In this document: piece by piece, positions 1-64,000 of the stretch
How the letters are laid out: every line of letters begins with the position of its first letter
Position numbering within the stretch: the stretch's first letter is position 1
DNA from: Oscillospiraceae bacterium
Lineage (GTDB): Bacteria; Bacillota; Clostridia; Oscillospirales; Oscillospiraceae
DNA: 64,000 nucleotides
NCBI GenBank assembly: GCA_020025595.1
Contig: JAHHRV010000007.1
Span: forward strand, 44,311-108,310
Reading direction: 5' to 3'
The notes under the pieces: generated by a model
Told to the model about the DNA's origin: nothing
The model's database searches: none
Seen by the model: the letters and a program-made list of their open reading frames with translations, nothing else
Translations under genes and position numbers: made by a program

Positions 1-37
1 CAGGGAACGGCCATATACTATGAAACCAACTGAATAG

Positions 38-199
38 AACAAAGGGTTCGTCGCTATGGCGGCGTTAAATTGGAAACCGGTTAGAATCCGGTACAGACAC
101 CCCTGCTGTGAAGCTGACGATCAAACAATAGATACCATTGGGAAATTCCTGAGAAGGCGTTTGAGAGGTTGAAGCGAGTCAGAAAACAAGCCCTTTGTT
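38..199 (+). promoter_or_regulatory. Cobalamin (B12) riboswitch aptamer
   Basis: The conserved core ttggaaaccggttagaatccggtacagacacccctgctgtgaagc lies at 64-113. A ccattggg...gagaaggcg element lies at 135-159. A B12-box-like agtcagaaaacaagccc lies at 177-193. P1 closes by pairing aacaaaggg (38-46) with ccctttgtt (191-199). The element sits directly upstream of the CDS at 344. Confidence 0.8.
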
Positions 200-274
200 G
201 AGATAGAAGGTGAATCTGGGATGAAGAGATACCTGTTTTATGCCCTGTAGGGGTATTTTTTGCGTTTTTTTCCA

Positions 275-303
275 AACCTTCTGTCTTGACAGAAGGTTTT
301 TTT
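275..303 (+). terminator. Intrinsic terminator forming the riboswitch expression platform
   Basis: A perfect 11-bp stem pairs aaccttctgtc (275-285) with gacagaaggtt (288-298), and a T-run follows at 299-303. agaaggt at 206-212 can pair instead with accttct at 276-282, which would form an antiterminator. Confidence 0.8.
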
Positions 304-343
304 AGTTGTCCAGAGACATCCAAAAAAGAAAAGGAGATTGGTC

Positions 344-3300
344 ATGAGGAAAAACAACGCAAAACGATGGGGACATCGAGCACTGGCTTTAATGCTTGCA
401 TTACTGCTGGTTCAGACAGCCCCCCTTGCTCCCCTGGCTGTCAGTGCAGCATCTACTGCAGCGCAAGCCAGTGTAGCACCTGAGGAGACTCAGGTTAACC
501 AAGCAACTGAGGAAACTCAGGTCACCGAAGCAACTGAGGAAACTCAGGTCACCGAAGCAACCGAGGAAACTCAGGTCACCGAAGCAACTGAGGAAACTCA
601 GGTTACCGAAGCAACTGAGGAAACTCAGGTCACCGAAGCAACTGAGGAAACTCAGGTCACCGAAGCAACTGAGGAAACTCAGATTGCCGAAGCAACTGAG
701 GAAACTCAGGTCACCGAAGCAACCGAGGAAACTCAGGGCACCGAAGCAACTGAGGAAACTCAGGGCACCGAAGCAACTGAGGAGACTCAGGGCAGCACAG
801 CAGCTGATAAGGTTCAGGTCTTCGCAGCATCTGGTACGGTGCAGGTCACCACTGCAGATGATCTGCCGAGTGTTATTCCTGCAGGCATGACTTACGAGCT
901 GGCTAACGACATTACTTATGAGTACGACTCCATCGATGTGCAAGGTGTTTTGGACGGAAAGGGTCACACCATTACCTTGATCGGTCAGCCTCTGGCCGAA
1001 AATGTAACCGGAAAGATCCAGAACCTGATCGTTAAATCCTCACGGCCTATGCGCAGAAATAACTCAGGCAGCATCGCCGTATATCTGACTGGCGGTAAGC
1101 TCTACAACTGCCTGTCTACCGTGACAATGTATGGAGATGTGGCAAGCCAGATGGGCGGCCTTGTTTATCGTGCAGAAGCCGGCTCAGAGATCAGAAACTG
1201 TATTTTTGCCGGAGAGTTCACGAAGGTTGCGGGATATAGTATTGTCAGAGATGCTATAGATCTCAGTAACCCTGTGAAGCCTTCCACTTTTTCTAACTGC
1301 TTTTTTGACAGCAGTAACAAAAAAGGTGCAATTGGTAACGGTAAAGAAGGCACTCATTATTACATTAAACTTCCCGTAGAAGGCAAGACTGTAGAAGAGA
1401 TGAAGACTGCCGAGTTTGTGGATCAGCTCAATCAGCAGAAGCTGGGCACAGGCTTCATCTGGAAGGCTGCAGCAGGCCAGTTCCCCATACTGGTTTCCGG
1501 AGGAGAGATCTTTGAGCAGGCCAATCTGGATAATCTGAAAGCGGCTATCAAGGATGCCGAAAGCAGACACGAGACGAACTACACAAAAGATACCTGGGCA
1601 GCTATGCAGGAAGTGCTGACTAGAGCCAGAGCGACAGTTGCTGAATTCGGCGTTTCTCAGGAAAAGGTGAATGCAGCGGCTGCAGAGCTGAATGCAGCAC
1701 TGAAAGCCCTGAAGGAAAAGGTTCGTGACCATTTCCCGGTGGAGCTTCCCAAGGATGGTATTGTTTACATTTCCAGTGCGCAAGAGTTCAAAAAAATGCA
1801 TTTCGATGATCCCAATAAAGTCTATCAGCTGACGCAGGACATCGAGATCAACAGCGGCTTCATCAACCACCCGGTGAAAGGTGTTTTCGACGGCGGCGGA
1901 CATACGATCACCCTGAATTACGGGTATTCGGGCGGCGTCCCCCTCTTTAGTGAGATCTTGTCTACCGGTGTGGTGCAGAACCTGAATGTGAGAGTAGAGG
2001 GAAGTTCCACCAATCATGAGGATTTTGCCCCTTATGCCGGAGAGCTGAAAGGCGGTATGATCGTCAACTGCGTGAGCCAGGTATCCGGTCAGTGTTCCAC
2101 CGGCTTTGTCATGAAGATGACCGAAGGCGGCGTCATGGCCAACTGCCTTACCATGGGTCATAACCGCCGTGGCGCATTCGTCCACTTCCAGAAATCTACC
2201 GACCACAGAAACACCAACGGTTTCAGTGACGGTAAGTTCTATAACTGCTACTGGGCATCCTCCAACTCTGTGGAAAACATTTTGGAGATCTCTCAGGACA
2301 GCATGTTCTCCTGCAGACCCATAGGGGATGAGGAACTGCGTTCCGACGGCTTTATGGGGCTGCTCAACCAAAACAAGGGCACAAACGGCCGTAGCTGGGG
2401 CCGAGATTCTGAGGGTTACCCCTATCTGGGCGAAGACAAGGGCGATCATGTGATCGATGGCTCCCAGAACCTTTACCCGGTAGAATTCGTATGGCACGAC
2501 GGCAGGGTCGAAACCGTGGAGAACGGCAGACTGGAACTCTCCCCTCAGATGACCACTGACAATAACCGTGTTGCCGGTAAGTTCCAGCTGAAGAATGTTC
2601 CTGAGGGAAGCACCATCAGCTGGTCCAGCGAGGACAGATCGAATCGGGATGTTATCGCTGTGTACGAAAATGCCGAGCTGTGCGTGTTCCAGGACGGCGG
2701 TGCTGTTGTAAGAGCTACCGAGCGCAAGGCTGACGGCTCCGAGCAGCTGGCTGCCGAAATTCGAGTTGTTTCCAATTCTCAGAAGATTGAACAGCTTCGC
2801 CTCGTGCTGGACGGCAAAGTTGTGGAGGACGAAATCACCGTTAAGGGCTCTGAAGATAAGACTCTGGAAATTCAGGCCAGATATGCTGGCGAGAGCGATT
2901 TCAAGCCCTTGCCTTCTTATCTTGTCAAGATGCAGCCGAAAGACCGCGACTATCTGTTCACTTCCTATAATTCTTCCACGTTCCACTGTAAAAAACCCGG
3001 CAGCAGTGTCCTTGAGGTTGTCACCCCCAAGGGTGATGTGTCTGTATCTGTAACGGTCACATCCAAGTATGTTCCCGTTAAGAGCGTAAAGCCCGGACTT
3101 GCCGGCCAAACGACGATCCACGGCAGAAACTCCATGGGCAGCGGCCAGTTTAACGACATTCCCGTAACCGTCAATGTAGAACCCGCAAACGCAAGCTACA
3201 AGGACAATTACACCGTAGAAAGCAGCAACCTTGAAATCGCTGAGTTCGGCAGCCGTAAGTCCTATGTACCCTTCAAGAACGGCACCGTCACTTTCACCGC

Positions 3301-6010
3301 AAAGATCAATGACGACGGCAAAATCGTACAGGGCACCAGTGAAGTTACATTTGTCTATCAAAATCCTCTGGTAAGTGTTACCACCCCCTCCGAGAAGATC
3401 AATGCTGAGGTTGGCAAGAAGCAGAAGCTGGATCTGACCTTTACAGGCAAGAACGCCAACTATGCTGCTGTTTCCGAGCCCGAACTGGTGTGGACTTACA
3501 GCAAGACCGGTATCGTAAGTATCAACCGTCCCAGCCCTCTGACGCAGCTGAGAGATACCAATAGCCCGGATGCCGGCGACTGGGTGGCATCCACAGAGTA
3601 TGAACTGAAACCCATGAGACCCGGCACTGTTAAAGTAACTGGAACTCCTGTGGATAAAACGGCAGGTGCAAAACCCGTGACCTTCACCGTGACTGTCACC
3701 GGTGACGAAGCCAACATCCCCGTATTTGACATTCCCAAGTTCATTGCCGCAGGCAAGGCAGCAGCAACCAAGCATTTGATGGGAAAGATCGACTATTCCT
3801 TCGGTCAGGAGTGGAACATCTACGCTCTGATGCGTGACGGACAGAAGCTGCCTCAGGACAAGCTGGACAGCTACTACAGAAGTGCAGCTGCCACCGTCAA
3901 GAGCTGGAAGTCCGACATTCTGGCTACGGAGATCGAGCGTACCGCTCTGGCTCTGAGCATTATTGGCAAGGACATCACCAATGTGGATGGTATCAATCTG
4001 GCCAATATGATCTGCAACCATCCGAATCTGGCCCGTCAGGGCAGCAACGCTCTGACCTGGGGCCTCATTGCTCTGGATCTCAAGAACACCCCGATTCCCG
4101 CCGGTGCCAAGTGGACCAGAGAGAGAATGGTAAAAGAACTGCTCACCTATCAGAACCCGGATGGCGGTTTCGGCCTTAGCAAGAATGGCGGATCCGGCCT
4201 GGATATTACTGCAATGACCTTGCAGGCACTGTCCTTCTATCAGAATATGGACGGTGTTCAGGAGGCTGTGGAGCGTGGCGTAGCCTACATGGCCAAGTGT
4301 TTAGAGAAGAATCTGGATTATGGCAACGCTGAATCCATTTCTCAGGTAGTCATCGCCCTGTCCGTTCTGGGCAGAGATCTGGTGACAGAGCCGGGCTTCG
4401 GCGATCAGGTGGACAACCTGATGTCCGCACTGGAAGCATATCTGGTGGAAGATCAGGGCTTTGAGCATGCAAAGGGTCAGGGTGTCAACACCATGGCTAC
4501 CGTGCAGGTCATGCAGGCTCTGTGTGCCTATGAGCGCTTGAGCAAGAACGAGAGCGGCTACTGGGATCTGCTGGGCAACAGACCCGTATTTGACCCGGTT
4601 GCCAATGTGATTGAAATGATCGACAAGCTGCCCGGTGAAATCACCCTCAAAGATATCGCAGCTGTCCGTGCCGCACGGAAGGCATTCGATTCCCTGCGCC
4701 CCCAGCAGCAGGAGAATGTGACCAACATCGATAAGCTCCTCAAGGCAGAGGAAGCCGTAAAGAACCTGTCTCAGAATGACAAGAAGGCACTGGAAGTGAT
4801 GGATCTCATCTCCGAACTGCCCGAGACCCCCACCCTGAAAAACGCTCAGCAGGTTCGTGCTGCCCGTCAGGCCTATAATGCCCTGACTGCAGAGCAAAGA
4901 AAGAAGGTCACAAATACCGATAAGCTCCTGAAGGCCGAAAAGACCATCGCAGATTTGGAGACCGCTCAGGAAGTTATCGATGCAATCCACGCATTCCCCA
5001 AGCCCATCACCGCAGAAGCCAAGGCTGCTATCGAAGCTGCCCGTCAGGCTTATAACGCACTGTCCAACGAGCAGAAGGAACTGGTTGTAAACCGCTATAT
5101 GCTCGAGAAGGCAGAAAAGGAACTGGAAGATGCTCTGGCAGTGAAGAAGGTGGTCGATGCCATCAACGCTCTGCCCGAGACCGTGAAAAAAGAAGACGGT
5201 GTGGCAATCAAGACCGCCCGTGCCGCCTATGAGCAGCTGAGCGATGCGCTGAAGGCTCAGGTTACCAATCTGGACAAGCTCCAGAAGGCTGAAAAGGCTC
5301 TGAAGGCCCTGCGTGTTCCCTCCGGCAAGCCCGGCGGAGCAGCTCAGGAAGAGATCGTCAGCAATCTGGTGGAAGCCAAGGTAGAAAACGGCAAGGTGTC
5401 TGCAGAGCAGCTGGAGAATATCCAGGGTAAGGATATGCTGCTGCAGATTAACGGCACTATGGAAACCGGCGAAAAGTATGTGCTTACCATCTACGGCAAG
5501 GACATCAGCAAGGCTGCAGACCTCAACACCCTCATGACCCGCAAGGGCATGCACGAAGATGACATCCGCAAGCTGGCAGATAATCCGGAAATCTTCCGCT
5601 TTGCAGAAGACGGAGCATTCCCTGCTTCCATGCTGGTGCAGCTGGAAAGCAAGCTGGAGAACGGTCAGTACCTGCTGATGCACTTCGATCCTGTGCAGCG
5701 CAATGCAACCCTTGTGACACGCGCAGATGTTAAGGACGGACAGGTGCAGTTCGTGCTGCAGGAAGGCGGCGAGTACTTCCTGGCTAAAAAAGCAAGCGCA
5801 AAGTCCTTGCTCAACGACGAAGAAACTGCAAAACCGACAGAAGAAACGATGGCACCTGAGAGCACGGAAGAGACCGTTCCTCAGATTGTGGAACAGAACA
5901 ACACTTCCGGTGGTCTTTGGATTTGGCTCGTGCTGGCAGCGGCAGTCGTAATCGGTGCTGCGATTCTGTGTGTGGTGTATATGCAGAAGAAAAAGGAGCA
6001 AAATAAGTGA
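344..6010 (+). CDS. Giant cell-surface protein. It has a signal peptide, a TEATEETQV stalk, two beta-helix-like modules, FIVAR-like helices, Ig-like (Big_2-like) domains, a prenyltransferase/terpene-cyclase-like alpha/alpha toroid, four helical repeats and a C-terminal TM anchor.
   Basis: The ORF track starts this frame at a TTG at 338. I prefer the ATG at 344, which has the GGAG core (333-336) of the aaggag RBS 7 nt upstream. The N-terminus MRKNNAKRWGHRALALMLALLLV...AVSAAS looks like a signal peptide. The motifs LDGKGHTITL and FDGGGHTITL fit beta-helix modules. The QNPDGGFGLSKNGGSGLDITAMTLQAL stretch is a toroid repeat motif. The C-terminus GLWIWLVLAAAVVIGAAILCVVYMQKKK is a TM segment with a basic tail. 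Confidence 0.85.
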   Translation: MRKNNAKRWGHRALALMLALLLVQTAPLAPLAVSAASTAAQASVAPEETQVNQATEETQVTEATEETQVTEATEETQVTEATEETQVTEATEETQVTEATEETQVTEATEETQIAEATEETQVTEATEETQGTEATEETQGTEATEETQGSTAADKVQVFAASGTVQVTTADDLPSVIPAGMTYELANDITYEYDSIDVQGVLDGKGHTITLIGQPLAENVTGKIQNLIVKSSRPMRRNNSGSIAVYLTGGKLYNCLSTVTMYGDVASQMGGLVYRAEAGSEIRNCIFAGEFTKVAGYSIVRDAIDLSNPVKPSTFSNCFFDSSNKKGAIGNGKEGTHYYIKLPVEGKTVEEMKTAEFVDQLNQQKLGTGFIWKAAAGQFPILVSGGEIFEQANLDNLKAAIKDAESRHETNYTKDTWAAMQEVLTRARATVAEFGVSQEKVNAAAAELNAALKALKEKVRDHFPVELPKDGIVYISSAQEFKKMHFDDPNKVYQLTQDIEINSGFINHPVKGVFDGGGHTITLNYGYSGGVPLFSEILSTGVVQNLNVRVEGSSTNHEDFAPYAGELKGGMIVNCVSQVSGQCSTGFVMKMTEGGVMANCLTMGHNRRGAFVHFQKSTDHRNTNGFSDGKFYNCYWASSNSVENILEISQDSMFSCRPIGDEELRSDGFMGLLNQNKGTNGRSWGRDSEGYPYLGEDKGDHVIDGSQNLYPVEFVWHDGRVETVENGRLELSPQMTTDNNRVAGKFQLKNVPEGSTISWSSEDRSNRDVIAVYENAELCVFQDGGAVVRATERKADGSEQLAAEIRVVSNSQKIEQLRLVLDGKVVEDEITVKGSEDKTLEIQARYAGESDFKPLPSYLVKMQPKDRDYLFTSYNSSTFHCKKPGSSVLEVVTPKGDVSVSVTVTSKYVPVKSVKPGLAGQTTIHGRNSMGSGQFNDIPVTVNVEPANASYKDNYTVESSNLEIAEFGSRKSYVPFKNGTVTFTAKINDDGKIVQGTSEVTFVYQNPLVSVTTPSEKINAEVGKKQKLDLTFTGKNANYAAVSEPELVWTYSKTGIVSINRPSPLTQLRDTNSPDAGDWVASTEYELKPMRPGTVKVTGTPVDKTAGAKPVTFTVTVTGDEANIPVFDIPKFIAAGKAAATKHLMGKIDYSFGQEWNIYALMRDGQKLPQDKLDSYYRSAAATVKSWKSDILATEIERTALALSIIGKDITNVDGINLANMICNHPNLARQGSNALTWGLIALDLKNTPIPAGAKWTRERMVKELLTYQNPDGGFGLSKNGGSGLDITAMTLQALSFYQNMDGVQEAVERGVAYMAKCLEKNLDYGNAESISQVVIALSVLGRDLVTEPGFGDQVDNLMSALEAYLVEDQGFEHAKGQGVNTMATVQVMQALCAYERLSKNESGYWDLLGNRPVFDPVANVIEMIDKLPGEITLKDIAAVRAARKAFDSLRPQQQENVTNIDKLLKAEEAVKNLSQNDKKALEVMDLISELPETPTLKNAQQVRAARQAYNALTAEQRKKVTNTDKLLKAEKTIADLETAQEVIDAIHAFPKPITAEAKAAIEAARQAYNALSNEQKELVVNRYMLEKAEKELEDALAVKKVVDAINALPETVKKEDGVAIKTARAAYEQLSDALKAQVTNLDKLQKAEKALKALRVPSGKPGGAAQEEIVSNLVEAKVENGKVSAEQLENIQGKDMLLQINGTMETGEKYVLTIYGKDISKAADLNTLMTRKGMHEDDIRKLADNPEIFRFAEDGAFPASMLVQLESKLENGQYLLMHFDPVQRNATLVTRADVKDGQVQFVLQEGGEYFLAKKASAKSLLNDEETAKPTEETMAPESTEETVPQIVEQNNTSGGLWIWLVLAAAVVIGAAILCVVYMQKKKEQNK
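482..805 (+). repeat. In-frame 27-bp tandem repeat, about 12 copies, encoding (A/E)TEETQVTE units
   Basis: The unit gaagcaactgaggaaactcaggtcacc is repeated head to tail with only a few substitutions, as read directly from the sequence. Confidence 0.95.
4606..5310 (+). repeat. Four tandem helical protein repeats of about 55-63 aa inside the giant protein
   Basis: The recurring pattern is V(I/M/V)(E/D).I..(L/F)P......(V/I)..AR.AY..L...Q...V.N.DKL.KAEK. It can be seen four times in the translation. Confidence 0.6.
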
Positions 6011-6708
6011 AAAGAATCATAGCGATACTGCTGTGTCTGATCATGCTTGTCGGTTTGGTAGGCTGCGGCGCACAGAAGACAGAGCAGACCGTTCAGACCG
6101 AAAGCAAACCGGAAAACGTCACAACCGAAGCAACCACTGAACCCGCGGATACCAAGCCTTCTGAATCGAAAGATGAGTTTGATGTGGAGAACATAACCGC
6201 CGAAACTCAGGATTTTTCAAAGTACGAGGAAAAGAAGGATAAGTACCTGACCGATCCCGTCCCCGAGGGACAGCAGAAGCCTGTGGAACCGGAAGATGTG
6301 CAGATCGATAAAACCAACAGCAAAACCTGCTATCTGTCCATTACCTGCCATACGATCCTGGATAATATGGGAGATCTGGAAGACGGCAAGGAAGTTCTGG
6401 TTCCCTCTGACGGCGTGATTCTTCCGGAAACCGAAGTGGAGTTCTTTGAAGGAGAATCCGTGTTCAATGTGCTGCAGAGAGAGACCCGAAACCGCCGGAT
6501 CCACATGGAATCCCGCTTCGTGTCAATGTATAACAGTGCTTATATTGAGGGCATTGGCAATCTCTATGAGTTTGACTGTGGCAGCGGCAGCGGCTGGATG
6601 TACCGTGTAAACGGCTGGTTCCCCAACTATGGTGTGAGCCGCTATGCAGTTCAGCAGGGAGATGTTATCGAGCTGATCTACACCTGTGATCTGGGTAAAG
6701 ACCTGTAA
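6007..6708 (+). CDS. DUF4430-domain lipoprotein with a transcobalamin beta-domain-like fold family
   Basis: The GTG start overlaps the upstream stop as GTGA. The lipobox is LVGLVG|C. A long acidic linker follows. The C-terminal motifs are typical of DUF4430: SVFNVLQ..., SAYIEGIGNLYEF, GSGWMYRVNGWFPNYGVSRYAVQQGDVIELIYT. Confidence 0.85.
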   Translation: MKRIIAILLCLIMLVGLVGCGAQKTEQTVQTESKPENVTTEATTEPADTKPSESKDEFDVENITAETQDFSKYEEKKDKYLTDPVPEGQQKPVEPEDVQIDKTNSKTCYLSITCHTILDNMGDLEDGKEVLVPSDGVILPETEVEFFEGESVFNVLQRETRNRRIHMESRFVSMYNSAYIEGIGNLYEFDCGSGSGWMYRVNGWFPNYGVSRYAVQQGDVIELIYTCDLGKDL

Positions 6709-6731
6709 CTGCAAAATTTAACAAAAGCGAA

Positions 6732-6765
6732 ACCGCAGATGTACTTGTTACATCTGCGGTTTTTC
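6732..6765 (+). terminator. Intrinsic terminator ending the riboswitch-controlled two-gene unit
   Basis: A 12-bp stem pairs accgcagatgta with tacatctgcggt, and tttt follows. Confidence 0.85.
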
Positions 6766-7040
6766 TTACCGTTTGTTTTGAGATAAGTATCGACCTGTTT
6801 GGCTTTTCTGAGCGGAATGGTTCACACAAGCAGATGCCGGGTAAATATTAAACCTTCCAACAGAGTTTTATAATATCATCATACAAAACCAATACAGAAA
6901 TTCCCCTAGCTTCTCAACCATTTTTTTGGAATCGTTCACTTTTAGATGCTCACAGCTGTGCAGAACAAGTCAATGGTTTCGTTCTAAAAATGTCATATAA
7001 TCACGGGAAATCCAGTATATTTTCTGCGTATGGCAGAAAC

Positions 7041-7069
7041 AAGGGGTGGTAGCACAGCTACCACCCCTT
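7041..7069 (-). terminator. Hairpin downstream of the amylopullulanase gene
   Basis: A 13-bp stem pairs aaggggtggtagc with gctaccacccctt. The T-tract on the minus strand is weak (gtttct). Confidence 0.55.
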
Positions 7070-7138
7070 AATATAATTTTGCTCTGATTGACCGGCTCCA
7101 GTATTCGTGAGCGCAGTGGTTCAATTATTCATTGGCAT

Positions 7139-10100
7139 TTACAATCTATGCTTCTTCCCATAGACAACAGCCAAACAAATAACAGAGGCAGTAAACATTG
7201 TCACGAGCATAAACACGCTGTTATCACCTGTATGCGGTGAACCTTGATCAGGCGCTTTTTCGGTATTATCTGTACTGCCGGTATTCTGGGTGCTTTCCGT
7301 ATTTTGAGCAGTCTCTGTACTCAGAGTCCCCTCTGTGCTTTCCGTACTCTCCGTACTCTGAGTTGCCTCGGTACTTTCTGTACTCTCTGTGCTCTGAGTT
7401 GCCTCGGTACTTTCCGTACTCTCTGTGCCCTGAGTTGCCTCGGTGCTTTCAGTACTCTCTGTGCCCTGAGTTGCCTCAGTACTTTCCGTACTCTCCGTGC
7501 TCTGAGTTGCCTCAGTACTTTCCGTGCTCTCCGTGCTCTGAGTACCCTCTGTGCTTTCCGTGCTCTCCGTGCTCTGAGTACCCTCTGTGCTTTCCGTAGA
7601 CTCAGTTGCTTCGGTGGTTTCTGTTGTTTCGGTATTTCCGCCGCCACCAGAACCATCGTCAATGTCTGTTACATTGACATAGACACTATCCGCATAGACA
7701 TCGTCAATTTCATAGCCATTGGCAACAACCCTCTTAATACTTCTATCCGCTTCCACCTTAACCGACACAGTATATCCTTCCAGATTATCCTTCAGCAAGT
7801 CCAGTGTAGCAGATTTTGCCGTTGCAAGAACCTTGGTTTCCTGAACAACCTTGTCACCATCGTAGATTCTGACCAGAATATCCCGGCTGCCCTCTTGCTT
7901 ATATGTATCCCAAGTGACATGAAGCTTTCCGTTCTCCACGCGGTATTTCGGATTCTGAACCGCCGGCAGCTGGATTCTGGAATCATCATAATCATTCAAG
8001 TTCAAAGCAGAAACAGGCTCAATCTCGACTGCCTTATCCTGCAGTACATAGACCGAAGCAGACATATCCTTGGAATTCACAACAACTTGTCCATTTCTTA
8101 CCGTCACGGTATTACCGGACATAACATCTTTCAAAACATCGCCGTCCTTGAAGCCGTAACGCTCCAATCTGTCCAGTGTGATGGTTTTGGAAGCATTTTT
8201 ATCGCTGTTATTCAGGATCGTGATGGCTTTGTTCTGATTGCCGTAACGCGCATATGCGATGTACTGGTCGTCTCTGTGAGACTTGATTTCCTCAAATGCA
8301 CCATATACAAATGCATCCTGATTCTTTTTGCGCGTTGCAATCAAAGTTCTGTAATCATCGAGCATCTCTGTATTCCAGTTATCCAGATTCCAGTCAAATG
8401 TTGCTCTGTTATAAGGATCTTTGCCCTCACCTTTGCCGACCATGCCGATTTCATCGCCATAATAAATCATGGGAATGCCGGGATATGTCATTTGCAGTGC
8501 AATTGCAAGCTCCATCATGGCATTATTATCAGGTCCAACATAATCCCAGTTCAGGAAACGCTGCTTATCATGGGTGGAAATGGAGTTTGTCGAATTCAGG
8601 ATTGTCTGATACGGGAAGCCCTTAAAGTAATTTCTTGTGAAGATGCCGATATCGGCAACACTCATCAGCTTTCCATCTTCGTTGGTCTTATTATCGAGGC
8701 TCTGATTGCCCAGCCAGGAATTAGCACTTCTGTTCTCGATGAAAGGCATCATGAATCCGCCGTAATTCATTTTAGAATCCCAAGCTTTTCCATAGTACCA
8801 TTGATTATCGTTGCCCCAGAATTCGCCCAGGACAAAGGCGTCTTCCTTCACATCTCTAACCGCTGAACGGAATTCCTGCCAGATCTTCAGGTTTGCCTCT
8901 CTCTGCTGTTCATCCGTCTGCTTGGCATTGATGTCCAGTTGAGGATCATACTTGTAGTCTCTGGGGGCGACGTTAACATCTTCTGCTGCATCCAATCTCC
9001 AGCCATCAATATTGTAAGGCGGACGCATATAACGCTTTGCAATGGAGTTTTCAGCACCGTAGATGTACATCTTCAAGTCTTCATTGCTATAGTTAAGCTT
9101 TGCCAGATTGGTGTAGCCGTGCCACGGATAGAAGTCAATGGCAATTCCAGACTTGTCCACATACTTTCCTTCGTCGTAGAAGTAATAGCGATCCTTGAAT
9201 TTCTGGAACAAATCGCCCTCGACACTTGTATGGTTAAATACACCGTCAAGAATCAAGTTCATGTTATTTTGATCCAGTGCAGAACTCAATTCCACCAGCG
9301 CCTGGTTACCACCGAAGTTTTTATCGACGAACTCATAGGTATCTGCATCGTATTTGTGGTCACTTCCCGACTGGAAAATTGGCATCAGATACAGTGCATC
9401 TACACCCAAAACATCTTTTAGATATGGAATTGCTTCGTTGACACCGATCAGGTCACCGCCGAAGAACTGGTTATTCCAAATCATGTCACTTTCGGTACCG
9501 TTGAATATTTCACCATTCCATGCTCCGATTTCCGAAGGATTGCCAAACTGGGAAACATCCTTGGCAACTCTGTTGTTGCTGGAGTCACCGTCTCTGAAAC
9601 GGTCTACCATAATCTGATAAAATACAGATTCTTTCGACCATTTAGGAGTCGAATAATCCGGAACAATGGAGAAACCATAGTCAATACCAGATTTAGGATT
9701 GGACGGGTCAAATTTGGGAGCTGTTTCGGTTACACCTCGATTGTTACCGCCAGCGCCACCGCTGATCCACGCTGTCTTTACAGGGCTTGCCGCCGTATTC
9801 TTCACTTCAAAGTTATAATACTTTGTGCTTGCACCCGCAGGGATGACGCCCTCCCAGAACTCGATCTTGGATTTGTCGTAGCCCTTTCCATCATAGAACG
9901 CATCATCTGTAATTTTAGACATTTCGACCTGACGGGTCTCCCGTGTTGCCTCGTCATAATAATGTACATAGGCTTCTGTGATCTCGCCTGCCTTGGCTCT
10001 GAAACGAACCTTTACATCATCCGTGGATTTGGGCTCCATGGGTTCCATGTAGTCAACACTCTGGTCAGCAAACAAATAATCCCACTGGATATCCTCCTTT

Positions 10101-13100
10101 GCCCCCTCCTGATCGTACAGAACCATCATACTGTTAGGACTAATCTTAAAGTCAACAGTATCTCCATTCTGTGTGATCACCTTGATCGGAGTCTTCAGAT
10201 TCACTCCGGTATAATCTGCAACCACATTCCATTTGCCACTTGTGGACTGGGGCAACCAGGTAATGGCCTTCTCATTCATAGAGCCGTTGTAAATCACCAG
10301 GATGTTTTTCCATGTATCCCCGTTCGCATGATCCATCAAATACTGCAGGATAATTTCATCATCATAGTTCAAACGATATACCTTCTGGTGACTCTGAATC
10401 TGATCCTTCGAAGTCATGCGGAACGCAGGGTGTTCCTTTCGCAGCTGAATCAGGCCCTTGTAATAGTTAAAGACCTCCTCATATTCTGCCTTGTCCGCCC
10501 AGTCAATATCATTGATTTCATCATTGCTCTTATAACTATTATGGTCACCCTGTTTGGTTCTTAGGATCTCGGATCCACCCTGGAAGAACGGGATTCCCTG
10601 AGAAGTCAGAACCAAGCCACTGCCAAGAATGGTCTTTTTGACTCTCCAATCTGACAGAGCATCCTCGGAAATGCCTTCTCTGAACTTTCCGTTTTCAACT
10701 CCGGTCTCACTTTTTTCAACCTGATCCCAAATGGAGTAGTTGTCATGGGCTTCTACATAGTTAATGATATACTCGGGATCATTAACCAAACTGCCGGTAG
10801 AACCTCTGATGCCCTCCTGGACCTCTCCGGAGGATTGCTCACTGATCCCACCATTGATAAATCCTTTACCGGGGTTATTGTCGCCTCTCAATGCATTGCG
10901 ATATACATCGTTAAAAGCAGCAATTCCCTTATTCTTGGTGGTTTGCTGGTCTCCGGGCAGCGGAGAAGCCGCTGCTGCCCAAGGTTCACCGTAAACGATG
11001 ATAGACGGATCGAGTTTCTGCGCCTCTGTCTTGACTTCGTTCATTGTCTCCTGATCCAACAACGCCATCAGATCAAAGCGCAAGCCATCGACCTTATAGT
11101 CCTTGATCCAATGCAAGTTAGAGTCCACAATGAACTTTCTAACCATGGGTCTTTCAGATGCAACTTCGTTTCCGCAACCGGAACCGTTGGACTTGCTTCC
11201 ATTGGGCCAGCTTCTGAAATAGTATCCCGGAACAATGTTGTTCATGTTGTCGACAGAATACATATGGTTATACACCTGATCCAAGACAACTCTGATATTG
11301 TTTTTATGCATTCCCTGAACCATCTGTCTGAATTCCAGAATTCTGGTTTTGGGATTTGTGGGGTCTGTGGAATAGCTTCCCTCCGGAACATTATAGTGTT
11401 TCGGATCGTAACCCCAATTTCGGTTCGGCTCTCCATTTTCTTTCAAACCACCAAAGCCGAGGTCGCCTGTTTCTTCAACGGATGCGATATCGTATGTAGG
11501 CAGCAGATGAACGTGTGTAACACCCAGTTCTTTCAAATGGTCAAGTCCTGTTGTTACTGTTTTGCCGTTTGCATCTTTATAGGTTGTTCCTTCTTCTACA
11601 ACACCTAAATACTTACCTGCGTGTTCTGATTTACCACCCCAATCGCTGTCAATGGTAAAATCTCTGACGTGCATCTCATAAATGATAGAGTCTTCGGGAT
11701 GAACCAGCTCCGGTCGATCGGTTTTTTCCCAGCCTGCAGGTATTGTCTCAGGATCATTGATATCCAGCAAAACACCCTTTGCACCGTCTGTTCCAACTGC
11801 ATTGGCATATGGATCAACTGCGTAGGTGATTCTGTCAACAATCTTTCCTTCTGTATCTCGCATTTTGAAATGCAGCCTGTACATATAATACTGATTGTAG
11901 TTTGCACCACGGTCAATTGTGATGTAGTGCGTGCCGTCACCATTTGCAAAACTCATCGGATATGTCGCAGTAGGATCCTCTACTGCCTGCTCTACACTGT
12001 TATAAGTAAGAACTTCGACTTTATGTGCAGTCGGTGCCCACAGTCTCAGGTTGATCTGGCTGTCTGTGTAGGTGGCGCCCATATCATTTCCATCGTAATA
12101 GAAACTGTCTAACACATTCCGCATTACCACTGTCGTGGGCATTGTGAACATATTATCAGCTTTGACCTCAAGGAGTGCTGCTGTATCCAGTGTATCTGCA
12201 ATAGAAGATGTATCAAATACCACCTTTTTGTCATCTTCATAAACGGTAGCCTGTACATTCTCTTGCTTTACATCATCGATATAAAGCGCAAAGTTGATAC
12301 CTGCCCGTGGCTTTTCAGAAAGGTAGGCTGTGATGCTTTCCTTGCTGTCCATAATGGCAGTAGTGATTTTGGGTCTTGCCGCCAGTACCGCACTTTCCAG
12401 CGAAGTGTATAGATTGGGGTCATCTTTGATGATATATGCATTTTTCTGGTCCAAAGGAACTTCATATGTAGGTGTTTCCTCTTGCCAGTCTCCTTTTCTG
12501 ACAATCACACGATCTTTTGTCAGAAAAGCTGCTTTACCCAAATCGGTGTCTTCGTCGAAATTGACCGGTGTTCCATTTCCCCCCTGACCGAAACTCCAGT
12601 AGTTCCACTGGTCGTAATTCCCATCTTGTTTCAGGAAATGAACCAATGTACCATTTGTTTCATTTTGGGATACTGTAACGGTTTTTGTTGTAAATTCTGT
12701 TCCTGCTGTAGCTTTGATTTCAATAGTTGTTCCGTCTGCTACATCTTCAGAAACCCACAACTGATGATTCTCTATACGCGCACCAGGAACATCTTGACTA
12801 AGTTCCAGATTCGCGTCATTTTCAATTTTTATATTGGCGTATTCATCCGTTGTCAGAGCAATAACATCCACCGGGCAGTTTGCTGACACGGTATCTCTGG
12901 AGGTCTTTATTTTCAAAGACGAGCTTGGCGCAACCGGCTCTTCTTTCTCCCAGTGGAAGCTTGAATCGTCTCCGTCATATCCACTCTGATTGATCCATTC
13001 TTCTGAGCCATCTTCTTTAATCAGAATGAACTTATACTTATAATCTCCGGTTGCCAGATCGCCGACATAGACATCAGCCATCATCTTCCAAATGTTATTG

Positions 13101-13393
13101 TCATTGGGATCCTCTTTCCATTCGAGCTTACAGTTGTCGCTTTTTTCCCAATTATTAAATTCGCCAACCGCATAAGCGTATTTGTAACCATCCGCCTTAA
13201 CGATAAATTTAATTGTCTTGTTCGCAGGATTCTGATACAATGCCGTGTATCTTTGCGGTGCTTCAGCAGAAATCACCATCCATGGCTGGATCAGCGATAC
13301 AGAAAATGCAAGTACCAGAATCAGCGATATCACTTTTTTATATACTGCGGATTTCATGCTTGTTTTACTATTTCTGTCATTACTAAAAATCAC
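7139..13393 (-). CDS. Cell-wall-anchored amylopullulanase with two GH13 catalytic modules, a type I pullulanase-like module followed by an alpha-amylase/neopullulanase-like module
   Basis: Module 1 carries GH13 regions I-IV: VLDQVYNHM, DGLRFDLMAL, YGEPW, VEAHDN. Module 2 carries LDGVFNHTS, DGWRLDAAED, LGEFWG, ISTHDK. There is an N-terminal signal/TM segment and CBM-like domains. The GTG start at 13393 has GAGGAG 7 nt upstream. An internal ATG (MKSAVYKK) is an alternative start. Confidence 0.9.
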   Translation of the reverse strand: MIFSNDRNSKTSMKSAVYKKVISLILVLAFSVSLIQPWMVISAEAPQRYTALYQNPANKTIKFIVKADGYKYAYAVGEFNNWEKSDNCKLEWKEDPNDNNIWKMMADVYVGDLATGDYKYKFILIKEDGSEEWINQSGYDGDDSSFHWEKEEPVAPSSSLKIKTSRDTVSANCPVDVIALTTDEYANIKIENDANLELSQDVPGARIENHQLWVSEDVADGTTIEIKATAGTEFTTKTVTVSQNETNGTLVHFLKQDGNYDQWNYWSFGQGGNGTPVNFDEDTDLGKAAFLTKDRVIVRKGDWQEETPTYEVPLDQKNAYIIKDDPNLYTSLESAVLAARPKITTAIMDSKESITAYLSEKPRAGINFALYIDDVKQENVQATVYEDDKKVVFDTSSIADTLDTAALLEVKADNMFTMPTTVVMRNVLDSFYYDGNDMGATYTDSQINLRLWAPTAHKVEVLTYNSVEQAVEDPTATYPMSFANGDGTHYITIDRGANYNQYYMYRLHFKMRDTEGKIVDRITYAVDPYANAVGTDGAKGVLLDINDPETIPAGWEKTDRPELVHPEDSIIYEMHVRDFTIDSDWGGKSEHAGKYLGVVEEGTTYKDANGKTVTTGLDHLKELGVTHVHLLPTYDIASVEETGDLGFGGLKENGEPNRNWGYDPKHYNVPEGSYSTDPTNPKTRILEFRQMVQGMHKNNIRVVLDQVYNHMYSVDNMNNIVPGYYFRSWPNGSKSNGSGCGNEVASERPMVRKFIVDSNLHWIKDYKVDGLRFDLMALLDQETMNEVKTEAQKLDPSIIVYGEPWAAAASPLPGDQQTTKNKGIAAFNDVYRNALRGDNNPGKGFINGGISEQSSGEVQEGIRGSTGSLVNDPEYIINYVEAHDNYSIWDQVEKSETGVENGKFREGISEDALSDWRVKKTILGSGLVLTSQGIPFFQGGSEILRTKQGDHNSYKSNDEINDIDWADKAEYEEVFNYYKGLIQLRKEHPAFRMTSKDQIQSHQKVYRLNYDDEIILQYLMDHANGDTWKNILVIYNGSMNEKAITWLPQSTSGKWNVVADYTGVNLKTPIKVITQNGDTVDFKISPNSMMVLYDQEGAKEDIQWDYLFADQSVDYMEPMEPKSTDDVKVRFRAKAGEITEAYVHYYDEATRETRQVEMSKITDDAFYDGKGYDKSKIEFWEGVIPAGASTKYYNFEVKNTAASPVKTAWISGGAGGNNRGVTETAPKFDPSNPKSGIDYGFSIVPDYSTPKWSKESVFYQIMVDRFRDGDSSNNRVAKDVSQFGNPSEIGAWNGEIFNGTESDMIWNNQFFGGDLIGVNEAIPYLKDVLGVDALYLMPIFQSGSDHKYDADTYEFVDKNFGGNQALVELSSALDQNNMNLILDGVFNHTSVEGDLFQKFKDRYYFYDEGKYVDKSGIAIDFYPWHGYTNLAKLNYSNEDLKMYIYGAENSIAKRYMRPPYNIDGWRLDAAEDVNVAPRDYKYDPQLDINAKQTDEQQREANLKIWQEFRSAVRDVKEDAFVLGEFWGNDNQWYYGKAWDSKMNYGGFMMPFIENRSANSWLGNQSLDNKTNEDGKLMSVADIGIFTRNYFKGFPYQTILNSTNSISTHDKQRFLNWDYVGPDNNAMMELAIALQMTYPGIPMIYYGDEIGMVGKGEGKDPYNRATFDWNLDNWNTEMLDDYRTLIATRKKNQDAFVYGAFEEIKSHRDDQYIAYARYGNQNKAITILNNSDKNASKTITLDRLERYGFKDGDVLKDVMSGNTVTVRNGQVVVNSKDMSASVYVLQDKAVEIEPVSALNLNDYDDSRIQLPAVQNPKYRVENGKLHVTWDTYKQEGSRDILVRIYDGDKVVQETKVLATAKSATLDLLKDNLEGYTVSVKVEADRSIKRVVANGYEIDDVYADSVYVNVTDIDDGSGGGGNTETTETTEATESTESTEGTQSTESTESTEGTQSTESTESTEATQSTESTESTEATQGTESTESTEATQGTESTESTEATQSTESTESTEATQSTESTESTEGTLSTETAQNTESTQNTGSTDNTEKAPDQGSPHTGDNSVFMLVTMFTASVICLAVVYGKKHRL
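7259..7636 (-). repeat. Thr/Glu/Ser-rich tandem repeat (about 36-bp units, STESTESTEATQ) forming a C-terminal stalk
   Basis: The translation reads TESTESTEGTQSTESTESTEATQ... over about 126 aa. The periodic DNA repeat is visible at 7300-7600. Confidence 0.9.
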
Positions 13394-13560
13394 TCAGCTT
13401 CTCCTCATCTCAATTAAATCGTAGTAGTTTTTACTACCCCTCTCCAAGGGTATGTGCTTTGTTGAGATATTCCGGGATGATTCCAAACTTTCCCGATATA
13501 TCCCTGTATAACAGCTTTTGCTCCACCTCCTGTTCTCATTGTAAAACATCATCATTATCC

Positions 13561-13589
13561 ATTTTAACATCTATATTGTCCATCGTCAA
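13561..13589 (-). promoter_or_regulatory. Sigma-A-type promoter for the amylopullulanase gene
   Basis: On the minus strand, TTGACG (13584-13589) is followed by a 17-nt spacer and TAAAAT (13561-13566). Confidence 0.6.
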
Positions 13590-13685
13590 CTTTTTATACA
13601 GTATGCACACTAAAATATACATAGCACAGAATCCGGTTGCATGACCCATTGCAGCAGCAATTCTGTGAGATTTGCGGTATGCCGT

Positions 13686-13769
13686 TTATGAGTCATTAGG
13701 ATTTCTCCCTTGTATGGTATTGACACCTCCATGTTGAGTGAGCACTGAAATTGCTGTATTCCTTTCCAT
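13686..13769 (-). CDS. Candidate 27-aa small ORF (MERNTAISVLTQHGGVNTIQGRNPNDS)
   Basis: The ATG is preceded by GAAGGAGG at a 6-nt spacing. I recognise no homology, and the ORF is below the track's length cutoff. Confidence 0.25.
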   Translation of the reverse strand: MERNTAISVLTQHGGVNTIQGRNPNDS

Positions 13770-13774
13770 TAAAA

Positions 13775-13834
13775 AACCTCCTTCGATCTTGGTTATGCGG
13801 TCGCCAAACCACTACCATTGCATCGTTGGAGGTT
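13775..13834 (-). promoter_or_regulatory. Long hairpin whose 3' arm contains the Shine-Dalgarno sequence of the 27-codon ORF
   Basis: On the minus strand, AACCTCCAACGAT, a 34-nt loop and ATCGAAGGAGGTT form 11 of 13 base pairs. On the plus strand the same hairpin is followed by gttttt. Confidence 0.4.
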
Positions 13835-13892
13835 GTTTTTCATATACTACAGTATTTCCCCCGGTAGAACCGGAGGTTTTATTGGGCTAAAG

Positions 13893-13932
13893 CGCAAAAA
13901 ACAGGAGTGGCGCAGCTAACGCTGCACCACTC
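13893..13932 (-). terminator. Intrinsic terminator after the nucleoside phosphorylase gene
   Basis: The stem pairs ggagtggcgcagc with gctgcaccactcc with one mismatch. A T-run (tgttttttg) follows on the minus strand. Confidence 0.8.
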
Positions 13933-14019
13933 CGCATAAATTTCATATTTCCCTGCCAGAGGGCTTTTTGTACTGTCCGTAGAAACTCGGGCAGTTCAGT
14001 TTTGCTGAGAGGATCACTT

Positions 14020-14793
14020 TTACTTTCTGTTTGCCTGATCCTGCTGAATCAGCGTCTTCACAGCCTCGATGCCGACCTTGATTGCGCCGGAAGTATCCTC
14101 GGTCATGGGCATTGCCAGACCGGCCTTCTCCCGCTCCTGATTCCAGATGACATGGAAGCAGGAACCGCAGCGCACACCCAGTGCAGCTGCTACCACGAAC
14201 AGTGCAGCGGACTCCATCTCGCTGGCCTTTACACCCAGACGCTTCCAGGACTCCCACTTTTGCAGCAGGTCATAGTATACGGGGCTCTTCTCCGGGCTGT
14301 GCTGGCCGTAGAATGCATCCTTACACTGCACGACACCCATGTGGGTTCTGTAGCCCAGCTTGCGGCTGGCGCTTGCCAGTGCGCTGGCAATGTCAAAATC
14401 TGCAACTGCCGGGAATTCAATGGGGGCATACTCCAAAGAAGTATGCTCATACCGGATTGCGCCGGTTGCAACCACCACATCACCGGGGCAGACTTCCATA
14501 TCGATACCGCCGCAGGTACCCACACGGATAAAGGTATCTGCGCCGATGGCGGTCAGCTCTTCCATGGCAATGGCCGCAGAGGGGCCGCCGATGCCGGTGG
14601 AGCATACGCTGACCTTTTCTCCCAGCAGCGTGCCGGTATAGATATTATACTCCCGGTTCATGCCCACATGGACGGGATTATCAAAATGTGACGCAATTGC
14701 CTCGCACCGGCCGGGATCGCCGGGTAAAAATACATAACGGCCTACATCGCCTTCAACGCAGCGAATGTGAAACTGTTTTCCAATATCTTGCAT
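14020..14793 (-). CDS. Nucleoside phosphorylase of the PNP/UDP family, uridine phosphorylase-like
   Basis: The motifs are [13 protein letters not shown] and [16 protein letters not shown]...RVGTCGG. I moved the start to the ATG at 14793, which has GAGG 8 nt upstream. The track ORF extends to 14880. Confidence 0.8.
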
Positions 14794-14919
14794 CAATATA
14801 ACCTCATTTCTAACGGAAATTCGAGCAATGTGGATAACCACAGCTTTTGCACAGAGGTTCTTTTCAGGCACTCTGTACAATACAGCAAGTATAACAAAAT
14901 AACTTCTCTTTGTAAAGAA

Positions 14920-17900
14920 TCAGAATAGGCTGACCTGACTGGTGTCCGGCATATCGCCGAATGCACCGACATCCTTCAGCATCTGGATATGGGTCTTGGA
15001 CACCTTGGGGCAGGCTGCCGAGACCTCTTCGATGGAGATGAAGGTCTTGCCCTCCCGGCCGTGCATCAGATCCCAGGCAGCATTTTCGCCCAGGCCGGAA
15101 ATCGACACAAAGGGAGGCAGAATCTTGCCATCCTTGATGAGGAATTTTGTCGCATGGCTTTCGTACAGCGAAATAGGCAGAAACTCAAAGCCACGCAGGT
15201 TAAACTCATACACAACTTCCAGTGTGGTCAGCAGATCTTCGTCTTTGTCCGTTGCATCCTCGTTGCCGTCGATGGCGTTGATGTTTGCAACGACACTGTC
15301 AATACCGCCGGTCATCATGGCTGCATCAAAGCCGCCCTTCTGACTTCTGCGGTAGAAATACGCCGCATAGAACGCCAGGGGATGATGCACCTTGAACCAC
15401 GCAATACGGAATGCCATCATAACATAGGCAACTGCGTGCGCCTTGGGGAACAGGTACTTGATCTTTTTACACGAGCCAATGTACCAGTCGGGAACACCTG
15501 CGGCGATCATCTCTTCTTCCGCACCCTCGGGAAGGCCTCTGCCCTTTCGGACGGCCTCCATGATCTTAAAGGAGCGCTTCTCCGGCATTCCGCAGGAAAT
15601 CAGATAAATCATGATATCGTCACGACAGCCGATTGCCTCGTCAACGGAAGCGGTTTTAGAGGTGATCAGATCCTTTGCGTTGCCCAACCACACATCGGTA
15701 CCATGAGAGAAACCGGAAAGTCGCAGCAGGGTATCAAATCTTGTGGGCATGGTGTCCATCAGCATGCCTCGTGTAAACCGGGTGTTGAATTCAGGGATTG
15801 CAACTGCGCCGGTGGGACCGAGAATTTTGTCGTTTTCGTAGCCCAGCACCTTGGAGGATGTGAAAATGGACATGGTGTCCTTATCATCCAGAGGAATCGT
15901 CTTGGCATCCACTCCGGTCATGTCTTCCATCATACGAATCATGGTGGGGTCATCGTGACCCAGCATATCCAGCTTCAGCAGATTCTCTTCCATAGAGTGG
16001 TATTCAAAGTGCGTGGTGATCTGGTCTGCCTTGGGGTCATCTGCCGGGTGCTGAACCGGGCAGAAATCCCAGATTTCATTTTCCTGGGGAATAACAACCA
16101 GACCGCCGGGGTGCTGTCCGGTGGTTCTGCGGACGCCGACGCATCCGGATGCCAGACGGTTTTCCTCTGCTCTGGATTCCTTCCGGTCACGCTCGGACAG
16201 GTACTTCTTTACATAGCCGAAAGCAGTCTTTTCTGCAACCGTACCGATGGTTCCTGCCCGGAACACATGGGATTTACCAAACAATTCGACACAATATGCG
16301 TGAGCTCTGGACTGATATTCGCCGGAGAAGTTCAGGTCGATATCAGGAACCTTGTCACCGCCGAAACCCAGGAAGGTTTCAAACGGGATATTAAAGCCGT
16401 CTTTTTCAAATTTGGTTCCGCACTTGGGACAGATCGCATCCGGAAGGTCTGCGCCGCAGCCGTAGCCCTTCGGCACATCGAATGTGGTGTACTTACACTC
16501 CGGGTTGGGACAACGGTAATGGGGCGGGAAGGAATTAACCTCCGTGATGCCGGACATATATGCAACGATAGACGAACCGACGGAACCACGGGAGCCAACC
16601 AGATAGCCATGCTCCAGAGAGTTCTGAACCAGCTTCTGGGCAGACATATAAATAACATCGTAGTGGCAGCTGATGATATCGTGCAGCTCTGTTTCTACAC
16701 GCTTCACCATCAGCTCCGGAGGATTGTCTCCGTAAAGGCGGTGGAATTTTTCATAAACCAGAGCCTTCAGATCTTCCACAGAGTTTTCAATTTTCGGTGC
16801 AAACAGATTGTGAGGCACGGGACGCAGGGTCTCGCACTGGTCTGCAATGAAATTCGTATTCTTGACGACGACCTCATATGCCTTTTCTGCACCCAGATAG
16901 GAAAACTCCCGGAGCATATCGTCAGTTGTTCTGAAATACAGCGGGTTCGAGCGGTCGCAGTCGTCAAAGCCCTTGGTTGCCAGCAGAATGTGTCGGAAAA
17001 TCTCATCTTCCGGATTCAGGAAGTGCACGTCGCCGGTTGCCACAACGGGCTTGCCCAGCTTGTCGCCCAGGCGAATGACAGTGCGGTTGAATTCGCGGAT
17101 TTCCTCTACATCCTTAACCAGGCCCTTGGCCAACATAAACATATTGTTCGCCAGAGGCTGAATCTCCAGGAAATCATAGAACGATGCAATCCGGAGCAGT
17201 TCGTCCTCGCTCTTGTGGTCCATGATCGCCTGATACAGTTCGCCCGCTTCACAGGCAGAACCGATGATGATACCCTCGCGAAGCTCCATCAGCTCCGACT
17301 TGGGGATTCTGGGAACACGCTTAAAGTATTTCAGGTTGGAATCAGAAATCAGATGGTACAGATTTCTCAGACCCACCTGATTCTTGGCAAACAGAATGAT
17401 GTGGCGTGCGTGCCGGTTGTCGATCCGGTTCTTGGAGCGGAGCTTCGGCATTGCCGGGTTGATTCCTGCAAGATCCTTGATCTCCATCTCTTCCAGCCTG
17501 TCCACCAGCCGGGCAAAAATCAGGCCGCAGGTTACTGCATCATCCGCTGCCCGGTGGTGATTGAACTCCGGCAGACTCAGTGCATCCGCCACGATATTCA
17601 GCTTGAACTTATTCAGCTGAGGCAGAAGGTTCTGAGACAGAATCAGTGTATCCACAGAGGTGGGCGCAAAGGGCAGATTCTGTTTCTTTGCCGCCTCACG
17701 AATAAAGCCCACATCGAAATCTGCATTATGGGCAATCAGCGGACGGTCTCCCACAAATTCCAGGAATTTGGGAAGAATCTCCTCAATTTTAGGAGCGCCC
17801 ACCAGCATTTCATCCGTGATGCCCGTCAGATCGATGATCTTGCGTTCCAGCTTTCTGCCGGGATCGACAAAAGTCTGGAAGCGGTCGATTTCCTTGCCCT

Positions 17901-19224
17901 CTTTCATCAGGACCGCACCGATTTCGATGATGGTATCATCTCTAGAGGAAAGGCCTGTTGTTTCCAGGTCAAACGCTACAAATTCATCGGTAAATGCTGC
18001 ATTTCTGTCTCCGTGGACCACAATACGATCATCCACATCGTTCACATAATATCCCTCTACGCCGTAGAGAATCTTGATATTCTGATCGGTGCCGGCAACC
18101 TTCGCCTTTGCCGCCGCCTTCATGGCATCGGGGAAAGACTGTGCGACACCGTGGTCGGTAATGGCAATGGCACGGTGGCCCCATGCTGCTGCCTGTTTTA
18201 CCGCAGCGGCAGTGGAGGTCAGCGCATCCATGTTACTCATGGTGGTATGCAGATGCAGCTCCACACGCTTCATGCCCTCCGCCGTATCCTGGCGCTTGGG
18301 CATGGAGCCGGGCATCATGGAATTGGGCTTCAAAACCATTTCGTTGTCAAACTGATTGATCATCAGCTTACCCTGGATTTTCAGGACACTGCCCACGCTG
18401 ACATTTTCCAGCACAGGCTTTGCCTCGTTGGCCTCCATGAATTTGTTGATTCGGATGGAGTTGGTGTTGTCCGTCATGTCAAAGTTAATGACCCAGGCGT
18501 TACGCTTTTTCAGTTCCTTATGTTCTACATTAAAGACTCTGCCTTCCACAATGACAATACCCATATCCAGCTTGATGTCCTTCATGGGCACAGCAGTTCC
18601 CTTGAAGGGTCTGCCGTAGAAGGTATCGCCCTGCTGGGCAGATGTAGCGGAAGCAGAAGCCTTTTTCTCTGCAAACACTGGCTGAGGCTGACTTGCCACC
18701 ACTTCCGAACGCATCTTCTCCATGGCGTCAAACAGCTCCTGCCCCTGCAGATCCTTACCTGCGACGATTTCAATTTCGACTGTCTCGTCGCACATGGCCT
18801 GCAGTCTGCTGCGGATTGCAGGAATACATTCTTCCAAAAGTTTTTTGCCGTTTGCCTTTAATTTCACGCTCAGCTTATTGCCGGACCATTCCCACGCAGC
18901 CCCCGCCAAAGAGCCGCGGCACATGGGGTTCTGCTCCACGAACAGATTGGTCAGTTCCTCAGGCTCAATTTTGGGCAGCTCCGATCCCGGGAAGAATCGA
19001 TACACCACCAGTTCGTTCAGGCCGTAGCACAGCTTGATCTCCTGGCAGATATTGCGCATCACCCGTTCCGGAATATAGTTTGGGGACTCCAGTTCCAGCG
19101 CTATCGTACGCTTATGCGCATCGATCTGCGCATCACGAACGGCCGCCTGAGCCAGAAGCTGGGCTTCTGACTCCGGCGGCTGATACAGGGCAAACATATT
19201 CAAAAAGAGTACATGATCCTTCAT
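14920..19224 (-). CDS. polC: DNA polymerase III PolC-type
   Basis: The protein is 1434 aa. It has the exonuclease motif FVAFDLETTGL, a PHP domain and a polymerase core, which is the typical Gram-positive PolC architecture. Confidence 0.97.
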   Translation of the reverse strand: MKDHVLFLNMFALYQPPESEAQLLAQAAVRDAQIDAHKRTIALELESPNYIPERVMRNICQEIKLCYGLNELVVYRFFPGSELPKIEPEELTNLFVEQNPMCRGSLAGAAWEWSGNKLSVKLKANGKKLLEECIPAIRSRLQAMCDETVEIEIVAGKDLQGQELFDAMEKMRSEVVASQPQPVFAEKKASASATSAQQGDTFYGRPFKGTAVPMKDIKLDMGIVIVEGRVFNVEHKELKKRNAWVINFDMTDNTNSIRINKFMEANEAKPVLENVSVGSVLKIQGKLMINQFDNEMVLKPNSMMPGSMPKRQDTAEGMKRVELHLHTTMSNMDALTSTAAAVKQAAAWGHRAIAITDHGVAQSFPDAMKAAAKAKVAGTDQNIKILYGVEGYYVNDVDDRIVVHGDRNAAFTDEFVAFDLETTGLSSRDDTIIEIGAVLMKEGKEIDRFQTFVDPGRKLERKIIDLTGITDEMLVGAPKIEEILPKFLEFVGDRPLIAHNADFDVGFIREAAKKQNLPFAPTSVDTLILSQNLLPQLNKFKLNIVADALSLPEFNHHRAADDAVTCGLIFARLVDRLEEMEIKDLAGINPAMPKLRSKNRIDNRHARHIILFAKNQVGLRNLYHLISDSNLKYFKRVPRIPKSELMELREGIIIGSACEAGELYQAIMDHKSEDELLRIASFYDFLEIQPLANNMFMLAKGLVKDVEEIREFNRTVIRLGDKLGKPVVATGDVHFLNPEDEIFRHILLATKGFDDCDRSNPLYFRTTDDMLREFSYLGAEKAYEVVVKNTNFIADQCETLRPVPHNLFAPKIENSVEDLKALVYEKFHRLYGDNPPELMVKRVETELHDIISCHYDVIYMSAQKLVQNSLEHGYLVGSRGSVGSSIVAYMSGITEVNSFPPHYRCPNPECKYTTFDVPKGYGCGADLPDAICPKCGTKFEKDGFNIPFETFLGFGGDKVPDIDLNFSGEYQSRAHAYCVELFGKSHVFRAGTIGTVAEKTAFGYVKKYLSERDRKESRAEENRLASGCVGVRRTTGQHPGGLVVIPQENEIWDFCPVQHPADDPKADQITTHFEYHSMEENLLKLDMLGHDDPTMIRMMEDMTGVDAKTIPLDDKDTMSIFTSSKVLGYENDKILGPTGAVAIPEFNTRFTRGMLMDTMPTRFDTLLRLSGFSHGTDVWLGNAKDLITSKTASVDEAIGCRDDIMIYLISCGMPEKRSFKIMEAVRKGRGLPEGAEEEMIAAGVPDWYIGSCKKIKYLFPKAHAVAYVMMAFRIAWFKVHHPLAFYAAYFYRRSQKGGFDAAMMTGGIDSVVANINAIDGNEDATDKDEDLLTTLEVVYEFNLRGFEFLPISLYESHATKFLIKDGKILPPFVSISGLGENAAWDLMHGREGKTFISIEEVSAACPKVSKTHIQMLKDVGAFGDMPDTSQVSLF

Positions 19225-19233
19225 AAGTAATCC

Positions 19234-20280
19234 TTAGAATTTTTCGATTCGCTTTAACAATGCATCCAACAGTTCATCGTAGGGAAGCTTCTCTACCTGC
19301 TCACCCTTCTCAAAAATCATACCCCAGCCATCGCCGCCGGCAATGCCGATATCGGCTTCTCTTGCTTCACCGGGACCATTGACCACGCAGCCCATCACAG
19401 CGACCGTAATGGGTTTTTCGCAGTCTCTCAGGGCCTGCTCCACACGGTTGACCAGGCCGATCAGATCGATTCTGGTTCTGCCGCAGGTAGGACAGGAAAT
19501 GATATTCACGCCTTCCTTGCGAAGTCCGGCAGCCTTCAGAATGTCCTTTGCTGCGTAAACTTCATTCACAGGATCGGCAGTCAGGCTGACACGGATGGTG
19601 TCACCGATACCGTCCATCAGAAGCGCACCGATGCCCATAGCGGACTTCATCAGTCCGACACGCTCGGGGCCGGTTTCCGTCACGCCGATATGCAGCGGGT
19701 AATCGCACTTACTGCGGAACAGTCGGCAAGCCTCCACCATGGTCGGAACGGTAGAGGATTTCATGGACACGCAGGTGTCGTAGAAGCCGAATTTCTCCAG
19801 CAGCTCCAAGTGAGAAAATGCGCTTTCCACCAGAGCTTCTGCCGTAGGATGGCCATATTTTTCCAGCAGTCCCTTTTCCAGAGAACCGCCGTTGACGCCA
19901 ATACGAATGGGAATTTTCCGATCCTTACATACATCCACAACGGCCTTTACACGGTCTTCACCGCCGATGTTGCCGGGGTTGATGCGGATCTTGCTGGCAC
20001 CGCCTTCAGCAGCAGCAATTGCCAGCTTATAGTCAAAGTGGATATCTGCCACCAGAGGCACCGGGCTTTCGCTGCAGATTTCTGCAAAGCTTCTGGCGCT
20101 TTCCATATTGGGAACCGCCAGACGCACAATCTGACAGCCAGCTGCATGAAGCTTGTTGATCTGCTCCAGGCATCCCTGAACATCCGTTGTCTTGGTATTC
20201 AGCATGGACTGAATCGCCACAGGTGCGCCGCCGCCAATGGGGACATTGCCCACCATAATCTGTCTCGTCATTTTGTTCAT
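19234..20280 (-). CDS. ispG: 4-hydroxy-3-methylbut-2-en-1-yl diphosphate synthase
   Basis: It matches the GcpE family over its full length: VGNVPIGGGAPVAIQSM and CPTCGRT...GCVVNGPGE. Confidence 0.95.
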   Translation of the reverse strand: MNKMTRQIMVGNVPIGGGAPVAIQSMLNTKTTDVQGCLEQINKLHAAGCQIVRLAVPNMESARSFAEICSESPVPLVADIHFDYKLAIAAAEGGASKIRINPGNIGGEDRVKAVVDVCKDRKIPIRIGVNGGSLEKGLLEKYGHPTAEALVESAFSHLELLEKFGFYDTCVSMKSSTVPTMVEACRLFRSKCDYPLHIGVTETGPERVGLMKSAMGIGALLMDGIGDTIRVSLTADPVNEVYAAKDILKAAGLRKEGVNIISCPTCGRTRIDLIGLVNRVEQALRDCEKPITVAVMGCVVNGPGEAREADIGIAGGDGWGMIFEKGEQVEKLPYDELLDALLKRIEKF

Positions 20281-21353
20281 CCCCTAAAAATATTGAAAAT
20301 ATCCTTAAATGTGATCAAAGCCATGAATCCAAGCAGAACGATCATGCCCACGCCATGCAGGTAAGCTTCGTACTTGGGATTCAGTTTCTTGTGGGTGATT
20401 GCTTCCACAACGGTGGTCAGAATCACGCAAACCGCTCTGCCGCCGTCAAGTGCCGGAATGGGAAGCAGGTTCATGACTGCCAGGTTTACCGCAATGAATC
20501 CGGTGAAATACAGGATATTGCGCAGCGCAGCCGAAGTGCTTGCAGAGCTTTCCGCAGTCTCGGAGATGGTCTGCACGATCATCACCGGGCCGCCCACATC
20601 CTTCAGACCCGCCTGACCGGAAATCAGCATCTGCAGGCTGATTCTGACCATACGCACGGTATCGATCGTGTTGTCCCAGGCATATTTCATGCTGGAAACA
20701 AAGGTTCTGGGCTGGGTGGAGAGCTTCATGCCGAAGAGCTTCTGGACACCGTTTTCCGTCTGAACATCCACCTGCTCCATGGCAAAATCATCCAGAAGGA
20801 CCTTCTGTCCGTCACGGATCACCACAACATCATGGACGCCGGGCTTCTCTGACAGGTTCATGCCCAGCAGGAAAGAAATGTTGGACGAAGTATAGACCCG
20901 CTCGCCGTCGATGGAGTAAAATTCATCCCCCACCTGCAGGCCGTCGGCTCCCTCAATGGTGTTTCCCTGATAGAATCCGGAAATCACCGGCTCGGGCAGG
21001 ACATCCACCCCGGAAGACACACCGAACAGGAAGTAGAAAATCAGAAAACCGCACAGGAAATTCATGGCTGCTCCGGCAACCAAAATAATCAGCTTTTTCC
21101 ACCATGCCGCCTTTCCAAAAGAACGGGGATTATCCGAATCATCGTCTTCACCCTCCATGGCGCAGTATCCGCCGAAGGGGATGCACCGGATGGAATACAA
21201 AGTCTCACCCTTTTGCTTCTGGAAAATTGCCGGACCCATGAATACAGAGAATTCATTTACCTGAACACCGGACAGCTTCGCCGTCACAAAATGTCCCAGT
21301 TCATGGATCACGATCAGCAGACTGAACATTAAAATTGCCAGAAAAATATACAT
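20277..21353 (-). CDS. rseP: RIP (site-2) metalloprotease RseP/YluC family
   Basis: It has the HELGH motif at the N-terminus, a PDZ-like centre, a C-terminal LNLLPIPALDGG motif and multiple TM segments. Confidence 0.93.
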   Translation of the reverse strand: MYIFLAILMFSLLIVIHELGHFVTAKLSGVQVNEFSVFMGPAIFQKQKGETLYSIRCIPFGGYCAMEGEDDDSDNPRSFGKAAWWKKLIILVAGAAMNFLCGFLIFYFLFGVSSGVDVLPEPVISGFYQGNTIEGADGLQVGDEFYSIDGERVYTSSNISFLLGMNLSEKPGVHDVVVIRDGQKVLLDDFAMEQVDVQTENGVQKLFGMKLSTQPRTFVSSMKYAWDNTIDTVRMVRISLQMLISGQAGLKDVGGPVMIVQTISETAESSASTSAALRNILYFTGFIAVNLAVMNLLPIPALDGGRAVCVILTTVVEAITHKKLNPKYEAYLHGVGMIVLLGFMALITFKDIFNIFRG

Positions 21354-21377
21354 GAGCTTTCCTCGCTTTAATAGAAT

Positions 21378-22526
21378 TTACTTTACATTGCTCCGTACAT
21401 AGGCACGGGCTGCAGCGTCAGCATCCAGGATCTGCTCCAGAGTGGGATTCTGGACGAAGGGCACTGCCTCCATCGCACCGGAAACCAGATCATAAATATC
21501 ATAGAATCCGATTCGGTCGTTCAGGAACATTGCAACTGCCTCTTCATTGGCACCGTTCATAACGGGACACGCTGTTCCGCCCTGCTTTGCTGCGTTCATT
21601 GCAAGCTGCAGGCACGGGAAAGCCTGAAGATCCGGATGACAGAAGGTCAGAGGCACTGCAGTCAGATCCAGCGGATCCACCGGGCATACTGTACGCTGAG
21701 GATATGTCAGCGCCAGCTGAATCGGCAGACGCATATCCGGGGAGCCCATCTGTGCCATTACAGCGCCGTCCACAAATTCCACCATGGAATGAACGATGCT
21801 CTGGCGATGGATCAGCACCTGAATCTGCTCCAGAGGAACATCGTACAGGCGCATGGCCTCGATGACTTCCAGGCCTTTGTTCATCAGCGTTGCGCAATCG
21901 ATGGTGATTTTGGCACCCATTTTCCAATTGGGGTGCTTGAGGGCATCCGCTTTGGTAACAGACTTCAGTTCTTCCTTTGTCTTTCCGAAGAACGGGCCGC
22001 CGGAGCAGGTCAGAATGATTTTCTTGACCTCACGCTTGTCGTTGCTGCCCATCAGGCACTGGAAAATTGCCGAATGTTCTGAATCCACAGGGACGATTTC
22101 TGTATTGTACTTTTTGGCCTCTGCCATTACCAGTTCACCGGCACATACCAGTGTTTCCTTATTTGCAAGGCCAATACGCTTTCCTGCCCGGATTGCTGCC
22201 AGTGTGGGCTTCAATCCCAGCATTCCAACCACCGCCGTAATCACGCAGTCAGCGCTCGGCAGAGTAGCTGCTTCAACCAGGCCCGCCTCGCCGTAGCTGA
22301 TGCGGATGGGCAGATCGTAAACCTGCGCCGCCACTTGGTCTGCAGCCTCTTTTGTTGCCATAACCGCAAGTTCCGGGATAAACTGTCGGCACTGCTCTAC
22401 CATGCGGTCCACACTGGTACCTGCAGTCAGAGCCACGACCTGAACCCCTTCCATCCGGGAAATGACATCCAGACTCTGACGGCCGATAGAACCGGTAGAG
22501 CCCAGAATACTAATTCTTTTCATCAT
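21378..22526 (-). CDS. dxr: 1-deoxy-D-xylulose 5-phosphate reductoisomerase
   Basis: It has the ILGSTGSIG NADPH motif, and the length is typical of Dxr. Confidence 0.95.
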   Translation of the reverse strand: MMKRISILGSTGSIGRQSLDVISRMEGVQVVALTAGTSVDRMVEQCRQFIPELAVMATKEAADQVAAQVYDLPIRISYGEAGLVEAATLPSADCVITAVVGMLGLKPTLAAIRAGKRIGLANKETLVCAGELVMAEAKKYNTEIVPVDSEHSAIFQCLMGSNDKREVKKIILTCSGGPFFGKTKEELKSVTKADALKHPNWKMGAKITIDCATLMNKGLEVIEAMRLYDVPLEQIQVLIHRQSIVHSMVEFVDGAVMAQMGSPDMRLPIQLALTYPQRTVCPVDPLDLTAVPLTFCHPDLQAFPCLQLAMNAAKQGGTACPVMNGANEEAVAMFLNDRIGFYDIYDLVSGAMEAVPFVQNPTLEQILDADAAARAYVRSNVK

Positions 22527-22527
22527 A

Positions 22528-23343
22528 TTATTTCACCGCCAAAGGAATCAGCAGGACCAGCACTTCTGCCAGGGGTCCCACCACCATCATAGAATCAAAT
22601 CTGTCCAAAATTCCGCCGTGTCCGGGAATCAGATTGCCGTAGTCCTTGATGCCGGTCTGACGCTTGATCACAGAGAAGCTCAGATCGCCAAACACGGAAC
22701 CCACCGCAGATGCCAGGCCGTAAATCACGGCATACAGATAGTTTACCCTCATATCAAAGCACATGCTCAGAATGAAGGCATACAGCAGCATACCCATAAT
22801 GGCGCTGACTGCACCGCCGACAACACCCTCGACGGTTTTCTTGGGGCTGATCACAGGTGCCAGCTTGTGTTTGCCAAACTTCACGCCTGCAAAATATGCG
22901 CCCGTATCCGGAAGAAATGCCATCAGGAACGGAATCAGAATGTAAAAACGGCCCAAAGCCAGAACATGGATTCTCACCAGACTGGTCAGCAGATAAGGAA
23001 CCAGCAGCGCTGCAACCAGACACATGGAAACCTTATCAAAGCTCAGCTTGATGTGTGATGCCATCATCTCACCGAAAAATGCTGCAAAGGTGCCAACCAC
23101 CAGCAGCGTACCAAATGCCTGATTCTGTCCGGTAAAGCTCCAGATGGACATCAGAAATGCCGATACTGCGCTATACACAATCAATCTGCGCTCTTTCACA
23201 AGACCGGTAGCAAACAGCAGCTCATAAGCGGCCAGCGCACCGGCTGCGCCGAATAAAATAGCCGTAAACACCTTGGGCAAGGCCAGTACAACAAGCAGGA
23301 GCAGCGGAAGCAAGACCACTGCCGCAATCACACGGGTTTTCAT
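22528..23343 (-). CDS. cdsA: Phosphatidate cytidylyltransferase
   Basis: It is a polytopic membrane protein with the CTP_transf_1 signature SxxKRxxGxKDxGxLIPGHGGxLDRxD. Confidence 0.92.
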   Translation of the reverse strand: MKTRVIAAVVLLPLLLLVVLALPKVFTAILFGAAGALAAYELLFATGLVKERRLIVYSAVSAFLMSIWSFTGQNQAFGTLLVVGTFAAFFGEMMASHIKLSFDKVSMCLVAALLVPYLLTSLVRIHVLALGRFYILIPFLMAFLPDTGAYFAGVKFGKHKLAPVISPKKTVEGVVGGAVSAIMGMLLYAFILSMCFDMRVNYLYAVIYGLASAVGSVFGDLSFSVIKRQTGIKDYGNLIPGHGGILDRFDSMMVVGPLAEVLVLLIPLAVK

Positions 23344-23346
23344 TTA

Positions 23347-24090
23347 TTACGCTCCTCCAAACCGACGATTCCGCCGATGATATTCTGCAATAGCCGCATC
23401 CAGATCTTTTTCCTTGAAATCAGGCCACAGTACATTCATGAACACGAACTCGGAATACGCGCTCTGCCACAGCAGGAAATTGCTGGTGCGCATTTCGCCG
23501 GAGGGACGGATGATCAGCTCCGGATCCGGTACTCCCGCAGAATAGAGGTAGTCGCCGAACCGTTCCTCATCCAGATCATCTGCAGAGCATTCCCCTGCCG
23601 CAACTTTGGCTGCAAAGGCTTTGGCTGCCCGGACGATCTCGTCACGGCCGCCGTAATTCAGGCAGAAGTTCACCTGCACTTCGTGATACTGAGAAGAAAC
23701 AGTCTCCGCCTTGGCGCAAAGCTCCTGCAGTTCCGGGCTCAGCCGGGACAGGTCGCCAAAGAACTTAAACCGGACATGGTTTTTCTCCATATCCCGCAGT
23801 GCTTCCACCAGATAATTCTTGAGCAGCTTCATAATGCCGGAAATTTCTTCTTCCGAACGCTTCCAGTTCTCGGTAGAGAAGGCGTAGACTGTCAGATATT
23901 CTACCCCCAGCGTACGGCAGTAGTTCGCAATTCTGCGGAAGGTCTCTGCACCTGCAGCGTGTCCGGCTGTTCTGGGCAAACCACGGTTTTTCGCCCACCG
24001 GCCATTTCCATCCATGATGATAGCGATATGCTTGGGTGCAGGCAAACTCTCGTTTTCAGTTTCTGTTTTCTTTTTGTTAAATAACGCCAT
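23347..24090 (-). CDS. uppS: Isoprenyl transferase (undecaprenyl diphosphate synthase)
   Basis: The motifs are HIAIIMDGNGRWA and ELIIRPSGEMRTSNFLLWQSAYSE. The start is set at the ATG at 24090, which has AGGTGA upstream. Confidence 0.95.
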   Translation of the reverse strand: MALFNKKKTETENESLPAPKHIAIIMDGNGRWAKNRGLPRTAGHAAGAETFRRIANYCRTLGVEYLTVYAFSTENWKRSEEEISGIMKLLKNYLVEALRDMEKNHVRFKFFGDLSRLSPELQELCAKAETVSSQYHEVQVNFCLNYGGRDEIVRAAKAFAAKVAAGECSADDLDEERFGDYLYSAGVPDPELIIRPSGEMRTSNFLLWQSAYSEFVFMNVLWPDFKEKDLDAAIAEYHRRNRRFGGA

Positions 24091-24146
24091 ATTTTCACCT
24101 ATAATCATACAAGGGGCGCAAAAGCTGCGCCCCTTGTGGCATGCAA

Positions 24147-24701
24147 TCAGATTGCCATCAGTTCCTTTTCCTTAGCTGCCAGGGCTTCGTCCACCTTCTT
24201 GATGTACTTATCCAGCATATCCTGAAGATCCTTTTCAGCCTTCTTCTGCTCGTCCTCGGTGATTTCGGACTTCTTCTTCAGGCCCTTTACAAAGTCCATA
24301 CCTTCACGACGGACATTGCGCATTGCAACCTTGCCGTCTTCAGCGTACTTCTTAACCTGCTTAGCCAGCTCCTTACGGCGCTCCTCGGTCAGCTGAGGGA
24401 ACACCAGACGAATCACACGACCATCGTTCTGGGGGTTGATACCCAGGTCGGACATCTGAATGGCCTTCTGGATGTCCTTGAGCACCTTTGCATCCCAGGG
24501 AGTGATAACCAGGGTGCGTGCATCAGGGGAAGAAATAGAAGCAACGCCGTTCAGAGGAGTCTCTGAACCATAGTATTCAACCGTGATGCGATCCAGAACC
24601 TTTGCATTTGCACGGCCTGCACGAACTGCGCCAAAGTTCTCCTGGAGAACTTCCAGGGTCTTTTCCATTTTTCTCTGATATTCCTTAAAATCTACGCTCA
24701 T
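24147..24701 (-). CDS. frr: Ribosome recycling factor
   Basis: It is 184 aa and typical of RRF: VRAGRANAKVLDRITVEYYG.... Confidence 0.96.
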   Translation of the reverse strand: MSVDFKEYQRKMEKTLEVLQENFGAVRAGRANAKVLDRITVEYYGSETPLNGVASISSPDARTLVITPWDAKVLKDIQKAIQMSDLGINPQNDGRVIRLVFPQLTEERRKELAKQVKKYAEDGKVAMRNVRREGMDFVKGLKKKSEITEDEQKKAEKDLQDMLDKYIKKVDEALAAKEKELMAI

Positions 24702-24704
24702 AAA

Positions 24705-25442
24705 TTAGTCCTCCTTAACAATGGTGCCAATCTGCTCGCCGCAGATCACACGGATAATATTTCTGGGGTCCTTTAGGGCAAAACAGGCCAGGGTCATATG
24801 ATTGTCCATAGCCAGGGTCATTGCGGTTGTATCTGTAGCCTTGAGATGACGGGCAAGAACCTCGTCGTAGGTCAGGGTATCAAACTTCACTGCCGTGGGA
24901 TCCACATTGGGATCAGCAGAGTAGATACCATCCACATTCTTCGCCATCAAAACGCAGTCGGCCTCAATTTCTACACCGCGCAGAACTGCGCCGGTATCCG
25001 TGGAGAAATAGGGGTTGCCGGTACCGCAGGAGAAGAACACGACCTTACCCTCGTTCAGGTAACGGTCTGCCACATCTCTTGTAAAATATTCACAGAATTT
25101 GGGCATTTCCACAGCAGACAAAACTCTTGTCTCAACGCCCTTCTTTTCCAGTGCATCTGCAACTGCCAGGCAGTTCATGACGGTTGCCAGCATACCCATA
25201 GAGTCTGCATGGCTGCGCTGCATCTTGTCTGCGCCGTCCTTGACACCGCGCCAGAAATTGCCGCCGCCGATCACGACACCAACCTGAACACCCAGATCCA
25301 CACACTCTTTTATTGCGTCGCACACCTGTCCGATAACCTCAAAATCCAGGCCACGGTGTGCATCGCCAGCCAGCGCCTCACCGCTGACCTTCAAAAGCAC
25401 TCGCTTGAATTGTACCTCAGGCAAGTTTACCACTCCTTTCAT
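24705..25442 (-). CDS. pyrH: UMP kinase
   Basis: The motifs are KRVLLKVSGEAL and GGGNFWRG. The start is set at the ATG at 25442, which has AGGGGA upstream. Confidence 0.95.
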   Translation of the reverse strand: MKGVVNLPEVQFKRVLLKVSGEALAGDAHRGLDFEVIGQVCDAIKECVDLGVQVGVVIGGGNFWRGVKDGADKMQRSHADSMGMLATVMNCLAVADALEKKGVETRVLSAVEMPKFCEYFTRDVADRYLNEGKVVFFSCGTGNPYFSTDTGAVLRGVEIEADCVLMAKNVDGIYSADPNVDPTAVKFDTLTYDEVLARHLKATDTTAMTLAMDNHMTLACFALKDPRNIIRVICGEQIGTIVKED

Positions 25443-25572
25443 ATCATCCCCTATTTTAATATAAGTCAGCCCAATTGACAACATATATTTCTTTTTTTTG
25501 CAAATTCTTTTTTATATGTTCACAATTCTATGGTCCTGAAAGGGAAAAAATCCCGCAGTATCGCTTTTTCTG

Positions 25573-25601
25573 TTGCAAAGCAGACTGGAATGGTTTATAA
25601 T
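25573..25601 (+). promoter_or_regulatory. Sigma-A promoter of glnS
   Basis: TTGCAA (25573-78), a 17-nt spacer and TATAAT (25596-601). Confidence 0.7.
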
Positions 25602-25646
25602 GTGTCCATTATGGAAAATCTCGCAATAAGAGAGGAAGGTAACAAA

Positions 25647-27326
25647 ATGGCTGAAATTAACGAAAGCAAAAATTTCATCCACGCTTTTATTGAAGAAGAC
25701 ATCGCTGAGGGCGGTCGCTACGCAGGTATGACCGTTCACACCCGTTTTCCGCCCGAGCCCAACGGCTATCTGCACATCGGACACTGCAAGGCACTGACCA
25801 TCGACTTCGGCACTGCCGAAAAGTTTGGCGGTGTGTGCAATCTGCGTATGGACGACACCAATCCCACCAAAGAAGATGTGGAATTCGTGGAAGCCATTCA
25901 GGAAGATATTCACTGGCTGGGTTTTGACTGGGATGACCGTTTCTTCTACGGCTCTGATTATTTTGAAAAAGACTATGAATTTGCCGTTGAGCTGATTCAG
26001 AAGGGTCTTGCATATGTCTGCCAGCTGACTCCCGAGGAGTTCAAGGCAAACCGCGGTGATGTGGATCATCCCGCAGTTTCTCCCTACCGTGACCGTCCCA
26101 TCGAAGAGAGCCTGGATCTGTTCCGCAGAATGAGAGAGGGCGAATTCGAGGACAACACCATGACCCTGAGAGCCAAGATTGATCTGGCTTCCGGCAACTT
26201 CAATATGCGCGACCCGGTTATCTACCGAATCCGTCATATGCATCACCATCGTCAGGGCGACAAGTGGTGCATCTACCCCATGTACGACTTTGCTCACCCC
26301 ATTCAGGACGCTCTGGAAGGTATTACCCACTCCCTGTGTTCTCTGGAATTTGAGAACCACCGTCCCCTGTACAACTGGGTCGTGGAGCACGTCAGCGTTC
26401 CCCATCATCCCCGTCAGATCGAGTTTGCCCGTCTGGGCATCGATCACACCGTCCTGTCCAAGCGCAAGCTGAGACAGCTGGTGGAAGAGGGTCATGTTTC
26501 CGGCTGGGACGATCCCAGAATGCCCACTCTGTGCGGCCTGCGCCGCCGTGGCTACACTCCCAAGTCCATCCGTAACTTCTGCGACCGTGTTGGTGTCGCC
26601 AAGTCCCCCAACACCATCGAGTACGGTTTCCTGGAGCACTGCCTGCGTGAGGATCTGAACGAAACTGCTACCCGTGTGATGGCAGTTATTAAGCCCATCA
26701 AGCTCACCATTACCAACTATCCCGAGGGCCAGAGCGAGACCTTCCAGGTTGAAAACAACCCCGTGGATGAGACCGCCGGCACCAGAGAAGTTACCTTCTC
26801 CCGGAACCTGTGGATTGAAGCAGACGACTTCATGGAGACTCCCATTCCCAAGTACAAGCGTCTGACTCCCAATGGCCTTGAGTGCCGCCTGAAGGGTGCA
26901 TACCTGATCACCTGCACCGGCTGCGTCAAGGACGAAAACGGCAATGTTGTGGAAGTTCTGGCTACCTACGATCCCGAGTCTCAGGGCGGCAATCCCGCCG
27001 ACGGCCGCAAGGTCAAGGGCGCTACCATCCATTGGGTGGATGCTGACAACTGCTGCGAGGCAGAGGTTCGTCAGTACTCCAACCTCTTTGATGATCCCGA
27101 TCCCGATGCCGCAGGCAAGGATTTCATTGCCTGCCTGAATCCCAACTCTCTGGAAGTTCTGACCGGCTGTAAGGTGGAAAAGAGCCTGGAAAATGCAAAG
27201 GCTCCCGCTTCCTATCAGTTCATGCGTCTGGGCTACTTCTGCCCCGACAGCAAGGATTCTTCCGCTGAGCACCTGGTGTTCAACCGTTCCGTCAGCCTGA
27301 AGGACAGCTACAAGCCCAACAAGTAA
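25647..27326 (+). CDS. glnS: Glutamine--tRNA ligase
   Basis: It has the class I HIGH motif (PEPNGYLHIGH) and a KMSKS-like VLSKRK. The start at 25647 has the RBS agaggaagg. The track's N-terminal extension from 25530 is rejected. Confidence 0.93.
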   Translation: MAEINESKNFIHAFIEEDIAEGGRYAGMTVHTRFPPEPNGYLHIGHCKALTIDFGTAEKFGGVCNLRMDDTNPTKEDVEFVEAIQEDIHWLGFDWDDRFFYGSDYFEKDYEFAVELIQKGLAYVCQLTPEEFKANRGDVDHPAVSPYRDRPIEESLDLFRRMREGEFEDNTMTLRAKIDLASGNFNMRDPVIYRIRHMHHHRQGDKWCIYPMYDFAHPIQDALEGITHSLCSLEFENHRPLYNWVVEHVSVPHHPRQIEFARLGIDHTVLSKRKLRQLVEEGHVSGWDDPRMPTLCGLRRRGYTPKSIRNFCDRVGVAKSPNTIEYGFLEHCLREDLNETATRVMAVIKPIKLTITNYPEGQSETFQVENNPVDETAGTREVTFSRNLWIEADDFMETPIPKYKRLTPNGLECRLKGAYLITCTGCVKDENGNVVEVLATYDPESQGGNPADGRKVKGATIHWVDADNCCEAEVRQYSNLFDDPDPDAAGKDFIACLNPNSLEVLTGCKVEKSLENAKAPASYQFMRLGYFCPDSKDSSAEHLVFNRSVSLKDSYKPNK

Positions 27327-27355
27327 TCCCGGCGGTTCTGCGTTCATAAAATCAT

Positions 27356-27391
27356 ATGGAGCGTATCGGTATTCGATACGCTCCATTTTTC
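27356..27391 (+). terminator. Intrinsic terminator after glnS
   Basis: A 13-bp perfect stem pairs atggagcgtatcg with cgatacgctccat, and tttt follows. Confidence 0.9.
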
Positions 27392-27478
27392 TGCATTTGT
27401 CTGATTTTTCCTTTCGTGGACTTTGTGGAATTTCTGTGTTATAGTCCATATATAACAAGAAAATGAGCGTGACATTCT

Positions 27479-27997
27479 GTGAAGAACGGTTTTCGGTCAT
27501 TTGGAAAAGCAATCCTGTATGCCCTTGCGTATCTGCTGATCCAAAATCTTGTCGGTTTGGTATATACCATAACTGTCGATTTTTCCTATTTTCTGAAGCA
27601 CCCGGATATTCTCCATCTGGGGCCTTCGCAGATTGCGTCCCTGATTGAATATATGCACGCAGGAAACTCCGGACTGCATATCATTCTGCCGCTTTTTCTT
27701 TCCAATCTGGCAGCAGTACTGCTGATGTGGCTTTTCTTTGCCGTCAGAAAGAAAAAATTCTCCCAGGAAATCGGATTGCATAAAATCAGCGGAAAGAATC
27801 TGGCGGCGGCAATTGTATTCGGCAGCACCTTCTCCATCGTGTTGACGGCTGCCATCGCCCAGCTGACACAGAATGTCACCGGGATTCCCTTCTGGAGCGT
27901 TGGCGTATGCCTTGCAGGGCTGGTTCTGGTCATCATCTATCTCATCCGGAATAACAGAAGAAAGCCCGTATCAGCGGTTTTCCCTGCAGAAACCTAA
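27479..27997 (+). CDS. Small polytopic membrane protein that resembles only the N-terminal half of a CPBP-family intramembrane protease
   Basis: It has about four hydrophobic segments and a ...FFAVRKKKFSQEIGLHK... linker like CPBP proteins, but no EExxxR or FxxxH catalytic motifs. The GTG start has a weak RBS. Confidence 0.5.
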   Translation: MKNGFRSFGKAILYALAYLLIQNLVGLVYTITVDFSYFLKHPDILHLGPSQIASLIEYMHAGNSGLHIILPLFLSNLAAVLLMWLFFAVRKKKFSQEIGLHKISGKNLAAAIVFGSTFSIVLTAAIAQLTQNVTGIPFWSVGVCLAGLVLVIIYLIRNNRRKPVSAVFPAET

Positions 27998-28009
27998 AAT
28001 AGAATCAAT

Positions 28010-28041
28010 AAAAGCCACAGACGCACTGTCTGTGGCTTTTA
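28010..28041. terminator. Bidirectional terminator between convergent genes
   Basis: A 13-bp stem pairs aaaagccacagac with gtctgtggctttt, with A/T runs on both sides. Confidence 0.85.
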
Positions 28042-28062
28042 TATTATGTTTTCTAATGCGGA

Positions 28063-29796
28063 TCAATAATCCATTGCACGGCACAGAACAGCGGCAATTT
28101 CTGCACGGGTGGCATTGCTGCGAGGCTCGATATTCTTTCCGTCGCCTTCCAGCAGACCTGCAGCTACCAGTGCTTCCACATTGGACAGAGCCCACTTTTC
28201 AATTCTGCCGTAGTCAGCGAACTTGCCTGCGCAGGAAGCACCTCTGGGAAGAGAATTGCCCTGGTAAGTAAACATACGGTCAATCATTGCACTCATCTCC
28301 TGACGGGTGATGTTGCCGTTGGGGCTAAATCGGTTGTTTCCATATCCGTTTACGATTTTGTTGCGGTATGCCCACTCGATGGCGGCTGCGTACCACTCAT
28401 CCTGATCCACATCGGTAAAGGGATTGGTTCTGGTCCAGCCGCTGCCCAGAGATTCTCCGGAATATTCATACAGCAGCTTTGCCATCATTGCGCGCGTAAC
28501 ATTCGTGCCGGGCTCGTAGATGTTGTTGCCCATACCGTTCATCAGACCTTCTGCTGCCAGACGGTCGATGTAATTAAAATACCAGGCTCCGGGTCTGACA
28601 TCTGCAAGCAGCACGCCCCGGGGAGAATAATACACAACCGTTTCAGGGCTGGTGCTGTAATATCCGCCGGCAGAAACTGCGTGGATGTAGATTCCCTTGG
28701 GCAGTGCAACAGGGCCGGAATAAGCGGTGCTCTTCGGTGTGGCAGTTTTGCCATCCGTGGTGTAGTAAATCTTTGTACCGGTGTTGGCGGTTTCCATCTG
28801 GACCTTTCCGCCGGATGTTTTGATCTTGGGTGCAGAGCCTCTGTTGCCCTGGCCATAGACCAGAGAAGCAAGCTCCGAACGAACGCCATTCATATTAAAC
28901 GCTGCATATGCCTTAACGGCACTGGAGTACGGCACCTTAAACGGTCCTTTGTACACCGCACTGCTGTGGGTGGGAACACTGCCGTCCGTGGTGTAGTAAA
29001 TCGGTGCGCCGGATGCAGATTTGATGGTAACCGTCATGGTTTTGCCGTCTGTGGTGTAGGTGATTTCCGGTTTTGCAATGGAACCCACATCCACACCTCT
29101 GGGTTTGACGCTGTAGAGCCACTCGCCCTTATCCATGGTTGCGCCTCTTCTGCGGTGCAGTTCGCTGACAGTCACGAATTCGTATCCCTTTTTCTGAAGG
29201 TCATCGATGGCCCTCAGCGCGCCGTCCACACTGGTACCGTGAATATCATGCACCAGAATAATGGCACCGTCAAAGGTATTGTTGACGATATTGCGGCGAA
29301 CGGTCTCCGGATCCCGGTACTTCCAGTCCTCGGGGTCGACTGTCCAGTAGGCCATAGGCGCATTGATCAGCGACTCCACTCGGGAAGTGGTGCTGCCATA
29401 AGGAGGTCTGACCAGATAACTGGCATTCTTGCCGCAGACCTGATCCAGAACATCTTCTGTCGCCCTCAGCTGCCAGAGGACTTCAGAATCAGACAGGGTT
29501 GTCAGATCCGGATGATTCCAGGAATGGCTTGCCAGCTCATGTCCTTCGTTATAAGCCCGCTGAATGATGCCCAGGTTGCTCTTGGCATTCTGGCCCAGTA
29601 CAAAGAAAGTAACCTTTACATTTCTCTTCTTTAATCCGTCCAGCAGTTTGGGCGTGTAGGTTGCAGATGGACCGTCATCAAAGGTCAATGCAACCAGCTT
29701 TCCACCCTTGACGGCATTAGCCTGTAAGGGCAGCACACTGACAAATAATACCAGTGCCATAGCCAAAGCTAAAAGTCGTTTTTTCATTGAATCCAC
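28063..29796 (-). CDS. SLH-domain-anchored polysaccharide (peptidoglycan-type) deacetylase
   Basis: It has a signal peptide and NodB motifs (LTFDDGPS, HSWNHP). Two YYTTDG-type chitobiase/FN3-associated modules follow. There are three C-terminal SLH repeats (FTDV...WYAAAIEWAYRNKIVNGYGNNRFSPNGNITRQEM). Confidence 0.85.
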   Translation of the reverse strand: MDSMKKRLLALAMALVLFVSVLPLQANAVKGGKLVALTFDDGPSATYTPKLLDGLKKRNVKVTFFVLGQNAKSNLGIIQRAYNEGHELASHSWNHPDLTTLSDSEVLWQLRATEDVLDQVCGKNASYLVRPPYGSTTSRVESLINAPMAYWTVDPEDWKYRDPETVRRNIVNNTFDGAIILVHDIHGTSVDGALRAIDDLQKKGYEFVTVSELHRRRGATMDKGEWLYSVKPRGVDVGSIAKPEITYTTDGKTMTVTIKSASGAPIYYTTDGSVPTHSSAVYKGPFKVPYSSAVKAYAAFNMNGVRSELASLVYGQGNRGSAPKIKTSGGKVQMETANTGTKIYYTTDGKTATPKSTAYSGPVALPKGIYIHAVSAGGYYSTSPETVVYYSPRGVLLADVRPGAWYFNYIDRLAAEGLMNGMGNNIYEPGTNVTRAMMAKLLYEYSGESLGSGWTRTNPFTDVDQDEWYAAAIEWAYRNKIVNGYGNNRFSPNGNITRQEMSAMIDRMFTYQGNSLPRGASCAGKFADYGRIEKWALSNVEALVAAGLLEGDGKNIEPRSNATRAEIAAVLCRAMDY

Positions 29797-29912
29797 CCTC
29801 TCTTTGTATTATGTACTGTCTTGATTCTACCACCCCCATATAAAAATTTCCACATTCTATTTCTTATTATTTCTGAAGAAATCATTTTTCGTCGTTTTTT
29901 TCAGATTCACCT

Positions 29913-29951
29913 ATTAAAAAAGGGCGATATGAACAAATTCATACCGTCCTT
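29913..29951 (-). terminator. Intrinsic terminator after the bactofilin-like gene
   Basis: On the minus strand, AAGGACGGTATGAA, a 4-nt loop and TTCATATCGCCCTT form a stem with two mismatches, and ttttt follows. Confidence 0.7.
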
Positions 29952-29977
29952 TTTGCGTTTTTTCACAGTTTTCTTTG

Positions 29978-30688
29978 TTAGATTTTTACCAGTTCCTCGA
30001 CAGTTCCCTCTTCTGCCTGACAAGTCCCGGTGTATTCTGCCCGCCGCACCCGGCAGCCCGGTCCGATATACAGATCCCTGCCCCGGATAACATCAGCCTT
30101 GGTGTATTCAAGATCCGCCAGATCTGCTTCGATGCTGTTTGCTTCCAGAGCGTAGTCGATGCCAAAGACTTTTTTCAGAAAACCGCCCTTGGATTTTCGA
30201 ACTTTCAAACTGGAACAGCCGATATCTTTGATCTTCGATGCCGGACTGCTGGCGGAAATTTCGATTTTCTCCGCGTTGAGTAAACCCTCGATCTTAGCAG
30301 TGCCATTCAGATAAAATTCCTCACCTTCCACATCTTCCTCCGCGGACAGGCCGCCAGACACCTTCAACAGGCTGCCTCGAATGGAACGCTCGACCTTGAG
30401 GGCGCCAGAGACACGGATCTCGTCACTGGTGAGGGTTCCTTCCACCTTGATGGCACCTGAGGTGTGGACTTTCTTGGCTTGTGCATCTCCCTTCAAAGAG
30501 CAGTTGCCGGAACAACTGAAGTCGTCTGTGACTACATTTCCCAGTATTTTTGCGGAACCGGAGCATTTGATAGAGTCTGCCCGCAGATTTCCCTGCACTT
30601 TGCCACTTCCGCTGATCGATACTCTGCCGTAATCTCCACCTGGCATAGTAGATGAACCGCTGATTCGCATATCCATTTTATCACTCAT
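29978..30688 (-). CDS. Polymer-forming cytoskeletal (bactofilin-like, YhbE/YhbF-like) protein
   Basis: It shows repetitive beta-helix periodicity: ISGSG.V.G.L....I.CSGS..I.G.V. It overlaps the upstream YhbD-like gene by 4 bp. Confidence 0.7.
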
Positions 30689-31071
30689 AATGAAACCTCC
30701 CGCAAATAGTCCAGAATGCTGATTTCCCGTTCTCCGTCGGTCAGCACCGCATTTCGAAGTTCTTCCACACTGTATTCCCGTCGCTCAAAGCCATTTTCGA
30801 TAATGAGCCGTCTCCGGGACTGCTGTTCTTTTCGTCTTCCGGCCAGTACCTCTGCCAGCTCTTCCAGAGAAATGTTCTCTTTCCGGTCCAGAATCAGCTC
30901 CACCCGCTGGCAAATCTGTTCCCTGTTAAAAAAGGTCTCCTGACCTGTCACCGTCGATTTTTTGATGAACCACTCCTCTGGGATCAGTCCGAGCCGTTTC
31001 CACCGATACAGCGCTCCATAGGAAATTCCATACCGTTCCAAAACTTCTCGTTTGGAGATCAGATCCTCCAT
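30685..31071 (-). CDS. YhbD-like (DUF4004) MerR-type HTH protein
   Basis: The signature is [33 protein letters not shown]. The start ATG at 31071 has AAGGAGG 6 nt upstream. Confidence 0.75.
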
Positions 31072-31101
31072 GCCGCACCTCCTTAACAATGTTACGCTCC
31101 G

Positions 31102-31130
31102 ATATTATCATAACATTGTTACGCTGTCAA
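31102..31130 (-). promoter_or_regulatory. Promoter of the yhbD-like operon with an overlapping inverted repeat
   Basis: On the minus strand, TTGACA (31125-30), a 17-nt spacer and TAATAT (31102-07). An 8-bp inverted repeat CAATGTTA (31087-94) / TAACATTG (31111-18) and a 9-nt direct repeat TGTTACGCT (31090-98, 31117-25) straddle the -10 element. Confidence 0.55.
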
Positions 31131-31200
31131 TCCCCCTGCGTAAAAGATTTCTTCTCTTGTTTCTTCGCCCATGCTTCGACGCAGATTGGCAAACAGAGCA

Positions 31201-31241
31201 AAGAAAAACCACCGTGTATGATGAAAACCCATACACGGTGG
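31201..31241 (-). terminator. Intrinsic terminator after the XRE-TPR regulator
   Basis: A 12-bp stem pairs ccaccgtgtatg with catacacggtgg. A T-run (tttttctt) follows on the minus strand. Confidence 0.85.
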
Positions 31242-31251
31242 CTGATTATGT

Positions 31252-32286
31252 TCATTCTTCCATTAGCTGCTCCCAGCGGGGATCTCCGATCATATAAGCA
31301 AAGCTCTCATCGGATCGGAAGCCCTCCAGAATGCTTTTCCTTATTTTTTCCACAAATTCAGGATCAATTTTCTGAAATGTCATATGAGAATACAAAGGTG
31401 CATCCGGAAATGCATACAGGGAATCCAGATGATTTATCATCCCCTGAACACATTCTATGGTCTTATCCCGGTCCTGTTCTGCCTGAACCAATTCCAGATC
31501 CGCTGCGTAAGTACTGTATTCCCCCATTTCAAACACCCGGGCAAGATCCTTCTTTTTTTCTGCGTAATACCGTGCTTTTTCCAGATTATTCCCCTTCAAC
31601 TGCATAATAAACAGGCTGTTCAAAACAGCAGAAAGGATCTGATAGTCCGAAAAAAGAATTTCTTCGTATGTTTGACAGGCCTTTTCCAGATTGCCAGCCT
31701 TTTCGTACAACACCGCCTGTTTGCGCTTGCGTTCCGGGCTTTGCATAGAAAAATACGAAAGATATTCTTCGGCTTTCTCATATTGCTCTTTGCGAAGATA
31801 GTATCCATATAAGGAATCCGCCGCAGCGGTTCGCATGACTTCATCATTGCTTTTTAGCAGGCGTTCGTAGCATCTTAGAATAAAGGTATCGTATTCTTCG
31901 TTTTCGGGGATTCCCTGCATCAGACGCTGCCCATCCAATTCCAGCGCAAAACTATGGATCAGAGCTTCACAATTGGGGTACATCTGAATTTGCTCTTTTA
32001 CCCAGCAAAAAACCGCATCATAGGGTTCCTCTGAAAATTTCCGATCCGCTTTTTGAACCAGCTCCCGGATTTCCTGCACAGTCAGTTTCTCCCGGAAAGA
32101 CAGCAGCTCATTCAGAGAAACCTCCAAAAGCCGGGCAATGGGTGCAAGAAGCGTAATGTCAGGCATCGCATTTCCGTTTTCCCATTTATTCACAGCAGGC
32201 GCCGTGACACCAAGGCGTCTTGCCATCTCCTCCTGGGTCATTTCTTTTGCTTTTCTGTGTTTGCGGATTACTTCACCAAGTTTCAT
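31252..32286 (-). CDS. XRE-family HTH regulator with a TPR-like C-terminal domain (RNPP-like architecture)
   Basis: The N-terminal HTH_3 region reads LGEVIRKHRKAKEMTQEEMARRLGVTAPAVNKWENG. About 270 aa of helical-repeat C-terminus follows. The gene has lower GC than its neighbours. Confidence 0.8.
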   Translation of the reverse strand: MKLGEVIRKHRKAKEMTQEEMARRLGVTAPAVNKWENGNAMPDITLLAPIARLLEVSLNELLSFREKLTVQEIRELVQKADRKFSEEPYDAVFCWVKEQIQMYPNCEALIHSFALELDGQRLMQGIPENEEYDTFILRCYERLLKSNDEVMRTAAADSLYGYYLRKEQYEKAEEYLSYFSMQSPERKRKQAVLYEKAGNLEKACQTYEEILFSDYQILSAVLNSLFIMQLKGNNLEKARYYAEKKKDLARVFEMGEYSTYAADLELVQAEQDRDKTIECVQGMINHLDSLYAFPDAPLYSHMTFQKIDPEFVEKIRKSILEGFRSDESFAYMIGDPRWEQLMEE

Positions 32287-32456
32287 AAACGATCTCCCTT
32301 CGGTTTGATAGCACCGGCCTTTGCATCGTTATTCTATCACAGCCATAGCAGATTGGGTATTGAGCAGATGTTAAATACAGAAAAATAAAATTAACCGTCA
32401 GGAAACAGAAACCTGCAATCCGGTTTATCCGCAGGCTCTTTTTCCCTGTATTTGCA

Positions 32457-32496
32457 AATAAAAACGGGCAGAATCAGAACTTCTCTGATCCTGCCC
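32457..32496 (-). terminator. Intrinsic terminator after mazF
   Basis: The stem pairs gggcagaatcaga with tctgatcctgccc with one mismatch. The minus-strand T-run is gtttttatt. Confidence 0.75.
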
Positions 32497-32583
32497 AGAC
32501 TGCCGGCAATGACAACCGACAGAGCCGAAAATCGCAATTTTACAGTTTTTCCGTTTGCCGGAATTCCTGTTTCATTGACGAAA

Positions 32584-32943
32584 TTATTCCGTTTCATGCA
32601 GTCCAAAGCTGACTGCAATGGCATTGTCCACCATGGACATATGCGCATCATCCAGCCTGCCCATATGCTCGCGCAGGCGTTTTTTATCTATGGTGCGGAT
32701 CTGTTCCAGCAGAATCACCGAATCCTTGGAAAGGCCCACACTGCCGCCGGCAATGTTGATATGCGTCGGGAGTCTGGCCTTGCCCGTCTGGCTGGTGATC
32801 GCAGCTGCAATCACCGTAGGCGAGTGGCGATTACCGGTATCATTCTGGACAATCAGCACCGGCCGGGTTCCGCCCTGCTCACTGCCCACGACTGGGCTTA
32901 AATCTGCATAGAAGATGTCGCCCCGTTTCACACTGCTATCCAT
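32584..32943 (-). CDS. mazF: MazF/PemK (EndoA/NdoA-type) toxin endoribonuclease
   Basis: Its close similarity to B. subtilis NdoA is recognisable: [43 protein letters not shown]...K..LPTH....[15 protein letters not shown]. The start ATG at 32943 has GGAG 10 nt upstream. Confidence 0.9.
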
Positions 32944-33080
32944 ACTGTTCACGCTCCGTGAGAAATCTTACCGGCGCTACCGGATTTTCCTATGTAACGC
33001 GGTTGATTCTATTGTCCCACATCAGATAAGAAAATATACGGTAAGCATCCGTTTTATCCTATGCAGCTTTCCCTGAAATT

Positions 33081-33638
33081 CTACTCGCATCCATATTCTT
33101 CGATCTGCATCGACAGAAAGCGTCTGCCCTGCCAGCTGATTTCCGCTGCCTTTATCTGATCGTCCTGCGCCCAGATCTCCACCGTCAGCGGATCATCGCT
33201 GTAGCTGTCGTTGATCGTCACATGAAGCTGTTCGTCTTCCCGAACGCAGGCAGTGATCACCCCGGAGCGCAGCGCCTTCATCATCACAAACGGGCCGCTG
33301 ATGGGGCTGAGCCGTTCATCTGCCATCAAGGGAAACGCAATCATTTTCTCATCAAAGGTCAGCGCACCCTCCTGCCCGGATACGGTTCCGGTAATGCCCG
33401 AAATTTCCTCCGGCTCCTCCACACAGAAGGTGATCACGCCATCGGAATCTGCTTCACAGCTCAGTGTGAATTGCTCCATCGTGTCTATGTAATCCGCCGT
33501 CATTTCTGCCCGAAAGGACACGGTCTGCGCCCCCAGGCATTGACTGCGCAGCTGCAGTGCAGCGTCCATTTCATCCCCTGCACCGCCGCAGCCTGTCAGC
33601 AAAATCATTGTCAGAAACAACACGACAATTCGCTTCAT
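33081..33638 (-). CDS. Lipoprotein of unknown function, possibly YdcC/LolA-like
   Basis: The lipobox is LLTG|C. Its position matches ydcC in the B. subtilis acpS-ydcC-alr-ndoAI-ndoA region. The fold assignment is inference only. Confidence 0.6.
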   Translation of the reverse strand: MKRIVVLFLTMILLTGCGGAGDEMDAALQLRSQCLGAQTVSFRAEMTADYIDTMEQFTLSCEADSDGVITFCVEEPEEISGITGTVSGQEGALTFDEKMIAFPLMADERLSPISGPFVMMKALRSGVITACVREDEQLHVTINDSYSDDPLTVEIWAQDDQIKAAEISWQGRRFLSMQIEEYGCE

Positions 33639-33649
33639 GATATCCCCGC

Positions 33650-34489
33650 CTATTTCAGTAGTCGGGGCAATTCCTCCACCATATCACTGGGCAGCATTCC
33701 ATACTCCCCCAGCCTCTGGGCGCACACATCCCCTGCCCGGCCATGGAGCCACACACCTGCTGCTGCAGCCGTAAGAGGTTCCAGCTTCTGCCCCAGCAGA
33801 CTCACGATGATTCCCGCCAGAACATCACCGCTGCCTCCGGTGGCCATGCCGGGATTTCCCGTGTGATTCTCATAACACAGCTGCCCGTCAGTGATCAGGC
33901 TGCGATGACCTTTGCGCACAATGATGCACCCCAGATCCTTTGCCAGTGCCATCGTCTGTTCCTGCCGTGGCAGATCTTTCGGGCTCAGTCGGGCAAATTC
34001 CCCATCATGGGGCGTCAATATGGTGGGACTTGTCCTGCCCCGCAGTTCATCTTTATGCCGGGAAACCATCGTTATGCCATCTGCATCCAGAACCAGCGGA
34101 CATTTTGCTTCACGCAGCAGCAGCTTCAAAACCGCTTCCGTCCCATCTCCGATTCCGCTGCCGCAGCCAAACAGAACTGCATCCATTCTGGGAAGCAGCT
34201 CCATAATTTTTTCTGATGCACTTTCCGACAGCATTCCGTCTTCATCCGGCAGTGCAAAGATAACCGGCTCATCCAGCTTCACCGCTTCAATGGCATAGAT
34301 GCTCTCCGGGACACCAAGATACACAAGTCCCGCTCCCGTTCTGAGAGCTCCGCGTGAAGCAAAGGCAGCAGCGCCCGTAAATCCCCTGCTGCCGCACAGC
34401 AGCAGAATCTTTCCGTAGTCGCCCTTATGAGTGTCTCTATTTCGCTCAGGAAGTAATATTTTTACATCTTCTTCGTTCAAATATTGCAT
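33650..34489 (-). CDS. nnrD: ADP-dependent NAD(P)H-hydrate dehydratase (YjeF C-terminal family)
   Basis: The motifs are HKGDYGKILLLCGSRGFTGAA and TGGSGDVLAGII. Confidence 0.88.
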   Translation of the reverse strand: MQYLNEEDVKILLPERNRDTHKGDYGKILLLCGSRGFTGAAAFASRGALRTGAGLVYLGVPESIYAIEAVKLDEPVIFALPDEDGMLSESASEKIMELLPRMDAVLFGCGSGIGDGTEAVLKLLLREAKCPLVLDADGITMVSRHKDELRGRTSPTILTPHDGEFARLSPKDLPRQEQTMALAKDLGCIIVRKGHRSLITDGQLCYENHTGNPGMATGGSGDVLAGIIVSLLGQKLEPLTAAAAGVWLHGRAGDVCAQRLGEYGMLPSDMVEELPRLLK

Positions 34490-34609
34490 GTTTACTCCTC
34501 CTGTATTTCATTTTATCCTACAAAAATCATTTCGGCAAGTGTGTTTTCCGTAGCAAATCTGTGTTTTTACTATTTTTTACAGAATTAGTGAAAATTTTTC
34601 CTTCAGCTC

Positions 34610-34638
34610 TTGCAAAATAAATTCAGCTGTGCTATACT
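34610..34638 (+). promoter_or_regulatory. Sigma-A promoter of the aro operon with an extended -10
   Basis: TTGCAA (34610-15), a 17-nt spacer and TGcTATACT (34630-38). Confidence 0.75.
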
Positions 34639-34678
34639 GCATTCATCACTAAACTAGAAATCTCGGAGGCACACCGTC

Positions 34679-34744
34679 ATGAGCCATTGCCTGTTTGCAG
34701 CAGCATACTTCTTTGGCTACTATTACTTTTACCCCAAAAAGTAA
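34679..34744 (+). CDS. Aromatic-rich leader peptide MSHCLFAAAYFFGYYYFYPKK (21 aa)
   Basis: The ATG has GGAGG 9 nt upstream. Nine of 21 codons are Phe or Tyr, and 8 of 9 consecutive codons (10-18) are aromatic. The TAA stop is at 34742-44. The ORF lies between the promoter and a strong terminator, directly upstream of the DAHP synthase gene. Confidence 0.75.
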   Translation: MSHCLFAAAYFFGYYYFYPKK

Positions 34745-34795
34745 TAGCGATTTGTGCTGCTTTCAAATTCTAGCCAGAGCTTATATTTAAGTTTT

Positions 34796-34832
34796 AGCAC
34801 CGCACGAATCGCATCGTGCGGTGCTTTTTTTG
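34796..34832 (+). terminator. Attenuator terminator (regions 3:4) in the aro leader
   Basis: A perfect 12-bp stem pairs agcaccgcacga (34796-807) with tcgtgcggtgct (34814-825), and TTTTTTT follows. It ends 17 nt before the aroF start codon. Confidence 0.9.
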
Positions 34833-34848
34833 TTAAGGAGATGTTGTT

Positions 34849-35850
34849 ATGATCGCTATCTTAAAGCAGGGTACTACCCCCGAACAAACCGAACATCTGG
34901 TGGATTGGCTCAAGCGTATGAATCTGGATGTCCATATTTCTCAGGGACAGGAAGTAACCATTCTTGGTTTAATCGGTGACACCAGCAAGGTCGATATGGA
35001 GCTGCTGGGCAGTCTGGAAATCGTGGAAAGCGTTAAGCGTGTTTCCGAGCCCTTCAAGCAGGTAAACCGTAAATTTCACCCCCGCGACAGCATTGTGGAA
35101 GTCGGCAATGCAAAGATCGGCGGTGGCTACTTCTCCATGATCGCAGGCCCCTGCTCTGTCGAGAGCGAAGACCAGATCATTGAAGTTGCCGAGGCTGTGA
35201 AGGAAGCCGGTGCCACCATTCTGCGCGGCGGCGCATTCAAGCCCCGCACCTCTCCTTATGCATTCCAGGGCATGGGCGAAGAAGGCCTGCACCTGCTGCT
35301 TCAGGCAAAGAAAGCCACCGGCCTTCCCATTTGTACCGAGCTGATGAACATTGTCCACCTGGATCTTTTTGCAGATGTGGATGTCATCCAGATCGGTGCC
35401 CGTAATATGCAGAATTTTGACCTTCTGAAAGAAGTCGGTAAGACGAAAAAGCCCATTCTTCTCAAGCGCGGTCTTGCAAACACCCTGCAGGAGCTGCTGA
35501 TGAGCGCAGAATACATCATGAGCGAAGGCAACCCCAATGTCATTCTCTGCGAGCGTGGCATTCGTACCTACGAAACCTTCACCCGCAACACCCTGGATCT
35601 GTCCGCAGTGCCTGTGCTGCACAACCTGACCCACCTGCCCGTAGTGGTAGACCCCAGCCACGCTACCGGCAAAGCCTACCTGGTGCCCCCCATGGCTGCC
35701 GCTGCTGCAGCAGCCGGTGCCGACGGCATCATGGTCGAGGTCCACAACAACCCCAGCTGTGCCCTGTGCGACGGTGCTCAGTCCCTGACACCTGACCAGT
35801 TTGCCGATCTGAGCCGCCGTGTTCAGATTATCCGGGAGGCCATCCGATGA
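34849..35850 (+). CDS. aroF: 3-deoxy-7-phosphoheptulonate (DAHP) synthase, type I-beta, with an N-terminal ACT/ferredoxin-like regulatory domain
   Basis: The motifs are [22 protein letters not shown] and VDPSH. A roughly 75-aa N-terminal extension resembles the Thermotoga-type enzyme. The RBS is AAGGAG. Confidence 0.92.
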
Positions 35851-36677
35851 ATGTTGGCATCCTGGGTCTGGGACTCATCGGAGGAAGCATGGCAAGAGCC
35901 TACGCTAAGGCCGGGCACACCGTATATGCCTGTGAAAAGGACGAAGATATGCTGGCCTTTGCCCAGCTGGCAGGCGTGGTCACAGACCGACTGGACGAAA
36001 CCTCCATCGGTCAGTGCCAGCTGATTCTGCTTTCCATTTATCCTGCCGGATGCATTGAATGGCTGGAAAAGAATGCCCACCTGATCAGCAAGGATACTCT
36101 CGTAATGGACTGCTGCGGCATCAAGCAGCTGATTGCAGAACACTGCTTCCCCATTGCAGAAAGCTGCGGCTTCACATTTGTTGGCGGTCACCCCATGGCT
36201 GGCAATCATCATTCTGGCTTTAAGTACAGCCGCTCCAATCTGTTCCAGGGCGCTCCCATGGTGCTGGTTCCCCCTCAGTTTGACGATATGGAACTGCTGG
36301 AACGAGTGAAAACAGCCCTTGCCCCCTGCAGCTTTGGTTCGTTCTCTGTAACCACCGCAGCTGAGCACGACCGGATGATTGCATTCACTTCCCAGATGCC
36401 CCACATTCTGAGCAACGCTTTCATCAAATCTCCAACTGCATTGGACCACAAGGGTTTTTCCGCCGGCAGCTACAGGGATCTGACCCGGGTCGCCTGGCTG
36501 AATCCCCAGATGTGGGCAGAACTGTTTCTGGAAAACCGGGAATTTATTCTACAGGAATTGAACACTTATCTGGATTCTCTGGAGCAATACCGGGATGCGG
36601 TTGCTCATAACGATATGGATACCCTTGTCAGCCTTTTGGATGAGGGTAAACAAGCCAAGGAGGAAGTAGACGGATGA
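35847..36677 (+). CDS. tyrA: Prephenate dehydrogenase
   Basis: It has the N-terminal Rossmann motif VGILGLGLIGGSMA and GGHPMAG. It overlaps aroF by 4 bp. Confidence 0.88.
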   Translation: MNVGILGLGLIGGSMARAYAKAGHTVYACEKDEDMLAFAQLAGVVTDRLDETSIGQCQLILLSIYPAGCIEWLEKNAHLISKDTLVMDCCGIKQLIAEHCFPIAESCGFTFVGGHPMAGNHHSGFKYSRSNLFQGAPMVLVPPQFDDMELLERVKTALAPCSFGSFSVTTAAEHDRMIAFTSQMPHILSNAFIKSPTALDHKGFSAGSYRDLTRVAWLNPQMWAELFLENREFILQELNTYLDSLEQYRDAVAHNDMDTLVSLLDEGKQAKEEVDG

Positions 36678-37726
36678 CTACAATTGAAGTAAATGCCTCC
36701 AAATCTTATCAGGTGCAAATCGGATATGATATTCTGAGCACGCTGGGTCAGCAGATTGCCGCTCTTGGCAAGGCTTCCAAGGTTTGTCTGGTCAGCGAGA
36801 GCACCGTATGGCCCCTGTATGGCAGCGCTGCTGAGTGCAGTCTGCAAGCAGCAGGTTTTGATACCTGTCACTTCGTATTTCCCGCCGGCGAGCAAAGCAA
36901 AAACGGTCAGATTTTTCTTGAAATCCTCAATTTTCTGGCTGAGAACAAATTGACCAGAACGGATGTGGTCGTCGCTCTGGGCGGCGGTGTTGTCGGAGAT
37001 CTGGCTGGATTCTGCGCAGCAAGCTATCTGCGCGGTGTCCGGTTTGTGCAGGTACCCACCACCCTGCTGGCTGCCGTTGATTCCAGTGTAGGTGGAAAAA
37101 CCGCCATTGACCTTCCTTCCGGAAAGAATCTGGCAGGCGCATTCTGCCAGCCCAGCCTGGTGCTGTGCGACCTGAAGTGTCTGGAAACACTTCCTCAGGA
37201 TATCTTTCTGGACGGCTGCGCAGAAATTATTAAAACAGCCATTTTGTTTGACCCGGAGATGTTTGAAGAGCTCGCCAAATACGGACCCGAATTTGATCGC
37301 GAGCACATCATCGCCCGGTGTGTCGCCCACAAGCGTGACATTGTAAACGCTGACGAATTTGAGCACGGAGAACGCCAGAAGCTGAATCTGGGACACACCA
37401 TCGGTCACGGAGTGGAAGCCATGAGTGGTTTTACCCTCTCCCACGGAAAATCCGTTGCCATCGGCACTGCCATTGTGGCACGCTCTTCTGCCAAGCTGGG
37501 ACTGTGCTCAGCTGAAACCAGCGAAAAATGCCAGCATCTGCTGACAAGGTTCCACCTTCCCATTCACACGGACTTTTCCGCATCCGACCTTTGCCAAATG
37601 GCGCTTTCTGATAAGAAGCGTTCCGGTGAAACCGTAAATCTGATTATCCCCCGAAAAATCGGCGAATGTTTCATTCGCCCCACCCCCGTAGACGAAATCG
37701 AATCCTTTATTCAGGCAGGTCTTTGA
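36674..37726 (+). CDS. aroB: 3-dehydroquinate synthase
   Basis: The motifs are GGGVVGDLAGFCAA, PTTLLAAVDSSVGGKTAI and NLGHTIGH. It overlaps tyrA by 4 bp. Confidence 0.93.
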   Translation: MTTIEVNASKSYQVQIGYDILSTLGQQIAALGKASKVCLVSESTVWPLYGSAAECSLQAAGFDTCHFVFPAGEQSKNGQIFLEILNFLAENKLTRTDVVVALGGGVVGDLAGFCAASYLRGVRFVQVPTTLLAAVDSSVGGKTAIDLPSGKNLAGAFCQPSLVLCDLKCLETLPQDIFLDGCAEIIKTAILFDPEMFEELAKYGPEFDREHIIARCVAHKRDIVNADEFEHGERQKLNLGHTIGHGVEAMSGFTLSHGKSVAIGTAIVARSSAKLGLCSAETSEKCQHLLTRFHLPIHTDFSASDLCQMALSDKKRSGETVNLIIPRKIGECFIRPTPVDEIESFIQAGL

Positions 37727-37727
37727 T

Positions 37728-38918
37728 ATGGATATTACCATTCATCCCCGAAAATTAAAAGGAACCATCAAAGCGATCCCCTCAAAATCCCAGGCCCACC
37801 GGCTGCTGCTGTGTGCCGCCTTTGCAGATGGCCCCACCACCCTCCTGTGTCCCCAGACCAATCGGGATATTCAGGCAACGGCAGAGTGTCTGCAGGCGCT
37901 GGGCGCCGGGATCATTCGCACGGATGATTCCTACCGCATCACCCCCATTCAGGCGCTGCCTGAGCAAGCAACCCTCAACTGCTGCGAAAGCGGCTCTACA
38001 CTGCGTTTTCTGCTGCCAATCGTGGGCGCACTGGGTGTAGATGCCACCTTTACTATGGAAGGCCGGTTGCCTCAGCGCCCCCTTTCTCCCCTCTGGGAGG
38101 AAATGGAGCGGATGGGCTGCCGCCTCACGAGACCCACAGGTGATACCATTCGCTGCCAGGGAAAATTACAGCCGGGAAGCTACTGCATCGACGGCAGCGT
38201 TTCCAGCCAGTTTGTCACGGGGCTTCTGTTTGCGCTGTCTCTGATAGACGGAAACAGCCGACTGCAGCTCACCGGCAAGGTCGAATCCCTGCCCTACATT
38301 GAAATGACCCTCAGGGCTCTTTCCATGTTTGGTGTGGATGCCCGGCAGCAGGATGGGTGCTATCATCTGGCCCAGGCCCGCTTCTCCACCCCCGGCACCA
38401 TTGAGGTGGAGGGTGACTGGAGCAATGGCGCTTTCTGGTTGGCTGCCAGCGCACTGGGGTCTGAACTGGTCGTGTCGGGGCTGAATGAAAATTCCCCTCA
38501 GGGCGACCGGGCTGTCACCCACTGGCTGTCCGAGCTGACCGCTCCCTGCACCATCGATGCATCCGACATTCCGGATCTTGTTCCCATTCTTGCAGTAGTC
38601 GCAGGTGCCAAGCAAGGTGCTACCTTCATCAACGCCCAGCGGCTGCGAATCAAGGAATCCGACCGACTGCAGACCGTGGCAGACCTGATCAACGGTATCG
38701 GCGGAAAGGCCGCCGTCACAGCGGATGGTCTTGCGGTGCAGGGCGGCGAATATATTGGTGGCACCGTCAATGCCGCAGGCGATCACCGCATTGCCATGGC
38801 TGCTGCCATTGCAGCAACCGTATGCACCCAGCCGCTCACCATTGTGGGCGCTGAAGCTGTGTGCAAATCCTATCCTGCATTCTGGGCAGATTATGTAACT
38901 TTAGGAGGGGTTGTATGA
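37728..38918 (+). CDS. aroA: 3-phosphoshikimate 1-carboxyvinyltransferase (EPSP synthase)
   Basis: The motifs are IPSKSQAHR, ...CESGSTLRF... and DHRIAMA. Confidence 0.93.
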   Translation: MDITIHPRKLKGTIKAIPSKSQAHRLLLCAAFADGPTTLLCPQTNRDIQATAECLQALGAGIIRTDDSYRITPIQALPEQATLNCCESGSTLRFLLPIVGALGVDATFTMEGRLPQRPLSPLWEEMERMGCRLTRPTGDTIRCQGKLQPGSYCIDGSVSSQFVTGLLFALSLIDGNSRLQLTGKVESLPYIEMTLRALSMFGVDARQQDGCYHLAQARFSTPGTIEVEGDWSNGAFWLAASALGSELVVSGLNENSPQGDRAVTHWLSELTAPCTIDASDIPDLVPILAVVAGAKQGATFINAQRLRIKESDRLQTVADLINGIGGKAAVTADGLAVQGGEYIGGTVNAAGDHRIAMAAAIAATVCTQPLTIVGAEAVCKSYPAFWADYVTLGGVV

Positions 38919-39997
38919 GCTCTACCTACGGACAAATGATCAAATTATCCATCTTCGGTCAGTCCCATGGCGCTGCCATCGGCATGACTTTAGACGGTGT
39001 TCCCGCCGGACTGAAGGTCGATTTTGAAGAGCTTCAGGCTTTTCTGAATCGCCGTGCTCCCGGTCAGAACGATTTTTCCACCCCGCGGAAAGAGGCTGAC
39101 GCTCCCGAGTTTCTGTCCGGTCTCCTGGATGGATACACCTGCGGCTCACCTATTGCCGCAATCATCAAAAACACCAACACCCGCTCCGCGGACTATCGGA
39201 ATCTGATGGACTGCCCCAGACCCGGTCACGCTGACTACACCGCTCAGGTAAAATACGGCGGCTATCAGGATGTCTCCGGCGGCGGTCACTTCTCCGGACG
39301 GCTGACAGCGCCCCTTTGCATTGCCGGTGGCCTGTGCAAGCAGTGGCTTGCAGCCCAGGGCATTCAAATCGGTGCCCACATCGCAAAGATTGCAGGCATC
39401 TCCGACACCCCCTTTTCCCCTGTTTCCCCTCAATTAGAGCAGATTGGTACAGATTTTCCCGTTCTTTCAAAGGAATCAGGAGAAATCATGCGCCAGATGA
39501 TTCAAAATGCCAAGGCAGACTGCGACAGCGTCGGCGGCATTGTAGAATGTGCGGTCACAGGGCTTCCTGCCGGGCTGGGGGAACCCATGTTCGGCGGCAT
39601 GGAGGGCAGAATTGCCCAGATCATCTATGGAATTCCCGCCGTGAAGGGCGTGGAATTCGGCGCAGGCTTCGGTGTTGCCGAGCTTCGCGGCAGTGAAAAT
39701 AATGACCCCTACATTATAGAAGACGGCGCTGTCAAAACGCTGACCAATCATGCCGGCGGTATTCTGGGCGGCATCACCAGCGGTATGCCCCTGATTCTGC
39801 GGGCTGCATTCAAGCCCACGCCGTCCATCAGCAAACCCCAGCAAAGCGTTTCCCTGGAACACATGTCACGGGAAGAACTTATTGTAAAAGGACGCCATGA
39901 CCCCTGCATCGTCCCAAGAGCTGTCCCCGTGGTGGAGGCTGCTGTAGCGATTGCAGTTTACGACGCATATCTGGAATGGAAAGCAAGAAAATCATAG
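38915..39997 (+). CDS. aroC: Chorismate synthase
   Basis: The motifs are FGQSHG, RPGHADY and GRHDPC. The start ATG at 38915 overlaps the aroA stop as ATGA. The track's longer N-terminus is rejected. Confidence 0.93.
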   Translation: MSSTYGQMIKLSIFGQSHGAAIGMTLDGVPAGLKVDFEELQAFLNRRAPGQNDFSTPRKEADAPEFLSGLLDGYTCGSPIAAIIKNTNTRSADYRNLMDCPRPGHADYTAQVKYGGYQDVSGGGHFSGRLTAPLCIAGGLCKQWLAAQGIQIGAHIAKIAGISDTPFSPVSPQLEQIGTDFPVLSKESGEIMRQMIQNAKADCDSVGGIVECAVTGLPAGLGEPMFGGMEGRIAQIIYGIPAVKGVEFGAGFGVAELRGSENNDPYIIEDGAVKTLTNHAGGILGGITSGMPLILRAAFKPTPSISKPQQSVSLEHMSREELIVKGRHDPCIVPRAVPVVEAAVAIAVYDAYLEWKARKS

Positions 39998-40010
39998 GGA
40001 GGAAAGCAAA

Positions 40011-41153
40011 ATGGATTTGAACGAATTGCGCAATCAGATTGACAATATTGATGATGAACTGGTAAAGCTGTTCTGCCGGCGCATGGAAGTAGCCGGAGAG
40101 ATTGCGGACTATAAAAAGGAACACAATATGCCCGTGTTTGTCCCCGGCCGTGAACGGGAAAAGCTGCTGGATGTGGCAGAAAAAGCCGGCCCCGATATGG
40201 CAAACTACACCCGTGTCCTTTATTCCATGCTTTTTGAGCTCAGCCGCAGCCACCAAAGCAAAATGAATCACAAGGACACCGACCTGTATCGTCAGATCGT
40301 CCGGGCAATTGACACTACCCCCAAGCTGTTCCCTCAGGCTCCCACCGTGGCCTGTCAGGGCGTTGAGGGCGCTTATGCACAGATTGCCTGTGAAAAGATG
40401 TTCAAAGCTCCCTTTATTATGTATTTCAAAAACTTCGAGAGCATTTTCTCCGCCATTGAAAACGGTCTTTGCCAGTATGGCATTCTGCCGCTGGAGAACT
40501 CTACCGCCGGCTCTGTCAAAAAAGTCTATGACCTGATGATTCGCCATAATTTCTCCATTGTCCGCACCTTCCGTCTGAAAATCGACCACAATTTGCTGGC
40601 CAATCATGGCACCAAGCTTTCGGATATCAGAGAAATCTACTCCCACGAGCAGGCTATCAGCCAGTGCGCAGAATTTCTGGGAACGCTGCCCAATGTGAAG
40701 GTCATTGCTGTGGAAAACACTGCCGTTGCCGCAAAAATGGTGGCAGCTTCCGGTCGATCCGATGTGGCCGCTCTGTCCAGCAGAAACTGCGCAGAGCTGT
40801 ATAATCTGGAAATTCTGGCATCCTCCATTCAGGATAAGGGTAACAACCGTACCCGGTTCATCTGCATTTCCAAGAATCTGGAAATCTATCCCGGTGCTGA
40901 CAGGACCAGCATCATGATGGTTCTGCCCCACCGCCCCGGCTCTTTGTACCGGGTGCTGGCCCGGCTTTACGCACTGGGCATCAATGTGACCAAGCTGGAG
41001 TCCCGCCCCATCCCCGACCGGGATTTTGAGTTCATGTTCTATTTCGATCTGGAAACCTCCATTTATTCCGACGAATTTGTACAGCTCATGTGTGAACTGG
41101 ACGATCTTTCCGAAGAATTCAAGTATCTGGGCAGCTACAGCGAGGTGGTTTGA
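40011..41153 (+). CDS. pheA: Bifunctional chorismate mutase / prephenate dehydratase (P-protein) with a C-terminal ACT domain
   Basis: The CM_2 N-terminus reads LRNQIDNIDDELVKLFCRRMEV. PDT motifs include LENSTAGSV and TRF. The start at 40011 follows the RBS agggagg. Confidence 0.9.
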   Translation: MDLNELRNQIDNIDDELVKLFCRRMEVAGEIADYKKEHNMPVFVPGREREKLLDVAEKAGPDMANYTRVLYSMLFELSRSHQSKMNHKDTDLYRQIVRAIDTTPKLFPQAPTVACQGVEGAYAQIACEKMFKAPFIMYFKNFESIFSAIENGLCQYGILPLENSTAGSVKKVYDLMIRHNFSIVRTFRLKIDHNLLANHGTKLSDIREIYSHEQAISQCAEFLGTLPNVKVIAVENTAVAAKMVAASGRSDVAALSSRNCAELYNLEILASSIQDKGNNRTRFICISKNLEIYPGADRTSIMMVLPHRPGSLYRVLARLYALGINVTKLESRPIPDRDFEFMFYFDLETSIYSDEFVQLMCELDDLSEEFKYLGSYSEVV

Positions 41154-42379
41154 TGAAATTCGGCCTTCTGGGCAGAAAGCTGGGACACAGCTATTCTCCC
41201 CAAATTCACGAACTCATCGGCAAGTATTCCTACGGCCTGTACGAGCGGGAACCGGATCAGGTGGAAGCGCTGCTGCGTCAGCCGGATATCGCTGGTCTGA
41301 ATGTGACCATGCCCTATAAAAAGGATGTGCTTGCATACCTGGACAGCGTAGATGAATTGGCAGCTCGTCTGGGCAGTGTCAACACCATTGTCCGCAGACC
41401 GGACGGAACGCTGGAGGGTCACAACACCGACTACTACGGTTTTCAGTCCATGGTAACACGCAGCGGACTGTCCGTTGCAGGGAAAAAGGTTCTGGTGCTT
41501 GGAACCGGCGGAGCCTCTGTCACCGCAGTTGCCGTGATGGAGGATCTGGGCGCAGATGTCGTTACTATTTCCAGAACCGGCGAAAACAACTATCAGAATC
41601 TTGACCGCCACGCAGATGCCCGCGTTATCGTTAATACTACTCCTGTGGGTATGTATCCCAATACCGGAATTGCACCCCTGGATATCGGGCTGTTCCCGAA
41701 TCTGGAGGGAGTCCTGGATGTGGTCTACAATCCTGCCAGAACCCAACTGCTTCTGGACTGCGAGAAGCGGAACATTCTGGCCTGCAACGGTCTGTGGATG
41801 CTGGTGGCTCAGGCCAAACGGGCCGCAGAATTTTTCACAGGTACTCCCCTGCCCGATCAGATCATCCACGACATCTACCAAAAACTGCACAGCCAGATGG
41901 AAAACATTGTGCTGATCGGCATGGCAGGCTGTGGAAAAACTACCATCGGCAAAATTCTTGCTGAAAAGTGCGGAAAAACATTTGTGGATGCGGACGAGGA
42001 ACTTGAAAAACGGGCAGGAAAATCAATTCCTGAAATCTTTGCACAAGACGGTGAAGAAATTTTTCGTAATCTGGAAACCCAGGTGCTGTCCGATTTGGGC
42101 AAGCAGTCCGGGCTGGTGATTGCCACCGGCGGCGGATGTGTCACGAAAGAACGGAATTACCCTCTGCTCCATCAAAACGGCACCATTGTCTGGATCCAGC
42201 GGGATGTGAATGCACTTCCCACCGACGGACGCCCTCTGTCGCAGCGCACCGATCCTGCAATTCTGTACGAACACAGAATGCCCATGTACGACGCATTTTC
42301 CGACAAAGTGGTCATCAATGACGGGACGGGTGAAGAAGCTGCCAAAAAAATTCTTTCCCTTCTGGAGGAAGCAAAATGA
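41150..42379 (+). CDS. aroE/aroK: Shikimate dehydrogenase - shikimate kinase fusion protein
   Basis: The N-terminal SDH part includes GHSYSPQIHE, NVTMPYK and GTGGAS. The C-terminal kinase part includes the P-loop IGMAGCGKTT and FR..E. It overlaps pheA by 4 bp. Confidence 0.88.
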   Translation: MMKFGLLGRKLGHSYSPQIHELIGKYSYGLYEREPDQVEALLRQPDIAGLNVTMPYKKDVLAYLDSVDELAARLGSVNTIVRRPDGTLEGHNTDYYGFQSMVTRSGLSVAGKKVLVLGTGGASVTAVAVMEDLGADVVTISRTGENNYQNLDRHADARVIVNTTPVGMYPNTGIAPLDIGLFPNLEGVLDVVYNPARTQLLLDCEKRNILACNGLWMLVAQAKRAAEFFTGTPLPDQIIHDIYQKLHSQMENIVLIGMAGCGKTTIGKILAEKCGKTFVDADEELEKRAGKSIPEIFAQDGEEIFRNLETQVLSDLGKQSGLVIATGGGCVTKERNYPLLHQNGTIVWIQRDVNALPTDGRPLSQRTDPAILYEHRMPMYDAFSDKVVINDGTGEEAAKKILSLLEEAK

Positions 42380-42813
42380 AAATTCTGGTTATTAACGGCC
42401 CCAATATCAATATGCTGGGCATTCGGGAGCCGGGTGTCTACGGAAGTCAGAGCTTTGCCCAGCTGCAGCGGCTTTTGAACGAGTGGGCTCAGGAGCTGGG
42501 AATCGAAATCGAGCAGTTCCAGTCCAATCACGAAGGCTCTATCGTGGATAAGATCCAGGCCGCCTACGGAAATTTTGACGGAATCGTCATCAATCCTGCG
42601 GCCTACACCCACACTTCCATCGCCATTCTGGATGCGCTGAAGGCAGTTGCGCTCCCCGCTGTGGAGGTGCACATCTCCGATGTTTCCGCCCGGGAGGACT
42701 TCCGCCAGATCTCCTATGCAGGCATGGCCTGCATTCACACCTTTATGGGATTGGGTTTGGAAGGCTATCACCAGGCCATGATTTATCTAAAAAATCACCT
42801 TGAAAGCCGATAA
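42376..42813 (+). CDS. aroQ: Type II 3-dehydroquinate dehydratase
   Basis: The motifs are ILVINGPNINMLGIREP..YG, SNHEG and NPAAYTHTSIA. It overlaps the upstream gene by 4 bp. Confidence 0.95.
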   Translation: MKILVINGPNINMLGIREPGVYGSQSFAQLQRLLNEWAQELGIEIEQFQSNHEGSIVDKIQAAYGNFDGIVINPAAYTHTSIAILDALKAVALPAVEVHISDVSAREDFRQISYAGMACIHTFMGLGLEGYHQAMIYLKNHLESR

Positions 42814-42819
42814 TCCCCC

Positions 42820-42848
42820 TTGCAGTTTTTATTTTCCTGTGATAAAAT
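42820..42848 (+). promoter_or_regulatory. Sigma-A promoter of the pheST leader
   Basis: TTGCAG (42820-25), a 17-nt spacer and TAAAAT (42843-48). Confidence 0.65.
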
Positions 42849-42867
42849 GTCCTATATATTGAAAAAG

Positions 42868-43125
42868 CAAAGAATGGGCTGTCCATTTATCACAGAGCGT
42901 TTTCAGAGAGAGCGGGATGGTGCGATCCGCTCAGCGTAGGTATTTGGGCTTTCTCCCAGGAGCTGCCGCCTGAACAAAAAGTAGGGTGCGCCGGTGTGGC
43001 CTCCGTTATGGGTCGGAGATGTGTCTGCATCTTGCTAAGTGCGCATTTATGCGAATTGCGGGTGGTACCGCGGAAGATTTTCCGGTCTTTCGTCCCCTTT
43101 ATCAGGGACGAAAGACCGTTTTTTC
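42868..43125 (+). promoter_or_regulatory. T-box riboswitch leader, Phe-specific by context, including its terminator at 43084-43125
   Basis: The stem I elements are AGAGAG, with GGTGCGA in the distal loop. The conserved T-box sequence aattgcgggtggtaccgcgg lies at 43054-73. Candidate Phe specifier codons UUU/UUC lie at 42950-53. The terminator has a 13-bp stem, ggtctttcgtccc with gggacgaaagacc, followed by tttttt. Confidence 0.88.
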
Positions 43126-43160
43126 TTTGTATTTACTACTTTCTTAAAGGAGAGAATTCC

Positions 43161-44204
43161 ATGAAACAGCAATTGGAAGAAATCAAGCTCAGAGCGCTGA
43201 CCGCTCTGGACCAGGCTGCAAATCCTGCAGCTCTGGAGGAGCTGCGTGTCAAGCTGCTGGGTAAAAAGGGCGAACTGACCGCCGTCCTGAAGCAGATGGG
43301 CAAGCTCAGCGCCGAAGAGCGTCCCGTTATGGGTCAGCTGGCAAATGCCGTCCGTGCTGAAATCGAAAAGAAACTGGAAGAGCGCAAGACCGAGCTGCAC
43401 GCAGCTGCTCTGGAAGCGAAGCTCGCCAGTGAGAGCCTGGATGTGACCATCCCCGGCGACGAGGTGGTTATGGGCCATCAGCATCCCATGAACATGGTCC
43501 TGCAGGAGATCAAGGATATCTTCGTTGGCATGGGCTATCAGGTAGTTGACGGTCCCGAAGTGGAGCTGGCCAGCTACAACTTCACCCGTCTGAACATCGA
43601 AGAGGGTCACCCCTCCCGCGACCGTTCCGACACCTTCTATTTTAATGACGATGACTCTGTCCTGCTGCGTACCCAGACCAGCCCCATGCAGATCCGTGCA
43701 ATGGAAATTTCCGAGCCTCCCATCTGCATTCTGGCTCCCGGCCGCGTGTTCCGTAAGGACGAGGCTGACGCAACCCACTCCCCCATGTTCCACCAGATCG
43801 AAGGTCTGGTCGTTGCTGAGGACATCACCATGGGCGATCTGAAGGGCGCACTGGTCACTCTGATGAAGCGCATCTATGGTCAGGATCTGCAGATGCGGTT
43901 CCGTCCCCACCACTTCCCCTTCACCGAGCCCAGCTGCGAAATGGATATGCAGTGCCACAAGTGCCACGGCACCGGCGAGGTTGACGGTCAGGTGTGCTCC
44001 ACCTGCCACGGCGAAGGCTGGATCGAGCTGCTGGGTGCCGGTATGGTTCACCCCAATGTGCTTGCCAACTGCGGTATCGACCCTGAAAAGTACTCCGGCT
44101 TTGCATTCGGCATGGGTCTGGAGCGTATGGCTATGGGCCGTCTTCGCATCAACGACCTGCGTCTGATTTTCGATAACGACGTACGGTTCCTGAATCAGTT
44201 CTAA
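43161..44204 (+). CDS. pheS: Phenylalanine--tRNA ligase alpha subunit
   Basis: It is typical of PheS: FRPHHFPFTEPS and GAGMVHP. The start at 43161 follows the RBS aaaggagag. The track ORF start at 42996 runs through the T-box and is rejected. Confidence 0.95.
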   Translation: MKQQLEEIKLRALTALDQAANPAALEELRVKLLGKKGELTAVLKQMGKLSAEERPVMGQLANAVRAEIEKKLEERKTELHAAALEAKLASESLDVTIPGDEVVMGHQHPMNMVLQEIKDIFVGMGYQVVDGPEVELASYNFTRLNIEEGHPSRDRSDTFYFNDDDSVLLRTQTSPMQIRAMEISEPPICILAPGRVFRKDEADATHSPMFHQIEGLVVAEDITMGDLKGALVTLMKRIYGQDLQMRFRPHHFPFTEPSCEMDMQCHKCHGTGEVDGQVCSTCHGEGWIELLGAGMVHPNVLANCGIDPEKYSGFAFGMGLERMAMGRLRINDLRLIFDNDVRFLNQF

Positions 44205-44216
44205 GGAGGGATTACC

Positions 44217-46604
44217 ATGAAACTCAACAGAAAATGGATCAATGAGGAGTTCGTGGATCTGTCCCACGTCTCCGACAAGGATTATGTCGAAACCATGACC
44301 GTCTTCGGTCAGAAGGTTGAAACCTACGAGCGTATGGATGCCGAAATCAAGAATGTTGTAGTCGGCAAGGTTGTTTCCATCGTTCGTCACGAGAATTCCG
44401 ACCATATGTGGGTCTGCCAGGTCGATGTGGGCCAGGATGAGCCTGTCCAGATCGTCACCGGTGCCCAGAATGTTCACGAGGGCGACCTGGTCCCCGCAGC
44501 ACTGCACAACTCCTGGCTCCCCGGCGGCGTGCACATCACCAAGGGCAAGCTCCGCGGTGAAAAGTCCAACGGTATGCTCTGCTCTTTCCAGGAGCTGGGC
44601 CTGACTGAAAACGATCTGCCCGGCGTATTTGCAGACGGCATCTGGATTCTGAATGACGAAGACTGCAAGCCCGGCGACGATATCAATCTGGTCATCGGCA
44701 ACGACGACACCGTGGTTGACTTTGAAATCACCAACAACCGTCCCGACTGCTACTCCATCATTGGCCTTGCAAGAGAGTCCGCTGCCGCCTTCGGTATGCA
44801 GATGAAGCATCACGAGCCTGTGGTCAAGGGCAGCAATGCCGGTTCCATCTTTGAAAAGCTGGATGTAGAGGTTCCCGCCGAGCAGCTGTGCAACCGCTAC
44901 TCTGCAAGAATGGTCGCCAATGTCAAGGTTGGCCCCTCCCCCAAGTGGCTGCGTCAGCGTCTGCGTGCCAACGGCATCCGCCCCATTAACAACATTGTTG
45001 ACATCACCAACTATGTGATGCTGGAGTATGGTCAGCCCATGCACGCATTTGACTATCGCTATGTCAGCTCCGGCACCATCGTTGTCCGTGAAGCTGTAGA
45101 AGGTGAGAGCCTGACCACTCTGGACGGCAATGTCCGGAACCTGAAGCCCGGTATGCTGGTCATCGCCGACGGTGAAAAGCCCATCGGTCTTGCCGGTATC
45201 ATGGGCGGCGAAAATTCCGAAATCCGCGATGACACCACCTGTGTAGTCTTTGAATCTGCCAACTTCAACGGCACCTCCATCCGTCAGACTGCTCTGGCTC
45301 TGGGTATGCGTACCGAGGCTTCCGGTAAGTTTGAAAAGCACCTGGATCCCATGATGACCGTTCCCGCTGTGGAGCGTGCCTGTGAACTGGTGGAACTGCT
45401 GGAGTGCGGCGATATCATGGATGGCATCATCGATATTCTCAACTATGTTCCCCAGTCCAAGACTCTGCCTCTGGAGCCTGAGAAGATCAACCACCTGCTG
45501 GGCACCAACATCTCCCGCGAGGATATGGTCAAGTACCTGAATCAGCTGGAGATTCCCGTGGAGGGCGACAAGATTCTGGTTCCCTCCTGGCGTCCCGACC
45601 TGAACCTGATGGCTGATATTGCTGAGGAAGTGGGCAGAAGCTTCGGCTACAACGAAATCCCCACCACCGCATTCAAGACCTCCACTCAGGGCGGCTACTC
45701 CCCCATCATGCTGACCGAGAACAAGCTGGGCACCCTGTGCCGCGCACTGGGATACAGTGAGATCATCACCTATTCCTTCGTTTCTCCCACCATTTTCGAT
45801 CAGATCCGTCTGCCCGGCGATTCCCCTCTGCGCAACGCCATGCGGATCCAGAACCCTCTGGGCGAAGATACCTCCATCATGCGTACCATCGCTCTGCCCT
45901 CCATGCTGGACATTCTGTCTCGGAACAATGCATACCACAACAAGTGTGCAAAGCTCTATGAGCTGGCAAAGGTCTACCTGCCTGTAGAGGGTCAGCCCCT
46001 TCCCGAAGAGCCCAAGATGCTCCTGCTGGGTACCTACGGTTCCGGCGAAACCTTCTTCTCTCTGAAGGGCGAGCTGGAAGCCATTCTCACCGGTCTGCGT
46101 CTGCCCAAGGCAACCTACACCGCTGTTAAGGACAATCCTTCCTATCATCCCGGCCGCTGCGCAATGGTTTCCATCAACGGCGTTGAGCTGGGCTATATGG
46201 GTCAGGTGCATCCTCTGGTTGCAAAGAACTACGGCTTCGACGGCGAGGTTTACTGCGCTGAGATCAACTTCAGCAAGGCTTACGAGCTGCAGCTGCCGGA
46301 ACCCACCTTCGTTGCACTGCCCAAGTATCCTGCCGTTACCCGCGACCTGGCTCTGATCTGTGATGAGGATGTCACCGTCGCTCAGGTAGAGGATGTCATC
46401 ACCGCATCCGCCGGCAAGCTGCTGCGCAAGGTCCGTCTGTTCGACATTTACCGCGGTATCGGCGTTCCTGAAGACAAGAAGAGTCTTGCTTTCTCTCTGG
46501 AACTGCGTGCCGATGACCGGACTCTGACCGATGCCGATTCCGAGGCTGTTGTGAGCAAGGTTCTTGCCGCTCTTGCTGAGAAGCTGAACGCTGTTCTGCG
46601 CTGA
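44217..46604 (+). CDS. pheT: Phenylalanine--tRNA ligase beta subunit
   Basis: It is 795 aa with tRNA-binding, B3/4, B5 and FDX-ACB domains recognisable. Confidence 0.95.
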   Translation: MKLNRKWINEEFVDLSHVSDKDYVETMTVFGQKVETYERMDAEIKNVVVGKVVSIVRHENSDHMWVCQVDVGQDEPVQIVTGAQNVHEGDLVPAALHNSWLPGGVHITKGKLRGEKSNGMLCSFQELGLTENDLPGVFADGIWILNDEDCKPGDDINLVIGNDDTVVDFEITNNRPDCYSIIGLARESAAAFGMQMKHHEPVVKGSNAGSIFEKLDVEVPAEQLCNRYSARMVANVKVGPSPKWLRQRLRANGIRPINNIVDITNYVMLEYGQPMHAFDYRYVSSGTIVVREAVEGESLTTLDGNVRNLKPGMLVIADGEKPIGLAGIMGGENSEIRDDTTCVVFESANFNGTSIRQTALALGMRTEASGKFEKHLDPMMTVPAVERACELVELLECGDIMDGIIDILNYVPQSKTLPLEPEKINHLLGTNISREDMVKYLNQLEIPVEGDKILVPSWRPDLNLMADIAEEVGRSFGYNEIPTTAFKTSTQGGYSPIMLTENKLGTLCRALGYSEIITYSFVSPTIFDQIRLPGDSPLRNAMRIQNPLGEDTSIMRTIALPSMLDILSRNNAYHNKCAKLYELAKVYLPVEGQPLPEEPKMLLLGTYGSGETFFSLKGELEAILTGLRLPKATYTAVKDNPSYHPGRCAMVSINGVELGYMGQVHPLVAKNYGFDGEVYCAEINFSKAYELQLPEPTFVALPKYPAVTRDLALICDEDVTVAQVEDVITASAGKLLRKVRLFDIYRGIGVPEDKKSLAFSLELRADDRTLTDADSEAVVSKVLAALAEKLNAVLR

Positions 46605-46613
46605 AATTTATAA

Positions 46614-46639
46614 TGGGAGCGCTCCCCGCTCCCATTTTC
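46614..46639 (+). terminator. Intrinsic terminator after pheT
   Basis: The stem pairs tgggagcg with cgctccca, and tttt follows. Confidence 0.8.
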
Positions 46640-46662
46640 ATAAAATGTTTACCGATGCTGCC

Positions 46663-46691
46663 TTTACATATTCGAATATTTGGGCTATAAT
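46663..46691 (+). promoter_or_regulatory. Sigma-A promoter of the ireB-like gene
   Basis: TTTACA, a 17-nt spacer and TATAAT. Confidence 0.7.
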
Positions 46692-46727
46692 AGCAACAAT
46701 ATACCACATCCGAAGGAGGTCGGTCAT

Positions 46728-46976
46728 ATGACAGATAACACCATTAAATTCACAGTTCCCTGTGACGATAAGGAGAATATGCGTCGCATTCTGCGCTGCG
46801 TATTTGACGCTCTGAATGAAAAGGGTTACAACCCCATCAATCAGATCGTGGGCTATCTGCTTACCGAGGATCCCACATATATTACGAATTACAACGGTGC
46901 CCGCAGCATGATCTGCAAGCTGGACCGTGATGAACTGCTCCAGGAGCTGGTGCAGTGCTACTTGTTTGACAGGTAA
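46728..46976 (+). CDS. ireB: IreB-family regulatory phosphoprotein (UPF0297/DUF965, YrzL-like)
   Basis: The signature is TIKFTV......N.R.IL..V..AL.EKGYNPINQIVGYLLTEDPTYIT. The start at 46728 has the RBS gaaggagg. Confidence 0.85.
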   Translation: MTDNTIKFTVPCDDKENMRRILRCVFDALNEKGYNPINQIVGYLLTEDPTYITNYNGARSMICKLDRDELLQELVQCYLFDR

Positions 46977-46991
46977 TTTTTCGTGATACTT

Positions 46992-47020
46992 GGGGCTTTT
47001 GCGGTGCAAAAGCCCCATTT
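46992..47020 (+). terminator. Hairpin after ireB
   Basis: An 11-bp stem pairs ggggcttttgc with gcaaaagcccc. The T-tract is short. Confidence 0.6.
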
Positions 47021-47088
47021 CCATGAGATCACTCGTTCGTTATCCACCCTTGATCGGCTTTGCCGATCCCCAAAGACAGGAGGTTCCA

Positions 47089-47376
47089 ATGGCAGAAAAT
47101 AAAGTATTGATGTATAAGGGCCGTCCCTTGATGCGCAAGGACAACCTTATCTACTATGGCTCCATGGCTGATTCCCATATTGTAATGCTCCAGATTCTGG
47201 AGACCAAGAAGGTCAATGATGCCGACATTGCAACCAAAGTATCCATTCAGCTGCAGCTGACCGATCCCAACGCAAAGGGTCGTGACCGCATTGTAAAGAA
47301 GGGCGAAAAGGACGGTCTTTATACCGCTCTGGATTTTGGCTCTGTGTGGCTTGAGCGTGCTCTGGCTGGCAAATAA
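47089..47376 (+). CDS. Hypothetical 95-aa protein
   Basis: The ATG at 47089 has the RBS acaggagg. Codon usage is coherent. I recognise no family. Confidence 0.55.
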   Translation: MAENKVLMYKGRPLMRKDNLIYYGSMADSHIVMLQILETKKVNDADIATKVSIQLQLTDPNAKGRDRIVKKGEKDGLYTALDFGSVWLERALAGK

Positions 47377-47395
47377 AATAAGCTGAAATAAAATA

Positions 47396-47431
47396 AACCG
47401 GAAGTTTTCAGGAACTTCCGGTTATTTTTTA
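47396..47431 (+). terminator. Intrinsic terminator
   Basis: An 11-bp stem pairs aaccggaagtt with aacttccggtt, and attttttat follows. Confidence 0.85.
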
Positions 47432-47471
47432 TGGATTTGCTCATACTAGCCTCAGGAAGTGAGGGATTTAC

Positions 47472-48488
47472 ATGGCGCAAAATAAAATTGGCAAACGAAG
47501 TTTTCACCCCGCCCAGCCCGTCTGCATTTCAAACTGGGCAAGTATCGCCGGTAAGAAGGAAGCAGAAGGCCCCCTGGGGCATCTGTTCGATGTGACCAAT
47601 ACGGACACCAAATTCGGAGAGAAGACCTGGGAACAGGCGGAAAAGAGAATGCAGCAGCTGGCACTGCAGACGCTCCTGCAAAAAGCATCACTGAAGGAAT
47701 CTGATCTGGATGTGGTCTTTTCCGGAGACCTGCTGAATCAGTGCATCGGTTCTTCCTTCACGCTGCGCAATACAGGCATTCCCCACATCGGACTCTACGG
47801 TGCCTGCTCCACCATGGCTGAAAGCCTGATGCTGGCCGCCATGACCGCAGGAGGCGGCTATGCTGACAAAGTGGTAGCGATGACATCCTCCCACTTTGCA
47901 TCCTCAGAGCGGCAGTACCGCTTTCCTCTGGGCTACGGCGGACAGCGAACCCCCACTGCCCAGTGGACGGTTACCGGCAGCGGTGCGGCACTGGTGGAGC
48001 GCAAGCAGGGATTGATCGAACTGACCTCTGCCACCATCGGCACGGTCACAGATCTGGGCCTCACTGATGCTACAAATATGGGCTGCGCTATGGCTCCGGC
48101 AGCCTTTGACACTATCCGCGCCCACTTTGACGATACCCATACTGCCCCGGAGGATTTTGACCTGATCGTCACCGGCGATCTGGGCTCCCTTGGAAAAGAA
48201 GTTCTGATGTACCTGTTCCGCAAGGAAGGCATCAGCATCGGCGGTAAAATCACCGACTGCGGTAATCTGGTCTTTGATGCCCCGAAACAGGATGTTCATG
48301 CCGGAGGCTCCGGCTGCGGATGCAGTGCCATCGTTCTGTGCTCGGAACTGCTGAGCAAGCTCCAGTCCGGCAAGCTGAAGAAAATCCTCTTCTGCGGAAC
48401 GGGTGCCCTTCTGTCTCCGACTTCCACACAGCAAAAACTGCCGATCCCCGGTGTATGTCACGGGGTCTGCATTGAATCCAGGAGGTAA
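47472..48488 (+). CDS. spoVAD: Stage V sporulation protein AD
   Basis: It is a thiolase-like SpoVAD: SIAGKKE.EGPLG..FD and GACSTMAESL. Confidence 0.92.
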   Translation: MAQNKIGKRSFHPAQPVCISNWASIAGKKEAEGPLGHLFDVTNTDTKFGEKTWEQAEKRMQQLALQTLLQKASLKESDLDVVFSGDLLNQCIGSSFTLRNTGIPHIGLYGACSTMAESLMLAAMTAGGGYADKVVAMTSSHFASSERQYRFPLGYGGQRTPTAQWTVTGSGAALVERKQGLIELTSATIGTVTDLGLTDATNMGCAMAPAAFDTIRAHFDDTHTAPEDFDLIVTGDLGSLGKEVLMYLFRKEGISIGGKITDCGNLVFDAPKQDVHAGGSGCGCSAIVLCSELLSKLQSGKLKKILFCGTGALLSPTSTQQKLPIPGVCHGVCIESRR

Positions 48489-48490
48489 TC

Positions 48491-48847
48491 ATGGACTATA
48501 TCAAAGCATTTGCAATTGGCGGCTGCCTCTGCCTGATTGGACAGCTGCTGATCGATAAGACCGGCCTGACCCCTGCCAAAATTCTTGTGAGCTATGTGGT
48601 CGCCGGTGTCATTCTCGGGGCACTGGGTGTATACCAGCCGTTGATTGACTTTGCAGGCGCTGGTGCCTCTGTTCCCCTGACAGGCTTCGGAAACACCCTG
48701 GCAAAGGGCGTGCGGGATACCGTGGAGGAAAGCGGCTTTATCGGGATTTTTACCGGCGGATTAAAATCAACAGCTGGCGGCATCACCGCAGCAATCGTCG
48801 CGGGTCTGGTCGCCAGCTGTGTCTTCAAGGGCAAGGATAAAGCTTAG
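48491..48847 (+). CDS. spoVAE: Stage V sporulation protein AE (SpoVAEb type)
   Basis: Its close resemblance to SpoVAEb is recognisable: YIKAF.IGG..C.IGQLLID.T.LTPA.ILV...V.GVILGALG.YQPLIDFAGAGA.VPLTGFG. Confidence 0.9.
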   Translation: MDYIKAFAIGGCLCLIGQLLIDKTGLTPAKILVSYVVAGVILGALGVYQPLIDFAGAGASVPLTGFGNTLAKGVRDTVEESGFIGIFTGGLKSTAGGITAAIVAGLVASCVFKGKDKA

Positions 48848-48856
48848 TCACAGAGT

Positions 48857-49426
48857 TTATTCGTCTGCATCGATAATACGGCTGCTGTTTTTTCCGGGAT
48901 CCATATAGCTTTTTGCTTTGTAGTGGGTATACAGATTACCGCCGCCGCATACAATCATAGCAAGACCCACAAGGGTCATCACGATCCGGGATGTGGTCAT
49001 GGGGGAGAAAATCAGGATCAAACCCATGACCAGGGTGAATCCGGCCCATACCATGCCCAATACCCAAAACTCGCCGTTTCTGCGCAGGCGCAGCGCATCG
49101 CCCAGAGCGCCAAGTCCCTGCACCGTCAGCAGCGCTCCCAGCAGGATTCCAAGGAGGGAAGCCAGCGACAAGGGATTGCGCAGAATATAAAAGCCAACGA
49201 TCAAGGAGATTCCGCTTCCTGCCAGAGTGCCGAATCCGAACATCGGCCAGCTGAGCACGCCAATCAGAAGTCCTGCCGTTCCGACAATCATCAGCAGCCA
49301 TGCAGCAACGGTCGCAACGGTACGGGAACCGAAGTCCGGGAAAAAGACCAGCACGAGTCCGAATGCAATCAGTGCGATAGAGCCCCAGCGGGCCTGGGAT
49401 AGTGTTTTAGAAATACGATCTTTCAT
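48857..49426 (-). CDS. HdeD-family (DUF308) membrane protein
   Basis: It has six hydrophobic segments with the repeated DUF308 pattern. The start at 49426 has the RBS AGGGGAG. Confidence 0.65.
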   Translation of the reverse strand: MKDRISKTLSQARWGSIALIAFGLVLVFFPDFGSRTVATVAAWLLMIVGTAGLLIGVLSWPMFGFGTLAGSGISLIVGFYILRNPLSLASLLGILLGALLTVQGLGALGDALRLRRNGEFWVLGMVWAGFTLVMGLILIFSPMTTSRIVMTLVGLAMIVCGGGNLYTHYKAKSYMDPGKNSSRIIDADE

Positions 49427-49562
49427 AGAATGTCTCCCCTTTCCTGCTGTCATCATACAACCCGGTTGGAATTTCGTCAACAGAACTGTTGCCGAATTTA
49501 CACAATTGAAACAGTTCTATTTTCGATTGGACCACATATCCTTTTCCGAAGGAGGATGTACC

Positions 49563-49823
49563 ATGGAAAATGCAGCTACGAAATTGCCCCATAAACTCAT
49601 TCTGGACGAACGAAACCGATTGAACCTGACGGGTGCCACCGAAGTCATCCACTTTGACGATGAGTCGGTAGAACTCAATACCAGCCTCGGAACCCTCATG
49701 ATTCAGGGGGAACAGCTGAAACTCAAATGCCTGTCACTGGACGATGGCGCGCTGGTGATCCAGGGTCATATCACCGCAATCAGCTACGAAGAGCCGAAGC
49801 AGCGCCGAGGATTCTTCCGATGA
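49563..49823 (+). CDS. yabP: Sporulation protein YabP
   Basis: The signature is HKLILDERNRLNLTGATEVIHFDDESVELNTSLGTLMIQGEQLKL. The RBS is gaaggagg. Confidence 0.9.
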   Translation: MENAATKLPHKLILDERNRLNLTGATEVIHFDDESVELNTSLGTLMIQGEQLKLKCLSLDDGALVIQGHITAISYEEPKQRRGFFR

Positions 49824-50521
49824 CTCCCCCGGAACTTGCGTGGCAGCGACTGATTCAATGCTTTCTGCTGGGGGTGGTGATCGGACCTGTGCTGGACTTT
49901 CCAAGGCCTCTGCGCCGCCAACTCCCGGTTGTCTATCAGCTGTTGATCTGTGCAATATTATTGCCTGCATGGCTGGTTTTATGCTTCTACATCTGTCAGG
50001 GAGACATCCGCATAGGGTATCTGTGCGGCGGTTTGCTGGGATACTGCGTGTGGCTGATAACCTTACACGCCACCATTGTTAGCCTATTCGACCGTTTTTG
50101 GGCGCTGATTGCGAAATATTCCCGAATAATCACCGCTCCGGCGCTTGTTTTTTTGAAAAAAATTAACAAAAGTCAAAAAAAGCTCTATGCAACTGCGAGA
50201 AAATGGGTTACAATAGGTAGGACTAAGCGCCAGAAACTCAGGCGCATACCCGGAGGCCCGTTTTATGAACAATCTTCACAGATTGACACGGAGGATTACA
50301 CTGAAGCATCGCCGCTCACTGCCGCTGACCAAGGCAGTGGTTACAACCGCCATCGTGTTATCTACGGTGACGCTGATTGCGCTGCGCCTGTGCCAGTGGG
50401 ATTCCCAGGCAAAACTCGCCGATCTGCAGGAGCAGGCCGCACAGTTGGTAAGCGAAAACACCAACCTCTCCAACCGCATCGAAAACATCGACAGCCTGGA
50501 GTCCATTCGTCAGATCGCTGA
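49820..50521 (+). CDS. yabQ: Spore cortex biosynthesis protein YabQ. The frame runs on for 257 nt into divIC.
   Basis: The ATGA overlap with the yabP stop is a typical yabP-yabQ junction. The N-terminal 110 aa is a hydrophobic YabQ-like region. The C-terminal roughly 85 aa is Arg/Gly/Pro-rich and looks like an alternative-frame read of divIC. Confidence 0.6.
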   Translation: MTPPELAWQRLIQCFLLGVVIGPVLDFPRPLRRQLPVVYQLLICAILLPAWLVLCFYICQGDIRIGYLCGGLLGYCVWLITLHATIVSLFDRFWALIAKYSRIITAPALVFLKKINKSQKKLYATARKWVTIGRTKRQKLRRIPGGPFYEQSSQIDTEDYTEASPLTAADQGSGYNRHRVIYGDADCAAPVPVGFPGKTRRSAGAGRTVGKRKHQPLQPHRKHRQPGVHSSDR

Positions 50522-50576
50522 CGAGGAACTGAACCTCGTAGACCCGGGTACCATTATCATTGAAGAATCAGAATAA
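50265..50576 (+). CDS. divIC: Septum formation initiator (DivIC/FtsB-FtsL-like)
   Basis: It has a single TM segment and a coiled coil (LADLQEQAAQLVSENTNLSNRIENIDS...). GGAGG lies 8 nt upstream of the ATG. The yabP-yabQ-divIC-yabR order is conserved. Confidence 0.85.
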   Translation: MNNLHRLTRRITLKHRRSLPLTKAVVTTAIVLSTVTLIALRLCQWDSQAKLADLQEQAAQLVSENTNLSNRIENIDSLESIRQIADEELNLVDPGTIIIEESE

Positions 50577-50578
50577 GC

Positions 50579-51082
50579 ATGGAGGAAACAAACATCAGTA
50601 TGGAGTTAACCGTCGGAGCCGTCCTTGAGGGCAAGGTAAAATCAATTACAAATTTCGGCGCATTTATTGCGCTGCCAGACAACAAAACCGGCATGGTACA
50701 TATTTCCGAAGTTGCCAATGCCTATGTCAGTGATATCCGCCAGCATTTGACCGAGGGTCAGGATGTCAAGGTTATGGTTATCGCAATCGATCCTGCAGGA
50801 AAGATCAACCTTTCTATGAAGCGTCTGGAGCCCAAGCCTCAGACCCAGGGCAATTCCCGCCCCAACTATCGCAGAGATCAGAATTCCGGTTCTAATTCTT
50901 TCCGCAGTCAGGCACCACGGCCCCATACGCCACGCAGCAATACTCCCGTGCCTCCCGCCGCTCCCAAAACTGCAGATCAGCTCTTTGAAGAAAAGCTGAA
51001 GGCATTCATGAGTGAATCCGACAGCAAGATTTCTTCCATTCGGGCATACTCTGATCATCGCACAAAGAGCCGCAGACGCTAA
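50579..51082 (+). CDS. yabR: S1 RNA-binding domain protein (YabR-like)
   Basis: The S1 motif is G.VLEGKVKSITNFGAFIALPDNKTGMVHISEVA. The tail is basic and disordered. Confidence 0.88.
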   Translation: MEETNISMELTVGAVLEGKVKSITNFGAFIALPDNKTGMVHISEVANAYVSDIRQHLTEGQDVKVMVIAIDPAGKINLSMKRLEPKPQTQGNSRPNYRRDQNSGSNSFRSQAPRPHTPRSNTPVPPAAPKTADQLFEEKLKAFMSESDSKISSIRAYSDHRTKSRRR

Positions 51083-51089
51083 AATCAAT

Positions 51090-51125
51090 GGGCTGTTGCA
51101 CTCACGGCAACAGCCCTCTGCTTTT
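51090..51125 (+). terminator. Intrinsic terminator after yabR
   Basis: A 10-bp stem pairs gggctgttgc with gcaacagccc, and tctgctttt follows. Confidence 0.7.
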
Positions 51126-51146
51126 GCCGGAGGAAGGAGAAATATA

Positions 51147-51845
51147 ATGTCAACGGTATTGGTTACCGGTGGTTCCCGTGGTATTGGCGCAGCAGCCGTG
51201 CGCCGATTCTGTAAATCCGGACACCGGGTATTCTTTCTTTACGAAAAGGAAACAGAACTCGCAGACAGTCTTGCCCGAGAAACCGGAGCCACTGCTATCT
51301 GTGCGGATGTTTCCAGCAAAGCCGCTGTGGAAGCTGCATTTGCTCAGGTCGGCAGTGTGGATATTCTGGTCTGCAATGCCGGAATCAGCATGACCGGACT
51401 CATGAGCATGATGCCGGAAAGCGACTGGGATCGCATTTTTGATGTGAATGTAAAGGGCATCTACAACTGCGTAAATGCCGCCATGTCCGGTTTTCTTGCC
51501 AAGCAGGCAGGTTCCGTCGTTACCGTAAGCTCCATGTGGGGCCAGGTCGGTGCCAGCTGCGAAACCGCCTACTCTGCCACCAAAGGCGCCGTCATTGCAA
51601 TGACAAAGGCCCTTGCCAAGGAACTGGGACCCTCCGGCGTTCGGGTGAACTGTGTTGCCCCCGGAGTGATTATGACGGATATGTGCGCCAATATTGATCC
51701 CGAGGTTCTGGAAGATCTTCGCAATGAAACCCCTGTGGGAAGAAACGGCACCCCGGACGATGTTGCCGAAGCCATTGAATTTTTAGCTAACGCCAGGTTT
51801 ATCACCGGACAGGTTCTGGGTGTAAACGGCGGATATGTAATTTAG
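51147..51845 (+). CDS. SDR-family oxidoreductase (FabG-like)
   Basis: The motifs are TGGSRGIG, NAG and the YSATK catalytic motif. The start at 51147 has the RBS ggaggaagga. Confidence 0.85.
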   Translation: MSTVLVTGGSRGIGAAAVRRFCKSGHRVFFLYEKETELADSLARETGATAICADVSSKAAVEAAFAQVGSVDILVCNAGISMTGLMSMMPESDWDRIFDVNVKGIYNCVNAAMSGFLAKQAGSVVTVSSMWGQVGASCETAYSATKGAVIAMTKALAKELGPSGVRVNCVAPGVIMTDMCANIDPEVLEDLRNETPVGRNGTPDDVAEAIEFLANARFITGQVLGVNGGYVI

Positions 51846-51857
51846 GAGGAAAAATAT

Positions 51858-52298
51858 ATGAAAATTTCTGTTGCATGTGATCATGGCGCACTGGCGCTGA
51901 AGAACGACATCAAAGAGCATCTGGAAAAGCTGGGCCACGAAGTCAAGGATTTCGGTACCTATACTCTGGACAGCTGTGACTATCCTGACATGATCGCTCC
52001 CGCTGCAAAGGCTGTTGCCAACGGCGAATGCGAAAGAGGCATCGTTCTGTGCACCACCGGCATCGGCGCATCCATCGTCGCAAACAAGGTCAAGGGTGTC
52101 CGCTGCGCTCTGCTGAGCGATGTACTGTCTGCCCGCATGACCCGCCTGCACAACGATACCAATGTGATGGCACTGGGTGCCGGCATCGTCGGCAAGAACC
52201 TGGCTCTGGAAATCGTTGATGTGTGGCTGGGAACCGAGTTCTCCGGTGACGAGCGTCATCAGCGCCGGATCGATAAGGTTACCGCTCTGGAAGGCTGA
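51858..52298 (+). CDS. rpiB: Ribose-5-phosphate isomerase B
   Basis: It belongs to the RpiB/LacAB family: ACDHGA, CTTGIG and HND.N. Confidence 0.92.
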   Translation: MKISVACDHGALALKNDIKEHLEKLGHEVKDFGTYTLDSCDYPDMIAPAAKAVANGECERGIVLCTTGIGASIVANKVKGVRCALLSDVLSARMTRLHNDTNVMALGAGIVGKNLALEIVDVWLGTEFSGDERHQRRIDKVTALEG

Positions 52299-52319
52299 TC
52301 CTACATAAAATCCGTACAA

Positions 52320-52350
52320 AAAACCGCCTCATAAGAGGCGGTTTTCTTTT
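52320..52350. terminator. Terminator between the convergent rpiB and SBP genes
   Basis: The stem pairs aaccgcctc with gaggcggtt, with A/T runs on both sides. Confidence 0.8.
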
Positions 52351-52393
52351 ATTATATTGCTTTTCGGGACTCCATACAGAACACAGACAGGCT

Positions 52394-53965
52394 TTACTCT
52401 TCTGCCTGTTCCAGTGTTTTTACATTCTCAATGGTCTTGCCCAGAGAGTAATAGAACACATTGTCCCGGGCCGGATGCATTTCATCCACCAAACCGCGCT
52501 TGCCGTAAACAGCATTGCTTCTGAACAGGATGGGAACCAACTGACCATTGTCCATGATTGCCTGATGGAGATTATAGTAGTTACCACTGTTTTCCAGAGC
52601 ATTCTGGCAAAGCGTATAACAAGCTGAATCAGACATACCGCCGTAGCTCAGTGCGCCGTAAGGTGCAAAGAACTCACTTAAATCCATGGTAGAAGTCAGC
52701 TTCGTCTGTCCCAGATACAAATCATAGTTGCCAGCCAGCAGGCCTTCCCGGTAATATCCGGTGGTATCGCTCTCCACCTTTACCACCAGGCCGCAGTCCG
52801 TCAGCATTCTTGCAATTTCACGGGCCGCCTGCAATCGGACAGAGTCACTCTTATTTACATACAGGATGATCTCCTTACCACGGAAACCGGCATCTGTCAC
52901 AGCCTGTTCAAACCGCGCCGAATCGAACCGGACTTTATTAGCAAGTCCCCGATGATAAAACGGAGAAGCCGGAGAAGCCGGCAAAGTGGCGATCATGCCA
53001 AAGCCGTTATAGTATTTTTCCAGAATCTGAGCACGATCAATTGCGAAGGTCAGCGCCTTGCGTACTTCCGGGTTGGAAAATACGCCGCTGGCAGAATTGC
53101 AGGCCAGATACAGGAACACGCCCGTATCCTCCTCCCACAGCTCATAGTCGCAACGGTATTCGGCATAGCTGCCTGCACCGGGATCTGCCGTCGAGATTCC
53201 CACATTTTCAAATTCAAATGCATCGCGGATATCTGTAGGGTTCTCAAAAGAACGCAGGGTGATGGACTCTGCTGTCAGCGGAACCGCTGCCTTGCACCAC
53301 CAGGTCTGGTTGCGCTGCAGCATCAGGCCGGATGCAGTGCTCTGCAGGCGGTACGGGCCGGAGCCAATGGGCTGCTCCGCTTCCAGCGTGTCTTTTTTCA
53401 CGATGGGGATCGTCAGCAGCATGGGCAGGTTCTCATAGGGAACATAGCTGGTCACTCTGACGGTACTGGCATCCAGCGCAGAAATCTCACCGATATAGTC
53501 GAATCTGCCTCTGTAGTAATCGCTTTCTCTTGCATACTGCAGGCTTGCCGCCACATCTTCGGCAGTCAGTGCGCTGCCATCAGCAAAGGTCGCAGTTTCC
53601 AGATGGAAGGTGTATACCGTCAAATCCTCTGAAACCGTGAAATCTTTGCACAAAATGGGCTCTGCCTCGTAATCGTGATTCATAACAAACAGGCTCTGGT
53701 ACAGCAAAGAAAACAGCATCCGATTATTGAAATTGGTGCACAGGTACGGATTAAATCCCTCTTTCGGATAGTAGGCAAGGGTGTATACATCTTTCTCTGA
53801 TTCCAGTTCGCCGGGTGCCTTCATCTCTGTGGGCTTGGTATATTCAGCCGGCTGGGTGTAATCCGCCAGGCCGTCGCCCGTCGGAACATACGCACCACCT
53901 GATTCACAGCCTGCAAACATTCCAAGCATCACCGCAAAACAAAGCAGTATCGCTATTTTTCTCAT
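52394..53965 (-). CDS. Family-5 (peptide/nickel, OppA/MppA-like) ABC substrate-binding lipoprotein, with no adjacent permease or ATPase
   Basis: The lipobox is MFAG|C. The length and motifs are SBP_bac_5-like. The start overlaps the pgeF stop as ATGA, with AAGGAGA inside the pgeF 3' end. Confidence 0.75.
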   Translation of the reverse strand: MRKIAILLCFAVMLGMFAGCESGGAYVPTGDGLADYTQPAEYTKPTEMKAPGELESEKDVYTLAYYPKEGFNPYLCTNFNNRMLFSLLYQSLFVMNHDYEAEPILCKDFTVSEDLTVYTFHLETATFADGSALTAEDVAASLQYARESDYYRGRFDYIGEISALDASTVRVTSYVPYENLPMLLTIPIVKKDTLEAEQPIGSGPYRLQSTASGLMLQRNQTWWCKAAVPLTAESITLRSFENPTDIRDAFEFENVGISTADPGAGSYAEYRCDYELWEEDTGVFLYLACNSASGVFSNPEVRKALTFAIDRAQILEKYYNGFGMIATLPASPASPFYHRGLANKVRFDSARFEQAVTDAGFRGKEIILYVNKSDSVRLQAAREIARMLTDCGLVVKVESDTTGYYREGLLAGNYDLYLGQTKLTSTMDLSEFFAPYGALSYGGMSDSACYTLCQNALENSGNYYNLHQAIMDNGQLVPILFRSNAVYGKRGLVDEMHPARDNVFYYSLGKTIENVKTLEQAEE

Positions 53966-54768
53966 GAATTATTATCTCCTTTGCAGACGATGATCGCCGC
54001 CATAGATCCCCGGTTCTTGCCGACAACACGGTGCGACCAGAATCGCTGGGGCTGGCACGCAGTACATTCTGTGCTTACATCCACAGCGATGACACCAGCC
54101 CTGTGCAAAAGTATCCGGTTAACACCCTTCAAATCCACATGGTACTTGTCCCCTGTCCGGGTGATGAACTGTTCTCCCTCAGCGCCCAGCACCTGCAGTA
54201 CCGCCTCCGGCACATCCGCATCTGTTTCAAAACAGCACTGGCCGATGTTGGGGCCAATGGCAGCGCTGATATTTTCCGGTCTGCAGCCATAGCTTTCGCA
54301 CATTGCTCTGACCGCATTTCCGGCAATATCTGCCACCGTTCCCCGCCAGCCGGCGTGGACGGCTCCTACGGCACCGGTTTCCCGATCCCACAGCAAAATG
54401 GGGGTACAGTCTGCGGTGAACGCAGCCAGTGCAAGACCCGGGGTGTTGGTAATCAGTGCATCGCACTCCGGTTCCACCGGTCGAAACAGGCCTTCGCCCG
54501 CATTTTCCGCACTGACTTTACGGACAATATTGGTATGGGTCTGACGGGTGAAAACCACATCTTCCGGGGTGAAGCCTACCGCATTGCCGAGAATGCGGTA
54601 GTTTTCCAATACATTTTCCATACTGTCTCCCCGGCTGGTGCCCAGGTTCAGGCTGTCCAGATATCCCGTGCTCACGCCGCCCAGACGGGTGGAAAAGCAA
54701 TGGGGGACTGCAATCAAATCAGAGGTCAGATATTCCAATTTTCCGTGTATTTCATTGATAAAGGCCAT
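53962..54768 (-). CDS. pgeF: Peptidoglycan editing factor PgeF (YfiH/DUF152, laccase-domain protein)
   Basis: The motifs are RQTHTN, TADCTPILL and HAGWRG. Confidence 0.88.
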   Translation of the reverse strand: MAFINEIHGKLEYLTSDLIAVPHCFSTRLGGVSTGYLDSLNLGTSRGDSMENVLENYRILGNAVGFTPEDVVFTRQTHTNIVRKVSAENAGEGLFRPVEPECDALITNTPGLALAAFTADCTPILLWDRETGAVGAVHAGWRGTVADIAGNAVRAMCESYGCRPENISAAIGPNIGQCCFETDADVPEAVLQVLGAEGEQFITRTGDKYHVDLKGVNRILLHRAGVIAVDVSTECTACQPQRFWSHRVVGKNRGSMAAIIVCKGDNNS

Positions 54769-54785
54769 ATCCTTCCTCCATTTAC

Positions 54786-57548
54786 TTATTCTCTACCGGC
54801 AGCGATATCCTTTTCTCTGCAGCACTTTTTATACTTCTTGCCGCTGCCGCAGGGACAGGGATCGTTGGGGCCGACCTTTTTCACGGCATTGCGCACAGGC
54901 TGCTTCTTCACAACGCTGTCGCCGTTGCCCACTGCGTGGATCTCCTTGGCGACCTTTTCACGCTTCACATCCTGGGCAGGCTTTACGCGGACCAGGAACA
55001 GACGGCGCACCATTTCTTCCTGAATGGCGTTGATGGTAGCCTCGAACATTTCATAGCCCTGCTCACGGTACTCGACGACAGGGTCATGCTGACCATAAGC
55101 TCTCAGGCCTACGCCCTGCTTCAGTTCGTCCATAGCATCGATGTGATCCATCCAGTACTCATCAACCACACGCAGCATGATAACACGCTCCAGCTCACGC
55201 ATGAGCTTGTCGCCGTAGGCGGCTTCCTTTGCCTGATAGGTCTTTTCTGCGTAGTCATACAGCTTCTGTCCCAGCTCACCGGGCTGCATCGCTGCAAGCT
55301 CTTCATCGCTGAACCGAACCAGTCCCTTGGGGAAATAGATGTTATCCATATGGGCCAACAGTGCAGCCAGCTCTTCCTGATTTGCAATCGCGCCCTGCTC
55401 TGCGGTCACGGTTGCAATCAGACCGTCGATAACTCTGTGCAGGTTGGTCATCACCGTATCTCTCAGGTTTTCGCCGTCGAGAACCTTGCGGCGCTGACCG
55501 TAAATCACCTCACGCTGGGTGTTCATAACATCGTCGTATTCCAGAACGCTCTTTCTGGAGCGGAAGTTCCGGCTTTCAACATTCTTCTGTGCGTTTTCTA
55601 CCGCATTGGACAGAATCTTCTGGTCGATGGGCGTATCCTCATCCAGGCCCAGCGTATCCATCATGGACATGATCCGCTCAGAAGAGAACAGACGCATCAG
55701 ATCGTCTTCCATGCTCAGATAGAAGCGGCTCTCGCCGGGGTCGCCCTGACGGCCTGCACGGCCACGGAGCTGATTGTCGATACGGCGGGATTCATGGCGC
55801 TCGGTGCCGATGATGAACAAGCCGCCGGCCTCTTTGACTTTGCGGGCATAGTCGGCAATCTGTGCCTTGTGGGCGCTGTACAGCTCTTCATACTGCTTGC
55901 GCACTGCCAGGATTTCCTGATCTTCTGTTTCTGCATAGGAGTTTGCCTCCTGCAGCAGTTCCTCGCTGACACCCTGCTTGCGCAGATCATTCAGCGCCAT
56001 ATACTCAGCATTACCGCCCAGCATGATATCGGTACCACGGCCTGCCATGTTGGTTGCGATGGTAACCGCACCATAGTAACCAGCCTGAGCAACGATCTGT
56101 GCTTCCATCTCGTGGTACTTGGCGTTCAGGACATTGTGAGGGATGCCTTCCTTCTTCAGCAGCTTGCTGAGGATCTCACTCTTTTCAATGGAAATGGTAC
56201 CGACCAGAACAGGCTGGCCCTTTTCGTGGCACTCTTTAACCTGACGGACGATGGCACGGAACTTGCCTGCCTCTGTCTTGTAAACCACATCGGGATGATC
56301 AATACGCGCAACGGGACGGTTGGTGGGAATTTCCACCACATCCAGCTTGTAGATGGTGCCGAATTCCTCTTCCTCGGTCAGTGCGGTACCGGTCATACCG
56401 GACAGCTTGTTGTACAGGCGGAAGAAGTTCTGGAAGGTAATGGTTGCCAGAGTCTTGGACTCCCCTGCCACCTTGACGCCTTCCTTGGCTTCGATTGCCT
56501 GGTGCAGGCCTTCGTTGTAGCGGCGGCCGTACATCAGACGACCGGTAAACTCGTCAACGATGATGATCTGGCCTTCCTTAACCACATAATCGATGTCCCT
56601 CTTCATCAGGCCGCGGGCCTTCATTGCCTGGTTGATGTGGTGAGAAAGGGTTGCATTGTCGGGATCGGCAAGGTTCTCCACGCCGAAGAACTTTTCTGCC
56701 TTCTCGATACCGGATGCCGTCAGAGAAACGGTCTTGGACTTTTCGTCCACAAAGTAGTCACAGTCGTAATCGTCCTGAACTTCTTTTTCATCGGTCTTGG
56801 CGAAAACCTGCTTGCGCAGCTTGGAAACAAAGGCATCTGCCATTTCATACAGCTTGGAAGAATCGTCGCCCTTGCCGGAAATGATCAGAGGGGTACGGGC
56901 TTCATCGATCAGGATGGAGTCCACTTCGTCGACGATGGCGAAGTTATGACCGCGCTGAACCATTTCTTCCTTATAAATAGCCATGTTATCACGAAGATAG
57001 TCAAAGCCCAGTTCGTTATTGGTACAGTAGGTGATATCTGCTGCATAGGCGACTTTTCGCTCTGCAGGGCTCATGCCGGGAACAACCAGACCGACGCTCA
57101 TGCCCATGTAGCGGTAGACCTTACCCATCCACTCGGAGTCACGGCGGGAAAGGTAATCGTTAACGGTAACAACATGAACGCCCTTCCCGGTCAGTGCATT
57201 CAGATAGCAGGGCAAAATGGCCACCAGTGTCTTACCTTCACCGGTCTTCATTTCTGCAATTCTGCCTTGATGCAGAATAATGCCGCCAATCAGCTGCACA
57301 GGATAGGGGCGCATACCCAGAACACGGTCAGCGGCCTCACGAATGGCTGCGAATGCTTCGGGCAGAAGATCATCCAAAGTTTCGCCCTTGGCAAGACGAT
57401 CCTTGAATTCATCGGTCTTTGCCTTCAGCGCTTCTTCGGACAATGCTTTATATTCATCCTCCAATCCCAGAATCTTGTCTACCAGGGGTTGGATCTTCTT
57501 GACCTCCCGATCAGATCGGGTGCCAAAGATTTTTGAGAACAATCCCAT
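54786..57548 (-). CDS. secA: Preprotein translocase ATPase SecA
   Basis: It is a full-length SecA with the C-terminal zinc motif [13 protein letters not shown]. The start at 57548 has the RBS GAAAGGAGA. Confidence 0.97.
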
Positions 57549-57663
57549 ATCAATTCTCCTTTCGGTATTTTCCTGTACCAGGGCATAGGAAACCATTTTC
57601 AGACATTATAGCACACCCGTCTGAAAAAGAATAGACATTTTTATGAACAATGATGCAAAACGC

Positions 57664-57694
57664 ATATAAAAAACCACCCCGGTTCGGGGTGGTT
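57664..57694 (-). terminator. Intrinsic terminator after rsmE
   Basis: The stem pairs aaccaccccg with cggggtggtt. The minus-strand T-run is tttttt. Confidence 0.85.
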
Positions 57695-57703
57695 TTCAGA
57701 ATA

Positions 57704-58435
57704 TCAGAATTCACCGGCAGCATACATCACTGCAGACAGTGCGCACAGCGGTGCTGTTTCGCAGCGCAGAATCCGTTTTCCCAGTGTGCAGACCTGAAAG
57801 CCTGCGTCCATTGCCTTCTGCACTTCGCTTTCTTCCAGACCGCCTTCGGGGCCGGTCAGCAGCGCAACGGTCTTGAATGTGTGCTCCGTCAGCGCCATAT
57901 GCAGCGTGGTGGCACGCTCATTTTCATAGAACATCATGGGAAGATCGGTCTGAGCGCCCCGCTTGAGTGCCTCCGCATAGCTGGGCAGAACCACGACCTG
58001 GGGAATTCTGCCCCGGCCGGACTGTTCTGCCGCAGATGCTGCGATCTTCTGCCAGCGCTCCAACTTTTTCTTCAGACTCTTTTCGTCAGGCTTTGATACA
58101 CACCGAGCAGAGGGAAATGCCACGATTTCATACGCGCCCAGCTCCGTTGCCTTTTGAATCACATGCTCCAGCTTGTCCGCCTTGGGAAAGGCCATGTATA
58201 CGCTGACCTGAACCGCCGGCTCAGAGTCAGAATCTCTGCGCTGAATCACATCCAGGGTAATCTCCTTCGGACATACTTCTGCCACCGCACAGAGGCACTC
58301 TCTGCCCTGTCCGTCGCAGACCAGCACCTGCTCGTTCTCCTTCAGCCGCAGCACCTTTGCATGGGCTGCGTTCTCTCCGGTCAGCACTACCTGCTCCTGC
58401 GCAAGCTGCTCCGGCTCTACAAAAAATCTTGTCAT
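57704..58435 (-). CDS. rsmE: 16S rRNA (uracil1498-N3)-methyltransferase
   Basis: It belongs to the RsmE family: RFFV......LTGE.A.H...VLRL and LLTGPEGG....E. Confidence 0.9.
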   Translation of the reverse strand: MTRFFVEPEQLAQEQVVLTGENAAHAKVLRLKENEQVLVCDGQGRECLCAVAEVCPKEITLDVIQRRDSDSEPAVQVSVYMAFPKADKLEHVIQKATELGAYEIVAFPSARCVSKPDEKSLKKKLERWQKIAASAAEQSGRGRIPQVVVLPSYAEALKRGAQTDLPMMFYENERATTLHMALTEHTFKTVALLTGPEGGLEESEVQKAMDAGFQVCTLGKRILRCETAPLCALSAVMYAAGEF

Positions 58436-58456
58436 AGACTACTCCTACTCATTATA

Positions 58457-59974
58457 TTAGGGATTCCCCAGATTGACTGCCCGATACTGAATGGCCTCTG
58501 CCAGATGCTCCGGTCGGATCTGCTCCGAGCCTGCAAGATCGGCTACCGTTCTTGCTACCTTCAGAATTCTGTCATAGCTGCGGGCGGTCAGTCCCATTGC
58601 ATCAAACGCCTGCTTCATCAGACTTGCGCAGGTGTCATCCAGCTGGCAATACTGGCGCAGATGCGCAGAATTCATCCGTGCATTGCATAGCCCGCTGTTT
58701 TCTCCGAATCTGCGGTGCTGAATATCCCGGGCTGCATCCACCCGCTGTTTGATTTTCTCAGAGGACTCTGCCACCTTCCGCTCCCGCAGCTCTTCAAAAT
58801 GCACCGCAGGCACTTCCACCACAATATCGATTCTGTCCAGCATGGGCCCGGAAATCCGGCTGCGATAGTTCTGCACGCTGCGCTCTGAGCAGGTGCATCT
58901 TCCGCTGGCATCGCCATACCAGCCGCATTTGCAGGGGTTCATTGCGCACACCAGCATAAATTCCGATGGATAGCTCACCGCTCCGGATGCACGGGAGATG
59001 GTAACCTTTCCATCTTCCAGCGGCTGGCGCATCAGATCCAGCGTATCCTTGTGAAACTCCGGAAGCTCGTCCAGAAACAGCACACCCATATGTGCCAGGG
59101 AAATCTCTCCGGGCTTTGGGTTGCTTCCGCCGCCGGCAAGACCTGCATTGGATATGGTATGATGCGGTGAACGGAAAGGCCTCTGGGTAACCAGCGGTTC
59201 TTTTGCAGACAGCATTCCCATCACCGAATAAATTTGACTGACTTCCAGCGATTCTTCTCGGGTCATTGCGGGCATAATAGAAGGCAGGCGCTTTGCAAGC
59301 ATGCTCTTTCCCGATCCCGGAGGTCCGATCAGCAGCACATTGTGACTGCCTGCCGCTGCTACTTCCAACGCACGCTTCACATTCTCCTGTCCCAGCACAT
59401 CCGCAAAATCCAGCATTTTCTGATTCTGCTGGGTGGGGACCCATTCTTCCTCCGGCTGAGCAGTGACAGCACCGTTGAGCAAATCCGCAACCTGACGCAG
59501 ATTCGATACCCCGTAGATCTTCGGTCCCCGGGCAAGGGTTGCTTCTGCCGCGTTTTCTGCCGGTACAAACAGGTTTTCAATTCCCTCCCGCTTCGCTGCC
59601 AGAGCCATGGGCAGCACGCCGTGGATGGGGCGAAGGCCTCCGTCCAGACCCAGCTCACCCAGAAACGCAGTCTTTGCAGACGGCCGTCTGATGGCACCGG
59701 CTGCACACAGGATGCTCAGCGCAATGGGCAGGTCATACTGCGATCCTGCCTTTTTCACATTCGCAGGTGCCAGATTGACCGTGATGCGGCTGACCGGAAA
59801 GGTAAATCCGCTCATCTTTGCTGCCGCACGGACACGCTCCCGCGCCTCTTTCACCGCAGCATCCGGCAGACCCACGATATCAAATCCCGGTAAACCGTTT
59901 GAGATATAGCATTCGGCAGTCACTGCACAGCCTTGAATACCCGTAATCGCCAGGGTAGATACGCTGCAAATCAC
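58457..59974 (-). CDS. comM: YifB/ComM-family Mg-chelatase-like AAA+ ATPase
   Basis: The motifs are ISNGLPGFDIVGLPDAAVKEARERV and the Walker A LLIGPPGSGKS. The GTG start at 59974 has GGAGGG 6 nt upstream. The track ORF extends to 60010. Confidence 0.9.
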   Translation of the reverse strand: MICSVSTLAITGIQGCAVTAECYISNGLPGFDIVGLPDAAVKEARERVRAAAKMSGFTFPVSRITVNLAPANVKKAGSQYDLPIALSILCAAGAIRRPSAKTAFLGELGLDGGLRPIHGVLPMALAAKREGIENLFVPAENAAEATLARGPKIYGVSNLRQVADLLNGAVTAQPEEEWVPTQQNQKMLDFADVLGQENVKRALEVAAAGSHNVLLIGPPGSGKSMLAKRLPSIMPAMTREESLEVSQIYSVMGMLSAKEPLVTQRPFRSPHHTISNAGLAGGGSNPKPGEISLAHMGVLFLDELPEFHKDTLDLMRQPLEDGKVTISRASGAVSYPSEFMLVCAMNPCKCGWYGDASGRCTCSERSVQNYRSRISGPMLDRIDIVVEVPAVHFEELRERKVAESSEKIKQRVDAARDIQHRRFGENSGLCNARMNSAHLRQYCQLDDTCASLMKQAFDAMGLTARSYDRILKVARTVADLAGSEQIRPEHLAEAIQYRAVNLGNP

Positions 59975-60131
59975 CTGAATCCCTCCAAATTTCAACACTT
60001 GTAACATCATACCCTACCGTGTTCAAAAAGGCAATCCCCTCAAATCTCTTTCTTCCGATACATTTGACATATTTATGCCAAAACGCACAGTTTCGATGGA
60101 ATAATTTAGTTGTAAGTATCGAAATCTCAGC

Positions 60132-60160
60132 TTTACAAACGGAAGGAAAGATGGTATTAT
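60132..60160 (+). promoter_or_regulatory. Candidate sigma-A promoter of nifJ
   Basis: TTTACA, a 17-nt spacer and TATTAT. Confidence 0.55.
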
Positions 60161-60201
60161 ATATGGGACAAAATTTGTAATACTTTAGGAGGTATTTCGT
60201 T

Positions 60202-63200
60202 TTGGCTAGAAAATTTAAAACCATGGACGGCAATACTGCTGCCGCCCACGTCAGTTATGCCTTTACTGAGGTCGCTGGCATTTACCCCATTACCCCCTCC
60301 AGCCCCATGGCCGACTATGTCGATCAGTGGTCCGCTGCTGGCCGTAAGAACATCTTCGGCGACACTGTAAAGGTTGTCGAGATGCAGTCCGAGGCTGGTG
60401 CATCCGGTACTGTTCACGGTTCTCTGGCTGCTGGTGCCCTGACCACCACCTACACCGCATCTCAGGGCCTGCTGCTGATGATCCCCAACATGTACAAGAT
60501 CGCCGGCGAACTGCTGCCCTGCGTGTTCCATGTATCCGCTCGTACTGTCGCTGCTCAGGCTCTGAACATCTTCGGTGATCACTCCGACGTTTACGCCTGC
60601 CGTCAGACCGGTTTCGCTATGCTGTGTGAGACCAACGTGCAGGAAGTTATGGACCTGGGCGCTGTTGCTCACCTGGCTTCCATCGAAGGTCGCGTTCCCT
60701 TCATCAACTTCTTCGACGGTTTCCGTACTTCCCACGAGATCCAGAAGGTCGCTATCTGGGATTACGACGATCTGAAGGAAATGGTCAACATGGACGCTGT
60801 GGATGCATTCCGCAAGCACTCCCTGAACCCCGAGCGCCCCGCAATGCGTGGTTCTCACGAGAACGACGACATCTTCTTCCAGCATCGTGAAGCCTGCAAC
60901 AAGTACTACGACGCACTGCCCGCAGTTGTTGAGAAGTACATGGCTAAGGTCAACGAGAAGCTGGGTACCAACTATCAGCTGTTCAACTACTATGGCGCTC
61001 CTGATGCAGACCGCATCATCATCGCTATGGGTTCCATCAACGACGTGGCTGAGGAAGTCATCGACTACCTGAACGCTCACGGCGAAAAGGTCGGCCTGGT
61101 TAAGGTCCGTCTGTTCCGTCCCTTCTGCCCCGAGAAGCTGCTGGCAGCTATTCCCGAGACTGTTAAGAAGATCGCTGTTCTGGACCGTACCAAGGAGCCC
61201 GGTTCTCAGGGCGAGCCTCTTTACATGGATGTCGTCATGGCTCTGGCCAATGCCGGCAAGAACGATGTAAAGGTTATCGGCGGCCGTTACGGTCTGGGTT
61301 CTAAGGATACCCACCCCGCTTCCGTCTTCGCAGTTTACGAAGAGCTGGCTAAGGACGCTCCCAAGCACGAGTTCACTCTGGGTATCGTCGACGACGTTAC
61401 TCACCTGTCTCTGGAGGAGAAGCCCTCTCCCAACACCGCAGCTGAAGGCACCATCGAGTGCAAGTTCTGGGGTCTGGGCGGCGACGGTACCGTTGGTGCT
61501 AACAAGAACTCCATCAAGATCATCGGCGACCACACCGGCAAGTTCGTACAGGCTTACTTCCAGTACGACTCCAAGAAGACCGGCGGTGTTACCGTTTCTC
61601 ACCTGCGTTTCGGTGACAAGGAAATCAAGTCTCCCTACTACATCAACAAGGCTGACTTCGTTGCATGTCACAACCCCTCTTATATTACCAAGGGCTTTAA
61701 GATCGTTCAGGACGTTAAGCCCGGCGGTGTATTCCTGATCAACTGCCAGTGGAACCTGGAAGAGCTGAGCCATCACCTGGATGCAGCTTCCAAGCGTTAC
61801 ATTGCTAACAACAACATTCAGCTGTACACCATCAACGCTATCGACCTGGCTATCAAGGTTGGCATGGGCAAGCGCACCAACACCATCCTGCAGTCCGCTT
61901 TCTTCTCCCTGGCTAAGGTTATGCCCAGCGAAGAGGCTATCGGCTACATGAAGGCCGCTGCTGAGGCTTCCTACCTGAAGAAGGGCCGCGACGTTGTTGA
62001 CGCTAACTGGAATGCTATCGACGCCGGCGCTACCGCTTACGTCAAGGTTGATGTTCCCGCTGACTGGGCTACCGCAGAAGACAACGCTTCTGATGCAGCT
62101 CTGGAAGGCAATGCAGCTACCGTTGCAATGGTCAAGAACATCCTGAACCCCATCGGCAAGATGGATGGCTACAGCCTGCCTGTTTCCGCTTTCGAAGACT
62201 ATGCTGACGGCCAGTTCACTCTGGGTGCAGCTGCTTACGAGAAGCGCGGCGTTGCTGTTACCGTTCCCGAGTGGGATCAGACCAAGTGTATCCAGTGTAA
62301 CAACTGTTCTTACGTCTGTCCTCACGCTACCATTCGTCCCTACGCTCTGACCGAGGCCGAGGCTGCTGCAGCTCCCGCTGGCACCAAGATGGTTCCCGTC
62401 AAGGCTGGCAAGGGCAAGGGTGTTTACACCTACGCTCTGGCTATCTCTCCTCTGGACTGCATGGGCTGTGGCGTCTGTGTCAATGTCTGCCCTGTCGGCG
62501 CTATCAAGATGGTTCCTCAGGAATCTCAGCTGCCTGAGCAGGAAGTCTTCAACTACATGGTTTCCAAGGTTGCTGACAAGCCCGACATGATGGACAACAC
62601 CGTCAAGGGTTCTCAGTTCCGCAAGCCTCTGCTGGAGTTCTCTGGCTCCTGCGCCGGCTGTGCAGAAACCAGCTACGCTCGTCTGGTCACTCAGCTGTTC
62701 GGCGATCGTATGTATATCTCTAATGCTACCGGCTGTTCCTCCATCTGGGGCGGTCCTGCTGCAACTTCTCCCTACACCGTAAATGCTGACGGCCACGGTC
62801 CCGCATGGGCTAACTCCCTGTTCGAGGACAACGCTGAGCACGGTCTGGGTATGTACACTGCACAGGCAGTCCTCCGTGAGTCCCTGGCTAACAAGGTCAA
62901 GGCTGTCATGGAGAACACCTCTTCCGAGGAGCGCAAGGCTGCTTGCCAGAACTGGCTGGATACCTTCAACGACGGCGAAGCTAACAAGGCTGCTACCAAG
63001 GCTCTGATTGCTGACCTGGAAGCAAATGTCTGCTGCGACACCGTTAAGGACATCCTGTCCAAGAAGGAATACCTGTCCAAGAAGTCCGTCTGGATCTTCG
63101 GTGGTGACGGCTGGGCATACGACATCGGCTTCGGCGGTGTTGACCATGTTCTGGCTTCCAACATGGACGTTAACATCTTCGTCTTCGATACCGAAGTTTA

Positions 63201-63729
63201 CTCCAACACCGGTGGACAGGCTTCCAAGGCTTCCAACATCGGCCAGGTTGCTCAGTTTGCAGCTTCCGGTAAGGAAACCAAGAAGAAGTCTCTGTCCGAG
63301 ATCGCAATGAGCTATGGCTACGTTTATGTTGCTCAGATCGCTATGGGCGCTAACCCCGCTCAGACCATCAAGGCAATCACCGAGGCTGAAGCTTACCACG
63401 GTCCTTCCCTGATCATTGGCTACGCTCCCTGTGAGATGCACTCCATCAAGGGCGGCATGACCAACTGCCAGGCTGAGATGAAGAAGGCTGTTGATTGCGG
63501 CTACTGGAACCTGTTCCGCTTTGATCCTTCCAAGGAGACCGGCAAGTTCACTCTGGACTCCAAGGCTCCTAAGGATGGCTACCAGGCATTCCTGATGAAC
63601 GAAGCTCGTTACAGCCGTCTGACCCGCGAGTTCCCCGAGCGTGCTACCGACCTGTTCGCTAAGAACGAGGCTGCCGCTAAGGAGCGTTACGAGCATCTGC
63701 TCAAGCTGGTTGAGATGTACAAGGACTAA
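60202..63729 (+). CDS. nifJ: Pyruvate:ferredoxin (flavodoxin) oxidoreductase
   Basis: The protein is 1175 aa. It has TMDGNTAAAHVSYAFTEV, two 4Fe-4S motifs (CIQCNNCSYVCPH, CMGCGVCVNVCP) and the TPP domain GGDGWAYDIG. The TTG start has AGGAGG 8 nt upstream. Confidence 0.96.
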   Translation: MARKFKTMDGNTAAAHVSYAFTEVAGIYPITPSSPMADYVDQWSAAGRKNIFGDTVKVVEMQSEAGASGTVHGSLAAGALTTTYTASQGLLLMIPNMYKIAGELLPCVFHVSARTVAAQALNIFGDHSDVYACRQTGFAMLCETNVQEVMDLGAVAHLASIEGRVPFINFFDGFRTSHEIQKVAIWDYDDLKEMVNMDAVDAFRKHSLNPERPAMRGSHENDDIFFQHREACNKYYDALPAVVEKYMAKVNEKLGTNYQLFNYYGAPDADRIIIAMGSINDVAEEVIDYLNAHGEKVGLVKVRLFRPFCPEKLLAAIPETVKKIAVLDRTKEPGSQGEPLYMDVVMALANAGKNDVKVIGGRYGLGSKDTHPASVFAVYEELAKDAPKHEFTLGIVDDVTHLSLEEKPSPNTAAEGTIECKFWGLGGDGTVGANKNSIKIIGDHTGKFVQAYFQYDSKKTGGVTVSHLRFGDKEIKSPYYINKADFVACHNPSYITKGFKIVQDVKPGGVFLINCQWNLEELSHHLDAASKRYIANNNIQLYTINAIDLAIKVGMGKRTNTILQSAFFSLAKVMPSEEAIGYMKAAAEASYLKKGRDVVDANWNAIDAGATAYVKVDVPADWATAEDNASDAALEGNAATVAMVKNILNPIGKMDGYSLPVSAFEDYADGQFTLGAAAYEKRGVAVTVPEWDQTKCIQCNNCSYVCPHATIRPYALTEAEAAAAPAGTKMVPVKAGKGKGVYTYALAISPLDCMGCGVCVNVCPVGAIKMVPQESQLPEQEVFNYMVSKVADKPDMMDNTVKGSQFRKPLLEFSGSCAGCAETSYARLVTQLFGDRMYISNATGCSSIWGGPAATSPYTVNADGHGPAWANSLFEDNAEHGLGMYTAQAVLRESLANKVKAVMENTSSEERKAACQNWLDTFNDGEANKAATKALIADLEANVCCDTVKDILSKKEYLSKKSVWIFGGDGWAYDIGFGGVDHVLASNMDVNIFVFDTEVYSNTGGQASKASNIGQVAQFAASGKETKKKSLSEIAMSYGYVYVAQIAMGANPAQTIKAITEAEAYHGPSLIIGYAPCEMHSIKGGMTNCQAEMKKAVDCGYWNLFRFDPSKETGKFTLDSKAPKDGYQAFLMNEARYSRLTREFPERATDLFAKNEAAAKERYEHLLKLVEMYKD

Positions 63730-63754
63730 TTCCTGACGCGTTTCAAATAATACC

Positions 63755-63787
63755 ATTCGCCCCTGGGTAACCAGGGGCGAATTTTTA
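63755..63787 (+). terminator. Intrinsic terminator after nifJ
   Basis: A 12-bp stem pairs attcgcccctgg with ccaggggcgaat, and tttt follows. Confidence 0.9.
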
Positions 63788-63813
63788 CAATCAAGGATAG
63801 GAGAACAACGGTT

Positions 63814-63969
63814 ATGTTTTGTACTGTCATCGATATTCGCGGAGACTACGCTACCGTAAAATACGACTCCACAGGGATTGAATCCGAAGTAGCCATCGCC
63901 CTGCTCCCCTTTGGTGTGGATGTGGGCGATCGGCTGAAATACGAAAACTACGAGTTTGAATTGATCTGA
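63814..63969 (+). CDS. Small DUF3006-like protein (51 aa)
   Basis: The translation is MFCTVIDIRGDYATVKYDSTGIESEVAIALLPFGVDVGDRLKYENYEFELI. It fits the DUF3006 pattern (IDR.EGDYAV.....G......LP....GD.L). The RBS is taggaga. It is below the track's length cutoff. Confidence 0.6.
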   Translation: MFCTVIDIRGDYATVKYDSTGIESEVAIALLPFGVDVGDRLKYENYEFELI

Positions 63970-64000
63970 CGATTCTTCACCTTTCCCCGCTATCGGACCA

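Follow-up and report, generated by a model that had tools for sequence, protein, structure and literature searches.

A cobalamin riboswitch operon encoding two surface proteins with putative halves of a transcobalamin-like corrinoid binder in an Oscillospiraceae bacterium

Known and predicted extracellular corrinoid binders

Bacterial surface proteins with transcobalamin (TC)-like SLBB domains were predicted to be scavengers of vitamin B12 by Burroughs, Balaji, Iyer & Aravind (2007, Biol Direct 2:4; PMC1796856). The locus described here lies in a window of 64,000 nt (the whole stretch of DNA analysed) from an Oscillospiraceae bacterium. [quoted passage not shown] The operons of that set carry CbiO/CbiQ-like (ECF) genes, whereas the operon of the window has no transporter genes; likewise, their SLBB proteins are fusions or multidomain proteins, whereas here the toroid protein is devoid of SLBB, which resides on a separate lipoprotein. 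The riboswitch control and the CbrT link reported below are outside the 2007 analysis.

Experimental work on a homologous operon is limited to one paper, on lsa1836-1840 of L. sakei, which reports heme uptake (bioRxiv 10.1101/864751). Lsa1840 (alpha-like) and Lsa1839 (beta-like) were proposed there to form a heterodimer feeding the ECF transporter Lsa1836-1838. As in L. sakei, the window encodes two separate exported proteins, one toroid-like and the other TC-beta-like, and the L. sakei gene order, as deduced from the numbers lsa1836 to lsa1840, agrees with the canonical order in the relatives studied here. Unlike in L. sakei, the toroid of the window is one domain of an anchored protein of 1888 aa and ECF genes are absent from the operon; the ligand assigned in L. 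sakei is heme, whereas corrinoids are indicated here by the B12 riboswitches and the CbrT-like S component. The hypothesis is not new, but a rediscovery of predictions published in 2007 (PMC1796856) and 2019 (bioRxiv 10.1101/864751).

The eukaryotic carriers TC, intrinsic factor (IF) and haptocorrin (HC) resemble the present system in having a beta domain in PF14478 and an alpha half of alpha/alpha toroid fold. They are single soluble polypeptides, whereas the window encodes two membrane-anchored ones, and its toroid falls, by sequence, outside PF01122. BtuG, BtuH and BtuJ of Bacteroides are also riboswitch-controlled surface binders that capture cobamides ahead of a membrane transporter, in the same ecosystem (PMC8941943; PMC13616437). 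Their folds are unrelated (beta-propeller, Ig-like or DUF4465), and the transport system behind them is of the outer-membrane TonB type, not a Gram-positive ECF system; the likeness is one of analogy only.

The riboswitch-controlled operon and its two products

A cobalamin riboswitch and its terminator precede an operon of two translationally coupled genes. The features are as follows.

27..209, + strand: cobalamin riboswitch aptamer (Rfam RF00174, 90.4 bits, E=4.6e-21, full-length model match)
274..306 (hairpin 274-299), + strand: riboswitch intrinsic terminator (11-bp stem and U-run; terminator scan)
344..6010 (ORF 338/344..6010), + strand: giant surface protein gene (1888 aa from the ATG at 344)
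475..791, + strand: 27-nt tandem repeat (Tandem Repeats Finder: 11.7 copies, 93% matches)
827..2443, + strand: two paralogous N-terminal domains (aa 162-462 and 463-700) with a GxGHTITL motif, family unassigned
1532-1711, + strand: FIVAR-like helical module after the first N-terminal domain (FIVAR E=1e-5, below cut-off)
2444..3724, + strand: beta-rich spacer, probably Ig-like (aa 701-1127; Ig-type Pfam matches, sub-threshold only)
3725..4570, + strand: alpha/alpha toroid (aa ~1128-1410), proposed alpha half of the corrinoid binder (family HMM 3755-4570, E=2e-92)
4601..5311, + strand: four helical repeats of ~59 aa (anchors at aa 1426, 1489, 1548 and 1607)
5315..5908, + strand: C-terminal domain, family unassigned, and short acidic pre-anchor segment (from composition)
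6007..6708, + strand: DUF4430 lipoprotein gene (233-aa product)
6730..6775 (hairpin 6730-6762), + strand: operon terminator (14-bp stem and T-run, bidirectional)

The riboswitch terminator hairpin at 274-299 is stable in the MFE and centroid folds alike, and AGAAGGU at 204-211 could pair with its 5' arm as an antiterminator. A ribosome-binding site, AAAGGAG, can be read in the sequence 8 nt 5' of the ATG of the giant gene, and AAGGAG is found 9 nt upstream of the GTG start of the lipoprotein gene. The two genes share 4 nt, from this GTG at 6007 to the end of the AAG-TGA that closes the giant ORF. The preliminary description had proposed co-transcription of the two genes under B12 control; the overlap and the position of the next terminator, only at 6730-6762, bear out the former, and the RF00174 riboswitch, present in the window and in many relatives (see below), the latter. 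No ECF genes follow the lipoprotein gene, and HMMs of the T and S components match nowhere in the window.

The first product is a long stalk protein, C-terminally anchored in the membrane, which displays the toroid. It begins with a Sec signal peptide (aa 1-35), ends with a TM anchor (aa ~1858-1880) and a basic KKKEQNK tail, and shares 62% identity over 1743 aa with the ortholog from Ruthenibacterium sp. MAG055 (locus L006). The tandem repeat encodes ~12 copies of TEATEETQV, acidic and Thr/Glu-rich (T 28%, E 28%), at the distal, free N-terminal end of the mature protein. The two N-terminal domains are 29% identical to each other (E=7e-15, internal BLASTP), and NCBIfam returns FIVAR-type local matches only in this region. 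Homologs have Big_2 or Big-like domains in place of the aa 701-1127 spacer. The helical repeats, with the consensus I-x-x-[LF]-P ... A-R-x-A-Y-x-x-L ... K-L-x-K-A-E, are kept in the L006 ortholog and probably form a rigid stalk; neither they nor the C-terminal domain have a match in Pfam or NCBIfam.

The second product is a lipoprotein holding a TC-beta-type DUF4430/SLBB domain on a flexible acidic tether, in which the lipobox LVG↓C (Cys20) is followed by a linker of ~85 aa rich in E/T/K/D. Surface tethering of both proteins, as proposed earlier, agrees with this lipobox and with the signal peptide and TM anchor of the giant protein. The long acidic Thr/Glu tether ascribed to each holds for the lipoprotein but not for the giant protein, where the array is N-terminal instead of lying between toroid and anchor, and where the acidic stretch before the TM helix measures only ~35 aa. 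DUF4430 corresponds to PF14478 (E=4.8e-15, aa 149-226 of 233, Pfam search), the lipoprotein matches the DUF4430 family HMM at E=2e-57 (domain at nt 6325-6705), and the top matches of an 8-sequence DUF4430 profile are only TC, HC and IF beta domains (TC2, TC1, IF). As stated in the preliminary description, DUF4430 (SLBB) is homologous to the beta domain of TC, IF and HC.

Identification of the toroid is weak from the single sequence and solid once homologs are included. Pfam finds no domain in the full-length giant protein and, in the excised toroid, only Prenyltrans (E=1e-4; 22.3 bits, under the 26.5-bit cut-off); the motif first quoted as its signature, QNPDGGFGLSKNGGSGLDITAMTLQALSFYQ, begins at aa 1270 (nt 4151). 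A 49-sequence toroid profile matches squalene-hopene cyclase (SHC) in the PDB at 5e-19; among the further class II terpene cyclases, drimenyl-PP synthase is matched with E values of about 1e-13. The AlphaFold2 model is all-helical (pLDDT 93.4, pTM 0.90) and every top Foldseek match is an alpha/alpha toroid. Model, structural matches and profile thus agree on the fold initially proposed for aa about 1127-1405. Transcobalamin (4zrp_A, E=1.1e-4) heads the Foldseek matches on a par with FTase beta (prenyltransferase beta subunit), and unsaturated glucuronyl hydrolases are also among the matches. Sequence profiles of the toroid match terpene cyclases, never TC, and Pfam Cobalamin_bind (PF01122) is matched by 0/49 toroid homologs. 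Neither structure nor sequence places the toroid nearer to TC alpha than to the prenyltransferases or terpene cyclases. The comparison with transcobalamin stands for DUF4430 and, as regards fold, for the toroid, whose resemblance is not TC-specific.

Relatives, transporter genes and natural fusions

A toroid-seeded sample comprised 80 loci in named genomes, with DUF4430 scored on the same strand at most 3 kb downstream. DUF4430 lies downstream of the toroid in 68/80 loci and ECF T and S genes are present in 59/80; where at least 7 kb of downstream flank is available (49 loci), the figures are 46/49 for DUF4430 and 45/49 for ECF genes. When DUF4430 is the seed, a toroid is found upstream in 7/8 loci and ECF genes downstream in 6/8. 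The co-occurrence of the two domains claimed at the outset is confirmed by this adjacency, and natural fusions exist as well. Riboswitch model R1 was found in 55/80 toroid loci, upstream of the toroid in 49 of these; 9/10 re-examined matches pass the Rfam gathering score and, since one fell below it, the B12 riboswitch count is 54/80. Rfam-confirmed riboswitches also precede DUF4430-ECF operons adjoining metH and ornithine aminomutase. Surface anchors vary across the toroid-DUF4430 family (SLH, LPXTG, TM, lipobox).

At L006, the giant-protein ortholog is followed by DUF4430-T-AA'-S; the operon of the window is thus without the transporter of its ortholog. In a comparison with the ECF-CbrT entry, PDB 6FNP, the L006 S component matches chain A (182 aa) with E=2.4e-13; we take this chain to be CbrT, whose role as an S component for B12 is proven. 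The strongest functional link, absent from the preliminary description, is the ECF transporter with such an S component that follows the pair in relatives. The likeness to ECF-CbrT of Lactobacillus delbrueckii (PDB 6FNP; PMC5997447) lies in this S component, with T and AA' components; unlike in ECF-CbrT, the S component in the relatives' operons has an N-terminal extension of ~250 aa. ECF transporters have been described as working without extracellular binding proteins, yet in the relatives genes for extracellular binders regularly lie ahead of the ECF genes.

Fusions occur in three orders: DUF4430-toroid-LPXTG (Neobacillus), toroid-Ig-DUF4430 and toroid-TM-TM-DUF4430, the last with at least 220 members. 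Riboswitch-like elements precede both types examined (DUF4430-toroid-LPXTG and toroid-TM-TM-DUF4430). Natural fusions with the toroid ahead of DUF4430 have TC, HC and IF as their nearest PDB structures, as judged on one modelled fusion, P0049. Its 13 top-ranking PDB matches all belong to TC, HC or IF and extend across both domains, with E values of 1e-7 to 6e-6 versus 1.3e-5 for the first prenyltransferase. Superposed on TC, the model gives an rmsd of 11-16 Å and a TM of only 0.39-0.52, so that the closed TC sandwich is not reproduced.

Probable corrinoid capture and alternative readings

On balance, the operon probably encodes a module for capture of corrinoids (vitamin B12 family) at the cell surface of this Gram-positive gut bacterium (Oscillospiraceae), made only when B12 is scarce. 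The two surface proteins carry, one each, the halves of the animal B12-carrier fold, and their most likely role is to catch extracellular B12. Extracellular capture is proposed because a B12 riboswitch controls two proteins with both halves of the fold, and the functional assignment follows from genomic context: DUF4430 adjacency, ECF-CbrT-like genes, riboswitches and fusions. Cooperation of toroid and DUF4430 on corrinoids is suggested by the relatives, since the domains are neighbours or fused in most genomes containing them, belong to the B12 regulon and are as a rule immediately upstream of an ECF transporter whose S component is CbrT-like and B12-specific. The operon would be expressed under B12 scarcity via the riboswitch. 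A corrinoid would be held between the toroid crater and the beta domain, in what may be a trans alpha/beta sandwich, or handed from one to the other, and the membrane-proximal lipoprotein would then deliver it to an ECF-CbrT-type importer, which must lie elsewhere in the genome, as the operon ends with the lipoprotein gene. The split-transcobalamin reading as a whole is supported, each of its checkable elements having held.

It is possible, although rather unlikely, that the two proteins act as a relay and form no alpha/beta heterodimer, the DUF4430 lipoprotein being an autonomous corrinoid shuttle to the ECF S component and the toroid a separate distal binder or reservoir, in the manner of BtuH/BtuJ versus BtuG in Bacteroides. 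Locus L002 (riboswitch-DUF4430-T-AA'-S) has no toroid within 10 kb, Bacilli retain a separate DUF4430 lipoprotein beside T although the toroid protein has its own beta domain (L088; also L018, L019, L032 and others), and giant two-toroid proteins also stand by themselves under riboswitch control (L010). Crystal structures exist for several states of the human TC beta domain on its own (PDB 5NO0 series), and the P0049 model, which does not take up the closed TC geometry, points the same way. Against the relay, the only beta domain of the canonical Clostridial operon is the lipoprotein, with the toroid gene immediately upstream; physical cooperation is favoured by the existence of three independent fusion architectures; and tight ligand binding in TC, IF and HC is known to need both domains (PMC1796856). 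The split-transcobalamin reading does not require a strict 1:1 heterodimer, given that L002 is without a toroid and L088 retains an extra beta lipoprotein.

Scavenging of heme or another tetrapyrrole for an ECF-type importer, as claimed for Lsa1839/Lsa1840, appears very improbable. In L. sakei the operon is made up of the same parts, which, going by the gene numbering, also follow each other as here (alpha-like, beta-like, T, AA', S), and a deletion mutant together with docking tied it to heme uptake (bioRxiv 10.1101/864751). However, cobalamin riboswitches control these genes in the window and in the relatives counted above, neighbouring genes encode the B12-dependent enzymes MetH and ornithine aminomutase, and the partner S component resembles CbrT; ECF-CbrT imports cobalamin and cobinamide, and hemin is no competitor (PMC5997447).

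There is scarcely any likelihood that the toroid is an enzyme or a glycan or isoprenoid binder (terpene-cyclase, prenyltransferase or six-hairpin glycosidase type) on an adhesin, incidentally linked to DUF4430: class II terpene cyclases are its nearest relatives of solved structure, it shares with them and with prenyltransferase beta subunits the alpha/alpha toroid superfamily, a QW-like 'NPDGG[FW]G' repeat and a 'D-x-T-A' segment, glucuronyl hydrolases figure in the Foldseek list and FIVAR-like and Ig-like modules are typical of glycan-binding surface proteins, but it is a single extracellular domain of ~280 aa with no isoprenoid-pathway context, its DxDD acid motif is degenerate, with one Asp left (GLDIT aligned to DVDDT), no glycoside hydrolase family is matched, and the linkage to DUF4430, riboswitches and ECF-CbrT-like genes is far too regular for chance association.

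Cobalamin control and the two exported products

The operon near the start of the window is made of two genes placed behind a cobalamin riboswitch, with the following features.

Features of the operon and its products
27-209, + strand: cobalamin riboswitch aptamer (Rfam RF00174, 90.4 bits against a gathering score of 31.5)
274-299, + strand: strong hairpin and U-run, terminator or expression platform (terminator scan and RNA fold)
344-6010, + strand: giant protein ORF of 1888 aa, starting with a Sec signal peptide
475-791, + strand: about 12 copies of TEATEETQV after the signal peptide, encoded by a 27-nt repeat
827-2443, + strand: two paralogous N-terminal domains with a GxGHTITL motif (29% mutual identity, E = 7e-15)
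Giant protein, between the paralogous domains and the toroid: beta-rich region
Giant protein, aa ~1128-1410: alpha/alpha toroid
Giant protein, after the toroid: four helical repeats of ~59 aa
Giant protein, C-terminal end: domain without a family name, short acidic stretch, TM helix and basic tail
6007-6708, + strand: lipoprotein of 233 aa, with an LVG-C lipobox, an acidic linker of ~85 aa and a DUF4430 domain (PF14478, E = 4.8e-15)
6730-6762: operon terminator, after the lipoprotein gene

The riboswitch terminator is followed by an RBS and by the ATG at 344. The lipoprotein gene starts with a GTG at 6007 within the AAG-TGA end of the giant-protein gene, which it overlaps by 4 nt, and AAGGAG occurs 9 nt upstream of this GTG. 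Control by riboswitch and terminator, coupled translation of the two genes, anchoring of the products at the surface and the presence of the two folds are established for this operon. The B12 control claimed in the preliminary description is borne out by the high-scoring aptamer and its terminator. So is the location of the two halves on separate, co-transcribed and surface-tethered polypeptides, given the overlap of the adjacent genes, the signal peptide and TM anchor of the giant protein and the lipobox of the second product, both proteins being exported. The long acidic Thr/Glu-rich tethers ascribed to each are found in part: the lipoprotein has its acidic linker, but the repeat of the giant protein forms a free N-terminus and not a tether between toroid and anchor.

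A Pfam search with the entire 1888-aa giant protein gave no match, and its domains were therefore excised and searched singly. NCBIfam provides no family name for any part of the giant protein or the lipoprotein, and nowhere in the two proteins does a Pfam or NCBIfam match point to a BtuG, BtuH or BtuJ binding domain. The paralogous N-terminal domains, the first of which is accompanied by a FIVAR-like module, match no family of Pfam or NCBIfam; both are conserved in the ortholog of Ruthenibacterium, and giant proteins of Blautia and Oscillospiraceae have similar N-termini with FIVAR.

The next gene after the operon is convergent (7139-13393, − strand) and encodes a 2084-aa amylopullulanase-like protein with alpha-amylase, CBM48, CBM20 and pullulanase domains. 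The remaining genes of the window form the housekeeping set of a Clostridium relative that makes spores. Three SLH domains occur in a polysaccharide deacetylase (28063-29796, − strand), which shows that SLH anchoring to the cell wall exists in this organism; unlike this deacetylase, the giant toroid protein has a TM anchor. Two ORFs of the − strand, of 666 aa (25512-27512) and 1199 aa (60157-63756), have no Pfam match at E cut-offs of 1e-3 and 1e-5, respectively.

Likeness of the two domains to animal B12 carriers

The excised toroid matches Pfam Prenyltrans at E = 1e-4, under the cut-off. Despite this barely supportive result, the toroid assignment, already made in the preliminary description, is firm because three lines of evidence agree: a profile of 49 relatives matches squalene-hopene cyclase at 5e-19, the AlphaFold2 model (pLDDT 93.4, pTM 0.90) consists of helices only, and the top Foldseek matches of this model are all alpha/alpha toroids.

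The supposed likeness to the alpha domain of transcobalamin (TC) extends to the fold at most and not to TC-specific sequence or structure. The best Foldseek match is TC (4zrp_A, E = 1.1e-4, TMq 0.58), with farnesyltransferase beta at an equal E-value, and RabGGTase beta and GH88/105 score as well as TC for the window toroid. PF01122 (Cobalamin_bind) matches none of the 49 toroid family members at E ≤ 0.1. Against PDB, the profiles of the 49-sequence toroid alignment and of the fusion family retrieve no TC, intrinsic factor (IF) or haptocorrin (HC) at E ≤ 10, the fusion-family profile finding terpene cyclases.

Membership of the class II terpene cyclases (SHC, drimenyl-PP synthase) is not borne out, the catalytic DxDD(TA) being absent from the window toroid: its GLDITAM aligns with DVDDTCY of 7xq4, the middle Asp alone is retained, and the family consensus at the position of this acid motif is DxDxTAM. 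With a single Asp of DVDDT kept, an enzymatic cyclase role is unlikely. Class II terpene cyclases have two toroid (beta-gamma) domains and are cytoplasmic or membrane-associated, whereas the window has one toroid of ~280 aa in a secreted, anchored protein. The isoprenoid genes of the window (ispG, dxr and uppS) are located on the opposite strand, at least 13 kb from the operon, and are unrelated housekeeping genes.

DUF4430 is identified as a TC-type beta domain, in agreement with the preliminary description, by its PF14478 match and by an 8-sequence profile whose seven best matches in PDB are the beta domains of human TC2, TC1 (haptocorrin) and IF (E 0.003-0.04). In the profile alignment, the invariant Trp of the SGW motif of DUF4430 is aligned with a Trp of the TC, HC and IF sequences. 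A small profile was needed for this search, since phmmer with a single DUF4430 protein sequence against PDB gave signal-peptide noise only. [quoted passage not shown] Ligation of cobalt by the DUF4430 cysteines of the lipoprotein, as in BtuM, was considered and rejected, the four Cys columns being 41-69% conserved (65 loci).

In eukaryotic TC, IF and HC both domains belong to one linker-joined chain, whereas the window system distributes them over two polypeptides. Three independent single-chain architectures were found among the relatives: DUF4430-toroid-LPXTG in Bacilli, toroid-Ig-DUF4430, and toroid-TM-TM-DUF4430, with at least 220 members for the latter. Riboswitch-like elements precede the first and the third, the two types checked. 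One natural fusion of the third type, P0049, was modelled as a proxy for the toroid and DUF4430 pair of the window. The 13 best PDB matches of this alpha-to-beta model (pLDDT 86.7, pTM 0.68) are all TC, HC or IF (E 1e-7 to 6e-6) and cover both domains over 526-571 columns, the first prenyltransferase coming behind them at 1.3e-5. Superposed on TC-type holo structures, the model has TM-scores of 0.39-0.52 and rmsd of 11-16 Å. The composition and order of domains in the modelled chain are therefore TC-like, but the closed holo sandwich is not reproduced. At its own locus (L086, 6546-9626), the P0049 fusion stands behind a riboswitch-like element and has no ECF genes nearby; two small genes upstream of it (116 and 261 aa) match no informative family.

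Gene neighborhoods and riboswitches in relatives

A protein search with the toroid yielded 51 clusters, of which 8 are natural DUF4430 fusions; many of the other clusters have an SLH or LPXTG anchor. The 49-sequence alignment being too divergent for a genome scan, a 10-sequence one was used instead; with one genome per species, it gave 239 relatives, from which 80 loci were kept. The nearest genomes are those of Ruthenibacterium, Faecousia and other Oscillospiraceae MAGs (71-77% toroid identity). HMMs built here for the toroid, DUF4430 and the T, A and S components of ECF transporters define a canonical locus order: toroid, DUF4430, T, AA′, S. The co-occurrence of DUF4430 with toroids in prokaryotes, put forward in the preliminary description, is confirmed by its same-strand location at most 3 kb downstream of the toroid in 68 of the 80 loci and by the existence of natural fusions. 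ECF T and S genes are present in 59 of these 80 loci and, where the downstream flank reaches 7 kb or more (49 loci), DUF4430 is present in 46 and ECF genes in 45. A search with the DUF4430 lipoprotein gave more than 4185 clusters at E ≤ 1e-3; in a DUF4430-seeded sample of 8 loci, toroids are found upstream in seven and ECF genes downstream in six.

In Ruthenibacterium MAG055 (locus L006), where the ortholog of the giant protein is 62% identical over 1743 aa, the operon runs on into DUF4430-T-AA′-S. The ECF T and S component HMMs have no match anywhere in the 64-kb window, though this ortholog locus has both. The S component of L006 matches PDB entry 6FNP, that of ECF-CbrT, through its 182-aa chain A (E = 2.4e-13), a chain taken as CbrT because of its length. 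ECF-CbrT is an experimentally proven importer of cobalamin and cobinamide, for which hemin is without inhibition (PMC5997447). Neighbor genes of the relatives' loci include metH and ornithine aminomutase. Four Acetobacterium loci (L043, L058, L060 and L072, at ~9270-10200) have an extra S-component-like gene directly after the toroid gene as well as the S gene that closes the ECF cluster. An xerDC RNA motif (Rfam RF03062, 130 bits) is present in L001 (6271-6393), beside integrase genes and downstream of a toroid-DUF4430 pair.

A covariance model made from four Rfam-confirmed aptamers finds riboswitch matches in 55 of the 80 loci, many of the negative ones being truncated at the 5′ end. The riboswitch is upstream of the toroid in 49 loci, and 71 of 72 matches are on the operon strand. 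In a re-check of matches against the Rfam threshold, weak ones included, 9 of 10 passed; the L034 match (29.8 bits) failed and was removed, which corrects the count to 54/80. Three or four cobalamin riboswitches occur within a single 17-kb locus in L048, L049 and L055, each copy preceding a different toroid, DUF4430 or ECF gene.

Proposed cobamide capture and its alternatives

Gut Firmicutes and Bacteroidota compete over one scarce, structurally varied pool of cobamides, and the capture machinery of Bacteroides is now known in detail. Extracellular cobamide capture in Gram-positive bacteria is the question that gives the locus its interest. To our knowledge, the ECF-CbrT type is the only proven Gram-positive ECF importer of B12. 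Very abundant (more than 4185 DUF4430 clusters, 239 toroid species), riboswitch-controlled and linked to CbrT, the toroid and DUF4430 family is thus an obvious candidate for the missing capture step. Judging from families and context, both proteins would act on corrinoids and serve an importer of the ECF-CbrT type, and one corrinoid may be clamped in trans between the beta domain and the crater of the toroid.

A bacterial TC-like beta-grasp (SLBB) domain was reported by Burroughs et al. 2007 (PMC1796856), with alpha/alpha toroids fused to it on either side, multidomain forms with Ig and FIVAR, and CbiO/CbiQ operons; the same work predicted a B12-scavenging role for SLBB proteins and proposed that the carriers of animals came from Gram-positive bacteria. 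An alpha/beta pair split over two proteins, which would feed an ECF transporter, was proposed by Verplaetse et al. 2019 (bioRxiv 10.1101/864751). Since these two studies came first, the split-transcobalamin hypothesis of the preliminary description is a correct rediscovery, and the window locus belongs to a known kind of predicted function. The systems of the 2007 study and of L. sakei (Lsa1839/1840) share with the window exported toroid and DUF4430 proteins encoded together, but they include CbiQ-like T, CbiO-like AA′ and S in the same operon, which the window operon does not. The present analysis adds the riboswitch statistics (absent from the 2007 paper), the connection to CbrT and the fusion result from structure comparison; as the idea is not new, its value is that of a sharpened, testable case and not of a discovery. 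The family is also relevant to how the B12 carriers of animals arose.

The main rival to clamping in trans is a relay in which the toroid and the DUF4430 domain each bind on their own. It is favored by a locus with lipoprotein and ECF genes and no toroid (L002), by Bacilli that retain a separate DUF4430 gene although their toroid has one in cis, and by two-toroid giants found alone under a riboswitch. In Neobacillus niacini (L088, 7698-13452), a riboswitch is followed by a DUF4430-toroid-anchor fusion, a second DUF4430 protein and T-AA′-S; the beta lipoprotein kept there despite a beta domain in cis hints at a relay over a simple split. A heme ligand, as proposed for the L. sakei system, conflicts with the riboswitch and CbrT evidence obtained here, and the family bears on the heme-versus-B12 assignment of that system.

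The window operon ends after the lipoprotein gene, and other binder-only operons are found in L089/L090 and L010. The former (3645-9344), of riboswitch type and without ECF genes, has three toroid domains over two proteins and two DUF4430 genes; the latter (4695-10739) has behind its riboswitch a lone protein of 1917 aa, which contains two toroids and is SLH-anchored, again without ECF genes. A tentative view, which we hold to be rather doubtful, is that binder-only operons are Gram-positive 'fishing rods' or surface reservoirs that hoard cobamides far outside the wall and relay them inward. Cobamide would then go from the distal toroid to the proximal beta lipoprotein and on to a transporter encoded elsewhere. 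If true, these operons would be the Gram-positive counterpart of the BtuG/H/J relay of Bacteroides, built on the very pair of domains that was joined into one transcobalamin chain later, in animals.

Cobalamin riboswitches are also located upstream of BspA-type LRR_5 surface proteins (L012 9990-11209; L005 15040-17323), and in L095 (12421-13275) an LRR_5 gene comes after the ECF S gene. Examples are a 279-aa protein in Blautia and a giant protein combining LRR_5, DUF4430, PQQ, FIVAR and SLH. These LRR_5 proteins may belong to the B12 regulon of Gram-positive bacteria as an additional component not described before.

Follow-up and report, generated by a model that had tools for sequence, protein, structure and literature searches.

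Attenuators with the same logic as the leader described here are pheL-pheA, pheM-pheST and trpL of E. coli, in which a run of cognate codons is followed by a stop codon beside the 5′ strand of an antiterminator, and antiterminator and terminator compete. These leaders (Rfam Phe_leader and Trp_leader) are proteobacterial and serve one amino acid each. In Corynebacterium glutamicum, aroR (Phe-Tyr-Phe) lies upstream of aroF and mediates a response to aromatic limitation by ribosome-mediated transcription attenuation (Neshat et al. 2014, via PMC11802643 and PMC4046766); in these accounts it is reported to respond to Phe but not to Tyr. The uORFC-13-1 motif is also found upstream of aroF, in Acholeplasma and in unassigned environmental sequences (Brewer et al. 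2021, PMC8632094). Within Firmicutes, His leaders occur in the B. cereus group, Peptostreptococcaceae and Erysipelotrichales (PMC2965389, PMC9413887), S. aureus ilv-leu has a Leu-rich attenuator peptide (PMC5794164), and antibiotic-sensing uORF attenuators of the arrest-peptide type are known (PMC4191407, PMC9226507). The T-box likewise senses uncharged tRNA and allows readthrough of a terminator, but it reads a single tRNA, directly and without translation. Here, we describe a leader with a mixed Phe/Tyr codon run upstream of the aromatic amino acid operon of an Oscillospiraceae bacterium, for which we computed the component parts and how well they are conserved, the covariation of the two alternative helices, and the ribosome geometry.

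The leader lies on the forward strand of the window, the whole 64-kb stretch of DNA that was analysed. A sigma-70-type promoter at 34610–34638 consists of the −35 element TTGCAA (34610–34615), a 17-nt spacer and the extended −10 element TGcTATACT (34630–34638), in which TG at 34630–31 is followed by c and by TATACT at 34633–34638. With a 9/12 match to consensus plus the TG, it was rightly called near-consensus in a preliminary description made from the sequence alone. Transcription probably starts near 34645, about 35 nt 5′ of the leader ORF. The Shine–Dalgarno (SD) sequence GGAGG (34665–34669) is positioned 9 nt 5′ of the ATG at 34679, providing the 21-codon ORF, MSHCLFAAAYFFGYYYFYPKK (34679–34744, including the TAA stop at 34742–34744), with the good ribosome-binding site noted earlier; we infer that this ORF is translated. 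Codons 10–18 (34706–34732) read Y F F G Y Y Y F Y, again as first described, so that 8 of 9 specify Phe or Tyr, and they are proposed as regulatory codons at which scarcity of Phe-tRNA or Tyr-tRNA would stall the ribosome. Phe and Tyr codons number nine in frame 0, against one and none in the other frames.

The regulated operon (34849–42813, forward strand) comprises aroF, tyrA, aroB, aroA, aroC, pheA, an aroE-aroK fusion and aroQ, as determined from Pfam domains and the ORF map. Their products are a DAHP synthase with an FXD domain (aroF), prephenate dehydrogenase, DHQ synthase, EPSP synthase, chorismate synthase, a CM-PDT-ACT protein (pheA), a shikimate dehydrogenase-kinase fusion and a type II dehydroquinase. 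The overlapping or abutting ORFs suggest that all eight genes are co-transcribed. Pfam identifies no trp genes in the operon downstream of the leader, consistent with the earlier reading of an operon that makes Phe (pheA) and Tyr (tyrA). A scan of the 64-kb window for SD-preceded short ORFs with amino-acid runs and a terminator returned only the aro leader and two unconvincing matches.

The transcript from 34645 to 34835 folds with a minimum free energy (MFE) of −64.3 kcal/mol, which 200 dinucleotide shuffles place at z = −6.7, and 3′ of the ORF it can be predicted to adopt one of two exclusive folds: a terminator (34796–34825 plus the U tract) or an antiterminator (34747–34761 with 34796–34812). 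The intrinsic terminator (34796–34831) has a perfect 12-bp stem (34796–34807 with 34814–34825), a 6-nt loop, ATCGCA, and a run of seven Ts at 34825–34831, a small correction to the coordinates first given for an otherwise accurately described terminator. The first T of the run (34825) is also the last base of the stem, leaving TTTTTT after it. The terminator, which carries a U tract, lies 23 nt 5′ of aroF, and the aroF SD (AAGGAG) and ATG (34849), together spanning 34835–34851, begin 10 nt past the terminator stem, which does not sequester the SD. The antiterminator is a 15-bp helix in which the 5′ strand GCGAUUUGUGCUGCU (34747–34761) pairs with 34796–34799 and 34802–34812. Its 3′ strand (34796–34812) thus consists of the terminator 5′ arm (AGCA, an unpaired CC and GCACGA) together with most of the terminator loop (AUCGC). 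The two folds have nearly the same calculated energy (−22.3 kcal/mol for the antiterminator and −22.9 for the terminator), and none of 300 shuffles gave an antiterminator as good.

Upstream of these folds, an 11-bp hairpin with a 6-nt loop, B:B′ (34720–34747), is formed by CTATTACTTTT (34720–34730) and AAAAGTAATAG (34737–34747). The B strand consists of Tyr and Phe codons 14–17 and the first base of Tyr codon 18, and the B′ strand of Lys codons, the TAA stop and TAG. The hairpin is present in the MFE structure of the window, is recovered by RNAalifold and overlaps the antiterminator by just 1 nt. It was missing from the four-segment scheme of the preliminary description, whose mutually exclusive terminator and antiterminator are retained here. 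In that scheme, segment 1 (AGCAGCA, 34699–34705) paired with segment 2 (TGTGCTGCT, 34753–34761), which lies within the antiterminator 5′ strand. This pairing is feasible: the slightly longer segment A, GCAGCAGCA (34697–34705, codons 7–9), is a possible anti-antiterminator partner of 34753–34761, with an RNAduplex energy of −13.8 kcal/mol. Segment A is weakly conserved, however, and the pairing was set aside as a conserved helix: only 73% of its pairs form in 20 close relatives, double changes do not occur and the RNAalifold consensus lacks it. In the MFE structure of the window, the partner of 34753–61 is instead the SD region (34665–78), and a sequestered antiterminator strand is predicted before terminator synthesis in 47 of 52 loci. 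Segment 2 can also pair with the terminator 5′ arm, as proposed, but the 9-bp helix with a mismatch gives way on constrained folding and RNAduplex to the 15-bp helix that includes the loop, and in relatives GCCGCACA:UGUGCUGC plus loop is seen in place of the original register.

Of 79 regions upstream of aroF, 58–66 contain homologous short ORFs rich in F/Y. When six or more F/Y in nine residues are required, a short ORF is present in 58 of the 79 orthologous regions, and the same criterion selects 1 of 79 reverse complements, 0 of 395 shuffles and 2 of 2224 other 400-nt windows; an F/Y-rich short ORF upstream of aroF is far beyond chance. These ORFs are located 140–250 nt 5′ of aroF. Both F and Y occur in 64 of 65 leaders, with F+Y making up 35% of residues, and the run reaches 9/9 in some relatives. 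Leader peptides vary in sequence, length, order and flanks while keeping the SD, the ATG and the in-frame F/Y run. A TTGNNA-17-TG-TATAAT promoter precedes the leader ATG by 28–33 nt in nearly all relatives, the SD alignment of 20 close relatives has an invariant G-A-G and a nearly invariant GGAGG, and a terminator was found in at least 52 leader-bearing loci. Nearly all leader-bearing regions also have both promoter and terminator, and this promoter-SD-ATG-F/Y run-terminator unit is kept across many Oscillospirales as the remainder of the peptide diverges. No T-boxes were found in aroF loci without the leader. In Ruminococcus-like genomes, leaderless aroF paralogs carry repeat arrays that resemble protein-binding sites.

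Compensatory changes in orthologous loci, which the preliminary description had suggested looking for, are found in both terminator and antiterminator. In a 34-sequence alignment, the terminator is 97% paired with double changes in five of eight core pairs. The antiterminator is 89–91% paired with double changes in six pairs, and all five measures exceed 500 of 500 shuffles in this alignment, which was fitted to the antiterminator structure and so leans towards it; on a plain MAFFT alignment of 20 close relatives its covariation is modest. Only in this register do the strands pair well (88%; a slid register reaches at most 55%), and in 35 of 52 loci the antiterminator outperforms shuffles at p ≤ 0.05. 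Its 5′ strand lies in the part of the leader whose sequence is best conserved, and the terminator loop covaries with this strand, for example as GAAAUU/AAUUUC, GUAAUU/GAUUAC and GCGGUU/AACCGC. The best-conserved helix is hairpin B:B′, with 99.5% pairing and almost no variation among close relatives (n = 20). Across the 34 sequences it is 96.5% paired with double changes at 7 of 11 pairs; since the hairpin covaries in this wider alignment, it is the structure and not the sequence that is kept.

Conservation, covariation of terminator and antiterminator, and geometry all support the mixed Phe/Tyr ribosome-mediated attenuator that was first proposed for this operon. From its sequence and the modelled folds, we consider it highly likely that the aro leader works by ribosome-mediated transcription attenuation and is sensitive to the levels of charged tRNA-Phe and tRNA-Tyr, and the leader very probably switches the aromatic operon on when Phe or Tyr is short. 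With Phe and Tyr plentiful, the ribosome would reach the UAA at 34742 and, with a presumed footprint of about +12 nt from the A site, extend to about 34754. The first half of the antiterminator 5′ strand would be covered, the terminator would form and the operon would be off. With Phe-tRNA or Tyr-tRNA scarce, the ribosome would stall with one of codons 10–18 in the A site and its 3′ edge no further than about 34742, melting B:B′ and any upstream partner of 34747–61. The strand left free in this way would capture the newly transcribed 5′ arm of the terminator, and RNA polymerase would read through into aroF-tyrA-...-pheA-...-aroQ.

Constrained folds agree with this stalled versus stop-codon logic, which was part of the original proposal: predicted capture of the terminator 5′ arm in the window is 0.80 with the ribosome stalled and 0.18 with the ribosome at the stop. 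The mean probability of capture is 0.73 with the aromatic run masked, 0.49 with no ribosome and 0.43 with the ribosome at the stop. The stop codon of the window leader is 3 nt 5′ of the antiterminator strand; in other clades the ORF runs through the strand. For an untranslated window transcript, the antiterminator is predicted over the terminator and the arm is paired with a probability of 0.79. Since thermodynamics favours the antiterminator when no ribosome is present, the off state depends on occupancy of the stop codon by a ribosome, or on kinetics. Attenuation of this kind would require synchrony between ribosome and polymerase, and B:B′ may contribute to it as an RNA polymerase pause, or may act as the 1:2 hairpin.

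The choice between terminator and antiterminator could in principle be made by a trans-acting RNA-binding protein (TRAP-, PyrR- or HutP-like) or a tRNA that reads UAUUACUUUU or the AAAAGUAAUAG-CGAUUUGUGCUGC block, with the ORF incidental. Sequence-specific recognition could explain why the block CTATTACTTTT...AAAAGTAATAGCGATTTGTGCTGC hardly varies at the nucleotide level across 20 related species, even at synonymous positions, and the repeat arrays at leaderless paralogs would also fit a protein. Yet in some clades, for instance at the Oscillibacter, Ruminococcus and Kiritimatiellae-labelled loci, this nucleotide block has wholly diverged and the SD, ATG and in-frame F/Y run are retained, and the seven double-changed pairs of the hairpin likewise count against recognition of its sequence. 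Searches for known elements of these types also speak against this reading. The T-box model (RF00230) has no match in 34480–34900 even at E ≤ 10, and the region has no stem I/specifier and no T-box sequence (GGGUGGNACCGCG); as a positive control in the same window, the Phe T-box leader of the neighbouring pheS was recovered (42861–43100, 78 bits, E = 2e-17). A TRAP-type array would comprise 9–11 (G/U)AG triplets spaced by 2–3 nt, and not even three such repeats were found in 34640–34848. The amino-acid leader covariance models (CMs) of Rfam (Phe_leader, Trp_leader, His_leader, Leu/phe leader and others) do not match the aro leader, and a riboswitch or sRNA identity for 34480–34900 was rejected as nothing relevant appeared in Rfam at gathering or E ≤ 10 thresholds. 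The sRNA SpF11 was likewise discarded, with 34.6 bits against a gathering score of 54 (E = 9e-4) and most matching residues in the terminator hairpin. Control by a protein or tRNA reading the block is, on balance, very improbable.

Attenuation through tRNA charging would look identical in architecture (stalling ORF, antiterminator and terminator) to a system of the TnaC or Erm-leader type, in which an aromatic nascent peptide arrests the ribosome on free Phe, free Tyr or another ligand. Aromatic-rich nascent chains can contact the ribosome exit tunnel, a point in favour of this reading. Ligand-dependent arrest peptides keep their sequence, however, and here composition, in the form of the F/Y run, is all that is conserved; induction by excess Phe or Tyr would also run opposite to what a biosynthetic operon or an uptake transporter calls for. 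We regard arrest by a ligand as even less probable than a trans-acting factor. Least probable of all is that the product of the short ORF is a small hydrophobic peptide with a function of its own, or that the hairpin is a constitutive terminator or insulator without conditional readthrough. Short hydrophobic peptides are common and the U-tract terminator just before aroF is strong, but no peptide conservation is seen outside the F/Y run, and a constitutive 12-bp terminator after the sole nearby promoter would silence an eight-gene operon. Nor does the terminator serve the gene 5′ of the leader, since this gene is on the opposite strand, and an insulator would leave unexplained a mutually exclusive antiterminator that is conserved and covaries.

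The attenuator proposed for the aro operon has counterparts at other genes. In gut metagenomes the aro-leader element also precedes a PF04392-type ABC transporter and tyrA (CM E = 1e-15 to 2e-6), which points to a small regulon. These positions are as expected for an amino-acid-responsive regulon, and a PF04392-type ABC transporter under an aro-type leader is predicted to take up Phe or Tyr. About 15 further pattern-scan matches in metagenomes, which lacked the hairpin and came mostly from contigs with non-gut-style names, were discarded as chance; five of them were tested with the CM and gave no match. Somewhat short of an even chance is what we give the broader proposal that the leader is the first recognised member of an undescribed and abundant RNA family of gut Oscillospirales. 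In this proposal a dual Phe and Tyr attenuator regulon would take in the aro/tyrA/pheA operon, an operon headed by tyrA and an ABC transporter of the PF04392 type, which would be predicted to import Phe/Tyr.

Set against the described systems, the aro leader is not categorically new: aroR, uORFC-13-1 and the Firmicutes His and Leu leaders are precedents. The earlier case for novelty, which rested on T-boxes, TRAP or protein regulators being the norm for these pathways in Firmicutes, was overstated: His and Leu leaders are documented there, and Phe/Tyr-type leaders before aroF are known in Corynebacterium and predicted in Acholeplasma. As described, aroR shares the aroF context and mixed F/Y codons with the Oscillospiraceae leader. 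On the same accounts, aroR is actinobacterial with three regulatory codons, against 8/9 here and up to 9/9 in relatives, and unlike aroR the Oscillospiraceae leader would govern all eight genes of an aro/tyrA/pheA operon and, among relatives, also an ABC transporter; the two are assumed, from this comparison of descriptions, to be of independent origin. The uORFC-13-1 motif resembles the leader in its predicted uORF, promoter and RBS, in a Phe-coding U-run immediately 5′ of an intrinsic terminator and aroF, in an additional base-paired substructure and in its Firmicutes-related lineage. Compared by description only, it differs in being defined by 24 sequences with 'at least one' Phe and no mention of a Tyr run. 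The E. coli leaders share no sequence or CM similarity with the aro leader. In the aro leader, the regulatory codons form a conserved hairpin with the stop-codon region, the terminator loop becomes part of the antiterminator and a single leader would read both Phe and Tyr. The Firmicutes His and Leu leaders belong to other amino acids, operons and RNAs, none on aromatic biosynthesis or in Oscillospirales; there, as with the aro leader, amino-acid-sensing leader peptides coexist with T-boxes. No Rfam 15 family matches the window leader meaningfully, and a literature search, which is not proof of novelty, found no earlier description of this element in Clostridia or Oscillospirales. The mechanism is textbook, though this widespread gut-bacterial leader family, if distinct from uORFC-13-1 and aroR, appears to be undescribed.

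The aro leader leaves the textbook picture of attenuation unchanged. It provides an RNA family that is ready for a covariance model and absent from Rfam 15, and a functional prediction, Phe/Tyr uptake, for an ABC transporter under an aro-type leader. It also illustrates from nature why a leader peptide might be favoured over a T-box: signals from two amino acids can be combined in one ORF; the T-box of neighbouring pheS, by contrast, reads tRNA-Phe only. For a large and mostly uncultured group of gut Clostridia (Faecousia and other Oscillospiraceae, Acutalibacteraceae, Ruminococcus, Oscillibacter and Christensenellales-type MAGs), a concrete regulatory mechanism is now proposed for the aromatic amino acid pathway, and with it a handle on transcription-translation coordination in Clostridia. 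If the proposed regulon is real, its breadth would imply that synchrony between ribosome and RNA polymerase, possibly set by the conserved codon hairpin as a pause, is a mainstream regulatory resource in a major Clostridia order, in contrast to the picture of 'runaway transcription' from B. subtilis.

The 359-nt gap between the NAD(P)H-hydrate dehydratase gene (33650–34489, minus strand) and the divergent DAHP synthase gene aroF (ATG at 34849, plus strand; Pfam) houses an entire leader, which by its sequence and modelled folding very probably acts as a Phe/Tyr-sensing leader-peptide attenuator. On the plus strand, a promoter-like sequence match (TTGCAA-17-TGcTATACT, 34610–34638) is followed by a GGAGG Shine–Dalgarno (SD) sequence (34665–34669), a 21-codon open reading frame (ORF) translating to MSHCLFAAAYFFGYYYFYPKK (34679–34744) and a terminator hairpin with a perfect 12-bp stem (34796–34807 with 34814–34825) and a T tract. 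Phe/Tyr (F/Y) codons account for 9 of 21 in the frame of the leader ORF, compared with 1 and 0 in the two alternative frames, and the minimum free energy (MFE) of the region is −64.3 kcal/mol (z = −6.7 versus shuffled sequence). The preliminary description had named the promoter, SD, F/Y ORF and terminator before aroF; all are present, with coordinates shifted by one or two bases at most. Its account of the downstream operon, with pheA and tyrA but no trp genes, is likewise borne out by Pfam, which gives aroF, tyrA, aroB, aroA, aroC, pheA (CM-PDT-ACT), an aroE-aroK fusion and aroQ (34849–42813, plus strand). The fusion (41150–42379, plus strand) encodes a 409-aa protein with Shikimate_dh_N and SDH_C domains, then SKI.

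Conservation was assessed through an AroF protein scan with one genome per species, which yielded 80 loci at 60–85% identity, 79 of them with usable upstream regions; nearly all are metagenome-assembled genomes (MAGs), labelled Faecousia, Oscillospiraceae, Acutalibacteraceae, Ruminococcus, Oscillibacter, Christensenellaceae or 'Clostridia'. The window thus derives from a Faecousia-like Oscillospiraceae bacterium. Within 400 nt 5′ of aroF, 58 of the 79 regions contain a short ORF in which nine consecutive residues include at least six F/Y, and 66 contain one with at least five; the control counts are 1/79 for reverse complements, 0/395 for shuffles and 2/2224 for 400-nt windows elsewhere in these loci. 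The leader peptides vary in sequence and length (14–44 aa, median 22; for example MSSAAQFYFYYYYFFTQKK, MFTFAYYYYYYFTKSNSDLCCKQF, MTAIARTAEYGYFYFSFTKF... and MQIDHANFGFYFGFYFAW...) and retain the SD, ATG and aromatic run; both F and Y are present in 64 of 65 leaders (means 4.4 F and 4.0 Y), and Trp is rare. A promoter of the form TTGNNA-17-(TG)-TATAAT precedes the leader ATG by 28–33 nt at nearly all loci, and a terminator with a perfect stem and T tract lies 15–50 nt 5′ of aroF in 52, most others having imperfect terminators. Composition, frame and position are thus conserved while sequence is not, a pattern characteristic of leader peptides rather than of peptides with a function of their own or RNAs bound by protein. 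Among leader Phe codons (65 loci), 84% are UUU, versus 43% of those in the neighbouring aroF genes, a bias that may stem from the pairing imposed by hairpin B:B′ (described below) or from a general favouring of the codon read by wobble. One metagenome leader variant reads MVHHGFFMCAFLLLLLLFYRKK, which looks like leader nucleotides in another frame (CUA UUA CUU UUU), perhaps through an assembly indel.

F/Y leaders with terminators are also found 5′ of aroF on contigs assigned by binning to phyla outside Firmicutes, labelled Kiritimatiellae (L058, L059), Lentisphaerae (L042) and Alloprevotella (L039), reflecting either horizontal transfer of gene and leader or mis-binning; L058 has a strong antiterminator, and pheA is the next gene after aroF. 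Some Ruminococcus-like MAGs carry aroF paralogs or orthologs without an F/Y leader (L047, ~2860–2960; L055; L067; L068, ~2560–2690; L075). Just 5′ of these genes lies a strong TTGACA-17-TATACT promoter followed by three to five AAAGCTT/AAAAGC units every 8–10 nt (e.g. ACATAAAAGCTTTAAAGCTTAAAACCTTAAAAGCTTAAAATCGC), with no obvious terminator and no Rfam match, and the array looks like a repeated protein-binding site. Two genomes have both kinds of aroF (L073 with L055; L071 with L075).

The antiterminator predicted by constrained folding and RNAduplex pairs GCGAUUUGUGCUGCU (34747–34761) with AGCA/GCACGAAUCGC (34796–34799 and 34802–34812). Segment 2 (34753–34761) had been proposed to pair with the 5′ arm of the terminator; the predicted helix includes that pairing but is larger: 15 bp around a CC bulge, taking in the arm and most of the terminator loop, with an energy of −22.3 kcal/mol (terminator stem, −22.9). 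The two structures are mutually exclusive because they share the terminator 5′ arm. Equivalent antiterminator helices of divergent sequence occur in relatives (GAAAUUUGUGC/GCACGAAUUUC; GUAAUUUGUGC/GCACAGAUUAC; GGUAAUUUGUG/CACAGGUUAC; UGGUUUGGCUG/CAGCCAAACC; GGGCGGGGUUCUUC/GAGGACCCCGCC), and the helix is better than shuffles (p ≤ 0.05) in 35 of 52 loci. When 20 close relatives are aligned by plain MAFFT, it is 88% paired, shifted registers reaching at most 55%. A covariance model of the leader built from that alignment (R1) recovered 34 plus-strand leaders at E < 1e-6, among which the antiterminator is 89–91% paired with both-side changes in six pairs, and all five covariation measures exceed 500/500 shuffles, figures somewhat biased since the 34-leader alignment is fitted to this structure. 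The terminator, to which it is not fitted, is 97% paired with double changes in five of eight core pairs.

The best-conserved element of the leader had been overlooked in the preliminary scheme of helices. This is hairpin B:B′, in which Tyr/Phe codons CUAUUACUUUU (34720–34730) form 11 bp with AAAAGUAAUAG (34737–34747), a stretch made up of the Lys codons, the UAA stop codon and a further UAG. Among the 20 close relatives this hairpin is invariant and 99.5% paired; it also appears in the RNAalifold consensus and covaries at 7 of 11 pairs in the wider 34-leader set. The proposed pairing of AGCAGCA (34699–34705) with UGCUGCU of segment 2 can form (−13.8 kcal/mol) but is weakly conserved: among close relatives it is 73% paired and shows no double changes, and it is missing from the RNAalifold consensus and is replaced in the window MFE by pairing of 34753–34763 with the SD region. 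In 47 of 52 loci, spanning all clades, the antiterminator strand is predicted to be sequestered by some upstream partner before the terminator is transcribed, and in 36 of 52 a ribosome stalled within the aromatic run would cover this partner. From this prediction, an anti-antiterminator probably exists across clades, its identity drifting.

The ribosome is assumed to cover roughly −12 to +15 nt relative to the first base of the P-site codon. From the computed parts, conservation, two exclusive helices and distances, we infer the behaviour of the ribosome as follows. During a shortage of Phe-tRNA or Tyr-tRNA, a ribosome with any of codons 10–18 in the A site would end at or before ~34742, leaving all of 34747–34761 free and hairpin B:B′ melted. 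With UAA in the A site it would reach ~34754, burying the first 8 of the 15 paired bases of the antiterminator strand; in several clades the ORF extends through this strand (...SDLCCK-stop), which would then be masked completely. Folding under simulated ribosome occupancy, suggested earlier as a check, reproduces the switch: in the window, upstream sequence captures the terminator 5′ arm with a probability of 0.80 when the ribosome is stalled versus 0.18 when it is at the stop, and means over 52 loci are 0.73 stalled, 0.43 at the stop and 0.49 with no ribosome. In the untranslated window transcript the antiterminator is favoured at equilibrium, so the off state would rely on a terminating ribosome or on kinetics. 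Hairpin B:B′ followed by GAUUUGUG might, speculatively, act as a pause site and so give the ribosome time to catch up, by analogy with the pausing 1:2 hairpin of trpL. The core of the attenuator interpretation is supported, with its pairing details corrected.

Scanning metagenomes for the conserved core AAGTAATAGNNNTTTGTGCTGC produced 120 matches, many on contigs named as human-gut metagenome assemblies. Sixty-three lie 81–163 nt 5′ of aroF, 38 precede the three genes of an ABC transporter (a PF04392 binding lipoprotein, a BPD_transp_2 permease and an ATPase) and two precede tyrA. Some 15 lack the hairpin and are chance matches; R1 matched none of the five of these that were tested. The transporter and tyrA leaders (metagenome contigs L102, L107, L110, L117, L118, L123, L125 and L170; also L126 and L164) are scored by R1 at E = 1e-15 to 2e-6 and encode peptides such as MKANCFAFAYGYFYYFFMQKK and MLRRFSRYYRYYFGEKK. 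One leader type before both biosynthesis and uptake genes is expected of an amino-acid-responsive attenuator, and this sequence context suggests that the PF04392-type transporter imports Phe/Tyr.

Directly after aroQ, 5′ of pheS (ATG at 43161) and pheT (44217–46604), all on the plus strand, lies a T-box (42861–43100; leader region 42861–43125; 78 bits, E = 2e-17) that falls below the Rfam gathering score of 93 and is thus missed in a default scan. It carries the canonical GGGUGGUACCGCG and a terminator of its own, and a UUC aligns with the specifier position. One organism therefore uses both devices, a T-box on pheST, where a single tRNA provides the relevant signal, and a leader peptide on aro, where two amino acids need integrating. 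Elsewhere in the window, a Cobalamin riboswitch (RF00174) occupies 27–209 (plus strand; 90.4 bits, E = 5e-21).

Ribosome-mediated leader-peptide attenuation is a textbook mechanism class. The earlier argument that such a leader is unusual for Firmicutes was overstated: His (PMC2965389, PMC9413887) and Leu (PMC5794164) leader peptides are reported there, and antibiotic-sensing ribosome-dependent attenuators are established in B. subtilis (PMC4191407, PMC9226507). Leaders before aroF also have precedents. C. glutamicum aroR is described as a Phe-Tyr-Phe leader responding to Phe limitation (PMC11802643, PMC4046766), and uORFC-13-1 is a predicted upstream ORF with Phe codons and a terminator in Acholeplasma and unassigned environmental sequences (PMC8632094); both were compared with the window leader family by description. 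Rfam 15 holds no family with a meaningful match to the window leader, and no description of this F/Y element was found for Clostridia or Oscillospirales in the literature searched. Some of the family's anatomy is distinctive: its regulatory codons and stop codon are tied up in one hairpin, the terminator loop is recruited into the antiterminator, the F and Y runs are balanced, and the regulon includes a transporter. Mechanistically conventional and computational so far, the leader family is a clean, widespread regulatory RNA of abundant gut bacteria that is probably unannotated.
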